NCBI GenBank assembly: GCA_003971905.1
Contig: RSEE01000001.1
Span: 372,001 to 436,000, forward strand
Length of the DNA: 64,000 bases
DNA from: Moniliella sp. 'wahieum'
Taxonomy: Eukaryota
Reading direction: 5' to 3'
In this document: piece after piece, positions 1 to 64,000 of the stretch
How positions within the stretch are numbered: the stretch's first letter is position 1
Layout: the number at the start of each line of letters is the position of its first letter
Made by a program: the position numbers and the translations under genes
Notes under the pieces: model-generated
The model's input: only the letters and a program-made list of their open reading frames with translations
Told to the model about the DNA's origin: nothing
The model's database searches: none

Positions 1-3000
1 GCCGCTGCCGCCAAGAAGCCCACCGCGAGCCTTGCCCGTGCCCCGAGCAAAGTGGTGCCGCAGAGCGCGACGGCCCGTGCGCCAGCCCCTTGGCTCAAGC
101 TCCCTCTGCAACAACCAACGTGGCGGCTCCCATGCGCGTAGGCGGGGCTCCCCGCCCCGCGAGCTGGGGCGACCGGCTTGAAAGCGCCTACGAGCGGTGT
201 CTCGCTCGTTGCGTGCCCCGCCACTCGTCCCAGCTCGGCCGCCAGTGGGATTGCGCGCGGCACGAGTCTTCGCCATCCGGGCGTGCCGGCGGCTGCGCGC
301 GCGGCGACCCCCGCGGAAGAAGAGGGGAGAGCGAGCGACGTGGCTGTGCTCACGTCCGATGGGAAGTTCAAGTTGGCCAGGGAAAAGAAGGATGCGCGGT
401 TGCCCCATCCGTGGATTGGGGCGGACTTGGTGTTGCGTCCCGACACGGCGGCGGCGCTGCAAGCGCTCTGCGAGCCCCAACCCCCGCCATCCTGGACGCC
501 ATGTTCTCCCGCGACCACTCGCCCGAGCGGGACTACCTCGCTGCATTGACCACCCTGATCGATCTCTTTGCGCCTCTGACCAGCGCTGGGGCCGAGACGG
601 AGGGTGCGCTGGACCGGGAGGAGCTGCTGGCGGCTGGTGGCCAACTGGGATTGCTCGCCAAGTATGCTACGCTGCGTCTGGCCGAGGGGGGCACGTCGGT
701 GGGACTCAAGTGCCTCGAGTTGCTGGATGAGTTGGTGGATGGGCGAAAGACGGCGGACCGGCACTTGTCTGAGGCCGAGGCGGTGATCTTGGTGCCCACT
801 CTGATGGAAGTTTGGCGATGCCAAGGCGACGTTCCGAGACCGGGTGCGTGCGATTGCGCGCGCCCTGCCGGCAGTCTACCCGGCGTCCAAGTTGGTGGCA
901 CGCTACATGGACGATGGGTTGGGATCGAAGAATTCGCGCACGAGGAGCGAGTGCCTGACGGAGGTAGCCTACCTGGTCAACAAGTACGGCCCGCATGTCG
1001 TCGCACCGGCGCGCAACTTGCCCATTGTGGCTAAGCAGACGGGAGACGGGATACTGCCGTCCGGCATGCCGCCCTCGCCGTGCTCGCCGAGGCTTTCAAG
1101 GTGCTTGGCGATGAGATTTACAAGTAACACTTCCAACCTCCCGCCCAAGGAAAGGGGGATGGTGGAGGAGCGACTGAAGCGCGTCCCGGCTCCCAGCAAA
1201 CGGCGAGAAAGTGGCCGGTGTCGCCCGTGCGGCCGCGGCCCCCGTGACCAGCAATGGCACGTCTCGCTCTGCGCTGCCGCCTCCCTCCCGCCTCGCGCGA
1301 CCGTCCATGCTTCCGGGTGCCGGGGGGTCAGGCCTGCCTCGTGCCGGCTCGCGCGCCTCTGCCTTACCGCGGCCCAGCTCCGCCGCGGCGCGGAGACCTT
1401 TGCTTCCTCTTCGGAAGGGGAGGAACGGGAGGTGGGGAGAAGCACCAGCCCGCCCACGGGCTTGCCCCGCCCAGGATCCGGGTTGGCACGCCCCAGCTCG
1501 CGCTCTGGCCTCGCTCGTCCTTCCTCTGGTCTTGCCCGGCCTGGCTCGAGCCTGGCTCGGCCGCCTTCTTCCTTTGGCCAGGCTCTTACGCACACCGAGA
1601 CGGATCTGGACCACTGGCTGACGCAGGCGTTGAGCCCCGACCCGCTACTGCAGTGAATGCGCTCAAGGAAGTGCAGGATGCCATTACGCGGAACGACGAA
1701 ACGGTGAGCCGGATGGCGGATCGGGTGCTGGGCGTCTTACGCAACAAGTACACTCGGCCTTCTCGGTGGCAGACGAGCCTCCGGAACTGAGCCAAGCTGC
1801 GCACCCAGCTTGTCCTGACGGTGGGCACTTTCTTCTCCCCGGAGCACCGGGGCGCAGAGGGCCACCCGTTCGCCTGGTCCATCTCGACCGATACGTTCCA
1901 GGCGGCTTTGACTGAGCTGATCCAGCGTTTGATGTTGGCCAACTCGGTTGATGCTAATGATCCGCTCCGCACGTACACCCGACCGCTCAACAGTGTTGTC
2001 CTCCGTTCGTTCCATTCGGTCAACATGAACGTGGTGTATGAGTATGTTTGGTCTCCCTCTCGTTTGTATGTGAGAAGGATGTGGACTGACGAACGTGGTA
2101 TCTGTAGAACTTGCTTTGGCATGCTGTTGGAGGCCACCGAAGATTTCCGTGAGCTGGCGCCCGATATTTTGGCCAGGAGGAGCAAGTACGCCGAGCTGAT
2201 CGTCAAATGTTTGTGGAAGGTGACCAAGACGTTGCCAAGCGCATTGGAGGAGCACCTGGTCGATCCCAGTCGACTGCTCTGGGCTATCGAGCAGCAGTTC
2301 CGGGCCATCCCCGCGAAGAGTGGCGCGCCCGCGCAGCCGATGGTCTTCCTATGGGCGACATGCCCAGCAAAACGTTCAAGATCATCCTTACCCACATCCA
2401 CAACGATATGGGCGAAGACGTGTTGCAGCATATGGACCTGATTGATCAGCCGGAACAGTCGGAGGTCTACCGCATCTTGATGCGCATGATCAATACCCCC
2501 GACGACGACGAGTCGCGCTACTCGGCTGCGACGCGGGCCAGCTCGGTGGGCGCGCGCCCGGCCCAGACCCTCTCCTCCCCTGGCCCGCGCTCCCACACTC
2601 CGCAAACGCACGCACGCGACCACGACGAAGCGAGCGCAGAACTGCATGCCATCTTTGAGCGCATCAGCCAGAAAGATCAATCGCGCCTCGCGATCCGGCA
2701 ACTGTACGAGTTCCAAAAACGCTACCCGCACAAACAAGCCTCGATCGAACGCTCGCTTCAAAACACCGGCCCTATCTTCCAACGCTACATCAAACGTGCT
2801 CTGGCCAACCATGCAGCCGAAGACGAAGAAGCCTCGGCCGTCGAAGCGGGTACGTCTCCTCCTCCTCCTCCTCCTCCTCCTCCCTCTCCTCCCCCCCCTT
2901 TACTTTCTCTTCCTTGGGCGCGGCCCTTACTAACCCCCCCCCCCCTTTCTCACGGCTTGGTTCAGTCAACGGTATGGATGGCATGTCGGCCCGCGACTCG

Positions 3001-3304
3001 ATCCGCACCACCGCCTCTACTCCCGGCCGCCGAGCTGTACCGCCCCCATACCCCGCAGCCCCTCGGCCATGTCCGGTACGAGTGCCGGACGGTTCAGTGC
3101 CGCACTCGCTCTCCTTCTCACCTTGGTTCGCCCCGGTCGTCGGGAGGCGACTCGATTGGCCGTGCGGCCGGCACGGTGGGGTCTCGCTCCTCGGCCCATG
3201 TGAGCAATGGCGTGGCCACACCCCGCTCTTCCTTGGCCAGCGAAGAGCGTCTGGCCGAACTGCGCGCCCGGTTCGGACGGCCAAGCACCGGTGCGGCTTC
3301 GTAA
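1..3304 (+). CDS. STU2: Microtubule polymerase Stu2/Alp14/XMAP215 (CKAP5) family, 3' portion; starts before the window, frameshifted, introns about 2042-2107 and 2850-2965
   Basis: Stitched frames give TOG/HEAT-like segments (LKCLELLDEL..LSEAEAVILVPTL; YPASKL..GLGSKNSRTRSECLTEVAYL), then KYAELIVKCLWKVTK, GDMPSKTFKIIL, LHAIFERISQKDQSRLAIRQLYEFQK..TGPIFQRYIKRAL and a terminal ERLAELRARF. Both introns have GTA(T/C)GT..CTRAC..AG signals. Confidence 0.85.
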
Positions 3305-4337
3305 GCTTCTGCGAGCCTGGGGGGGTTCGGCGTGCCCTCCCCGCGCTAGCTGGATGGACCAACCAACAAGGAGGTCGGGGGGGGGTCGACTCCCTGCCGG
3401 CTCTTGTCTTCTGTGCCCTGTGTCTCCACCCCCACCCCCGATCCCCCACCCCCATCCCCTCGCTCCCCCACTCCCCCACGCCCCCACTCCTTGCCCCCCC
3501 CCTGCCCTCGTTTTCGTGTTCTGCTGGTTCGTCCAGCCTTGGGACTCGTACCGCTCGGAGGGCGTTGTGCCCAAGGGCGAGTCCCAGTTCGAGTTTGTTT
3601 GGTTTCGTAACTGTTTCTTCTTTCCCCTTTGTGTCGTGGGAGCAGCTGCATCCGTCCCGGGGTTGGAGCGCCACCTAGCTACGCAGGGTTAGATAGCGTA
3701 CAAGTACATTCGCCTGGCCGATCGAGACAAGGAAGAGAAAACGAGAGGCACCATCGAGACGCACCAACGCGAGGCGCACACGAGGTAGGAGTGTAGGTGT
3801 GGGTATGGGTATGGGTACGAGTACGAGTACGATACGGGCCAGTAATAAGTAAAGAGGTCTAAAGGTAGGGGGGTATGCTGTGCTACGCACTGTCAAACTG
3901 GGGCCCCATCAGAGAGAAGGGGGAGGGGGGGAGAAGAATCGGTCGGCCTGCGCAGGAACCAGCCTTGCTTGTGCCCGGCCCATTGCATGGGCCCGATGAG
4001 GTAGTCAAGCTGCAGACTAGAGACGCGCGACTGCCAATCGAAACAACTCCCCGTCCGTCTCGTCTGGTCGATGCTGCGCGGCAGCCTTGGGAGAAAAGGT
4101 CAGGGACCAGGGCCGAGAACGTTGCTGCTGGCTGGGAAGAGCCTTCCTCGGTGGTCGCGCGCTTGGCTTCCGTCCCGCGCGCAGTGGGGCTGTAGGACAA
4201 CAACCATCAGGCAACGGCTGGGTCAGAAAATAGGCGCATGTATGGTCGCCTGCACACGCAAGGTTGGAAGGCATTCCAAGCACGTATACGTTACCTTGGC
4301 CGGAGGTAGTGGTGCGAATAGTGCGACGTCGCAACGC

Positions 4338-5151
4338 TCATCCGCGGTGTTGGTCCGGACCCGGTAGGCCGAGGAGTGGATGTGTGTCGAGCGAACTGGG
4401 GCGCGGGGTACGGGGTTGGGCGACAGGCGTCTTGGCAGGCGAACGAAAACGATGCGGACGGTACGGAGGCGCCAGCGTACGTGGCCCGAGGGAAGTGTTG
4501 TAGCGCAGGTACGTGGACCAACAGGCGTCCCACGACGCTTGGTTCCACACCATCGACGTGGGCTTGTCCTCGAAAGTGAGGAGAAAATGGCGTAGTCGGG
4601 GGTCAGGTCCCAATGCCGCTGGATGCGTCCACCACCTGCTCCCAGGACCAGAGGAAACGCCCTTCGTCTGCCAAGTTGGCATCGGCCTGGTGCATGTGGT
4701 ATCCGCTGGGGTAGCTGGTGCCATCAGACGAGGCAAGACAGGGGATCTGTCCAATCGCCACATCGCCCGTCACGTCATTGTCCAACGCATTGCCGCCGCG
4801 GTGGGACCAGGGTCGGTCGACGAGGGTGCGCCACGGGTCTACGTTGAGCAGTTTCTTAAATGCTTCCGCAGGCAGGACAGTTCGTAGCAGTAGTTGGCGC
4901 GCATCCACTTCGAGGGTAGCGTGCGCTGGCGGCAGGACGCTGCCCTCGGCAAGAGAAGAAGACAGGTCGGTAGGTGCCGAGAGAGAGGCGGCGGGACAGG
5001 CAGCCAGCGGGGACGGCTGAAAGCTGACCAGGGCACCAACGCTACCGCGCGTGTCCGAGGGCGTCGGGATCAAAGGCGATACGGAGGTGCATGTGCCACC
5101 GGTGCGGTGCGCGGGAACGAGGCGAGCGCGCAGGGAAACACGGTGGAGCAC
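4338..5151 (-). CDS. Hypothetical protein or gene fragment (frameshifted)
   Basis: ORFs 4603-5151 and 4338-4763 join into a protein-like sequence (LLLRTVLPAEAFKKLLNVDPWRTL...FLWSWEQVVD...RHFLLTFEDKP..WDACWSTYLRYN). No family recognised. Confidence 0.35.
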
Positions 5152-5499
5152 ACCGCATAGCCAGCCCAGAGAAGCAGGGGCTGTGGCAAAGCGGAGTCAA
5201 TATCAATCGGATGGTCGATCATTAAGATCAGCAAAAGATCATTTTGCACACGCAAATGAACAGCCCCGCCCAGCACAACCCAGCCCACCGCCATATGTGT
5301 CTGTGGCCGCCGCTTGCTGCCGTTGGGGCGCCACTGGACCCATCTCATGATGTGCAGGCGGGAGCTCGCACTAGGCAAACAGCACCATCGCCCCCGACCT
5401 CTTCTGCTTCGAGTCGCCATGCGCATCCTCCTCCTCCACACCTTGATCGTCCACCAGAGTGTGGGGCAAACCCATACCTCATTTTGTCGATTAGCCCGC

Positions 5500-6400
5500 T
5501 GCGAACAGCATTCCCCAACACCATTTTCCTATGTATGTATGGACTAAGCCCGAGTCTCTTCTCCCAGCTCCTATCGCCTCCACACCCCTCCTCTCTAGGC
5601 CGAGCGCCCCCCTCCCTCTCGTGTCTTCCCATCCCCCCCCTGCACGCCACCTTTTCCAGCCTACTTCTCATGAGTCCTTCGCAGCCACTGTCCCTCCATG
5701 CCCTCTCTGAGCGCCTCCTAGTGAACTGTACCTTCACGCTCCCTCTCAAAACCCCCAACTGCTGGGACTGTAATTACTCACTTTTACAGTCCTTTTCCTC
5801 GGTCGGATTTGCCCTCTTACTCAAGATGCTCGAGGCACATCTCATGACACTAGGCTGCGATACCGCACACCTCCTGCCCACCAAGGACCCCTCGACCAAG
5901 CTGAGTTTCAGCGAGACGTCTATAGCCCGTCTTCTGGGCTGAATGGTACGGCGTTGCTGCCTATAGATCCCGTGCTGTTGAGCCGCTGACCCAAACAGAC
6001 TTCAGGTAGAAGCGCTCCATGAGTCATTTCCTCTCGGCTCGGTGGTCGTCTCCCTCCACCTGATGGGTGCAGCTGCCTTCCTCAACCCCCTCCCCCCCCA
6101 CACCCTTGGCGTTGCTGAACACGGGCGCCTTTCTTTTCCGCTCGAGCTACTTCCACGTGCGTGTGCCTGCCCGCGCAGATGGAGAGGCTACCTTGACGCG
6201 TTGAGGCGTGTCGAACCCCGCTTATACGAAACGAGGACTTCAAGCGTTGCTCCGTCCCAATCTTGTTCGGTGCCGGCGTCAGGCGCTGTCTTCTGCTCCC
6301 AGTACTGTTGGCATTCAATGTTCTTCATCCCTGCGAATGGTACGATGGTACAACTCGCTATCCATTCTCTGCGAAGCTCTCACGAACGTACTCCTTCCTA
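5500..6400 (+). mobile_element. Possible decayed non-LTR (L1/Tx1-like) retroelement fragment
   Basis: Lower-GC, stop-interrupted stretch with peptides (LSERLLVN; FPLELLPR..RWRGYLDALRRVEPRL) loosely resembling the post-RT region of fungal L1-like elements. No diagnostic YADD motif seen. Confidence 0.2.
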
Positions 6401-6636
6401 TGGGATGCCCAACCTGCGTTCAAATCATCTGCTTCGGCAGCAGAGCAACCGAGTAGCTACTAGAAGACAGGATGGCGAACCAAAAGGAAGACTGCCAAGG
6501 AGAACTATTGCAAGCACCACATGTCCCCGCCCAAGAGCGCGTCTAAGAAGGAGCAAGTACCTAGTCATGCATAGCTACACTACAGAGTGTTTCGACACGA
6601 CCAAGAAGCCAGTCAATCTCGTGTGACAAGGCGAGT

Positions 6637-7203
6637 TTACTTGCCCTGGGGCGCCTCCTTGAACGCCAACGCCGATTCCTCCCCCATGGCCGAGAATGGT
6701 GACCATCAGGTCTTGCCATCGTCAAAGTCGGCCTGCAGCTGGTCACCCAACTCGCCCTCGGGAACACGCACATCGTCCTTCGAGTCACCGTCGGTGGTGA
6801 GCAGGTTGAGGAAGCCATCGTCAATGTTGACCAGCTGGTACTCAGTCCGCGTCACCTTGGGCACCTCCATGTTGTGCGTCGAGGGGGAAATATCTTCGAG
6901 CTTCTTGCCGGTAAAGATATCAACGGCAACCAGGTGCACCTTGGCGTGTCCGTGCTTGCCCGTCTTGGACGTCGACATGTCCACAATCTTGCACGGACGG
7001 CCCTTGATCACCACATGGCCGTTCTTGCGCAGCGCCGAGCACTGCATGGGGAACGTCAGCGACGCGCCAGCGTTGGCCGACTCAAACTCGACATTGTGCT
7101 TCTCGTCGTCAGACTGGAAAGGGCATCGGAGGTTAGTAGGTGGATGCAATGCGGATGCCTAAGCTGGATGGGGGGGGGGGATGGGAGCGGCGGGACGGAC
7201 CAT
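6637..7203 (-). CDS. HYP2: Translation factor eIF5A; exon 1 is the ATG only (7201-7203), intron 7114-7200
   Basis: Hypusine motif [13 protein letters not shown] and [26 protein letters not shown]. The C-terminus [18 protein letters not shown] is recovered after two small compensating indels near 6690-6712. Confidence 0.97.
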
Positions 7204-8105
7204 GGTAAAGACGCGGACAGAGACAGGGACAGGGAGGGGGACACAGGTGGTGGGCCGAGTAAAGAAGCGGGCCCGGAAGCGAGAACAAGCAGGCCGAGTC
7301 GGGCAGACGGCCGCGCGAGGGCGGCAGCACGGCGCTGCTCTGCGCTGCGCTGCCTCTCAGGGCCCAGCCCACCCGCAGAACGGCACTGGCGCTGTCTGCC
7401 GCAATGGGTTCCATCCGTCAAGAAGAAGCCGTGCGCAGTAGGGTTGGGCCTGCCCCTGGCCTGTCATGCATCAGACGGAACGCGTGATGCGCGTTGTCAT
7501 GGGCTGCACTCATTGCACCGATGCCCTGCTGGCTGCGGCCACGTAGGCAATCTGCCTCTGGCATGCGCCGCCCCGGCCGCACGCCAACCCCGGCGCAGTT
7601 GAACGTTGAGTACGTTTGGAACGCGAGCAGACGACCGACGTATCTTCCAGCTTCATGTTTCAGGCAGAGGTGACTACCCATCGGTAGTCACCTATCCGTC
7701 AGAAACGACCATGCGAGGCTACCGAGCCACCAGACCAAATCACTGAAGAGTAGGAATCATTGGGATCAAACACAGAAAGAGAAGAGGAGAACAAAGAAAG
7801 CCGGTAGGTGCGCATCCATGTTAGCCATAGAAGAGAATGTGCTAGACACAGCATACAGAGAGAGAATCCCAACATATATATACGAAACGAACCATACCAT
7901 CCAATCCCCTTTCCCCTGCCCTCGCTCTGGCGAACAGGCGAAGAGGAAGCTGGACGGATCAAGTAAATACAGGCACATGAGAAATGACAAGACGACGGGA
8001 AAGAGTGTGCCAATCGCAACACCGCAACGGGCATCAGCACAGCTCCTAGTCCCACAACAGTCCTTTGGCATATAGCATCTGCCCAAGGAAATGAACCGGG
8101 AGAGT

Positions 8106-10213
8106 TTACAAAACCCCCAAAGCGCGGGCCAGATTCTTGAACCGGAACGAGCCCAAGCCCGCCGAACTGTCGTATCCGGTCCGAGCCTTGGCGCCGACAT
8201 ACACACACCGTAATCGTTGCCGGTGGTGATGGGGTTGCAACCAAAGGAGCCGCCGAGCCAAATGTCATTGAAGGCTTCCTGGCGGATTTGGGACGAGTAG
8301 AGCAGCGGGTGGACCCAGCCCAGACGCGACTTGCCCTTGCGTACCAGCGCATCGTTGACCAACGACAAGATGGCCGCCGTGGTGGGTGTCGAGGCGGACG
8401 TGCCTCCAATCCCATTCACTGACCGCCCACAATCACATCGGCCCACCAGCCGTTCATGGTCAGATCCGGGTAGAGACGACCCGTGTGGTTGTACATGTAG
8501 GACGGTTCGGTGGGGGAGAGTCAGCGATGCGCTGGTACAGCTGCTGCACGTCTTCCTCCTGGTACTGAGCTTGGGTCAGGGGGAAAATGTTGGAGCGACC
8601 GGCGCCCGAGTAAAAGCCGCTGGACACGCCTCCATCGCCCGCGCTAACATTGACCATCGCTTCGCCGTCGGCAATCCCATTGAACCCACGGTTGGCGCCC
8701 ACGGCGAGAATGTAGGGGCAGGTGACCGGGTAAAGCGGAATAAAAGGGTGCTTGCCGCCATCGGCCGCACACCACTCCTTCTCCTGCGCCCCTGCGCCCG
8801 ACACGCCATTGTCCCCGGTCGACACGGCGATCGTCGTGCCCAAGGCCGTCAATTTCTTGGCCGAGTTGCACATTTCGTTCGCACCTGAAATGGACATGCC
8901 ATCTTCGTCCGATGTGTAGGAAATCGACACCCACCAGGCCGCTGCTCCTTACCATCATCGTACAGCAGCCAGTCAAACGTCTGGAGGAAAATGTCCTGCG
9001 GATCGTCGGCGTGCCGAGGTTGACATACTTGGTCTCCAGGGGCCAGGACTGGCCGACGACTGCAGGGGGTGAAAGCAGGGTGAGAGAAAAAAGAGGGGAG
9101 GCCAAAGTCAGGATTCTGCGTGCATGGCAGCCAGCACAAAAACAAGGAATACCCACGTACCCATCTGAATGTCCAGCTGCGCCTCGCCGGTGGGATCCGA
9201 AACGTTGGTGTGAGCACCGTAAATATCCTGGATCTCAATCTTGTAATCGGCCGCCTCGGGACGGAACTTTTTGAGGTAGGCTGTCAGGTCCTTCTGGTTG
9301 GCGTTCTCTCCAATGTAACCAAAGATGGTGGTATCAGGCGGATCGGAAGAAGAAGGGCGGTGGTGCTTGGCGAGGCTCTGCGTGTAGTCGTACGTGCCAT
9401 AGTAGTGACGCAGGCAGGTAGCCGGAATTAATTCCTCGTCGCATCCAGTCAGTTGTTCAGGCAGGTGGGTCCCCTTGAAGAGGCTGGCCGCGTTGACCCT
9501 GCGCTAGGCTGCAGCTGAATCGGGGCCATGACGGGACCACTGTGGGGGCGATTGAAGCGTTTGCCGTGCTTGCTGTGCCGAGCGGGGACGGCGGGTCAGC
9601 ACGTTTCTTGGTCTGCAGGTGCTCGGGGGCGCGAACGGCCGAGCCGCGCGGGGACGGGAAGTCGGCCAGGGGAGATATGAGACACGGCGGCATCGAGGTG
9701 GCCGGGGATGTAGACGGCGTGGGACTTGAGAATGTCGGTGGCGTCACGGAACTTGTAGAGGTGCAGTTCGGTGCCAGGGAACATGGCCTTGACCGTCTTG
9801 GCGGTCGTTTTGACTTTGACCTGGTCCTGATGGGGCGTCCAGGTCAACGCATGGGCCGGGACACCATGGGCCTCAAGGTGCTTCTGCACCGCCGCAATGT
9901 GGTGCGCCTTGGGGCGCACGTACTCGCCCAACTCTTCGTCGGTCAACCAGGGCAGGTCACGGTTGAGAGCGATCTCGTGCATCTTTTTGTCCAGGCCAGC
10001 ATCGTCGGCCGAGGGGAGGTAGATGGTGAACTCCATCTCGCGCGCGTGGTGGGCCTCGGTGGTAGGAGAGATGTACTGGTACGCGTGGGGGTTGACTTTG
10101 GCGCCACTGAGCACGCGCGCCCAGGGCGGCGGAGGAGGCGGCGAGAGGAGAACGCGGGTAGCAGGGGGGGGGGGGGGATAGGAGAGGATGTAGGAGAGGT
10201 GGGTGGGGGGCAA
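8106..10213 (-). CDS. Sedolisin/tripeptidyl-peptidase (family S53) with pro-kumamolisin domain; intron about 9062-9160; start uncertain
   Basis: Catalytic GEAQLDIQ (E-x3-D), SISYTSDE, AVSTGDNGV (oxyanion Asp), FIPLYPVTCPYILAVGA, GGTSASTP (catalytic Ser), RLGWVHPLLY and FNDIWLGGSFGC. Prodomain WLTDEELGEYVRP. Confidence 0.92.
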
Positions 10214-10560
10214 AGAACGTGAGGGGGGAGAGGGAGCGGAGGAGGAGGAGGAGGAGGGGGGAAGAGGGGGCGAGAGGGGAGAGGAGGATGGAGGAGGTGG
10301 ACAAAGGAGAGATGCGCTGACGGATGACCGTGTCGGAGGGGGGATATATATGAGAGGGGTGGTGCCAAGGGACGGAGGTGGCTAGCTTAGTCAGCGACTG
10401 GCCCTTGCGAGCCAGCACGGAGTGGGCATGCCTGGAGGCAGAGAGCAACACACGCCAACTGCCCCGCGTACTGCTTTCCCGCCTGTGCGCGCTCTCATCA
10501 TCCCATGCCGGGGGACGCGTGCCAATCCGGCGATCATGCTCAGCCCCATTGCCTGCGTTT

Positions 10561-10735
10561 CAGTACGTTGAACGTTAAGCGTTAAACGCTAAAGCTTACA
10601 AAGAATGCAGGCGGGGTCAGCTCCGTGCAGGCGCCTGTGTGCCGACGGGGCAGAGGCAGCCGCTGAGTGGAGTGACCGGTGACGCATGCTGCTTGAAGCT
10701 TGATGCATGGTGTTTGATGCTTGATGCGTGCCGAC
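10561..10735. repeat. 7-bp-period TGA/TAA-NNNN arrays upstream of the sedolisin gene
   Basis: TGAacgt TAAgcgt TAAacgc TAAagct at about 10569. TGAagct TGAtgca TGGtgtt TGAtgct TGAtgcg at 10694-10728. Confidence 0.75.
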
Positions 10736-12249
10736 CCGGCTGACCTGACCGACCGGCTTCCCCCGGACGCGGACCAGAAGGCTCTCCCATGCCTGGGCAG
10801 ACGATGCAGGGAGACAAGACACAGGCGCGGTGGCGAGCAGGCCCGCGTCACGTACTAGTAAAGTATATAGCAAGCACCTAGTGACTAGTGCGTAGGACCG
10901 CTGCACATGCCATTGTGCTTGCGGCAGAGGCGCTACGCCAGCCAGGCGTCGTGGACGCATGCGGTGCTCGTTGTGCGGCACATCCAGCTGCATGCCGCCA
11001 CAATCAAAGCAGAAGCGCATGAATGACGTGAATGACAAAACAATTTCATCCATGACATGTGACACACGCCTGCGCACACGTGTATGGGCGGTAGGGTGCA
11101 GGGTTGGTGCGATGGGTTGGGATGCGGATTCACGCTCATGCATGCTATGCCTCCGTTTCCCTGGTCGACTGGAGCTACCCGGGTGAGCCAGCGCAACAGG
11201 TCTTCTGGGATACCCATCTCCATTGTGCCTCTTTTTCACAGGTCCCATGCACCTCCAATTATACCCTTACGAAAGTATAGCAGGGCATAGAGGGGTACAG
11301 GGGTACATTAGCCGCTAGAAACATGATCGATAATCGATAACGCGGCGGTGAACAGCCCTCTGTTACCCAACATATTCACTAACCTTTGCCTTAACAGCCT
11401 GTCTTCATCACGTATCCGGCGGATAAGCCACATGTGCAACCAACTCTTGCATCTCAGATCTCATATGTGATAGCTCTTATTCACGCTCCAATCGTTGTTT
11501 TGGCATCCTATATATCTCTACTACCAACTGGATAGGACCGCTGTATGATACTACACGCCGATAGAAGACGAAGACGTATCTACCACTCAGCCTCCGTCAA
11601 GAAAAAAAGACAGATACAACTAAAAATTAAGAGGAACCCAAAGTCTGACACACATGTGACTCACGGCCCGCTGCCCTATCATTAGAATACACGACTACAA
11701 AGATCAACATCGCCCGCCTGGCACTCTCCTTTCAACGTGTGTGTTTTATGTCAATCCTGAGATCTTTTCGGCAGATCAACGGCATAGATACATTCCATAG
11801 GCCTTCGCATAACCATATGCACCAGGACTTACTTCCCACTGCCTCGGCCCCATCGACGTATCTCAGATCTGGCACACGAGAGAAGTACTATCGGATGTTT
11901 TCTGAGTAGTATTATAGCCTCCTGCAGCTCGCTGGGATTTTGCCTTATCTTCAACATGAGCACGTGAAATCAGAAGTGTCATTCTGACTCATGGAGAGGA
12001 AAGAAGGAAGTAGGAGGAAACCGGAGTGGGTGGGTTGTGAATAACATCGCGTCTTTCAAAGTCATGCTTAAGCAGCTTGAACACAACCTCTTCAACGCCC
12101 ATTATCGACTTGGCTGCCTGAGCGGGAGTGACTTCATTCTGGCAGCGTTACGGTACTTTTTCGGAGGCCTGTTCACTTTGTGTGGATGGCGTCATGGCGA
12201 ATAAGCACAACTGCCGACCAAGTCTCCCCAGATTCAACCAACGGCAGCA

Positions 12250-12590
12250 ACGAAACGCGGGAGAAAGCGACGTAGAGCTGGCCATTTGGGGAACCACGGG
12301 GGAAATGCGGATAGAAGGGGTGAAGTCTGACTGACTCTTTTCAGATCGTATTTCCTTGTGATATGTTTGAGGGGGGAATTGCAAAAGCGCGGGCACGATG
12401 GGTATTTTGGGAGATAAGGAGAACCGCTCATCGCGTCACTGTGGCCTTGAAGTAATAAAGGCAAAAGGAGAGGTAGATGCTCTCAATGCCGGCGTTGGGT
12501 TTTGGCGTGAGAACCATGCGAGGCGCAATCATCATATCGTCCTTTGTCGACGGGCATCTCAAATTATGCCCAGGCCGGTGCCAAGGCAGC
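12250..12590 (-). mobile_element. Decayed Helitron/Pif1-like helicase C-terminal relic
   Basis: Minus-strand translation ..IAPRMVLTP...RAFAIPPSNISQGNTI*...GQLYVAFSRV matches the Pif1/Helitron motifs IPRI.L.P, AFA.TINKSQGQT and GQLYVALSRV. Contains a stop codon. Confidence 0.75.
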
Positions 12591-13891
12591 ATTGCATAAT
12601 GCTTCTTGCATACCGTGGTTGGCTGTTGTGCGAGCCTCATTCATCCCTCTCTTTCTTCTATTCCTGTCCCCCCTCTTTTCATTTGCTGTGTCTCGTTGCT
12701 CTCCTCTCTTTCGAGGGGGGGAGAGGCGGTCCTCCAAAAGTAGAAGGAAAGTAGACGCAGAAGAGAGGCCGACTCTGATTGTATAGGACCAGACGCCTGC
12801 GACGAAAATGGTAGGGATGCGGTGCGGGTCGGCATCTCCCAATAGGCCTCTGGACCGTACGGATGCACTCCACAGGTGATACCAACCAGCAGCTAGGCGA
12901 AGTTGCGGTGAGCACGGACAGCGTCGCTTTCAGGCCTGCCTTCTGGACGTGTTTCACACCCTTGCACCCCTTGCCAGAGAGGGGTTGTCTTTTGGATGGC
13001 GCAGAGTTGTTTTGTCCCGGGGGTGCATTTTTCTGGCGCCAAAAACGCTCAGAGAGGAGTAGTACAGAGGATGGGGTGTACGCCATCTGGGCTTACGCCG
13101 CGCGGGGTAATTGTTTTGTCCCTGTTGTACATTTTGCAACAAATGCTAGTAGTGTCTCCGAATAGCAATATGAGCAACCGACTTAATTTGTTCATTGTCA
13201 CCGCGCTTCCCTCCCCTCCTTCACTTCAGCAGCTTCAGCCTGGGCGTTCGGGGCCGTCGGACTATAGAATGTGTGTGGAATAAGTGCAGGAACCGGTGCT
13301 GGGGCCCTTGGGCACAATGACGAATTGAGTAGGAGCAGAAGAGAATGCTGCAGTGAAGACGATGAAGACAAGGGTTGGCTGCCGAATCAGGTAAGGTGGT
13401 TCTGGGCCAGCTCAAAGTGTATCTATCTCTTAAGACGTGATCGAGTGATCACTTCTCCATGCCCGTTAGCGGGGCCAACGCACAAAAACTGACCCATGCA
13501 ACGTACCTCCGTCCACTAGTGCCTTTGGTAGAACACCTGCGATAGGGTGGACGGTTAATGACGTTGATGTTGATGTTAATGCCCCTTTGCTCAATCTCTT
13601 GCTTCCATGGCCTCTCCAGCACACGAACGAACAAGCAGGTTCAATTACGGCTCTACATTCATATTCAGACGGCCATGACAATCCCATAGCTGATGTGGCA
13701 TGGAGTGCTAAGCCTGGTCAAGGCGGGAGGAAACCAGGCCTATTTCAGAGTCGGGGAGCCAAGTGAGTACCCTTGCGCCCCGGTTCAGCGCCAAATCCAG
13801 GGTCGGCTTGCGCCACAATGCATGCGACACAAGAGCACGCTCACAGTCAAAACCGCGACCAACAACAAGGGGTGTCCAACCAACCCTCAAC

Positions 13892-14904
13892 TTACGCCAT
13901 GCGCTTGATGAGGGCAGGCATGAAGTGCTCGCGGTCGCCAGTGTCACCGTTGTTCTCGACAAGTGCTTGAGCTTGCGGGCACGGAAGCCGCCAGTGGGGT
14001 TGGACAGCTTGAACGGCCAGAGGAAGGTGGTGACCTGCTTGAAGTGAGGGCCGGCCGTGTAGATCTCGTGAACGAGGTCTTCAACCGAAAGGAAGCCAAG
14101 CTTGCTCAGGCGGGACTGGATCAGCTTGTTGTCCGAAATGGGCAGGCGCTGGCCGTTGATCTTGGCGTAACCACGCTTGTACAGCAGCAGGCGGATCGTA
14201 GCGAGCGAAGGCGTGCCGTACGTGACGTAGGGCTCGATCAGCTGCAGCATCTGGGCAGTCGCCTTGGTAAGCTTAACGAAGACACCGTTGTTCACCTGGA
14301 TGAGGCGGAGCAGCTGCATGATCTTGCGGGGCTTGGGAGGGATGTTGCAGATACCGCGGAGACGAACGACAAACACCACCTTGGGCTGAGCCGGGACGTA
14401 GAAGTCGCCAGCGGCCTTAGCCACACGGCGGTTCTTGATTTCCTCCGCGTCCGCGGCAGCGTACTCGGCAATGTACGCCTCGTTGCGCTTCAGGATCTTC
14501 TCGCGGGTCTCCTTGGCGGCCTGGAAAGCGGTAACAACACGTCAGTTCCCAAGTCATCGTATGCTGCCGTTGGCAGAGGGCAAGGGTTAGGACGGATGAC
14601 GGGCATGTCCGGGAGCGGGCTGCTCAGACCCGAAAGATGGTAAAAATTGAGGCAACATCGCAAAGTAAGGGCTAGCCATCAAAGTGGTTGTGATGCATCA
14701 TAGCTGCCCGCTCCCGGATGATCGGACGGAGGTGTGCCCGTCAATCTGATCCCTCCCCTGCAGGGCGGGATGGAAAGCGACGTACCTTCTTGGCCTCGGC
14801 GGCCTTGGCGGCGAGCTCAGCCTTGACTGCGTCCTGGGCGGCGGCCTTCTTGGCGATGGCCTCGGGGCGCAGGATCGACTCGTGAGAGGGACCGTCGTGG
14901 CCAT
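13892..14904 (-). CDS. RPL7: 60S ribosomal protein L7 (uL30); one intron 14521-14785
   Basis: [85 protein letters not shown]. Intron GTACGT...CCAG. Confidence 0.97.
14608..14718 (-). ncRNA. Intronic box C/D snoRNA guiding LSU rRNA 2'-O-methylation (snR39B/SNORD2-like register)
   Basis: Box C ATGATGC (14701-14695) and box D CTGA (14627-14624). Perfect 13-bp terminal inverted repeat (14608-14620 / 14706-14718). Guide ACCATCTTTCGGGT is antisense to the conserved LSU sequence ACCCGAAAGAUGGU. Confidence 0.9.
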
Positions 14905-15135
14905 CTTGCTGGGGTGGTTGGTGAGGAGGTAAGCAAACCGCCGGGGCCTTCGCCCCGAAAGCCTGCCAACACGCCCGAGCCTGTGTGGGTAGGGCTTGAA
15001 GGCATGGGGGCACAGTAGCATGCAACCCTAGTATATCTCACTCGGGCTGCGTTTATTGCGCCCGGGCGGATTGGGTAGTTCCCATGCTGAAATGTTGCCA
15101 GCTGGGGCGGCTGATTAAAGTTTAAAACGCCAGAA

Positions 15136-15180
15136 TTGAATATTGAATGCTGACGCTGATGCATGATGCGTGATGGCGAT
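15136..15180. repeat. TGA-NNNN heptamer array in the RPL7 upstream region
   Basis: TGAatat TGAatgc TGAcgc TGAtgca TGAtgcg TGAtggc. Confidence 0.7.
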
Positions 15181-15559
15181 GCGACTCTCCCGGCAGTGCT
15201 CCACCACTTGTCTATCCACCACCTGACAGACGCGGCTACATTGATGCGAATGTCGGCCAGTCACTTCCCTTTCCCTGGTGGTGGACAGGATAGCCTGCGC
15301 TCGCCCATGGAATTTGGAACTACGTGCCACATCAAAGGTAGAAAACATCGGTCGAGCTGGCGCGAAAACGGGCGCCGCTTGCATCTGTTCGCGCCCATGG
15401 TCACTCTTGCAATTGCCGTCGTCACAGCCATGCTCCTGACATGCGTGTCCACGTAAAAACAACCAAGATGTACACACAAAGATAGCCGAGGCACATCGAG
15501 ACGGTCCATCTCCTGCCTTTCCCCATCAGATCCGGACGAAAGGCACGGTTGAAGGGAAG

Positions 15560-18459
15560 TTAATCGGGCGATTGAGAGTCGAAATGCTGGGCCAAATCAG
15601 AGTGGTCAATCATATCCAACACGCCCGGAGCATTTGCCTGAACAGAAGCCCCTCCAGTCGGAAGAGGTTTCTTGCTCTTGGCCGTAAAACTCGCATCCCG
15701 AAAGGAAGCAGCACTGGCCAAGGCAGGGTGTGCAGGTTGACCCTGCTTCGCAGGGCCTCTCCACCGGTAGACGCGGCGGGACTTGGGGCGCCAGAGCCCG
15801 GAGCGGAGGACGGGGCAGCATTTGTTCCCATTATGGTGGGCGGAGATGGAGAGGGTGCTATTTCCCATAAGGGAGTGCCCGAGGGAGAGCGCCCGCGGTG
15901 GCTGCCGTTTGGTCACCACTAGATCATTGCTAAAGCGCGGCTGTGGTGGAGGTGGGTGCGGAGCAGGAGGGGACTTGGGCAAGCGAGCCAAGTCAGTTGG
16001 ATCCAGCACACCCTCGTTCACCCTTTTTAGGTACTCGCGTTTGCGCCTAGAAAGCAAAGTCAGCCAACGAATGGGAAAACCAAGAGAGGGAAACGCACTC
16101 CTTTAGCCGGTTGTAGGACTCGTGAGAACTAGTAAGAACATGGGCATCAAATCGGGTGTTTTCCCCCCCATCGGAGCAAAGTTGCCAAGCGTGATTTCCA
16201 ACATTGGTGGCGCACTAGCTCGGCAACGGGCGTTGGTGAGGTAAAAGATCTTGCCCACCAAGTCATTGTGAAGCAGGTACAACGAGTCTGCATACAGACA
16301 GACCTCAGCCACTCGCCCACCACCCACACCATCCGGTATGGTTTGGATATGAGGAGGTGGAGGGGCGCCATCGTTGAGGAAAGAGTATAGATGTTGATCG
16401 TTGCGCTTTTCAAAATGGACGTTAGGGCAATAATCTGTCACCCAAATCTTTTTGCTCCTTCCTGGAGTCCAATCACCTCAACTGTGAGGTTGTAAAAGTG
16501 GTCTCGGAGTACTTTGTCGAGCGTGACGGACTGGCGAATGTGGCCTAGGTGAGCATTGCCAAACATGTCTTCCGCCAAGACTCTGCGCCCCCAAAGTGCG
16601 AGACGCTTGGCGTGCACCTTCTCCTCCTCTGTCAAAACCAGAACCTTGCTGCTCTTGCTCCATGCAAGCTGGCCATCAGGGCGACGAGAGAATGGCCCAC
16701 AAATTAGATTGCGGGCCTTGGCGGAGGAGTCGCTGTACAGTGTGGCTTGGAGCATGCGCCTGCTGATGCTTTATTGTTAACCTTGACAACGGCACCAATG
16801 GCGATAATTACATCCCCACTTTTCGGGCGCTTGAGGTCTTCGACGGTTCTGCGCCAGATTTGCACGCTAACTCGAGTGGTGGTCATGGAGTTGTCACGTA
16901 CCTGCACTGTAAGATTGTAGTCTGGGCACCAGTGCAAGGAGGGTAATAGTCAGAATAGTGCCGCAACACGTGGACGGAAGATCACACACGCACCCCTGCT
17001 TCCCGTGCTGGCGCGGGTGATCTCGTTACTTGATTCAACCACGCCCATGAGATTCAACCGTAGGCCGGGTACAAACTTGCTGAAGGGAATGTACGTCCTC
17101 GTCTATAGGAGCAGGTCAGTTGCCGAGCAGTTGCGAATCAAGAATGGAAAACGTACAGGACTCAACATCATGGACCGCATTTCAGGATCGTCGCTGAGCG
17201 GCTCTACGCCCCCTGCCAGAAGTGATTCTTCGTCCGGGACATCAACAAGGACAGAAGAAGGATTTTTTGGAATGGGTGAGGGCTGTCCAAGTGTTGTGGT
17301 TGCAGGGTACGAGGTGGATCCCTCCCAGGACAGAACGATTTGAGGGTATGGGGGACGGTGGCTGCTGCATCTCAGAGAAGGATCCCTTGTGAACTCGTCC
17401 AGAACTCACCGGAGTGTCAAAGTCAAAGGGTTCGCTGGAGGGCTCAGTGCGCTGATTAAGGGCCGAACCAATAGGAGGAGGGGTTCGGTTTGCATGTGTC
17501 GATGACAAACTCGGATTGGCATTCCCACGAAAGGCGGCCCAGGCAGCATCGTCGCTGTCGTAGATAATACGACCCCGCTCGTTGAGTGGGTCTTCAAAAT
17601 GATCGGTTTGGATTGGTTGCGCGATATCCAGCCGATGCAGGTGCACCCGGGGAATAAGACGTGACGGCCAAAGAACACTTGGTCTTGGCGTTTCACAATG
17701 GCGGCAGACCAGCCACTATGATAACATGAAGGGGATCAGGCGCTTGAGGACCGCCATGGACATCGGTGATGTGGTTGAACCAAGCGGACAATCGGCCAAC
17801 CATGCCGCCTTGGAAGAACAGAGGAAGAGTTCGGAAGTCACTTGATCCATCGGGATCTAGGCTGCGAACTGTAAGCTGGAAAGTCTGTCCATCGGTTGAA
17901 CTGCGATCAACCTGAGCAAGGAGAAACCTGCTGCTACCACGCCCTAAAGCAATGGCATCGAGCCAGTCCTCGACGCTCGCATGCAGTCCAAATCGCTTCT
18001 GAATTGCTGGGTTGAGCACGTCAAACGCGTTTGGCCCCGTGCTATTCCGGGGCAATTTGGAAGGAGGTCTGGAGTTATCGTGAGACGCGCCGAGGCTAGC
18101 TCGTTTCAAGGGCGCGAGGGCAGGGGTTGGGGCAGAGGGGGCTAAAATTGGTGGCGATGGAGACGGTAGCGCAAGTGCAGGTGAAGGTGTCGGCGCAGTA
18201 CCGGTGCATGCGGAGGCGCAGGTGCAGGCGCTGGTGCTGGTGCTGGTGCTGGAACTGATCCAGCCATGGGGTTAGGAGCGGGAGCTTCAGTAATGATGGC
18301 TGGCGTGGTCGCTGGCAAGGGCGCGCTGATGAGCGATTCAGCGGTGGGGCCCAAGCGGCGGCGTGCCTCGGCCATTCGCTGGGCCATGCTCTCGGCCGAT
18401 CTGGCGACATTTTGGGCCTTGATCATCCGGGCCTTGTCCTTTCCACTGCGTCGGACCAT
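15560..18459 (-). CDS. POT1: POT1-like telomeric ssDNA-binding OB-fold protein (frameshifted, with introns)
   Basis: OB1-like RLNLMGVV..YNLTVQVRDNS..VSVQIWR..LKRPKSGDVII. OB2-like FYNLTVEVI..VTDYCPN..GRVAEVCLY..GKIFYLTNARCR..MLEITL. Pro/Ala-rich N-terminus. Confidence 0.7.
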
Positions 18460-19247
18460 GGTGGCATGGGTGGGCGTGGGGGTGGCAGGATCGGGGGCTC
18501 TTCTCGTGGTCGGCGTGAAGCGAGACGAGTGCTATTGCTGCCCAGGTTGGGTCGCGTCAGACGCCTCGCCCACGCAGATGTCAAATCCCAGTCCTGTGTG
18601 GCGCGTCGCGTGTTCCGCCCTGGCCGCCCGTGCAAGCTGTGGTAGGTAAGCAGATGCAATGTTCAATTCGCGCGGCAAACCGCGGCCACAGTTCGGCCCG
18701 ACGGAGGCGGCAAGCGTTCCGGGAGTGCTTCTCCGCCACGCTCTCGGATCCTGGCTCGGCTACGCCACGCCGGCGGATGCGCCAGGCGTGAGGCTCACTT
18801 GCTGAGCCTCGGCGCTGCGCCCAAGTCGAGCGGCGCATGGGCTGGATTCCCAGACAGGCACCCGAGTTGTTGAGCGCGCTCAGCCTCAGGCGCTCACGCC
18901 GAGCGAGCCCACAAAGGCCCCATAGGGCGGCAGGCCAACTGAGCGCTCATGTCATGCGTCATCGATTAGCAGCTGCCCTGTGACAGGACAGCCAGCCATG
19001 CCCCCAGGTTCCCCAGTAGTCATTAATCGTTTTCAATGCCTCGCTAGTCGCGGCAGGCCACGGCACGGAGAAAAATCTGGTGGGTGAGGTCGACGAAAAG
19101 ACAACGATCGGAGCCACCTGTTGAGCCGGTAGCGTGGTATCAGGACAATCTATGCCATCCGTATAAAGGCCGTATCCCGCTCCCAAACGACCTCTACCCC
19201 CCTCTCCTCCCACATTCGTAGGATCAGCCTCTCCTCCTACCGGCATC

Positions 19248-20763
19248 ATGTCCACTGCCTCGACTCGCAAGCCCTTGCCTGCTGTCCACCTCAATTATGC
19301 CGACTACTTCTCGGCCAAAATGAAAGCATGGCCCAAGCCCGCTATCCGTGGTTTGTTCCACTATGAGTTTGTGCCAGATATGGTCTCTTTCCTTGCGGGC
19401 AAGCCCAACCCCGATGCTTTCCCAGTGCGCGGAATGACCGTCGACGTTGTTAACCCCCATACTGGCGCCTCTGAGACGGTCGAAATTGCCACCAAAGACC
19501 TCCAGGCCAGCTTGCAGTACGGCATGTCTGGCGGCATGCCTCCCTTTGTCCAGATTTTGAGGGGTTTCCAACAGAAGCTCCATGGCAAGCCCGATGTAGA
19601 CCCCAAGAACCCTGGTGTCCACACTCCCTGGTCCACCATGACCGGCAACGGCTCGCAGGACCTGATCTGCAAGGCTTTCATGGCGTTCACAGACCCTGGC
19701 GACACGGTTTTGGTTGAGGGTCCCACGTTTCCGTGCGTGTTCATCTTTGTATATATCTACTTGCATGTGATCAATTTCTGACAGTTGGTCTACGTCTTCT
19801 ATTTGGCAGAGGAGCTATTGGTGCACTTGTTACGATGGGCGCCAAGGTGCACAGTGTACCGACCGACTCTCGTGGCTTGTCGGCTAAGGCGCTGCGCGCG
19901 ACGCTGGAGAACTGGCATCAAGCCGAGAGCACCAAGCAGCTTGCTTTCCCCAAGGTGATCTACACGATTCCCACCGGTGGCAACCCGAGTGGGGCGAGTG
20001 CGGACGAGGAGCGCAAGCGTGAAGTTCTAGCAATCATTCGTGAGTTTGGGTTAATTCTCTTTGAGGACGACCCGTATTACTTCCTCTCGTTTGAGAACTT
20101 GGGCGGGGATCCCCTTACCCGCCCACGGCCCAAGAGTTACCTTGCTCTGGAGCAGGAAGATGTCGCGACCTGGGGAGACGGACGGTGCTGCGCTTTGACT
20201 CGCTCAGCAAGATTATGGCGGCAGGCTTCCGTATTGGTTTTGCTACGGGTCCCGCTCCACTGATTGAAGCCATTGATGGGGTGACGGCCTGCTACCAGCT
20301 GCAACCATCGTACACTGCCCAGGTCGTGGCGCAAACTATCCTTGCCAAGTGGGGTCTGGACACCTTCCTCGTACACTGCGACAAGGTTGCCCAATTCTAC
20401 CTCGAGCGACGTCAAGTGTTCTCTGCTGCACTTGAAAAAATTCTAGGGAGCAACGGAGGCAAGCAAGTGGCCGTGGCAGAGTGGGTTGAGCCCAATGCGG
20501 GCATGTTCTTCTTCGTCAAGTGCCGTCTGCCTGCTACGGCTACTTCGGCCGAGGGCGACTCGAACGCGATGATTGCGGAGCTTGCGCTCGATAAAGGCGT
20601 GCTGGCCGTACCGGGTTATGCGTTCTTGCCTAACGTTGAAACGAGTCCTTACGTCCGCCTCTCGTTTTCGGTCGTCCCACTCGACGAAATCGAGAAGGGC
20701 TTGCTGCGTTTGAGGGAGTCCGTGTTGGAAACCTGGAACAACGCTGGGCTCAAGCTCGAGTAG
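19248..20763 (+). CDS. ARO8: Aromatic amino acid/2-aminoadipate aminotransferase (class I PLP); intron 19733-19809
   Basis: MVSFLAGKPNP, LQYG, GNGSQDLI, YTIPTGGNPSG, FEDDPYYFL, the PLP-lysine motif RFDSLSKIMAAGFRIG, and YVRLSFS. Confidence 0.9.
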
Positions 20764-21708
20764 AAAACGTGGGGTGTTTCATCTCATCCTTTTCCGTGCT
20801 ATCAATGGTTCTTTACTGTACGCGTTTTTGTAACTGTGGTCTCTGCCGTGATCAGCAATGTATGGTATGGTTGGTGCATATGCGACTGTATGATGGGTCA
20901 TCGCGTTCACATCGTGTTTTATTAATGATGGCGCTGGCGCGCTGACGTTATAGTTTACGAGGAAGTGCTATCGGATGATATTATTAGTGCCTTCGCAGCC
21001 TAGCTTGCTTCTGTTGGGGGGGGGGGCTGGGGTTCCCTTGCACGACCCTCGGTGGATCGGTGACGCTCACTTAACCGGGCGGAAGAGTTCCGCTCGCAGG
21101 GCGCGCACGCCCTGCTCGCTTCATCTCCCTTCTCTCTCTCCTGTCTCCTTCCCTTCAGAAATTACCTGAAGACTTATGGCCCACCACATTACCTTCACGC
21201 CTTGTCTGAAGACTGCTTTGCAGCTGAACCATTCTAGCAGCTTCGTCTCTGCTTCGCTCTGTCAACATCTATATGCCAGTCCGGTGGGGATTAGACAGGA
21301 GGGGGTTACCAAAACAGGGTCAGCCAACAGTCAGCATCCTCGATCAGTGGGGATCCTTTATCCCACCTTCCATTCTCGTCCTTTCCCACCTTTCATGTCC
21401 AACTCCTGACGGTTTCCGGCCAACTGATTGAGTAATGCAGGCAACCTCTCGTCTCCACTTAGCTGCCTCATCTTCATCATCCAACCTCGTCCTCCAGCTT
21501 TCCATCCGCCCAGTCACGCGAGCCTTCCTCAGCGTATCGCGTGGGTTCCTTTCACAGCTACGTCCACAGCCGCCCCCGCCAGCTTCAGCCCTGGCAGTCT
21601 TTGTCCTCCACAGCATCTACCCGTCCCTAAGCTCCGGAGGCTTCAGACACGTTACTACCCCCAAGCCGGCGCATACACAGCCTTTCCGCGCGTGCGGCCG
21701 CCTCGGCT

Positions 21709-21900
21709 TCACGCCGGCTTCTCTCTCGGCTCGGATCCATCAAATAGCCCAAACCCGAAACTACCGCAGTCGGCAGCCTTGTGGCCATGGCGACGGCAGT
21801 GGCGGCACAACTCTCGGCGTGGATTGAAGGAACACTGTGCGCGAGTGTGGTCGTTGGTGCGGCAATGGGGGCACCGCCAGTGAGCACGGGTAGGGGGCAT
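21709..21900 (-). mobile_element. Retroelement gag/ORF1 relic with two CCHC zinc knuckles
   Basis: CPHCRTNDHTRAQC and CRHCRRHGHKAADC are both exact Cx2Cx4Hx4C. They lie in a short isolated ORF within intergenic DNA. Confidence 0.65.
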
Positions 21901-22484
21901 TTTAAGGGAGTGGAGGGACGCGTCGACGCGACTCTGTCATATGCCCGATACTTGGCGCAGCCAGCCCCGTCACGTGCAGGTCGGGGGGCAGTAGGGTTGT
22001 TGGCACGTTTTGATGGGTCCTGCCATATGGTAATTAAAGATTCTTCAACACACACGATTCAGATGGTCGTGAGTCTGTATCACGCATCTCCTTCCCCAAA
22101 GCGCAGTTATCGCCCCCTCTCCACCTGGACGCACGCTCTTATCCGCGGGTAACCTCCCTCGACTCATAAATAAAGCCATAACCATTACTACGCTTGTATT
22201 TAGCTTCATGCACAATCAACATATACCGAATCTCTTAACGTCCTCACTTCGGAAAACAGCACTGTTCGACTTTTTGGACATGGCACTTGAGCTGAGTGCC
22301 TGATTAATGGCTCATCTCTGTCGCCTTTTTTCATTAGACGGAAGAGTTCTCTCTCTCTGTTGGTTTTCCTCTGAGCTCTTCTCCCTCTAGGCATTCAAAT
22401 ACAGGTAGCATCGCATCAAAGAGATAGTGGTGGCACCGTCCAAGTGGATCGACAAGAAAGAAGGGCCCATGTACATGCGAGAGA

Positions 22485-23155
22485 TTAAGAGAAGGACAGC
22501 CGCATGCCCAACAGTACCCCCAACGTCGAGACCAGCAGAGTAAACGTGATCAACGCACTGATGGATACCTCTACACGGCTGGGGGAGAATCTACCCCGAG
22601 TAAGTTGAGCCTGGACCCGGAAGAAGCGGGCAGTACCCAGCAGCATGACCACGATGCCCAGCCCGATAAACGAAGCGCCGAGCGGCTTGCCGCTGAACGT
22701 TGCACCACAGGGTGGGTCAGACTTCCTTCCTCGGGCCAAAGATAGAACAGGAAGAAATGAGACGTACATCCTTTCCAGTGGCCAGGACCCAGACGGGGCA
22801 GGAGGAGGGACAGATAACAGGTGTTGGAGCGCACGCTGCTGTTCCAGCGGATCGGTAAGGCTCTGGGCGAAAAGGGCGAGGGAGGAGGCGAAGGCAGCTT
22901 CCGCTTCAGGATCCGATCCCCATGTGGAGTCAAAGGAGGAAAGATCGGGGATCTTGAACAGCTGTGTGATGGCAATTCCCGCCGAGACAAGTGCGACCGA
23001 ACTGCGGAGCCAGGCGAGAAAGGTACGCTCCAGCGCCAAGTGGTCGCGGGCCACCGAGCCCTTGTTCTCCAATTCGAGTGCTAGCTGTGGCGGCGAAAGG
23101 AAGCGCCACCAGCGTCTGGGTTCTGCTCCTGCTTGCTCAGGGCAGCGCTTGCCAT
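22485..23155 (-). CDS. DUF202/YidH-like small membrane protein; intron 22693-22767
   Basis: LENKGSVARDHLALERTFLAWLRSSVALVSAGIAITQLF, GKPLGASFIGLG..GTARFFRVQ and a third TM segment. Confidence 0.9.
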
Positions 23156-23673
23156 GGCACAAACAAGGCGGATGTGCTGGACGTGGAGGAAAGAAACGCA
23201 GCTTAGGTAGTGCCGAAGGTGGGAAGGTTGGCCAATCGAACGAGCACGCAAACGCGAGCTTGTGGGTAGCCGCTACGCCGGCAAGAGATGATCGGTGATC
23301 ACGATCAGCCGCTGAGCTCAGCTGGGCGATGAGGTGATGTGCTAGTGATGCTTGATGGTGCACACACTGGGATCCACATTTTGAAACCAACAGAACTGGG
23401 ATCGCCTGCCGGCCGCACTGCCGTCTTCTGCCGCTGGCGTGCGGTGCACTCGGCTGCTACAGCGCCCCCTGCCTGCACCACCCGTGCCCGCCTCCGTCGA
23501 GCCGCCCCCTCCGGTTGCCCACCGCCGCACACAGCCGCTGTGCTCGCCGGTGGGCTTGTTTACTGGCCTGCATGTTGGCTCTCCGTATATACGCACCCCG
23601 CTTTACCCGCCACCACCACCACACCTTCGCTTTCCCCCAGGCTGCCCCTTCTCTTCCCTCGCCAACAGACGCC

Positions 23674-24727
23674 ATGATGCTTCATGCCATCCTTGCCATG
23701 CTCGCCGTCACCGGCGCCACCTTGGCGCAGTCGTTCACCATCAATACCCCCACCACTGCTCTGCTCCAGGTACGTTCGTTGTTTGCGCCATATTAGTAGT
23801 CGCTCTCGTCTTCGAGGGTGTGCATGCATTCTTTCATGCTTGCGCTTGCATGGTGACACCGGGATCAAACTGCACTCTCCACAGATCGACTCGCTGACTC
23901 CCCTCTGTTCCTTTTTCATGATGTCTGCGTCCATCATCAGTGCGTTCCTGTCATGCTCACCTGGACAGGCGGGCAGGGACCGTACACGCTCAGCGTCCAC
24001 ACCTACGCGAACGGCGCGGCCAGCAATAACGTGCTCCAAATGGTTCCCAACTTGCAGGGCACCAGCTATACCTTCACTCCCAGCCAGCCCAACATTCAAC
24101 TTGAGTTTCAGCTGACCGACTCCACGGGTGCAGTGGCACAGTCGGGTGCTACTCCGGCCGTCCTGCCTAACACGTGCGGGGGATCTTCATCCTCAAGCCA
24201 AGTTTCTCCCCCAACCCACAATTATTCTACTGCGAGCCCCAGCACCTCTTCTTCCAGCCACAAACACCCAACAGTCTACTTCTCACCACCATCACAGCCA
24301 TCACCATCATCATACTTCCCTCTGGCCTTCGTCCCATTCCAATTCGCACCCCAATCCCATCCCCATTACCATCCTTTTTCCACGTGGACCCCACCACATC
24401 ATCATCACCCGCACCTCCACCACTCTTCCACTGCCACACTACCTGCCCCGGTTTCACCCTCTAAACCGTCGTCGGCATCGTCCCCCTCTACTTCAGACCC
24501 CTCTTCCATCCAATCCTCTTTCTCAGGCCCTTCTGCATCTTCGCAGGAGACCTTGTCCCATCATCCTCTTCATCCCCTACCCCTCCCCGACAGCAGGGAC
24601 TGACACTACAAGCGCTGCTCCCTCCGACGCCGCTACCATTTCATCCAAGGCGAGCTCGGCTGGGTCGCTCTACATACCGGCGGGAACGGCCTGTATGGTG
24701 GGTGTGGCAGTGGCTCTCTTGGCGTGA
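23674..24727 (+). CDS. Secreted Ser/Thr-rich, probably GPI-anchored cell-surface protein; intron 23770-23940
   Basis: Signal peptide MMLHAILAMLAVTGATLA, domain FTINTP..LQ|CVPVMLTWTGGQGPYTLSV..LTDSTGAVAQS, Ser/Pro/His-rich stalk, hydrophobic C-terminus SSAGSL..MVGVAVALLA*. Confidence 0.8.
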
Positions 24728-25699
24728 TGAGGGACACCTCTCACGACCAACCTCTTTCTGCTGCAAGTCTCTGGGCTTTTCTCATCAAACGAAATCAACG
24801 TGGTGAAGGGTGGGGAAATGTCTACACACTCCTTTTTTCGATCTTCCTCCTGACGTTGTCCATCCACAATTCTTTCACATCGGTCATCAGAAATCAAGAG
24901 GAAGAGAATGCTCATCCTGGCGAGGTCTATCGTCTGGGCTACCTTCCCCCATCTTTATCGCGCTCATGTCATCATTCATACGTTTTTTATACCATCTCTG
25001 TTCTGTACATACAAAATGTACTAGGCACATTTTGGTCACGAGATATGGGCTTTTTTGCACTTCTCTCCGCACCGATATACTTTGGTCTCTTCTCTTCTCT
25101 ACTTTTCCGTACCACATGACTACAATATTAGGGCCTGTTTTTGTACCCACGGCTAAAGGCATAACAACACCAGTGCCAACAATGAATGGGCTCTCATTGA
25201 GACGGACTGAATATTTAGTGAGGTAAGTCTGATACAAAGCGCAGGTAATCCACAACATCCTTTCTTAGGGAGTAAGCCTGCTGAAATATAACCTTTTTCC
25301 ATATGATAAGAAGGGGTATATAATAGGGCTATATGCGTAAGACACGAGACATGACCTCATCATGCATCATTGTTGCCAAACACCACGCGGGGTGTCGCAC
25401 GACGGATGGGGGCTGCTGTCCATACGCCCCCAGCAATAACGCTCGTTGCATTCTCAGTACCAAAACAGATTAATGCCTATATATTGGTCACAAAAGACCG
25501 TGTGCGTTTGCAGATTAGACACTATTATACCCTCTATGAGGAGTTGATAGTGGGACTGGGCTCATCCACTCTGGGTTTTGGATAGCTGGGTCACATGCCA
25601 CAATCTGCCTGAAAATGCACACGCCGGTGAGTTAGATAAACAGCCGAAGTGCCGGGCTGCAGAGCTGGCAAAATGGAAAAATGGACGGAAAGAGGATGA

Positions 25700-26232
25700 A
25701 AGAAGGGATTAAATACTGCCCCCAGAAGACAAGAAATTTTAGTGTGACAGTTGCGTGTGGAGCAAGGTGTGGCGGTATAGGCTCTGCGTAATAGTGATGC
25801 TATACGCAGTGGGTTGGTGGGGGGCTCGAAGAGGTCCCTTCTCTCTGTGTGTACACCCAAGCTGGCGGCCTGCTGCCCCAGTCTGGAAGATTGCGGAGCT
25901 GTGACATGGGCCGTGGGCATGTTTTGCTGGCTATGCACTGCTTGGTGTGCCAGTTGCCGATATATGGTCGCCGAGAACCGGTCGACGTAATACGCCAGTA
26001 GTTGCAGCTGAGCTTTTGTGTCCGTGGCGAGTGCGCTGTGTGTGGGTTTTTTGAGAGTTCTTCCACTCAACATCGACCAGAGAGATGTTGGGAGAAGTCG
26101 GCTATAGCAAGAGATGGGAGGTGATCGATGATCAGTGACTCTGCGCTCCGCCTTGTGGAATAAATCCGCGGCGGTTGCTCGGGGTGCCACAGGTACCTCG
26201 GAATGAAAAAACGGGGTGGAGCAGAGTCTCAT
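25700..26232 (-). mobile_element. Possible decayed non-LTR retroelement C-terminal (zf-RVT-like) fragment
   Basis: Lower GC. Frameshifted peptides PFFHSE..TAADLF, PRTQKL..YWRI..YIGNWH..KTCPR loosely resemble the LINE zf-RVT region. Confidence 0.22.
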
Positions 26233-26966
26233 CAGTTACTCAGAAAGTATACGACTGCCTGAATATTGAATTCAATGCACTGGCCCACATTGATCGCAAT
26301 GCATGACGATGACGCGTGAGGCGTGATGGTGCAGAGGCCTGTGGGGCAGCGCTAGCTAAGCGTTATGGAAGCTGCTGTGGCGCCGAAGCTTGCGCCATAT
26401 AAGTGAGGTTCAACGTTCGGCTTGAACCGTTCAGCACGTTCAGCCTGAACGTTCGCTGTTCACGCGTGCACGCCTCACGCGGTCTGAAGACAAGAGATGC
26501 AACCAGCTGGCCGCGGTGGGCATGTGGCAGATCCGGCCCAGTCCGGCGCGTAGGAGTGCAGGGGGGCCCTCGGGACGCTCGAGCGCACGAGACGGACGAG
26601 GGGCCTGGCCTGCCCGGCACCATTATGGGGTTAGTGTGGCCACCGGCTATCGATTATCGCCCAGTTTTCGGTGGTTAGATCCGAGAGGGTTCCTGGTTCC
26701 CAGCTGGTAGGTGCTAGTGCTATTGACAATACATTGCACGTTTCCGAATTACTGGCTCCGATCTGCCACCCCACCGCGTCCCCCCGGCCCAAGTGCAGCA
26801 TTACGCATTACGTACAGGCCGGTCCCCATACGTACCCAGGTAGTCACATACCAACTCCACCACCCACAACCCAGACACACCACCCCCGGCCGAGTGGCTT
26901 TGCCACGGCTATCACCATCACCACCATCACGCCACCACCTCTCCTGCTCGCCCTGCTCTGGCGCCC

Positions 26967-28939
26967 ATGCTCGCCCCATCGCCGCCTCCCCCGCGTGCCG
27001 CACACCGTCCCTCGCTGCCACTAGGCACCCGAACCGGCACCCTCGGCACTCCCACTCCCACCGCCACGCCCACGTCCGCACCACACCCGCCCCCAGCTCT
27101 CCATCGCCGCACCGCGGCCCCGGCGAACACGCATCCAACACTCTGCTTGGCCTCCGCCGCCGCCGCCGCGCTCCGCCACGTCTCGTGCTAGCGCCCGGAA
27201 TTAGCAGTCATGCACCAATTGCGGCGCCCCTGGCCACAGCTGGCGTCTCCCCTTCCTCCTTTGGTCGCCTTGCCACACCCGCCTTCTCCATCGAAGCAGG
27301 GGAGGACGCCGCTCTGGCTCTTTCCACTAGCGCGTATGCTTCCGGGCCCGTACAAATCCTCCCCCGTCTATTTCTTTCTGGCGAGCAAACGGCACATGAC
27401 CCGGCTGTCCTCGCGCGCTGCGGCATCACCACCATCCTCACAGTCGCATGCGAGTGTAAGTTCCCACCCGTCTTGGCGCCAGCCCGCTCTCCCACAGACG
27501 CAACAAATCTTCCAGGCACATCTGGTCTTAATCCACCTTCAGGAGCTTGTGTGCCTTCCCCGCATTCTCCCATAACCCCGCGCAGCCCACACACCCCTCT
27601 CCGTCTCGCCTCGTCCACACCCAATCTACGCGCGTCCCTTGCGCCTTCGGCGACAGGCGGAACATGTCTTCCTGCTGGTACGCGCACAGCTACTCTCCCT
27701 CCTGATCCAGCTTCGTCACGGCCATGGAGCATTCAATGTGTTCTTCTCCCATGGACCCACGATCAACCGGACCTGGCTGCCCCAAGGCGGATTTTCGGCC
27801 GCATGTGGTGTGATTGCTGATGGCCTGGGCTTGTCTGTCGATAGCCAAGGCGTCCTCACCGGTCCGGCCAGCGACGAGTTGGACATGGCACCCGTCTTGC
27901 CTACCGAGCCACCACGCAAGCCGGCTGTACTGGTTCACTGTCAATGTGGTATTTCGCGCTCGGCAACAGCGGTGATTGCCTATGTAATGCAATCGGCCGC
28001 ACTGGGTCATCATCCGGCCCTGCTGGCCTCGCTACGTGGGATGCACGACGCATATACGCGTGTCAAAGATGCTTCACCAGCTATTTCGCCCAATTGCGCC
28101 CTTCTGTACCAGCTGGTCGAGTGGGAGCGCCATCTCGCCGCTTTAACCTCTGTTCTCCGGTGCCAGCGCTCCCATCAGCTCGAGGTCGCGACGCTGTCTC
28201 ACCTCCTACTCCTGGATTTGGGCCGGGGCTCAGCCAGGCCTTCCAAGGCACCCCTACTTCCTCTCCCACCAGCACGTCCCCCGCTAGCATCTACTTCTCG
28301 CCAATGCCTTGGTCTCCGGCTGCCCCCCCACCACTGTCCGCCCAATTAGCGGTTGTGCCCTCGCAGGCTGATGTGGCTTCTATCTCTCCTGCCAAACCCA
28401 CGATGAGCGATGTGCCTTCCTTCAATGCCGACTCGCACTCTGTTCGTTCCCCTTTACCATTTCGTACCTCAACAAGGCCACTGTCTATGCGGTCGCAATG
28501 TCGGACCCTCCCACTACGAAACCACCCCCATTATTCGGGCATTTCAGAAGAGCTTCTTTCCCCCGAACGCGCATCGTCGGAGCGTAGGACAAGTGCCAAT
28601 GCTCTACCTCTTGCATCGCCGGTTACATTTGCGTTTGCCGACTCTCCTGTTGCAAGGGAGCGGGAGCCCGCGGCTGCGGTCCTCCCCCCCCCTCGGGTTG
28701 ACGATCCTCCGCGTGCATTTGGAACGACCTCTTCCTCCCCCTCCCTTCGACGCCAACTGCACCGCCGTACCTTCTCGGCTGAAATGGGTGGATCGCCCCT
28801 GCTGAGTCCACAAGTCCCAATCTTCAATCCAAGCGCGAGCACCCTCACGACCCCTTCCGTGTCTCCCTTGGTGCTCGAAGCCGAACCTCGTTCCGCCCGC
28901 CCGGACCCCCCTTCCCTGCTCGCCCCGGCTGGGCCCTGA
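26967..28939 (+). CDS. Dual-specificity MAPK phosphatase (Msg5/Pmp1/Rok1 type)
   Basis: AYASGPVQILPRLFLSGE, GITTILTVACE, LPWTHDQ, catalytic VLVHCQCGISRSATAVIAYVM, AYTRVKDASPAISPN. Confidence 0.9.
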
Positions 28940-29703
28940 TCCTACACTGGGCCCTGCCTCTCGCTTCTCGTTGTCGCTCTATCAGTGCATTCCCCCTCCC
29001 CCCATGCTAGGCATTGCATTGCCTTTGGTGTACCGATAGTTCTCACTGCCTACACCTGTTCTCTTATCAGACCTCCATCCCTAGTTTTGCTTGGCTGTCC
29101 TTTGGTTTCATTTCTGCAGTTGTTGGTGCCCCCCCCCCCCCCCCTGCCTGTGGTGCTATCCTCACCATTCGTGTCCTACTGCCATTAATATGTTCATAGA
29201 CTAGAATGCTGTGCTAGGCTGCGATGCTTGCATGAAATGCGGAATGCTGTTGTCCCTCATCGTCTGATGCGTCGCCACACATCATTTGGGGTGGATCGTT
29301 TGTGCACGTTTATGGTGTGCTGTATTTTGACTGATACGACATACTGCACTTTAGTACGTTTGCTGGCCCTTCAGGGCTCACGGGGATCCATACACGCGTC
29401 TGGATCTATCAAATAGACAGTTGGTACCTCTGAGCCCAGGTCCGATCCCGTTTCCACATCTGGGAAAAGCCGGACAGGCGGAAGGTACATGGGTGGAAAG
29501 TGCATTGCAGAACACATACCCAATGGTCGGATTTGTGGTATACCACATCATTGTCAGACTGCCCCCGTGCCTGTGAGACGTCGATGTGACAGGGGTTCGA
29601 TTCCACTTTGAGGCAACTTTTTATCAGCCGAATTATGCACAACTCGTCTTTTTCCACGTCAAGCGTCCACCTAGCGACGCCCGTGTCTGGAGTACGCGGC
29701 CAG

Positions 29704-30128
29704 TGACTAGTGACTAGTGACTGCTGATCTACTGGCGGGAGATGTCACTGAATGACCAAACCCGCTCCAATTTCCGGTGGTGCATCCGTGGATCTCGCTC
29801 TTCCCTTTCCCGTTTGTTTTTCCTGGCCGATGCCTCTTGCTTCCCGATCTTGCCGTGGCCTGCAATCACCGTGGTCTCCCTCGTCTCGTCGCGGCTGTTC
29901 CATGTGCTCCAGGAGGTAATCAGTTTGGGCTGCACGTGGCACGTCAAGTGGCCCTTGGGCGAAGGGGAATTGAAAGGTGAAAGGTGAAAGGGGCTGTGTA
30001 TGTGCGGCCGACGATGCAGCAGACAATGCCTGTGGGTGCGTATTAGCTCAGCCTGCGCATGCTGATCATGCATCGCAGGTCGCATGTCACATGTCACATG
30101 TCGCATGCCACATGTCACATGTCACATG
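29704..30128. repeat. Cluster of TGA-NNNN heptamer arrays
   Basis: (TGActag)2 TGActgc TGA at 29704-29727; (TGAaagg)3 at 29971-29991; nine TCA/TCGcatg-type units at 30066-30128. Confidence 0.8.
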
Positions 30129-30526
30129 CGTGGAGCACATCGCAGCGCAGCTCAGGCTGAGCTCAGCGCGAGTGCTGCGCGGATTGCGGCAGTCAGTATC
30201 AGTACCGGTCTTTACTTGGTGCGCTCCTGCGCTCTGGGCCTCTTGGGCGGGCGGGGCGCCACAGACTGGCTCTCTGCCGCCCCAACAGCGCGCCAGTGGA
30301 AGGCGCACCGGCAGGCGCTGCCCCCCCAGCGTAGCACCCGCACCTCACGCAGCCCAGGCCAGGCGATCGTCCAGGCGCGCCTGCTGGATGCCAGCCCGCC
30401 CACACGCCCCTCCCTCCCGCCAGCCCCACCCCGCACCCCCACCCCACCCTCACCCGCATGCCCAGCAGCCCCCCCGCCCCCCTCCCGCCTGCTAGCCCGC
30501 CTCCCCTCTCTTCGTCTGCCCCCGCC

Positions 30527-31832
30527 ATGCGCTTCTCCCTCCTCCCACGCCGCGAGGCGGCCACGTCTCCTTCGCGCGCATCCACAGACGTCTCCTCTCG
30601 CACCAGCTCCAAACCCAGCTCCAACACCAGCTCCACCACACCGCTCCTCCTGCCTCCTCCCCAGCCGAAACGACGCGCTGCGACCACCGCGTGTCTCTCA
30701 GCCTCGGGCCCCTCGCTCAGCCACCCTCTCCCCAACCCCCTCGTCCTTCCCCCACCCCTAGCGCCATCTCCCATCCGTCCCGATCCAACCAATTTGCCCC
30801 CCTTGGATGTCCCCCTGGCCCAAGCACTCGACCAACTCGCCTCTGCTCATGCGGCCGGGGTGTTATCCGCCGATGCCTATCGCACCTTACGCGCCAGTGC
30901 CTTTGCCCGTGCACCGCCCCAGCACCGGCCCCACCCCCTTCTGCCCCCCACCCCCATGCTCTACATGCCGCCACCCTCTGCCCTGGCCCCGCGCCCACCT
31001 CCACTCCCGCTCCGCTGTGCATGCCGCCAGGCTCGACGACCGCTCAGGCCACCGCGGCTCCTTTGTCTCCTCCCCCCAGCCTCTTCCGGGCTCCCTTCCA
31101 TCCAGACTGCGCCCCCTTCGGAAACGGCCAAGCGCCACAGTTCTTGGCGCCGGCTCTTGACCCAGAACACGTCCAACGTTGGTCTGGCAGCACCTGGTCC
31201 CGCCCCGAGGGAGAAGAGCTTCCTTCCGTCTCAGATAGTTCTCCATGGGATGTGGCTAGCACCCAAGTGCGTCCTCCTCCCGACCCAGGGAGCGAGGGGG
31301 AGCGAAGAGGGCGCTCGCTCGCCTTCGCTCTTGCACCCGTTTCGTTCGCCCAGCCGAAGCGGTGCCCCAGCCCGCTCTCATACGCAGGGATGGGGGTCCC
31401 CACCGCCCGCGGAAGCAGTAGTATGCACACTACGTCCCGCGCTTCGCTCTCCAGTGCTCGTTCGAGCATTTTTCCTCTACCGGCTCTGCCCCGCCTGCCC
31501 CAGGTGCCGACTGGGGGTCGGCCTATACCATGGACTTTACCCCCTCTGCCAATGGGCTTCCCACGCCAGATCGGCCGGCGAGTCCACGCAGCGCTGCGCG
31601 TGCGCAGCGTCTCGCCTTGGAAAAACATATTGCCGCGTTGAGCGCGGCGAGGGATGCACTGGGTACCCATTTTGTACCCTCCCCTCCAACCTCCTCTTCA
31701 AGGGAGCCGAATTTGGCTATCTCACCTAGCGCAGGGGCTGCTGCAGTCGAGGCAAAAGTACGGTATGCTCGGATCCGCGAGCTGCGCTCCGAGGTGCGAG
31801 CGATCAAACTGCGGGAACGCGCCTTGCGATGA
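30527..31832 (+). CDS. Hypothetical Pro/Ser-rich protein
   Basis: ATG MRFSLLPRRE, helical segment LAQALDQLASAHAAGVLSADAYRTLRASAF, and a C-terminal coiled coil AVEAKVRYARIRELRSEVRAIKLRERALR*. Confidence 0.55.
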
Positions 31833-32525
31833 TCCGGCCCTGCCTCCCTGATGGGCTGCTACCTTGTTTGGTTTTGTGCGGCCCTTGGATTTTTCCTTTC
31901 TGGCTGGGGTTGCGGTACGAGATGAGAGGGTGGGGGATGTTTGGCCGCGACCCTATGCGATCTGCTTCTCTGTCCTAGCAGCGAGACTTGTGATGAGCCG
32001 GAGATGGCGGATGGAGCCACATGGCTGGATCGCTGTTCAGCTTTGTTGCGTTGGCGTTGGAGCTGGAGGAGCTGGAGCTGGCGCTGGCTGTTATATTGGT
32101 GATGTTGGTTTTTGTCTCCCTATTCTGCCATTCGTTGGCCTGCCCTGCCCTGCCCGCCTGGTGGCCTGGGCACGGGCCAGGCCTGGGCCGCCACGAAAGG
32201 CGAGCCGCGATACCCGTCCCACCTTCGCTGTCCGTGTCTTTTTTTTAATGATCGACCCTCCCACCACCCTTGCTGTAAGCTGTGCCAGGCTGTATGTGCT
32301 GTCGTGCGGTGCCCCGCTGGCGACGGGGGCGTGCTAGTGGCAGGGATTCATTTCACTGGCACCGAGTACCTGAGAATCAGACTCAGTCCTGATTGGCGAC
32401 AAGCGCCTGACCGAGTGCGTGGGCACGTGACCCCGGGTAGGGTGGGACGTGCGCGGCGCGGCACGGCAGCACAGGGCGGCACTGGGGCAGCGGCGGCGAG
32501 GATAGTCGATAGCCTCCCTCCCCGG

Positions 32526-35500
32526 ATGTCCGTCAACCCTTTCAAACGTTCAGGCGCTCACCGTCTACGCTCACCGTCAGCGTTCGCTGGGCGCAGCGCA
32601 GGGGCAGTGTGCTCCCCTGGCGCCACATGCGGCAGGGGGGCAGCCACCACGTGGGCCCGGCGGGTGCGCCCAGTGCGCTCTCCTGCCTGCCCCCCCCGCC
32701 TGGATCCCCCGCGAGCTGACGGCATCAGCCGAGTCGCTCCCTCGCTCGCTCTCCTGCCTGCCCCCACCACCTCCGCTGGCCTGCGCGCGCATGAGTCTGC
32801 CCTCGGAGCTCACCATCACGCTCCCGCCCACCTTCGGCACCAGCTTCTGGCCCGCCAGCGTCGGCGCCCAGGCCAACCCCGACCCCAGCCCCGAAGCCCC
32901 CCTGCCGCCTGGTCCGCCACGCCGTACCGCCTCCCGGTCGAACGCGCCTTTGCCGCCCTCCAGGCCGGGCTCGATCTCAACACCCGCTTTGTCCAGCACG
33001 TCCAGCGCGCCGAGGCTGAGCTATGCCCCACGCCCTCTCGGCCCCCGCCGCACCCACCGTGTTGCCTCCCCTGTCTTCCCGGGCGCTGCGGCGGCTGAGC
33101 GTTTGGTGCCTGGCCCTGCCGCGCTCGCAGCAGAGCGCGTGCCCGGCCTCGCCCACGCCGCTTCCGCCATTGCCTCGGCGCAGACGGCCGCCACCGTGCC
33201 GCTCTCCGTCCAACACGCCGCGGCCGCTAGCGCACTAGATCAGTCCGTCATCACTCCGCTGGCCAAGTGGCGAGGAACATGCGACGCGCATCAAGGCAGA
33301 CCTGGGAGAAACTCGAGACGCAGCTGGACCAGCTCTGTGACAGCGCTGATGCCTTGGAGCGCGTGCGGCAGAACTACTATGCCAAGTGCCGCGCTGCCGA
33401 CGAAGCCGAAGACGATGAGGCTCGGTCTCCCTCCGAACCGGTCCCTCCTGAAGCCGACTTGCCCAACTCCGCCTCCCCCGAGGGCAAGCCTTCCCTCCTC
33501 CCTGACGAGCCTTCGGGCACAGAGGCACCCGTGGAACCCAAGCCTGCCAAACCCCAGCGCCAGGGCACCCTTTCTTCCTTGGTGCACCGTTTGGAGGCAT
33601 CGGCCCAAGCAAACCCTGTGCTGTCCAACCTTCGGCAGGCGGTCGGTCTTGCCGAACCCAGAGCGGTGCGACTGCGCCGGGAAGCCATCCAGCTGGAGAA
33701 CAAGTATCGCAGCGAAGTGGCCCATGTGGATTTGGCCAGGGCCGAGTGGGACCGTGACTGGGCTTTGACACTCGGCAAGATGCAAGGCTGGGAAACCCGC
33801 GCGGGCGGGCGCTCAAGGCAGCTTTGGGCAAGTACGCGTTTGCCCTCGCCGCCCTTTTGCCGTCGGGTACGCCCGCTGCCGTTGAACTGGCCAACTTGCC
33901 TGCCTCGTACTCTTCCACAGCGGATGTTCTGGCCCTGGTCCGGGCCTATGGCTCGGCTCCCTATCTCCCTCACCCCCCGGTCTTTGCGCCTTTCTACCCG
34001 CATGACCCTACTACCCTGGCGGGCTATGGGCACATGGGATTTGGTATGGACCTGGTCCGTTGGACCCGGGGTCGGCCTTGGGCGCGCTCCCTTCCGAATC
34101 AGGGGAAGTGGACTTGGACGAGCTGGCTACGGCGAGCTCGGGTCTGCCCCAGCCGCCAAGGGCGCCCGTGGCTGCTGCACTGCGCTTACGCGGGCGTATG
34201 CTGACCCGACTCGCTGGCCCGTGACGGAGGGTGAGGCGGACTCGATGAGCAGAGAAGGCACGTCAGGCCGAACGTCGTCGGGCGTGGATCTACGATGTGC
34301 CGCTCTCGGCTGTGCATCGGGTCCGGTTTGGTCTGATTGCTGCGCTGAGTCGTGCGCAACCGGATTCGGTCATCTTTGCTCGCGTATTGGACGTTGCCGA
34401 CCCGCCCGTCTTGGCTGCTTGTGTTCGCACATGGGCAGAAGAGCTGGCTGTCCCTTGTGCCTCAGACACTGTGGGACACGGTGTGGTCCGTCTACCGTGC
34501 CGCTTCGGACCAAGCGGACCTGAAACGCAAGGCTCTACCTGACCAGGAGGAGCCGGCTGCGCTGAGTGATGCCGATGCAAAGGAGATCGAAGCAGCGACC
34601 GAATCGGATTTGCGCTCGGTGCTGCTCAAACTGCCCAAGGTGCATATCGCCTGTCTCGATGCGATCATTTCGCCTCTGGCTACGCTATACCAGGCCGACA
34701 AGGGCGCCGACCCTGCTATGCGAAAAGATCGGCATCAGTCTCGGCCGCGCCTTGCTTCGTCCTCCGCAAGAACGAAATGGCACACGTACCGACGCGCCAC
34801 CCGTCGCTGTTGGCGTTGGACTTGATAGTGCGGTACGACCGCACCTTGGCGCCGGTCGTTAAGGAGGCGAAGGAGAGCAAGGATTTCCTGGGCTTTGGCA
34901 GCTCCGAGGCCGATCGCCGTAAGGCTCAACAGGCTCTCAGTCACCCTCGTCGTACGCGGCCTGCTACGCCCCCGCCCTTGGCCCAGCCGGGGAAGCACTT
35001 CGTCCATGCCCCCTGCTGGAGCACACTACTCTCTTCCCCGCTCGCACAGAGTCCGTCGGCGGAACCTGCGTCGCTGCCCAAGGACGAGATGGTTTCTTCC
35101 AAACCTCGAATCCCCAGCTTGCAAACCGATGCGAATGCGCTTCGTCCTCCCTCGAGTGGGGTCAAACGGCAACCGTCGCTGCGCCAGCGAGGTCAGGCTG
35201 CGCTCGACTCGATTGGAGATGCGTGGGCTCAAACGCCCTTGGCGGAACGTGTGCTCGGCTTCTGGTCCGAATCTACCACTCGCGTAGCCGACGGCTGGGC
35301 ATCTCTCCTCTCGCAGGAAGACCAGGAGAGCGACACGGAGACGCTCACGGGTACCGCCCCCCAGACGACCACCTCTTCGGCGCCTCAGACCGAGACCGAG
35401 ACGAGACTGAGGCCGAACTCGGGCGGAGAAGGAGAAGGAACCCGATTCGGGAAACGGGAAGCCGCTGCAGTTCCAGCCGCGGACGCACGGCGACGCAGCC

Positions 35501-36355
35501 GGCCTCGGGGGCGCCCTCGGCAGAGCCCAGGGAGCAACCGACGCCACGGAAGGCCAGGAGCCGTCCCAGGCGACCGAAGCGGATCCTACGGTAGCACCCA
35601 CGACGGCAGCCGCGCAGGGCAAGGAGCCTCAGCTGGACGAGGCCGTGGCTCCGGTGGACTCGGCCGCGTCCCCCGGCCCACCGCCGCGGACGCTCCCACC
35701 CCTTGGTCCCCCCCCATCTCCCTTCAGTCCGTTCGCAGCCCGTTGCCCCGCCCAGCCGCGGTCGCCCACCAAAGCGGGCTCCGCCTCGCCCCCAAACCGG
35801 TGCGCTCCTCGCCCTGGCCAAGAGCCCGTCGCGCACCCTCGCCCAAGAAGGCAGCACGGCCGAGCCCGGGAGTGAGCCCGTCGCTGCCGCGCAGTCCGTC
35901 GCCGAACAAGGAGGTGCGTCGGACCGGGTCGCCCAAGAAGGTGGGCAGCAACGTGGAGCGCCTCAGTCGCCAATTCCTACCGCCCAGCACCAGCACGAGC
36001 AGCACCAGTCCCAGTCCGCGTTCGAGCCTGAGCGGGCCGCGGCCGCGGCCGTCGGGTCGCGCCGGATGCCGTAGAGCGGGAGGAAGTGGAGGATGTGGTG
36101 GAGCGGGACGTGCGGGCCAAGGAGGAAGACGGCCTGTTCCCGTCGGCCCAAGAGGGGCAGGAAGACGAAGCCACGGTTCGACGCTGGTCTGCCGTGCGTC
36201 GGCTGACCGCGCGCGCGGAACATGATTTGCGCCGAAAATCCAGTCGTCGCTCTCGCGCCAGCGGCAGTCGAGCCGCCAGCTCCTATGCGCCCTCGTCTCG
36301 TGCCCTCTCGCCTCCCCCGCCGGATTTGTCCCCGCCAAGTACCCCGTTGCGTTGA
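32526..36355 (+). CDS. F-BAR + RhoGAP domain protein (Rgd2/Rga8-like)
   Basis: LPPTFGTSFW..YRLPVERAFAALQAGL, coiled coil LERVRQNYYAKCRAADEAED, RLRREAIQLENKYRSEV, GFGMDL, VPLSAVHRVR, and LRSVLLKLPKVHIACLDAII (RhoGAP end). Confidence 0.8.
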
Positions 36356-36728
36356 AGGAAGGCGGGGGGGGGGCGAGGGTGGGCTGCAGCGGTTAGGTCC
36401 AATTTATGCTAGCGTTCGGTTCGGATCCTGTGTTTGCGCCTTGTATAGCTCGCGGTATTGGGCTGCTGCAGTTGGCGCTGGGCTGGCTGGCTAGGCGGGG
36501 AACAAGGCTTCTAGTTAGGGCTGTGGGGGGAGGTGGGAAGTGAGAAGTGAGAGGTGAGAGGGAAATGAATGGGATTGCAAGAGACGCTTTACGTGACATG
36601 ACCAAGCAAAGCCTATCTCAAGGGAGCCCATTGAATATTGATGGATGATTGATCGCTCGAAGGGGAAGTTAGGCCGTTGAGTACGGCATGCGTACTGCGA
36701 GAGGGAATGGCAATCCAAGGCAGACGGC

Positions 36729-37657
36729 TTAGGCTTTGGTGAAGATGGCGACATCGTGCGGGAAGAGATCGGCATCGGTTTCGGTGGTGGGGTGACCAGC
36801 CACGACGTGCGACCAGCCGGTAGCTTGGCCTGCCGTAGCAAGTGCCGGTCGGCCCAGCGTGCATCCTCCCACACACGGTTTCCACACCACATTCCATGCC
36901 TGTTGGACTTTTTGCGTGAGCGCGCTGCTCGAGCGCGCATGCTCAAACAGGATCAGCTTGCCCCCGGCTTGAGCAGCCGTGCGACCGAGGCCAAGATCGG
37001 TTTCGGATCCGGCACCGAGCACAGCACTTGCACGCACACCACCGTATCCAGCGTCCCGTCCGTCAAGCCGGCCTTGGTCAGCGCCTCGTGGTCCTCGGCG
37101 GAAAAGGGCAGGATGTGCGCTTTGGCTTGCAAGCCTTGGCCTTGGGGCGTCAGCGACGCCGCGCGCAGCGACGCGCGCAACCCATCGTGCAGATCCACAA
37201 ACGGTTCCAGCAGGTACAACTCGCTGACCTCGGACGAAGCGTAGTAGGCAATCGTCTTGCCGTCGCCGGCGCCCAGCTCCAGGACGCGGCCCTTGGCGTA
37301 CGCGACCAAGGGCCGCTTCACGTGCGCCCAGTTCTCATCGCTGCCAGCCAACAGGACAGGCAAGCCAGCGGCCAGGATCAAGCTGTGCCACCGGTAGGGA
37401 TTGAGCAGCGTGCTGGCGACACCAACCAATTTATCGGAGAGCGGAGCAGAAGAACGGAGCAGAGTCCCAACCTGCTCCACCTGCGCTACCACCGCCGAGC
37501 GCACGCCCCACACAAACAGGCTCACCAGCGAATCGATCGGCGAGACAAGCCACTGGACCAGCGTGGTGGCCAGGGAGGCGCGGCACGCGGGCTCGACCGT
37601 CAGCCCGAGCTGCTGCAGCACCGCGGCGTCGGACAGGGGGCTGGACGACGCGGACAT
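36729..37657 (-). CDS. SAM-dependent methyltransferase (METTL7/TMT1-like)
   Basis: AKGRVLELGAGDG, DTVVCVQVLCSVPDP, RLLKPGG-KLILFEH, WKPCVGGCTLGRP. Confidence 0.88.
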
Positions 37658-38427
37658 GGAGTTGGAAAGGAGGGAGGAAGCAGGTTGAGGTTGAGGGCCG
37701 TGCCAGACCAGCCAGTAGGATCACTGATCAGCCGGTGACCAATCATCGATCGCCTCGGTTGCGCCCATCGGATTTACAGAGACGGAGGCCAGGGTACTTG
37801 TTACATGCGGGCGGTCAATGTGTAAACTCCTCCACCATCAGTCCTCTAGCATCGTTGGAAGCATTGCCTACCCTCGCCACCAACAACAGCAAAGCCATCC
37901 ACGCTACGGCTACGTAGTTCCCCTCCAAACCCATCCCTGCCTCCTGCAGCCATGAATCCATTTGAATCCAGTCGGAAGCGGGGTACGCGTAAGTCCAAGA
38001 TACGAAGCGTCAACAACAGAATTACAGATAGGACGGGGGACTAGAGAGGGATAAGGCATGGGATCCAAACGCGGGCGGTCATTCGGGCGGTTTAGGAGGC
38101 GCCTCTTCTTCTTCGGGGGGGTACTCCGCCGAGTCGGGGGGCGCTAATCGGGCAGACCAACGCAAACAAACCAAACCCAAGCCGAACAAACAAACAAACA
38201 CAGAAGCAAACAATAGGGGTTAGTCTCGTTCCCATCACCTTCTCCTTTCCTTCCACACCGTCCCAGCTAGTACCAAACCGACGGTACCATCCCTCCACCA
38301 AGCGAGGAAGAAGCCAAAACCAAAGGGGGGAAGGTAAAAGGAGAAGAAGAAAAAGGAGTCAAGGGCCAGAGGGGGAAGAAAAGGACAGGACGTACGAAAC
38401 GGAGTGATCCAATTGGTCAGTTGATCG

Positions 38428-41400
38428 TCATAGGCACCCGGATCGCGACGACGTTGAACCGCTTGTCGTACCCGGTCGTGTACTTCTGCGTGCTGCCCAA
38501 AACCTATCGGTCATCCCGCCCATGATCGCTGTATCGTCGCCCAAGTCCAGGGAGGATGTGCTGTGGACGCGCGAGGGACAGGGATTGAGTAAGAGAAGTG
38601 GAAGCAGACGCAGAGGCCGAAGCCGAAACCGAAGCCGAAGCCGAAGCCGAAGCGGGAGTTGACGTCGACGCGGAAGCGGACACAGAGGGAGCGTGAACTT
38701 CGTTCCACAGCTCCAGCTGTTTGCTATGCGCCCGCACCGTCTTTTCCAAATCGCGGGGAGCCGTGCGATCGGTCCAGTGGCGATAGCCGGCATGCACAGG
38801 ACGCGGGAGCGCAGTCGCCGACTCGGCAAGCTTGCCATGCAACGCCAGTGCCAATTGTGACAAACGCAGCGGGACGGGCAACAAGGATTTGGGTGCCTTT
38901 CCTTCCAACAAGGGGTGCAGCACGTTTCCATACACACTCGAACGCGGGGGCAAGGTGATCAGTTTGCGTTCATGCTTGGCACGGAACGCACGCATGTCCA
39001 GCTCGCCCTGTTGGGCTCGGAAAAAGGTCGCGGCTCGTCGGGCTAGCGCGGTGGGGTTGGCCGTCTGGGCATGCACAGCGGCAGGCAAGACCGAGAGACA
39101 GATCCCGATGCTTGGACGCACCTCGGACACTTTCTGCTTTCCCTATGTGGACCCTTGCTTTTGCTTTTGCTCTGGCTCGGGATCTTGCTCTTGCTACGTA
39201 GAGACTGGGACGATGTGAGCGCACACCCGTTTCCCGAGGTGTGGGGAGCAAGGCCAAACATGGGAGCGGAGAGCCGTGCCGTAGTGGAATCGGGATTGAT
39301 CGCTGCCTTTGTCGGCGTCAAAAACTCCACATCGATTCGCAGTGCAGCGCCCTTGCGCGGTCCAGGCGCCGAGGGCGAAAGGTCAATCACCGTGTTGCCT
39401 AGCCAAGCTAATGCATACAACAAAGGTTCCCAGCTCTCGGCGCGAGCCACGAAGAAGGAACCTTCCCCAGATTTGGCTGTACCAAACCGGGGATCGGGCA
39501 TGAGGGGGATACAAGCCGGGAACCAATCGAACGATTTGCCCCCTTCTGCGGACCCAGAAAACGCTGCCTCAGTGCCCTTCTGGTCGGGGGAGAGGAGAAG
39601 AGATGCTGATCAAATGGGGCAGAAGCCCAGCCCCATTCCAAGCCAGGAAGGGACCGCCAGAGCGTGGCAGAGCCAGCTGTTGTTCCCGTTGTCGTAGCTT
39701 TCGCCCCCGTGGCCTTTGCAGGTTGAGAGAGAGATGACTCAGGAACCTCATGAGGCTTAGAAGATTTGGATGATTTGGAAGGTGCAGAAGAAGCAGAAGG
39801 CACAGAAGGCTCAGAAGGCTCAGAAGGCGCAGCAGGAGCAGAAGGCGCAGAAGGAGCAGAAGGAGCAGAAGGCGCAGAAGGCGTAGAAGGCGTAGAAGGC
39901 ACAGAAGGCACAGAAGGCGCAGACGGCGAAGACGGCGAAGAAGGCTCAGAAGGCTCGGAAAGCTGGGTAGGCTGCACGACACTTACATTCGCATCGCTCA
40001 CTGCTGCAGGGGGTTCCGGCTCTGCTTCGACTTGTACTGCGGTCTCAGAAGCGGGTGCGGAGCCAGAAGCGGATGAAATAGCCACAGGAGGGGGTGGGGG
40101 TTTCCTCCGCTCCGTCTTGGGCGGAGGAGGCGGAGGTGGACGCGAAGGACGCGAAGGACGCGAATGACGTGGGTTATGGTCCGTATTGGCCCGTTGGACC
40201 AAGGTGGGAGGAAGCAACGGTTCCCGCTTTCCGTGAGCAAGGGTTTGGCTACGAGTCGGGCCTTCGGTTGGGGTCGTATCCCCATCCTCGTTCAACGGGA
40301 TGAGGGCGGGTGCGGAGGTGTTGAGCACGGGAGCGGGGGGGAGTGGCGCCCGTTTGGGAGGGGGTGGGGGCGGGCGATGTTGCGAGGGAGGTGAAGTAGC
40401 AGAGGTGGGGAGGGGGGGCAGAGCAGTGCTTCCTAATTCCGGATGGGGGGGTGCAAGGGAGGGGAGGAAAGTGAAGAAGGAAGCGGTGGGAGAGTCGAGC
40501 TGGTGGTGGAGCTCACAGAACTTCGTGGAAGAGGAGGTAAAGGTCTTGGCGCGGGTGTGTCTTGTGACGTGGGAGTGGTCGCACCGCCTGCTTGCCACGT
40601 TGGCGCCTGTGCCGAGTATGGCGGCGGTTCATCAGTCGGGTCCTCGTGGAGGTGCATCGAAGGAAGAGGCAATCCTCCTTCAGTCTCGGGATCGAGTCCG
40701 AGTTGTGCAGCGACTGAGGGCGGTATGAACATAGGCCTGTCAGAGTCTGACTGGCCCACAAGCTGCAGCGTGTGAAGGAAGCTGTCATCTTCCTCTTGCC
40801 TCGGGAAGGAAGCGCTGGAGCGAGAAGAACTGGGTGCATAGACATCAGCCCAGAAGTTGTCCTCGTCATTGTAGCGCTGCTCACGTTCGGCGAGGTATTG
40901 TTGGTGTTCCCGTTGGCTCAGATCCATGGCATGAGCCAGGGACTGGGCAAACTGTTCCATTTCGGCTTTGTGTTGCTCCTCTCGGAACGCGAAGCTCCAG
41001 TGCAGCATCTAGGAGGGCCTGTTGTTCCTGTTCTTCCAAGGCACGACGACGCTCGAGCGCAGCTGCATCCGATGCAGCACGCGAGGCAGCCAGGGCCGCC
41101 GCCAGCTCGTCCTCTCTCAAGGTAGCCTGGCGTGCCTCCTCCTGCGCCGCCCGGCGCGATTCTTCAATGGCAATGGCCATGGCGGCATCGTGTGCGTCGC
41201 GCCGCTGTTTCTCGGCAAAGGCCTCTTGTGCTGTTGAAGGCGCTGGGCCTCCTCGTGAGCGGACTGGGCAAGAGCTTGAGCCACGCCTGCTCGGCCTGGC
41301 GCCGCTCTCGCATACGCGCCTCTTCTTGCTCGCTCTCGGCCAGGGAGGCAGCAATGGCCATGTGCATCGCAGCGTCTGGATCGTCGCTGGGGCGGGGGCG

Positions 41401-41627
41401 AGGGGCATGCTTAGCCCATGGTCGCGCTCGCGCTCGAGCTCGAGGCGCTTGGCATGGGCAGCAGCGGACAGGCGCAGGGCCTCGGCCAGCTGTGGGTCGG
41501 CGTCGTCGGGGCGGGGGCGGTGGGAGGACGGCGACGGGAGCGGCGGGGGGAGGGGTGGAGGGAGATGCATGTGGGGCGGTGGGGCAGACGAGCGGGGCGC
41601 ATGGGCGCTCCCCTTGGACGGCGGCAT
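38428..41627 (-). CDS. Large Pro-rich protein with multiple UIM-like ubiquitin-binding motifs
   Basis: DPQLAEALRLS, DAAMHMAIAASLAES, DAAMAIAIEESRR, EDELAAALAASRA, SLAHAMDLSQRE. A folded-looking C-terminal region contains FFVARAESWEPLLYALAWLGNTVI. Confidence 0.65.
39776..39960. repeat. Coding 9-bp tandem repeat (GAAGGCGCA-like) encoding PS(A/E/V/T) on the minus strand
   Basis: About 20 imperfect 9-mers gaaggcNca within the UIM protein. Confidence 0.85.
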
Positions 41628-41953
41628 GAGTGGCAGACGGCCATGTCGAGCAGCGCCGCCGCCGCACAGCGAATGGCAGTGCCGCACGCCCGGCACATGA
41701 CGTAACGGCTGCGACGCGGCCGGCCGGCAGCACTTAAACCCCCGCACACTCGCCCGCCGCCCGCCGCCCGCCTCCAGCGCGGCCCCAGACGCGCATTACG
41801 TACGCAGCTGCGCCACCGGGGGCCGAGGCGGCAGCGAGGCGGCTGCGGGGGGCTGCGCTTCGCCGGAAGCATGGCCAACCCTACGCCCCAATCCTACCCT
41901 CAGCCTGGGCCTGCTGCGACTCGGCTGGGCGGTTGAGCGTCCCTCAGCACGTT

Positions 41954-42520
41954 GGTTACTAGTTACTCTAGTTACTAGACCCAGACGCCCTGCTGTTTTC
42001 CATGCCCCTGCGTCGCGCCTCGAAAGCGACTGGATCCTCAAATTTCACGCTGCCAGGGCCGGCGGCATGATCTGCACAAACACAGCAGGGGGGCACTGGC
42101 GCGGGCGCATGGCATCTCCAACTGCCCCTGTCGCGGGCTGCCGGCCCTGCGCGCTTCTGCGCCACACGCCGCTGCCAGCGCCCTGGCGGAGGGGCGGCGC
42201 CTGCAGCCTGCGAAACCCCCGGCGCATCCGTGCCTGGGGGGAGTGTGTGACATGGGATGCATGATGCATGGCCAATGGAGCATGCCCGTGGTGCGGCACG
42301 GTGTGGCATGTGGCATGTGGCATGTGACATGTGATGCATGATGCATACTCTCCCGGCGAGGCTATGTGGAAGTGTGAAGCGGGAACTCGGCGCTGGACCG
42401 GCGGGTGGAGCGCGGGGATGCGGTCGGTACTGAGTGAGTAACGGAGTACACTGAGTACAGGGTTACTGAGTTGCTGGATACTGAGTCCGGCAAGTTGAAC
42501 GTTGAGTTCAACGTATAATG
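41954..42520. repeat. Heptamer arrays in a divergent promoter
   Basis: gttactagttactctagttactag; (TGGcatg)3 TGAcatg TGAtgca TGAtgca at about 42304-42346; recurring CTGAGT; TGAacgt TGAgttc at about 42498. Confidence 0.7.
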
Positions 42521-42707
42521 TTCAACTGATACATGAGTAGCGTTAATGATTGGCGCATTCTGGCAGGCAGGCGTGGCGGGCGCAAGGCTGCGCTGGTGCC
42601 TGCGGGTGCCTCGCCGCGTGGGCCGAGCGGTGAGCAACGGGTGAGGCGGCCAGACGGAGGTACTGAGGAGCAGCGGCATGGGTGGAATGCAAATGGGCGC
42701 TCGGTCG

Positions 42708-44970
42708 ATGAACGCCATCGGTGATCGACGTCGCTGGCCCCCGTCGCTGCGTCCAGGCGTCCCCATCCCATCCACCCTGGCATCCATCCATCCCACGCCG
42801 TGTCTCCCGCCTCCCGCGCGCTGCTGCCGCCCACACTCTTTTGCATCCCCCCTCCTCTCCTCTCCCCCCGCCTCGCCCCGCCCTCCTCGCCGCTGCCGCT
42901 GCGGCTCACGCTCACCCCCCCCCCCCCCCGCCAGCCGCGTCTGCTGCGCCGCCCGGGTCCTGCCACGCTCCCGCCCATGCCGCTGTCGCTGCCATCGGTG
43001 TTGCCTGCCTCTGCTCCTGCCTCCGCCTCTGCCCCTGTCTCTGTCTCCGCCAGGCCTACTGCCGCGCCTGCCCTGCTCGTCGATCCTTCCGATGGGTCGC
43101 GTCTGGAGCGCCGGCGCTTCGCCTCCTTCCCGCCCCTTTCCCCCTCCAGTCCCAGCCCCAGCCACGGTCAGATGTACCGCAGGTGTACGGCCCCTTTGCT
43201 GCCCACTCCATGCACGACGTGTGGGCAGCCAAGCGTCTCGTCCAACATGCCCGTCGCCATGCCCTGCCCATCCCTCACCCTGTCCACCCCGCTGCCCCCG
43301 CGCTGGCAGCGCGGCAAAACGCGAGCGAAGACGCCTGCTGGGTAGGCAACGCTGTCCTCTCCTGCTACCCCACCGCCGACACCGAGGTGGTGCAGGGCCA
43401 ATGGTCCAAGTTCATCTGGAACAACAACTATCCCCGCTTCATCCAGATTGGCGCCGTCGACATTTACCTCTTTCGTGATGATGGGGACGTTGTGCAGACA
43501 TCCTGGACCAGTATCAACAACCACCTTGGCCGCATTTCCTTTAGTCCGGGGGACCCATGGTGGCAAGACTTGCCACAGGCAGCCACCATCCAACCCGGCC
43601 AAAACGTCTCTTGGCCCTTTTACTTGTCGTCACCCCAGCTGGTATGGGTACTGCTTCGGGTATCACCCGCCAAAGCACTTTTACTGCCATCCAAACCGCC
43701 TTGCCCACTTCCATTGCCCTTGCCCGTTCTTCTTCTTCCTCTGCCTCCCTCGCCAGCGCAGCCGCCGCTTCTTCCCGCTCTGCCTCTCCCTCGCTGCTCA
43801 ATCTATCGCTTCTTCTCTTTGGTCCGCTACCCACACCCTCTCAGGGGCGAGCTTGTCTTCCTACCTCTCCTCCCTGGGTGCCTCGGAGACGGCCTCGGTC
43901 GTGTCGCAAATCAGTGTCTCCATCGAATCGTCCCTGCGATCCGAGGGGTTTAGCGGGACCCAAACTGGCCTCGCCACTTTGACCACCACGCTTGCCGATG
44001 GGCACACCGTCACTGCCACCGCTACAGCCCAAGCCGACGGTGGAGCATTGAACGAGCACATGCATGCCTCTCACACGCTCCCACGGTACGCCATTGCCCT
44101 CATCGCCGTCTTTGGTTCGCTCGCCCTTTTTCTCGCCTTGGCTGGGGGTACCTGATCTGGCGCAAATGCCGGCGTCAGCCAGGCGCTGCGTCCAAGGAAA
44201 AGACAGGGACCAGCATGCGTTCCACCTCGCCCATGCTCGCCCCAGTGATCATTCCTCAGCACGAGCCACGCCCCCCTCTCCTTTCCTCTCCACGGTCTCC
44301 CATATCAGGACCTTGGGTGCAAGAAGCCTCGCCCGCTTCTCCTGGAATGCTCCCTACCCCGCTCACCTCTCTCTCTCACTCTCGCCCTGGCCGTTCGTAC
44401 ACTACTCCTACCGAGGTCTCCGGTACCAGCCTTGCAACGCCGCATGAAGAGACGTTGTGGTCCGACGAGGCGAGTCGGATGGCCGATGCGTTCCGCAACG
44501 CGTTGCGCCGACCCTCCTTTTCTGTGTTGGCCGAGAGCGCATCGGGCTCCTCCCCCGCCTTGGTCGCCGCACCTTCCAGGTCCACCTCGGCCCTGACGGG
44601 AGCAGGGAACGCAGGTCTGGGGCTGGGTCTCGCCCATGGCTCTCATAGCGAGACAGCCGTCGTTCCAGCCGGCGTTGGAGGAGACAGTAGTGTGCGTACC
44701 ATCCTTGCCCTCCCCGCATCTTCGGGGGCGAAGCCGATCGTCCTTCGCTCTCGCAGTTGCTCCAGCAAGAACTGGCGCGGGACGGGATGGAGTTGCGTCA
44801 GGTCCAGAGTGGGTCCAAACCTACAAGCACCCTCTCGCCACCCCTTTCCCCTTCCCCTTCTCCCTTCTCCCTTCCTTGCCCTTCTTCCCTCTCCTGCTCG
44901 GTTGATTACCCCTTTTGAGCCAGATTATCTATACCTGTCCACGTCCTGTACGGCCCCCACTTCTCTTTAA
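42708..44970 (+). CDS. Single-pass membrane protein with extracellular domain and Ser/Thr-rich stalk (start uncertain)
   Basis: LSCYPTADTEVVQGQWSKFIWNNNYPRFIQIGAVDIYLFR, Ser/Ala-rich region, TM YAIALIAVFGSLALFLALAGG, cytoplasmic EASRMADAFRNALRRPSF. Confidence 0.7.
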
Positions 44971-45233
44971 ATGCTTCCCTCCCTGCCCTCCCCCACCCTT
45001 CCCTTCCCTCCTTCCTTACTTCATTCTTCTCCCCTTCTTTTCTTCCTTCCTTGTGCCTGCGGCAACGATCCATTGGCAGTCTGTCACTTTGCCTCCTGAG
45101 CCACATTTTCTTGGTCTGGCAGCTGGCGGAAAGCGCCTTGCTGGTTGCTCGGTCGTGTATGGCAGAAGCTCAACGTGGCAGAGAGCCCTAGAGCACGCTG
45201 AGCGTGCAAAGTTTTGCTAACCGGTCCCTTTTC

Positions 45234-45270
45234 TTGCTCACGCTCAGCGCTCACTCGTCACTAGTCACTA
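45234..45270 (-). repeat. TGA-NNNN heptamer array
   Basis: Minus strand reads TGActag TGAcgag TGAgcgc TGAgcg TGAgc. Confidence 0.7.
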
Positions 45271-46491
45271 CGGTGGCCTACTAGGCTGCGCGCGCTGACG
45301 CTGACACTGCGGAGAGCGGGCGTGGAGAGCTGGGATGGGAAAGAGGTCACCGGTGAAACGATAGGAGGGTGAGGCTGGTAAGGCCAAAGGCCGCGCCGCG
45401 CGGATTGGCCGCCGGACCGTATGGCTTGCGATGTCATCCACCTGAGGGAGCCTATGTATGTGTTCTGATGCGGGGGCAGTTGAAAGGGTATGCAGCTACG
45501 CTCTGGCGGTGGTGCCCATGGCAGTGGCCAACCGCCTCGGCTTGGGGGGGTGTTGTTAAGGCATACGAGAGGAAAGGGATGGGGTGGGGCGAGGGTTTTA
45601 TTAGGAAGCGTCGGAGGGGCCACCGCTAACACGGCCCCCACTTCCTGCCCATTCACATGTCATACTCCGTTTCCTGTCAGGAGTTGGGAGCCAAAACGGT
45701 TTTCCCGTAAGCACGACGGATTGATATGTATTCGCCCTCGTGCTCAAGCTCATGCTCGTGACCTTTGTGCTCACATGCACCTACCTTGTAGCTTGCAGCT
45801 CGTCGGTTCTCCGATCGTCATCGATCCTCTTCGTCTCTGCCGCCTGGAGCCAACGGTGGTGGCTGGTGGGGGGCAGCCAGCGCTCAAAAGCAGGCCCTGT
45901 GGGGAAAGGTGGACCCAAAGGGGCGCGGTGGCCACGGTGAGGTGGCCAGAGGCGGCAGCAGCGCACTCGCCTAGTCCGCGTGCCGCTGGTTAAGCTTGCG
46001 CGGCCACAGAGCCGAACAGCTGTGGGCTTAAGCGCATAAGCCCCTGGGCCGTTTCGGCTGCCGAGCCCGTCGCGGGAGTATACGCAGGACTGAGTCCTGA
46101 GTTGAATGCGACTGCTCCCACGCTCCCCCGCGGGCCTGTGCCACAAGATGGGCAATCCGTGTCTCCCTCTCCTCCACCACCATCTCCACCTCTCCCCTCT
46201 AGCTGCGAACGCCATTCGCCGCTGTTTTTTCCTTCTTGCCCATGCCCTCCTCCACTGGCCCCGTCTCTGATGACCAGTAGCCTCTTCCCACTCGATAACC
46301 GCGTTACACTTGCTCCATTTATCGATCCGGCCCTCGTTCTAGCCCCCTTCCCCAACCTCCCCTCCCACCCCTCAGACCACCAGCTGCCGGATCTGGTACG
46401 CATCTCTGCCCCCTTCCTTTTGTATTGGCCCCTCCGGTGCTCAAGCTGACCCATCATCACACACGCTGCCTTCGCATGTAGCTGCCGCACG

Positions 46492-47941
46492 ATGTGCCCA
46501 GCACTCAAGATCTAATCGCACTCCAACTTTTCGAAACTGCTGGTGCCACCGCACCATTCGGAGACACCATCCATCTCCCTTTGCCTTCCCCATCTAACAG
46601 TCCTCCCTTCCTCACTACTAGCCCCCGACTTGCGGTCCCCGACGGGTTCTTGTCCGAGTCACCCATGGTCTCGGCTTACCCGTCGGAAGAGTCATCGGAC
46701 CCCTCCGGATCCCGAATCGACTTCCCACATTTCCCCTCCCGGCCTGTCCCCCGCCTCCGCAGACTCCGAATCTTCACTCCTCGGAAGCCCGCTCGCCTTG
46801 CGAAAGGGTACCAGCGGTACCGCCTTCCCTCGGTTTCGCCCAAGACGATACCGTTCGCCCCCCCTCCCGAGTCGCACGGACACCAGCACAAATCCATTCG
46901 CACCTCGGTTCATCCCCGCCGAGGCGGCAAAGCCACAACGAAGCGGGACCCCGTATCCGAACCAATGCACCTCCATCCTGTATCGCTGCAGGAAACCGTG
47001 CCGGCCACCCCGACGGTGGCGCCCACATGGCGAATGCCCTCCAGCTCACTGCCCTATCCGACCTCACCGGCGGAAATATCACCCGGTTGGCCACAGATGG
47101 GCATGAACATGATGTCCAATACCGCTCTGTCCGACCCGCTCTTGGCGCTCAAACCGAGCCCTGTACCCCTCCTTGGGCACCCTTTTTTCCCTACCCACAC
47201 CATCCCCACAGGCGACGGCCAAGCCCAAATCGTAGCCCACGATGCGCTTTTGTCCGCCATGGCCGGGCTGCACAAACCCTCGGCACCATTTCATCTACGT
47301 TCGAGCTCGGTTCCTTCTCGTCTTCGGCCCAACCTGAGTCGGAAAGCAGCAGGTCTTTTCGGGTCTTACGGCACATGATGGGATGATGCTTGCTTCGCTC
47401 TTGGCATTGCCGTCGCGCAACATGCCCAGCGAAACGCCGTGCCCATTCCCGAACTGTACCAAGGTGTTCCCCAAGAACCGCACCTACAATCTCAAAGCCC
47501 ACTTGCGCAGTCACATCAACCTCAAGCCTTTCCTCTGCACCCGGTGCAACCGCACCTTCTCGCGCAAACACGACCTCCAACGCCATGTGCGGAGCCACGT
47601 ACGTGCCTGCTCCCGTCTCACCTAACGTGGCACAGTGAAAACGGAACTGCGATTCGAGACCTTACGCTGACCTTGCCACATTACGACCTTACCCGTTACA
47701 GACGGGGGATAAACCCTACGTGTGCGAACCGTGTGGGAAATCGTTCCCACGGTCTGACGCGCTACGGCGGCACTGGAAATCGGATCCGCGCTGCCGCGAG
47801 CACTTGCCAGAGGACCTCAAGTCCCTCTCGGCAACACGGAGAAAAGACTTGTCTGCGGTGCCATCCTCGACTGAGCCTCCGGCTGTTCCTGCGGGCTTGC
47901 CTGCGAGGCAAGAACCCGCTCCACCCGAACGCAGTTTATAG
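46492..47941 (+). CDS. C2H2 zinc-finger transcription factor (3 fingers); intron 47599-47701
   Basis: CPFPNCTKVF..YNLKAHLRSH, KPFLCTRCNRTFSRKHDLQRHVRSH|TGDKPYVCEPCGKSFPRSDALRRH. Confidence 0.9.
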
Positions 47942-49393
47942 CGTCTGCGTTGGCGTCTCAATTTTTTGCATAACCACGGACCTTTGCATCCTCCTTACGG
48001 CCACTCTCTTGCCTCTACCTCCCGCGTCTCGCGCCTCCCTCTCACGTATATCCTCACGCGCTCACGAATCTGATGAACTCACTTCGGGGATAGGCTGATC
48101 CTCGCTTGCCCCCCAGGCTCACGTCCTGATGGGAGAAAGCGGATCCTAATCGTCCCCTTCCCCCTTTCTCTCCCCTGCTTGATCCCCCGCCTCACACTTC
48201 TCTTTGCTCTATACGTTCCGCCTGTGTATCGGGTCTCTCCTGCGGCGTTGTCTGTCTCCCTATGGGAGCGCTGCCGCACACACGCTCTCTCCTCTCCTCT
48301 CTCTGTGCCTCTGTGCCCCTGCCTCATGTGGCTCGTCTGTTGAGCCTCGCGTTTGGCAGCAGGTTGGTCGCTTTCACTCGTTTTGTCCATACCGCCTCCC
48401 GACCGTGGCATGTCTCAGAGGCCAGATCAGCCGAGCCGATTGTGCGGTGTTTTGATCGTTGGGCGCTGCGCTAAACAATAGCCCGAAATGGGTCTGGACT
48501 ATGTGTTGGCTTATGTTTTAAGTCAGGACAATCCGGATGAGCCGTTTGGGTCTTGGCTTCACCTTGGATCTTGCTGCGCTCGCCTTTTGGTTCTTCCCCT
48601 TTGGTCCCATCATTCGCCATCGTCTTACCGTTGGCTCGCTTCCCGCAGCTGGCTGCTTCATCTACAAAACCCTCCTATCGCACCATGCTGTGTGGCGTGG
48701 ATTCCGGATCTGTTTAGTTGCCATACATTGACTGTTCTTGACCTTCCTTTTTGTTGGTAGGGTCCCTCGCTCGCATATCTGAGGACATAGCGAAAGAATG
48801 GGAAGTATGAAAACAGTGGCAAGGTATGCAGTTGGTCATGACGGGTTTTGGGGAGGGGGGAGCGAGATGAGAGTTAAGGTGCTCTCCATGTGATCATCAT
48901 TATTCTGTGTTAATAATTACTCATTCTCAATCGACGCCAACGTGCCACCCGGCCTACAGGACTACGTTGGACGGGATGCATATAGGACCGATACAGAGCT
49001 GATATGTAGGGGGCCAAAAAAGGTGCACTTTAACAGGCCTCTAGTACGAAATGGTGCTTCTCGGGCTATAGGGAAAGCTTGGCCTATCGTATGTCAGTGG
49101 CTCCAACACAACCTTACCTGTGCCAGGATTCAATATCACCAGTACCATCATATCGCTCACCACCTGACCGGTGACGAGCACGGGCCTACCTGCAATGTTC
49201 AAGACCGCGCCAGCTGCGCTCTGTCCGCTCTCCGGCCTCAACCGGGCCGACTGCAAGCCGGCGGCTCCCCCGCGTTGGTGCGGGGAGCGACGCTGGGCTG
49301 GTCTGCCGCTTCACTTCTTCCTCCCGCCTTCCTTTTGCCGTGCGCTCCCATGTCCACCCCGCCTGTTCCACCTCCGCCGCCTGGTGGGGTCGA

Positions 49394-50648
49394 ATGGTAA
49401 GGCCAAGGCCTCTGCGCCGCCCCCTGCCAACAACACGCCCTCTCTGGCCTCTAGCCTGCTCCCCTCAGGCGCCGGGATGCTGCAGGACCTGGCTCAAGGC
49501 CTCAGTGCAACGCAAAAGGCTCCGCAATTTGCTGCTGCTACCAGCTCCGCTGCAGCCTGGGAAGGCGCGCAGATGTATACCGGCGGCTCGGGCGCCTCGA
49601 CCTCGGCGTCGGCTGCGCCCGGTGCGGCGTTCCGGTCCAGCGCGCCACACACTTCCCACGCCTCGGCCCACGACACGACAGCGCGTACACGGCGTTTGCC
49701 ACGCCGGCATCGGGACCGGCCTCGCGCGAGGCGTTCGCCCCCATCCAGCCGGGTGGGACCATGCTTGGGCTGGTGCGGTGCCCAGTGGGGTGGCTGGGCC
49801 CGGACCGAGCCACGCCGCCGCCTCTCTCCGTCCTGCCCCTGCCCGCCCGACCGACGAGGACTTTCTTGCTCTTCTCGAGGAAGAAGAACAGGTGCATGGG
49901 GTGTGCCGCAAGGTATGAGCAGTGTGGTGGAGGCGGCGGCGCCTGCGCCTGGGGACGCGAAGCCATGCGCCCACCCCGTTCCTCAGCCACGACATTGGCC
50001 TCGCCAGGCAACACATTGCGCCCGAGGGCTACCGCCCGCCCGAGGCCGGTGTGGATGTCATGTCTGCCGAGCAAGCGGAGATGCACTTGGCCCTGGATCG
50101 CTTGCAGCACTCGGACCGCCCCGACCGGTGGCTGAGCGAATCGTTCCCCCCGCCCGATAACGAGCAACTTCATCAGGGCGTCTATGCCCGAACGGAGGCC
50201 GAAGCGCTCCGGGAGATCGTAGGTGGACCCAGCTCGGTACACCACCTCAATGCCCAGTTGGAGCAGCAGGCCCAATCCTCGTCCCCTCGTTCGTCCCAGA
50301 CCCCATCGCAGTGGGACCAATTACGCACCTACCTCCCGCGTGGGACTTATGTCGATGTACGTCCCCCCCCCCCCTTGTTACGCTTCCAGGGAAAGTTTGC
50401 GAGTACTAATACAACATTTGCGTAGGAGGTATACAACTTGCCGCCCTTGTTGGCCAAGACCTTGGCAGAGCGGAGGAAGAAGCCCCAGCAAACCGACACG
50501 CCCCGATGAGGAGCGCCGCCGCACGGCCATCCGACGACTGGATACCTTGCGCAAGCATCTGGAACCCGCCCAGCCAGGCCCGCCCACCTCGGTGGACGTG
50601 TGGGACATGGAGAAGTTCCTGCAACAGTTGGATCGGCTAGGCCAATGA
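49394..50648 (+). CDS. Hypothetical protein; intron 50357-50425
   Basis: Stitched ORF M(G)KAKASAPP..GMLQDLAQGLS..EDFLALLEEEE..YLPRGTYVD|EVYNLPP..RRRTAIRRLDTLRKHL. Canonical intron GTACGT..CTAAT..TAG. Confidence 0.6.
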
Positions 50649-51533
50649 TCCACCGTGGCCCAGGCGTGCCATCGTGGCGGCAGGGCCGATGCGCCAGTTC
50701 ATCCCGAATCGAATTTGCGCTCTGTCGGGCCGCAGTCCAGGTTGGAGTGGCCTACGTTCAAAACGGCTTGTCCGAGCTTGGCGAGGCCATTCGCTCGCGT
50801 GTCCTTGTACCACTACTCAGAAAGAGGTCCGGCACATTCTACAGCTGTGCTCTTGTCCGGGGGCGCGACGCTCCACATGGTCGGCGGGAAAGTGAGGTTG
50901 GGAAGAAGGAACAGACAGGAACGTATATCCAAGGGGAGAAGCTGATAAGCGCTCGGATTGAGCCAAACAAAGAATACATGGCCCACAGCATGAAGGCTAC
51001 ATGCTCAATGCCATTGGGCACTGCCCGGCGGGGGACGAGGGACAGTGCTACTAAGTCCAGGAGCGGAGCGCACACAGCCAGTCCATCCACCGCTATTGCA
51101 CCATCTCACGGCGGCCGTCCAGAATGGCGCCAGGCCCAGTGCGTCCTGTGTGTCCTACATGAAAATTCCAATCTTCTATCGTAGACCAGGAGAAATCCCA
51201 AGGATAGGCGAAACGCCCAGGATGCAGAGAGGGACAAGGGTTCTGTGGCGCGCATGTTGGTTGAGGACCTGAGGTGGGGGCGCAGAGGGAAGAAGAAGAC
51301 AGAGATGTCCTACTGTACCATCCAATAGCAGAATAGGCGGCGAAAGTGTCCGTAAGAGGTGGGGTACAAGTACAGGGGCGCAGCGCCAGTCAGGGGAGAT
51401 GGGGTCAGAGCGGTACGCCTGCCCCTTCGCACCCGCCCGGGCCGCAAGAACGAAGGCAGAAGGTGAGATGGAGGAGGGACACTGGGCTAGGCTCAGCCTC
51501 AGGTGTCCTCCCCCGGGGGTAGGGGCAAGAGGG

Positions 51534-53214
51534 TCATGCGGTCCCCAGCAATTGGCATCGCACGCACGCGCATACGCATACGCCTCGCGTAGTTCCTCGG
51601 ACTCTCGTTTTTCCCGGCTTGCGCCAAGCGTTTCGAGGTCCACCAGGTCCAGCGACTCGTCCTGGTCCCACTCGGACTCGGTCGTCCAGCCCTCGCCGGC
51701 GCTGGCCCCTGGGGCCAAGGCGGCAGAGGAGCTGGCAGCCGAGCTGAGGGGCGAGCTGGAGCGCATCCGCGCTGGGGGCGTCAGCCAATGACCTGTGATT
51801 GACAACGACCCGCCATCCGAGGGAGAAGGAGGCAGACGCGTAGGCGCAGTACGAGAAGCACGGTACGACCGCGAAGCTGCTACGCCAACCAGCACCAGCG
51901 CAGCAGCAAACGACGATCCAGCCACTGTTGCCGAGCAGCTTGATAAAATCAGCGTCGCCCGCGTGCCAGGAGGAGCCGTAGTAGTGACTGTAAAACGCGC
52001 CCGGTTGGATGTGCAGGCCTGGAGGCGGGTTCTGCAGCTGCCATAGAGGATCTGAGGCAAGATGCGAATGCCGGTTGTGCCGCGTCGTGGCGCTCGACTG
52101 TCGAAGGCAGCGCCGATCCATGCAAGCGCGTGTACTGGCCATAGGCACCATGAAAACATGGGCCAGTCGAGAACATGACGGTGGCATACGGGATCAGGTA
52201 GTTTTTGTTCCACTGGCCAATCAGCTGGATCGCTGGGTGAAAAACGGATGGCTCGGGGCGGAGAGCATCAGGTCGTTGGTACGCCCACCGGCTTGGTTTG
52301 GGGCAACACCACTTCAAACTGAAGCAAGGGGTCCATGGGCCGGACGCAACCCATGTCCAAGTCCATATAGATGCCGCCATAGCGGTGCAAGACAAAGTAG
52401 CGAATCGCATCGGCGCGCTCAATGTTGTAAGGGTAGGCATCAAACGTGGGCAGGAACCAAGCGTACTCGGCCGCAATAAAGGCCCGCGCATCGTCGTCGG
52501 TCCAAAGAATGTAATCGTAGTCCGGGTGCATGGCGCGGCACCCTTGCACATTCTCCTTCCACTTGGCCGGCACCGACGCTGTCTTCCACGTTTGGTGGAT
52601 CAGACGCGGGATCTGCTCCCCTTGCCTGCGAGGACGGGTGCCATTGTAGCGGCCAGGCTCAAAGTGGCCAAAGTAGGCACTGGCATTGTAGGTGGGAGCC
52701 CACGTACCGGGCGACACGCGCCGAGAAGGGTGGGGAGCCGCCGAGGTGGGTGTGGTAACGTCGGAAGCGGGGCTGGATGCAGCGGCAGCACGGGACCAGA
52801 GGGATCGGAGGGAGAAGAGCTGGGCAATGTGGGGGTAATTGCGCTGCCAGTTGAGCTTGTGGTCGTCCTGGGCCGAGCCAGGGGGCGCAAGATTGTCGGG
52901 GCCAGACCGGTGGAGGAGGGGGCGTGATCGAAACGAGAGTCGGACCAGTGGAAGGCGGGGTAGACGAGGGTGATCTCGCTGGGAGTAAGGAGAGCGTGGG
53001 GATCGGTGTGGAAGAAGGCCCAGACCGTGCCGAGGACGACGAGGGTGCCAAAGAGCAGCAGGGCACCGATGGCGAGCAGGGTGGTGAGGGCGCGCACAGC
53101 ACGCGCTGGGCGAGCAGGGGCTGGGGACACGATCGGCGGCGGGGCAGGCGGCGGGGCAGGCAGCGGGGCAGGGCGTAGGCGGCGCACCGGCAGGCGATCA
53201 GCAGCAAGCATCAT
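51534..53214 (-). CDS. SUR1: Mannosylinositol phosphorylceramide synthase catalytic subunit (GT32, DXD)
   Basis: N-terminal TM, IPRLIHQTWKT, YILWTDDDARAFIAAEYAWFLPTFDAYPYNIERADAIRYFVLHRYGGIYMDLD, YATVMFSTGP, HYYGSSWH, and a second TM. Confidence 0.9.
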
Positions 53215-53507
53215 CGAGCACACGCAGACGCACCCAGGCGCATAGGCACACGGCGGGACCAGGCGAGGCGAGGCAGGGTGGAACCAGGGCGGAGGAGGGG
53301 CGCGAGAAGGAGGGGGCGGAGCAGAGAGGGGGCGCGCAGGAGAAGAAGGGGTGCGGCAGGACAAGTAGTAGTAGTAGCAGTGGTGTAGCAACCGAAAGAC
53401 CCGCTATTCTCGGCGAGAATCGAGGCGTGGCGGGCTGGTTGGGCACACTGGCGCGGTGGCGGCTGCCTGAGCGCGAGGCGCGACCCCCACTGGTGGAGCA
53501 TTTTGGT

Positions 53508-54700
53508 TGAACGTTGACATGTGACATGTGACATGGGCCACGCGCCACGCGCCGAAACGAAGATCATGCATCGTGTGTCCCATGTCATGCATCATGTCGG
53601 CTGCCCGTGCTTGAGGCTTGAAGCTTGAAGCTGGACCTGCACTTGGCAGTCGCAGCCCAGTCGCAGGCGCAGTCAGTCGCAGCTGCGTTGCACTTGCGGT
53701 CGCAGCCTGTCGCAACCAACCCGATGCAACTATGACTGATCATCTCGTTGAGCGGTCAGGCTGACCCCGCTCCAGGCCTCCCCTGCCGCCGCGCGAGGAG
53801 TGGCAGCCGAGTGGCAGGGGTGTGGCAGGGCGCCTGGGGTGGCATGGTGTGACCTGTGCCGGTGTGGCTGCCCAGCACCGGGCGTTGCCTGGACGTTCAA
53901 TATTCATGTCCAACTTCAGTACGTTCAACCTGAACAAGCCGTGGTAGTCGCTCAGTACTCACTTCACTAGCTTCACAGTCAAGCATTTTCAGTGCTGCGT
54001 CCAGGGGCAGGCAGGCGCAAGCGTGGGACAGCACAGCGCGCAGGCTGTGGGCGGTGCGCTTTTCTGCGGTGGATCGGCGGGGGCGCAGGAATGTGGGCGC
54101 CGCGGAGCGGGGGCAGTGTGCCCTGCATGTCAGCCCTCGGCCGTCGTCAGCCGTCGCTGCTCCGGCGCTCATCGATCATCGATCATTGCTTCAGCCTCTG
54201 CATCTGGCTGATGACATAAGCAGCCATCGATCATCGATCATCTGCCATCATGCGTGATCGATGGTCGCCATGCATATGCATCGTCGATGCCCTAACCCTA
54301 ATGCGCCCCCTGGCCACGTGTCGCCATGACATCACCGCTTGGCCCTGGCCAGAGCCCACCGACGCGCCCAGGCCATGCTGCCTGCAATAGCGAACGCTGG
54401 GCAAGTTGGCCCAGCCGACTGTACTGAGTACTGAGTAGAACTCAGCTGCAACCCGCTGCTCAACTGCCGACGGGCGTGCTGTTGCGCATTGCGCCCTCGA
54501 GCACGCCCTCAACGTTAAAGCCCATCGTCCATCGAGTTACTCCCTCTGCCTCGTGCCTACCTAGACCTACCTCCAAGGCATTCTGCATCGACCCTTCTCC
54601 GGTTGATCGCCTCGGTGGCCGACATGAAGGTAGAATTGATGCCCATCGCTGGCAAGAGCGGAATGAGCACTCAGACTGAGTACTGAGACTGAGTACAGAG
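53508..54700. repeat. Dense set of TGA-NNNN heptamer arrays in the SUR1/UBP15 divergent intergenic region
   Basis: TGAacgt (TGAcatg)3 at 53508; TGAggct (TGAagct)2 at 53612; (TCGATCA)2 at about 54172 and 54227; TGAgtac TGAgtag at about 54425; TGAgtac TGA at about 54678. Confidence 0.8.
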
Positions 54701-55366
54701 TCGTGCATACCGTTTTTGTGGTGCTCAGCTTGAGCGGCTCAATGTTCAATCACCACTGCTCCGTACTCTGGGCTATGTGACGTACCAGGTCAGGCCGATG
54801 ACGATGACAACAACAATGACAATGACGGAGGAGGACGAAGTTCCTGCATCTTGCCATCTGGATTGGATCGGAGCGCTTGAGCTGTTGATGCCTGCTGGTG
54901 CTGATGAGCGCTGGAGCCACCACCGCCAGGACCGGAACAAGATAACGGGTACGAGGAGCAGGAACGCTGGCCTTGTAATGAGATAGATGCTCGATACCGA
55001 TGCTCCTCGGCCTCGGCCGCGGCGCCTTGCTGCCCGAGCGCGTGGGGCACGCCGCTCAGCGTGGCCGCAGGCGCAGAGGCGACCCTGCCGCCCGCGCTGC
55101 CCGGCTCGGCGGGGGCGGCCGCTGCCAGAGCCAGGCCTCTGCGAGGCACAGGGGCAGCCAGCGGCGCCCAGGCCAGCTGAACATGGTGCAGATACACTGC
55201 CCCCGTGCCTCTGCCCCCCCCCCCCAGCGGGCGACGTCGACACGACATCCGCCGGCCAGTGCGCCTCTCGGACTTCCACCACCTCCACCACCTCCACCGC
55301 CGCCGGTGTTGCTGCTGCTGTTATTGCTACTGCTTCCTGCGAGTCTCGTGCAAACGGCTTGCTGCC

Positions 55367-59111
<3,745 letters not shown>

Positions 59112-59481
59112 CCTGTCGCTTGGCGTATCTGCGACCCGATCCAGTCGTCCTGGCGCATGGCTGTTGGCCCCTTGCTCATCCGTATCTCCATCTCCATTCC
59201 TACCCCATCTCTGTCGTCATCTTCATCGCTATCTCCATCTTTGGTCTCTGGCCCTGGCCCCTGGGCATTCCTATCTGCAGGATCCCTGGACCGAACCCAA
59301 CTCAATCCAACCTGCCGCCTTGCCCCTCCCGTCTTCCTCTGCTGCACTAGCACACCCATCTTTGCCTGCTTTTCTTGGTTTGTGGTTTGTAGCCGGGCCC
59401 ATTGCCCATGTCATTCTGCTTGGGGTAGGAAAGAGGTGAGGTATATATGAATCTGGTGATCTACGCGCATAGATGCCGGCG

Positions 59482-59959
59482 CTAATTGAGGTCCTGCATC
59501 AACACCTCTAGCATCGTAGGGTCCAACGCGTTGAGCCCCGCCTGGACCAGCTCGGGATAGGCGGCCTGGGCATGCTGAAGCGCAAAGCGCAGGTACTGTA
59601 CCAAGTCCGTCTGCGCCACACCGTATCTGCCGCGGCCAAGTTGCGCAGGCGCGCCGCGCCCGGACGGGCTCGGGTTAACTGTTGCCACGGACAAGTCACA
59701 TCGAAGTGCGAAAGGAGCATCTTCCGGGAAACAACCAGGCCCCACCGACAGTTCACGTAGTGCCCCGTAGCTTGGGGGACACCCTTACTCGGCGACACAT
59801 TCTTCGAGTTGCCTGTGTGGTAGCCCACCACGCGCTGCTTGGCTGAGCGCAAGCCAACCAACAAGGCTCCAATAACTTAGACTGCCAGGCCAGAAGTGAC
59901 CTTGCTGTCCCATCGCTCGTTGTAACTGCTGTCAGTATACAATTCCTGCGGTGGGCCAA
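59482..59959 (-). other. Orphan frameshifted coding-like fragment
   Basis: Overlapping ORFs end in GRYGVAQTDLVQYLRFALQHAQAAYPELVQAGLNALDPTMLEVLMQDLN*. No family recognised. Confidence 0.25.
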
Positions 59960-60269
59960 CGGTACGAGGGAGCCTGAGTACTATAGACCAGCAGTGTTAT
60001 CCAAGTAGCCCCATACCCCCGTCAAAGCCGTCCACAATGTTTTTGGGGACCAGGGTCTGCGCAGCATTGGCTGAGGGGCCGCACAGCAAAAACAGTGTCC
60101 GGTCTGGTGCAGGACGCGATCCATACAGCCCAGTGAGTTCCCATTTCACTGACGAAGTCGATGCACCCCCTTTTCCAAACACTTTTGCTCGCCTGCGGCT
60201 CGGGGGCCGAGCTGAGTCCCGGTAAGGAGAGGGGCTGGCGATGGGGCGGCTCACCCTCACGCCCAAGCC

Positions 60270-60845
60270 ATCGCATGTGCTCGCTTTAATACAGCCATCC
60301 TGAGATACATGGCACTCTCCAGTTTGGAAGACAAATCCCACACCAAAGAAGTATATGCTATAATGGCCCGCCGTCCACGACATCCACATGTTGACGTTGG
60401 TCCCGTAAGAAGTTTTGTAGTAATATATCTCTGTATAGGTGAAGCAGCGACGCAAGCATCGTCGACCCGTATCCAGAGAATGGCCACATCTTCTGCAACC
60501 CGTATACGAGTAAACACGCACGGGTCCGCCATAGTGTAGCCTCAGCCTCAGGATGGTTGGACATCAGGGCCTTCTTTAGCAGCCACACCTTACCATCCTC
60601 CCCTCCGAAATCCTTTGGCGGTTCCATGTACCCGTATTCGATTGGTTGGAGGTCGGCATAACGAAAAGCGGACACTGGCACATATTGCAAGTGAAAAAGG
60701 GCCAGTCAAGACGTAGTGCCAGAACGGTCAGCAGTATTAGCGTGAAGTGTGCAGTGGCAGCAGGGGCAGACAACGTAGCTGTATCATATTCAAGGCCAGG
60801 GCGTTAAAGGAAACCGTGTCCAACCCACCGGGCGCGACGTCGAAC
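60270..60845 (-). mobile_element. Decayed Ty1/copia reverse transcriptase (RVT_2) relic
   Basis: RARWVGHGFL*RPGLEYD, SAFRYADL..YMEPPKDF..KVWLLKKAL, DPCVF..ILWIRVDD and YFFGV..HVSQ are collinear with copia RT motifs. Stops and frameshifts present. Confidence 0.85.
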
Positions 60846-61636
60846 TAGCGGATGGAGTAGATGAAAACGGTGGCCGCCAAGTTGCACTGCATACCGCCCC
60901 GACAGAGGCGTTAACGGGCGGCAGGGGGTGCGTTACTATCTAGTTCGCGCAAGATGTGTTGGGGGAAATACGGTGGACGATGCAAATGCGCAACGAGATC
61001 GAAGTACCTTGCGCCAAGGGCCGGACCACGAGCGGGTGTTTCTGGATGGTGGCAATGCTGGCGCCAACGAGACGCCGTGGGATCCTGTCGCTCACGGCCG
61101 AGGTCGGCTCCAAACACGCTCGGCGCAGCCGTTGACTGCGATCCAGGCACCTCTACGCAAATGCGCTATGAGACCCTGGCCCCTACGCCGTGGTTGTCGA
61201 TGTGGACATGTGGACAGGGACGTGGCTTGCGGCTGCCCCGAGCCGAGGGGTGGCTGCTGTCCTCCACGGGTTGTGGTGGGCCGCGGTAAGAGGGATAGGA
61301 TTGGAGGATGGTCGCTGCGGTGTGGAGGAGCGATGGCTGCGGAGCGGCGCCGCATCGACAGGCACCAAGGGCGGACATCATGCATCAGGCATCATGTATG
61401 CGCGATCAGTGACAATCGATGGTCAGTCCGGTCAGTGCGCATCCGCTGCATGCAGCGGGGCGGTGCGATCAGATGGCCCCGCCGTATTTAGGCCTTGAGC
61501 AGCCGCCGTGCACATGTGCTCTGGCCGCTCCATCCCCCTCGTGCTCCCTCTCGTCCGCACCAGCATCCGCAGTCCTTCTTCCCCCCGCCCCCCTCAGCCT
61601 CCACCCTCGTCCCCGCGCCCTAGGACCATCACCATC

Positions 61637-63976
61637 ATGGGTTCCCCGACACCCTACAGCGCCGTCCCCCCTCGCCACAGGTGGCCAATGCCACTGCCAG
61701 CTCCACCTTCGAGCCCCTGCCCCCGCCTCTGGACGCCCCTGGTGGCCCCGAGGAATTCAACCCGTTTACCCCCCCGCCGCCCGGCACAGACGAGGCGCCT
61801 CCTTCGTACCGCGAGTCGGTCGCGGCCAAGGAGCCTGGTCGCCAACCTAGGTCTGGCAGTGGTCCATCAGGAGAGGCCAAGGCGCGGGAGCTGCACGAGC
61901 AACACTTTTTCCTCAACGTTCGCCTGATCACAGAGGCTACCTTCCGTCAATACCAGGGCTTTGATTTGGCACTCAACAACCGGCGCACCCAGTCGCTTGT
62001 AGACGTACCCAGTCTCAAAGTGCGGAAGACAGACCTGTTCCAAGCGGTCAAAGAGCAGATTGCCCAGCATTTTAATGTTCGCGCATCCGACTTCCGTGTA
62101 TGGGTGTTGGCTACCCGGCAAAACCAGACCGTTCGCCCAGATTGCATCGTGCCGGACAAGACGGAGCTGACGATTGACAAAGTTCGGGAACGTTATTCCG
62201 GCCGGTCGCAAGAGCTGCGGTTGTTTATCGAGTTTGACCTCCCGACCCTTCCGCCGCAGGCGCTGCAGCAAGACCCGGACTGGACCTTGGTCTTCCTCAA
62301 GCGCTTCAGTGTCCAGGACCAAACGCTCCTCGGATTTTCAAGCACATATGTCAAGCAGAGCGATCCCGTGGGCTCATTGGTGCCTGTGATCAACGAACTG
62401 ATCCAGCGGCCTCTCACTGCGCCGCTCTGGCTGTATGAGGAGACCAAGCCAACAATGATTGAGGCAATGAATGAACATACCAGCAGCTTTTCTGAGGCCG
62501 AGATCCAGTCTGGAGACATCATTTGCTTCCAAGAATTCATGCCACCATCCGAGGTGGAGGAGGCTCACGCCCAAGGTCGTTACACTACCGCGCTCGAGTT
62601 TTATGACTTTTTGGCCAACAAAGTTGACCTATGTTGAGATGTCGAGGGTGATCGAGAGAGTTGGTGAAGGGGAAAGCTATACCACACAGGCACTTCTCAC
62701 TGCGCGGGACCGGTGGGTCCCAAAGAAACATGGATTGGCTTTGCCCTTATATGAGACCAAAGCGTGTAACAAAAGGGGTCTAGAGCCGGAGTATCTCTCT
62801 AGAAACGCAATAGAAAGGGGAACGGAAACAACAAGTGGTGCTAGTAGGTTTGGTCTGAGGCATACCCCGAAACCAGTTTCAAATAAGTTTGAGGCAGTTT
62901 GTATCTTGGCTCAAACAATCGCAAAGTTTGGAGCAAGTGCGCTTTATTCAACAACCTATAGTGGTCAAGCCGGCGCCCAAGCAGACGAGTACGACGCAGT
63001 TGAACCTGTCCTTGCACCGCAACCTTTCGTACGATCTCTTGGCTCACCAGATCGGGGGGAAACTGGGGTGGGACCCGGCCAAGCTTCGTCTGTCCTACTT
63101 GTTCGACCCACCTCATCGCCATCAAGAGCACTGCCACTGTGGCCCTGTACGATGCGATGAACGCTCATCTCACCGAGCCTCCGGTTGTCTTGTTTTATGA
63201 GCTGCTGGACGTGCCCTTGACCGAGCTTGAGGCCAAGCGGAATTTGCGCATCTACTGGATGGGCATCCATAACAAGGAGGAGAGCGAGCGGACGTATTTG
63301 CTCAACCGCAATGCTCCGCTCAGTACGTTGCAAGAGGAGCTGGCCGTGGCGGAGAAGTTGACGGAGCATGCATCGGATCCAGTGCTCAAGCCCGGCCCCG
63401 ATGGGACGCTGCAGCCTGCGCTCGAACCGGTGCCAGCTACTTCGTTGGCCTACGCACGTCTGCCCGCGATGCGGGTGCGACTGTTTGAGATTTCACCCAA
63501 TGGCCGCTCCCAGCTCATCTTGCCGCCCAACAAGTACATTAGTGAGCTGGCCGAGCATGCCGAGCTGTTCGCCGAGGAGGTGCCTGGAGGAGTTGGAGTT
63601 GATCTGTGCCCATCAAGCGCGTCAGCACGATGCGACGGCGGGGGGGGACCTGAGCTCCCAGCGGCTGATTGAGGTGGCTCACTTTACCAAAGACCCGCAC
63701 CGAGCCAATGGCGTGCCGTTCCGGAGGGCGACCAAGCTGCGCTTGCGCGCTCGCCTCGCCTTGTCCGAGAAGGAGTTTGCCAAGATCAAGTTTGCGCTGC
63801 TGCGGCCCTTGTCCTATGGCTCCTATCGCGAGACGGAGTATCTCGACGACGAGGCGGTGCTGTACGACCTGGTGGCCAAGGGCTTTGTCTTGGGACTCGA
63901 TCATCTCGACCGCTCTACGCGCGGACACCGTCACGCTGCCGTATCGGCCTACGACCGTGGCATCCACATCTCCTAA
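61637..63976 (+). pseudogene. Chimeric partial duplicate of USP7/Ubp15: foreign PPxY-bearing N-terminus plus UBL region, no catalytic domain, split by a solo LTR
   Basis: 61873-64000 is near-identical to 57313 to about 59134. The upstream segment 61637-61872 is unrelated sequence; from 61681 it reads in frame into the duplicate (ORF 61681-62637). Confidence 0.85.
62632..62953. mobile_element. Solo LTR (322 bp), copia-type termini
   Basis: Starts TGTTGA and ends TCAACA, flanked by the direct repeat ACCTA (62627-62631 / 62954-62958). Absent from the paralogous site at about 58065. Confidence 0.93.
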
Positions 63977-64000
63977 CCTGTTTGCTTGGCGTATCTGCGA

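Follow-up and report, generated by a model that had tools for sequence, protein, structure and literature searches.

A recent, probably decaying chimeric duplicate of the 3' part of a USP7/UBP15-type gene with a solo-LTR-like insert in Moniliella

The 64,000-nucleotide stretch of DNA analysed here (the window) carries on its plus strand a full-length deubiquitinase gene of the USP7/UBP15 type (gene A, 55547–59111), which was delimited by Pfam searches and by tblastn with a 1199-residue orthologue, P0151. Its Pfam architecture is MATH_2, UCH, USP7_ICP0_bdg and USP7_C2; the gene has no introns and ends with a TAA stop codon at 59109–59111. Colinear HSPs with P0151 span 55547 to 59108, with 15 frame switches between them. 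As assembled, gene A contains at least 15 such switches, which are 1- to 2-nt indels of all kinds; ten lie in the part that is duplicated and five in the unique part, each about 1.8 kb long.

Comparison of the window with itself by blastn revealed that 57313–59134 of gene A is repeated at 61873–64000 (copy B), on the same strand and downstream, with a start-to-start spacing of 4560 nt. This agrees with the initial annotation, in which the end of UBP15 (approximately 1.8 kb) had been described as duplicated 4.56 kb downstream. In gene A the plus-strand duplicated segment comprises the linker helix, UBL1 to UBL5, the C-terminal tail and some 23 nt of 3' flank. The homology falls into two pieces, separated in copy B by a 330-nt extra block: 57313–58069 and 61873–62631 are 97.4% identical over 762 columns (6 gap openings), and 58068–59134 and 62959–64000 are 95.3% identical over 1075 columns (18 gap openings). 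Its onset is as abrupt as had been claimed. The blastn alignment starts exactly at 61873 (= 57313), and the 60 nt 5' of 61873 do not align with the 60 nt 5' of 57313. At the junction itself, 61872/61873, which is known from one noisy assembly, microhomology amounts to 1–3 nt at most. The window ends about 23 nt beyond the stop codon with the homology still running, and where the duplication truly ends lies out of view. Both MATH_2 (55181–56203) and UCH (56040–57364) were found by Pfam in the parent only, with neither domain in 61624–64000, which bears out the earlier statement that the copy is missing the MATH and catalytic domains; a product of copy B therefore cannot be a deubiquitinase.

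The spacer between the two copies (59135–61636) is unique within the window. Neither a codon log-odds scan nor Pfam detected any coding signal in it, and a pyrimidine-rich tract (61520–61636) immediately precedes the ATG at 61637. An Rfam search over 54000–64000 gave no match. On the minus strand of the spacer, at approximately 60260–60705, lies a weak relic resembling a copia-type reverse transcriptase; RVT_2 clusters were retrieved for it from the Atlas at 0.87, no Pfam match was obtained even at E ≤ 5, a homologue search accepted 0 of 101 candidates, and we regard it as a lead only.

Directly upstream of the duplicated sequence is a proline-rich coding piece of about 80 codons (plus strand, 61637–61872), delimited by codon log-odds, reading frames and AF2 modelling. 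It encodes an NPF motif (61759–61767) and a PPSY motif (61798–61809). The reading frame shared by PPSY and the UBL-homologous sequence has no stop between 61624 and 62634 (337 codons), so that an unrelated proline-rich N-terminus is indeed joined in frame to the copy, as first proposed on the basis of the reading frame and now also of phmmer matches and codon usage. As assembled, the ATG at 61637–61639, which has A at −3 and G at +4, lies one base out of the fusion frame, and its own frame stops at 61925–61927; the earliest ATG within the fusion frame is at 62455. One added C in the C6 run at 61666–61671 suffices to bring the ATG frame into the fusion frame, in keeping with the single homopolymer indel that had been postulated. 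Over 61675–61830, codon log-odds per codon were +0.27 in the PPSY frame; the remaining frames scored −0.37 and −0.28, and true UBL coding sequence +0.30. Because genuine coding usage is confined to the fusion frame, this head probably originated in a real gene, perhaps the downstream neighbour, and the juxtaposition of a spacer devoid of coding signal with a codon-biased head makes a gene start near 61637 plausible.

Several searches were made with the head. In an exhaustive phmmer search with the ORF, 553 relatives had E ≤ 0.001, and among the 150 listed, 147 match from query residue 78 onward. The junction is at residue 84, which marks the head as foreign to the USP7 family. No phmmer match covers the head; three of the 150 listed reach residues 33–69, and these we take to be proline-rich extensions. 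Comparison of head residues 1–83 with proteins of 185–590 amino acids yielded 54 word candidates, none of which scored; an Atlas search with the head returned nothing usable, and within the 64-kb window the head gave low-complexity matches only. A metagenome scan with the ORF produced 171 pattern matches and no relatives. The same kind of scan with a USP7 alignment retained 80 loci (best identity 59%), among which tblastn with the head found only proline-rich matches of at most 30 bits, and neither the spacer nor the insert described below had a DNA match. The head is predicted to be disordered (AF2 pLDDT 44–60 over residues 1–82), with PPSY in an accessible stretch of pLDDT below 60.

The proximal part of copy B (61873–62631, plus strand) was characterized by blastn, Pfam, AF2 and Foldseek and corresponds to the USP7 linker helix, UBL1 and UBL2. 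All 759 nt form one unbroken frame, continuous with that of the head. Homology begins at the linker helix, just past the catalytic domain (human residue ~554), and the encoded sequence aligns to human USP7 residues 554–789 at about 23% identity; in database searches the best relative of the UBL portion reached only 58% identity. Its AF2 model has pLDDT values mostly of 90 or above and matches USP7 UBL1-2 structures, for example 4pyz (Foldseek E ~4e-20, TM by target 0.73). The same stretch contains about 10 frame switches in gene A, so the clean frame of proximal B is weak evidence either way. USP7_ICP0_bdg covers profile positions 1–171 of 241 in the copy and is cut at 171 by the insert. Translation of the ORF would stop inside the insert at TGA 62635–62637; the ORF thus encodes the linker helix and UBL1-UBL2 only, not the whole tail. 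The fusion to the USP7/Ubp15 UBL tail that had been described accordingly stands as to in-frame USP7 sequence and fails as to extent, the ORF being ended after UBL1-UBL2 by a solo-LTR-like insert.

This insert, of 322 bp (62632–62953, plus strand), is defined by its ends, a target duplication and its absence from gene A. Its termini, TGTTGA...TCAACA, follow the TG...CA pattern and form a terminal inverted repeat of 6 nt. On either side of the insert stands a 5-bp direct repeat, ACCTA (62627–62631 and 62954–62958), which is present once in gene A (58065–58069). The right-hand repeat is followed by two added bases, TA, which are not in A. The insert has a GC content of 0.48, below that of its surroundings, and contains AATAAG at 62882. 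It is missing from A and from the contig of a relative (X1, introduced below) that bridges the site, and neither a second copy nor a matching internal element was found within the 64-kb window. From its sequence it looks like a solo LTR. Ty1/copia-type solo LTRs share its TG...CA ends, inverted repeat, 5-bp target duplication and empty site elsewhere, and differ in the two extra bases after the right target repeat. As a separate observation, if 62633–62961 were spliced out as a GT...AG intron, translation could continue in frame into UBL3, although the donor site, GTTGAG, is poor.

Beyond the insert, the distal part of copy B (62959–64000, plus strand; blastn and Pfam USP7_C2) corresponds to UBL3 to UBL5 and the C-terminal tail, with a TAA stop at 63974–63976. 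Two-nucleotide gaps at 63108 and 63586 switch its frame, and 27 nt of A (58835–58861) are missing after 63723, with the loss of FVVHAHEPL from UBL5. These nine codons are conserved in P0151. By Pfam and tblastn, USP7_C2 in the copy is thus split across two frames and lacks nine conserved codons. The final 125 codons are identical to those of A. The two distal 2-nt breaks and the offset of the ATG may be assembly errors.

Over 575 codons, copies A and B differ by 9 synonymous and 10 non-synonymous changes (Nei–Gojobori pS 0.022, pN 0.0076, pN/pS 0.35), and a pS of about 0.02 agrees with the view that the copy is young. A pN/pS of 0.35 is the value expected from one constrained and one relaxed lineage and, as a sequence-based measure, is compatible with relaxed constraint. 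In the part still within the ORF (248 codons) pN/pS is 0.59, with 8 replacements and a codon insertion. The 19 differing codons are too small a sample for pN/pS estimates by branch. Comparison by eye with P0151 indicated that at least 4 of the 10 replacements, together with the 3-nt insertion, are derived in B. The two usual hallmarks of a processed retrocopy cannot be read here, the parent being intronless and the 3' end of the copy lying beyond the window, and this candidate was set aside.

Further polarization came from X1, a sequencing run of a relative approximately 98% identical to the present DNA (word share 0.08). Six short X1 contigs fall within 55000–64000, all of them on A; they occupy 6 of 30 bins, with none on 58311–64000, and two of the six are less than 90% alike and represent catalytic domains of other organisms. 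With coverage of just 6 of 30 bins, X1 gives no information on whether B, its junction and its insert are present. Its contigs bridge 57313 and 58067 in the form of A. At seven substituted sites X1 agrees with A and B differs, and at least five of the seven are secure, since two X1 contigs each carry one unlisted difference. In the X1-covered stretch, B-specific changes number 5 synonymous to 2 non-synonymous, similar to the 6 to 3 of the orthologue lineage; such a ratio could mean that B is under constraint or that it derives from a diverged allele. Tracts of gene conversion linking the two copies were also considered and rejected, as A-like-X1 and A-like-B sites are interleaved, not patchy, although the final 125 codons of A and B are identical.

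Taken together, we favour a recent local duplication, most simply a tandem one, that gave rise to a chimeric copy, which was then hit by an LTR element and is most likely a non-functional or decaying pseudogene (probability about 0.6). Tandem duplication with breakpoints in two genes is a classical origin of chimeric genes. Under this model, the 3' 1.8 kb of the intronless UBP15 gene, starting just after the catalytic domain and extending past the stop codon, would have been copied and joined to the first ~79 codons of a different gene, in frame by chance. The simplest route would be tandem duplication of a 4.56-kb unit, 57313–61872, whose breakpoints would have fallen in UBP15 and within the 5' part of the coding sequence of the next gene downstream. 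An LTR retrotransposon would later have entered the copy and collapsed to a solo LTR, ending the frame after UBL1-UBL2, and the copy would also have lost the nine UBL5 codons. Were the frame translated, it would yield a disordered segment with NPF and PPSY in front of the USP7 UBL1-2 module. What we infer is that the unit was duplicated in tandem, that the neighbouring gene was the donor, that the junction exists in the organism and that the copy lacks function; the tandem model predicts a second 59135–61872 and the remainder of the donor gene past base 64000, beyond the window.

It is also possible, though considerably less probable, that the UBP15 3' fragment was inserted by break repair or template switching into a nearby PPSY-headed gene, possibly helped by retroelement relics in the spacer; that gene would then have been destroyed, with no intact parental copy downstream. 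Microhomology of 1–3 nt at most is typical of end joining or template switching, retroelement-like sequence (the relic and the solo-LTR-like insert) lies in and beside the region, and a second copy of the spacer is not visible in the window. The same orientation, the 4.56-kb spacing and homology running past the stop to the end of the window nevertheless fit tandem duplication more simply, and no distal junction of an insertion occurs within the 2.1 kb available. An assembly artefact, either a false join through a chimeric long read or a haplotype, allele or distant copy misplaced behind A, appears unlikely. The assembly is very noisy (at least 15 frame switches across the parent), and the junction depends on it; the duplicated part of A is the noisier one, as though reads from both copies had been pooled; and an A–B divergence of ~1.1% is of the same order as that to another strain, so that B could be an allele. 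Against this, the two copies follow one another, each in full, and 2.7 kb of unique DNA separates them, an arrangement that a join through a repeat would not yield; an allele, in turn, would be expected to bring the catalytic half, and at the junction this half is absent. The sequence joined there is a codon-biased coding piece in the same frame. B also differs from A by an insertion that has a target duplication, by a 27-nt deletion and by substitutions of its own, including the seven sites checked against X1, and is therefore distinct from A and not a re-read of it.

Whether copy B works as a young chimeric gene was weighed against the same data. Such a gene would use the donor promoter and the ATG at 61637 (the C run having been miscalled) to express the NPF/PPSY head with UBL1-2, and from its sequence we consider it improbable. 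By analogy, partners of Ubp15 UBL1-2 could be brought into contact with Rsp5/Nedd4-type ligases or with endocytic proteins of the EH-domain class, or the product could compete with Ubp15 for those partners, with the LTR giving a stop and perhaps, through AATAAG, a poly(A) signal. Ubp15 acts in the Rsp5–ART network (PMC5415021). In favour of function, 1011 nt run without a frame break in an assembly prone to them, the head has real codon usage and an ATG in the context noted above, and five of the seven B-specific changes in the X1-covered part are synonymous. The cut also falls neatly at the UBL2/UBL3 boundary and would leave a module that the model folds confidently, a point against decay. 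However, in the present assembly the ATG does not share the fusion frame and the earliest one that does is at 62455, the pN/pS of 0.59 in the retained part is indistinguishable from neutrality, and a frame carrying only ~12 substitutions would be expected to stay open by chance. The searches described above retrieved no related protein of this architecture and no hit for the head. That the newborn gene is expressed, with a head that binds EH and WW domains and with stop and poly(A) signal supplied by the LTR at a domain boundary, seems less likely still. A duplicate that was dead on arrival or is decaying, the alternative that the initial annotation itself named, fits the data better than the E3-linker or decoy proposed there.

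If a newborn gene were expressed, its protein could link Ubp15 clients to ligases of the Rsp5 type or serve as a dominant decoy, and the Ubp15/Rsp5 balance over endocytic adaptors could be rewired. The pairing of head and UBL module is suggestive because it places a ligase-recruiting motif on the partner-binding module of a deubiquitinase that opposes that ligase. If the locus is real, it offers a snapshot of local duplication making a chimeric frame that was remodelled by a transposon almost at once. Both processes are textbook ones, and the case is a single locus from a fungal assembly that is noisy and unannotated. Its practical use is mainly as a caution to annotators against naming the 337-codon ORF a USP7 paralogue.

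PPxY-bearing adaptors of Rsp5/Nedd4 ligases include ARTs, Bsd2/NDFIP and LITAF-type proteins, and short motifs of this kind arise by chance in the proline-rich sequence of a 60%-GC genome. The head resembles these adaptors in being disordered and proline-rich, with PPSY followed by acidic or polar residues and with NPF in addition; it differs in sharing short motifs only, with no family homology detected. With respect to USP7/HAUSP and Ubp15, the parent has the full MATH–UCH–UBL arrangement and the retained part of the copy matches UBL1-2 structures (4pyz, 5gg4 and 5c6d among others; E about 1e-20), which according to their entry titles contain peptides of RNF169, UHRF1, DNMT1, ICP0 and Pol iota, whereas UBL3-5 and the C-terminal activating tail are cut off from the copy by the insert. 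Tandem duplications that ignore gene boundaries form chimeric genes in Drosophila (PMC5460883). Unlike the chimeras described there, the present copy has already acquired a deletion and an inserted transposon, and the second half of its unit lies outside the window. In both cases the copies are in the same orientation, a few kilobases apart, in frame and young, and on the tandem reading the 5' part of one gene would here, too, be joined to the 3' part of its upstream neighbour.

Comparison of the window with itself revealed one large direct repeat, formed on the same strand by the USP7/UBP15-type parent gene (55547-59111, +) and a partial copy of its 3' part (61873-64000, +). Parent positions 57313-58069 match copy positions 61873-62631 (97.4% over 762 columns) and 58068-59134 match 62959-64000 (95.3% over 1075 columns), with 4560 nt from start to start, confirming the initial annotation, which had placed a duplicate of the last ~1.8 kb of UBP15 4.56 kb downstream. 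The abrupt onset of homology at 61873 (= 57313) that it described was also borne out, since the 60 nt 5' of each position showed no relatedness on alignment. At the distal side, homology reaches the last base of the window, ~23 nt beyond the stop codon, and the end of the duplication is therefore outside our view. Pfam analysis detected MATH_2, UCH, USP7_ICP0_bdg and USP7_C2 domains in the parent, which is intronless and colinear with its 1199-aa orthologue P0151; the copy, whose UBL part is 58% identical to P0151, contains only the two tail families, USP7_ICP0_bdg and USP7_C2, consistent with the original statement that MATH and catalytic domains are absent. Tests for both domains in the copy were negative, and membership of the USP7 enzyme family is therefore rejected for it; the copy is a fragment of the USP7 tail. 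When the 337-codon frame was used as query in exhaustive phmmer, 553 relatives were returned (E ≤ 0.001). Among the 150 relatives listed, the match starts at residue 78 or later in 147 and at residues 33, 58 and 69 in the other three; the junction is residue 84. The closest named relatives among the matches are basidiomycete proteins of 40-42% identity, indicating that the source is a GC-rich fungus without a close relative in the libraries.

The proline-rich head preceding the junction (61637-61872) shares a single frame, open from 61624 to 62634, with the UBL homology: both the PPSY (61798-61809) and NPF (61759-61767) motifs are read in it, in agreement with the in-frame fusion originally claimed. 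The ATG at 61637 is in a different frame that terminates at 61925-61927. As had been anticipated, one homopolymer indel suffices to join the two: an extra C in the run 61666-61671 gives a head of 79 codons. Codon log-odds, trained on conserved coding pieces of the window, scored the head (61675-61830) at +0.27 per codon when read in the fusion frame, the alternative frames giving -0.37 and -0.28 and true UBL coding sequence +0.30; the final 14 codons 5' of the junction scored -0.63. The same scan of both strands of the 2.5-kb spacer between parent and copy (59135-61636) found no coding signal. Given the coding-like score in the fusion frame and the silent spacer, we conclude from codon usage that the head is probably authentic 5' coding sequence from some gene whose start lies near 61637. 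No second copy of the head was found within the window, and no homologue of it was recovered by any protein search, including exhaustive phmmer, Atlas and metagenome scans.

The ORF (61637-62637) aligns to human USP7 residues 554-789. In an AlphaFold2 model built from 48 sequences (pTM 0.73), residues 1-82, the head, are disordered at pLDDT 44-60, and the body is modelled with confidence (pLDDT mostly ≥ 90). The best Foldseek matches of the model are USP7 UBL structures (4pyz, 'first two Ubl domains', E ~4e-20, TM by target 0.73; 5gg4, 0.83). The ORF is cut at the UBL2/UBL3 boundary. Its stop codon, TGA at 62635-62637, lies four bases inside a 322-bp insert (62632-62953, GC 48%) that alignment to the parent places between the two homology blocks of the copy, and the ORF thus carries the tail only in part. 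Of the annotated fusion of a PPxY motif to the UBL tail of USP7/Ubp15, the joining to tail sequence stands, but the ORF ends after UBL1-UBL2. The insert starts with TGTTGA, ends with TCAACA and is flanked on each side by ACCTA, present once in the parent; two additional bases, TA, follow the right-hand repeat. These features are those that a solo LTR left by a Ty1/copia-like element, with a target duplication of 5 bp, would show. P0151 is colinear across the site, and a contig from X1, a sequencing run of a ~98%-identical related strain, spans it and lacks the insert, which makes the insertion a derived feature of the copy. If 62633-62961 were spliced out as a GT...AG intron, UBL2 and UBL3 would again be read in one frame. 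This reading is probably a coincidence, as GTTGAG does not fit the donor consensus and, at 329 nt, the intron would be longer than usual in fungi. Behind the insert the copy has frame switches at 2-nt gaps at 63108 and 63586, and has lost 27 nt encoding FVVHAHEPL, a conserved stretch (FVLHAQEPL in P0151).

Over 575 comparable codons, parent and copy differ by 9 synonymous and 10 non-synonymous changes (pS 0.022, pN 0.0076, ratio 0.35), with pN/pS 0.59 in the part retained by the ORF and 0.13 for the codons 3' of the insert. A ratio of ~0.35-0.5 is what one constrained lineage (the parent) and one free lineage (the copy) would be expected to give together. The last 125 codons (63587-63973 versus 58690-59108) contain no substitution, while the rest differs by ~1.1%; gene conversion, consensus cross-talk or chance may account for this. 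Visual comparison with P0151 identifies VN>AT, A>S, P>A and a K>NE codon insertion as changes derived in the copy; two replacements look derived in the parent, where they may be errors. Within 743 nt covered by X1, seven sites at which the copy differs have no listed X1-parent difference (5 synonymous, 2 not), of which at least five are secure, as a single difference is left unlisted in each of two of the three contigs; X1 itself differs from the parent at 6 synonymous and 3 other sites. The branch of the copy thus looks as long and as 'silent' as that of an orthologue. Weak constraint on the copy, chance, or descent from an allele that had already diverged (as through unequal crossing-over between homologues) are possible explanations, the numbers being too small for a choice. 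At the codon located at 57370 in the parent (61930 in the copy), the parent and the distant P0151 have Ser, and the copy and X1 have Thr, which does not fit a simple derivation of the copy from this parent.

The simplest fit to this evidence, we infer, is tandem duplication of a unit spanning 57313-61872, with breakpoints that would lie in UBP15 and its downstream neighbour. It is favoured by the shared strand, the short distance, homology past the stop codon, the abrupt junction and a head resembling the start of the next gene; junction microhomology is at most 1-3 nt. Chimeric genes formed by tandem duplication have been described in Drosophila (PMC5460883). The main mechanistic rival is insertion of a UBP15 fragment into the downstream neighbour, a question separate from whether the copy is real or functional. 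In the spacer, two overlapping minus-strand frames (~60260-60705) resemble a degenerate copia-type reverse transcriptase. This possible relic, on which we do not rely, is supported solely by Atlas RVT_2 clusters at 0.87 and was blank in Pfam and the homologue search.

Colinear ungapped HSPs against P0151 switch frame 15 times in the parent, 10 times in the duplicated 1.8 kb (57313-59134) and 5 times in the unique 1.8 kb (55547-57312), and only twice in the copy. The twofold excess in the duplicated half, next to so few switches in the copy, suggests that reads of both were mixed in building the parental consensus. X1 contigs contain the frame-restoring base at six of the parental switches. The assembly is full of errors, with 1-2-nt indels at very high frequency, so that indels of small size, among them the ATG offset and the two breaks in the copy, are not readable as biology. 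Other genes in the window likewise appear as chains of overlapping frames (e.g. 19167-20760, 32103-34520, 42712-44967), and ORF-based readings anywhere in it need polished sequence. Pfam assigned a sedolisin/kumamolisin propeptide (9599-10381, -), ribosomal protein L7/L30 (13711-14541, -), a class I/II aminotransferase (20095-20760, +), DUF202 (22488-23456, -), a dual-specificity phosphatase (27576-28346, +), a methyltransferase (36956-37720, -) and a DXD glycosyltransferase (52271-53197, -); self-comparison found a head-to-tail repeat of a 77-nt unit, 82% identical (39778-39953). That the chimeric copy is itself an assembly artefact we regard as unlikely. A working gene, acting as the linker or decoy first suggested, also seems improbable, and no analysis run here gave evidence of a function. 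A real backdrop exists, in that Ubp15 is reported (PMC5415021) to restrain the Rsp5-dependent ubiquitination of ART adaptors bearing PPxY motifs, and the retained module is, by PDB titles, one solved with partner peptides. On the other side, the head motifs are just four and three residues in sequence rich in proline, the assembly as given has the ATG out of frame, and the copy has suffered a transposon insertion and lost conserved residues by deletion. We favour a chimeric copy that is real but non-functional or decaying, with a probability of roughly 0.6.

No library searched contained a PPSY/NPF head joined to USP7 UBL1-2, an absence that weighs little because close relatives of the organism are missing from these libraries. 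Among known systems, the copy fits the class of chimeric partial duplicates, and its insert fits that of solo LTRs.
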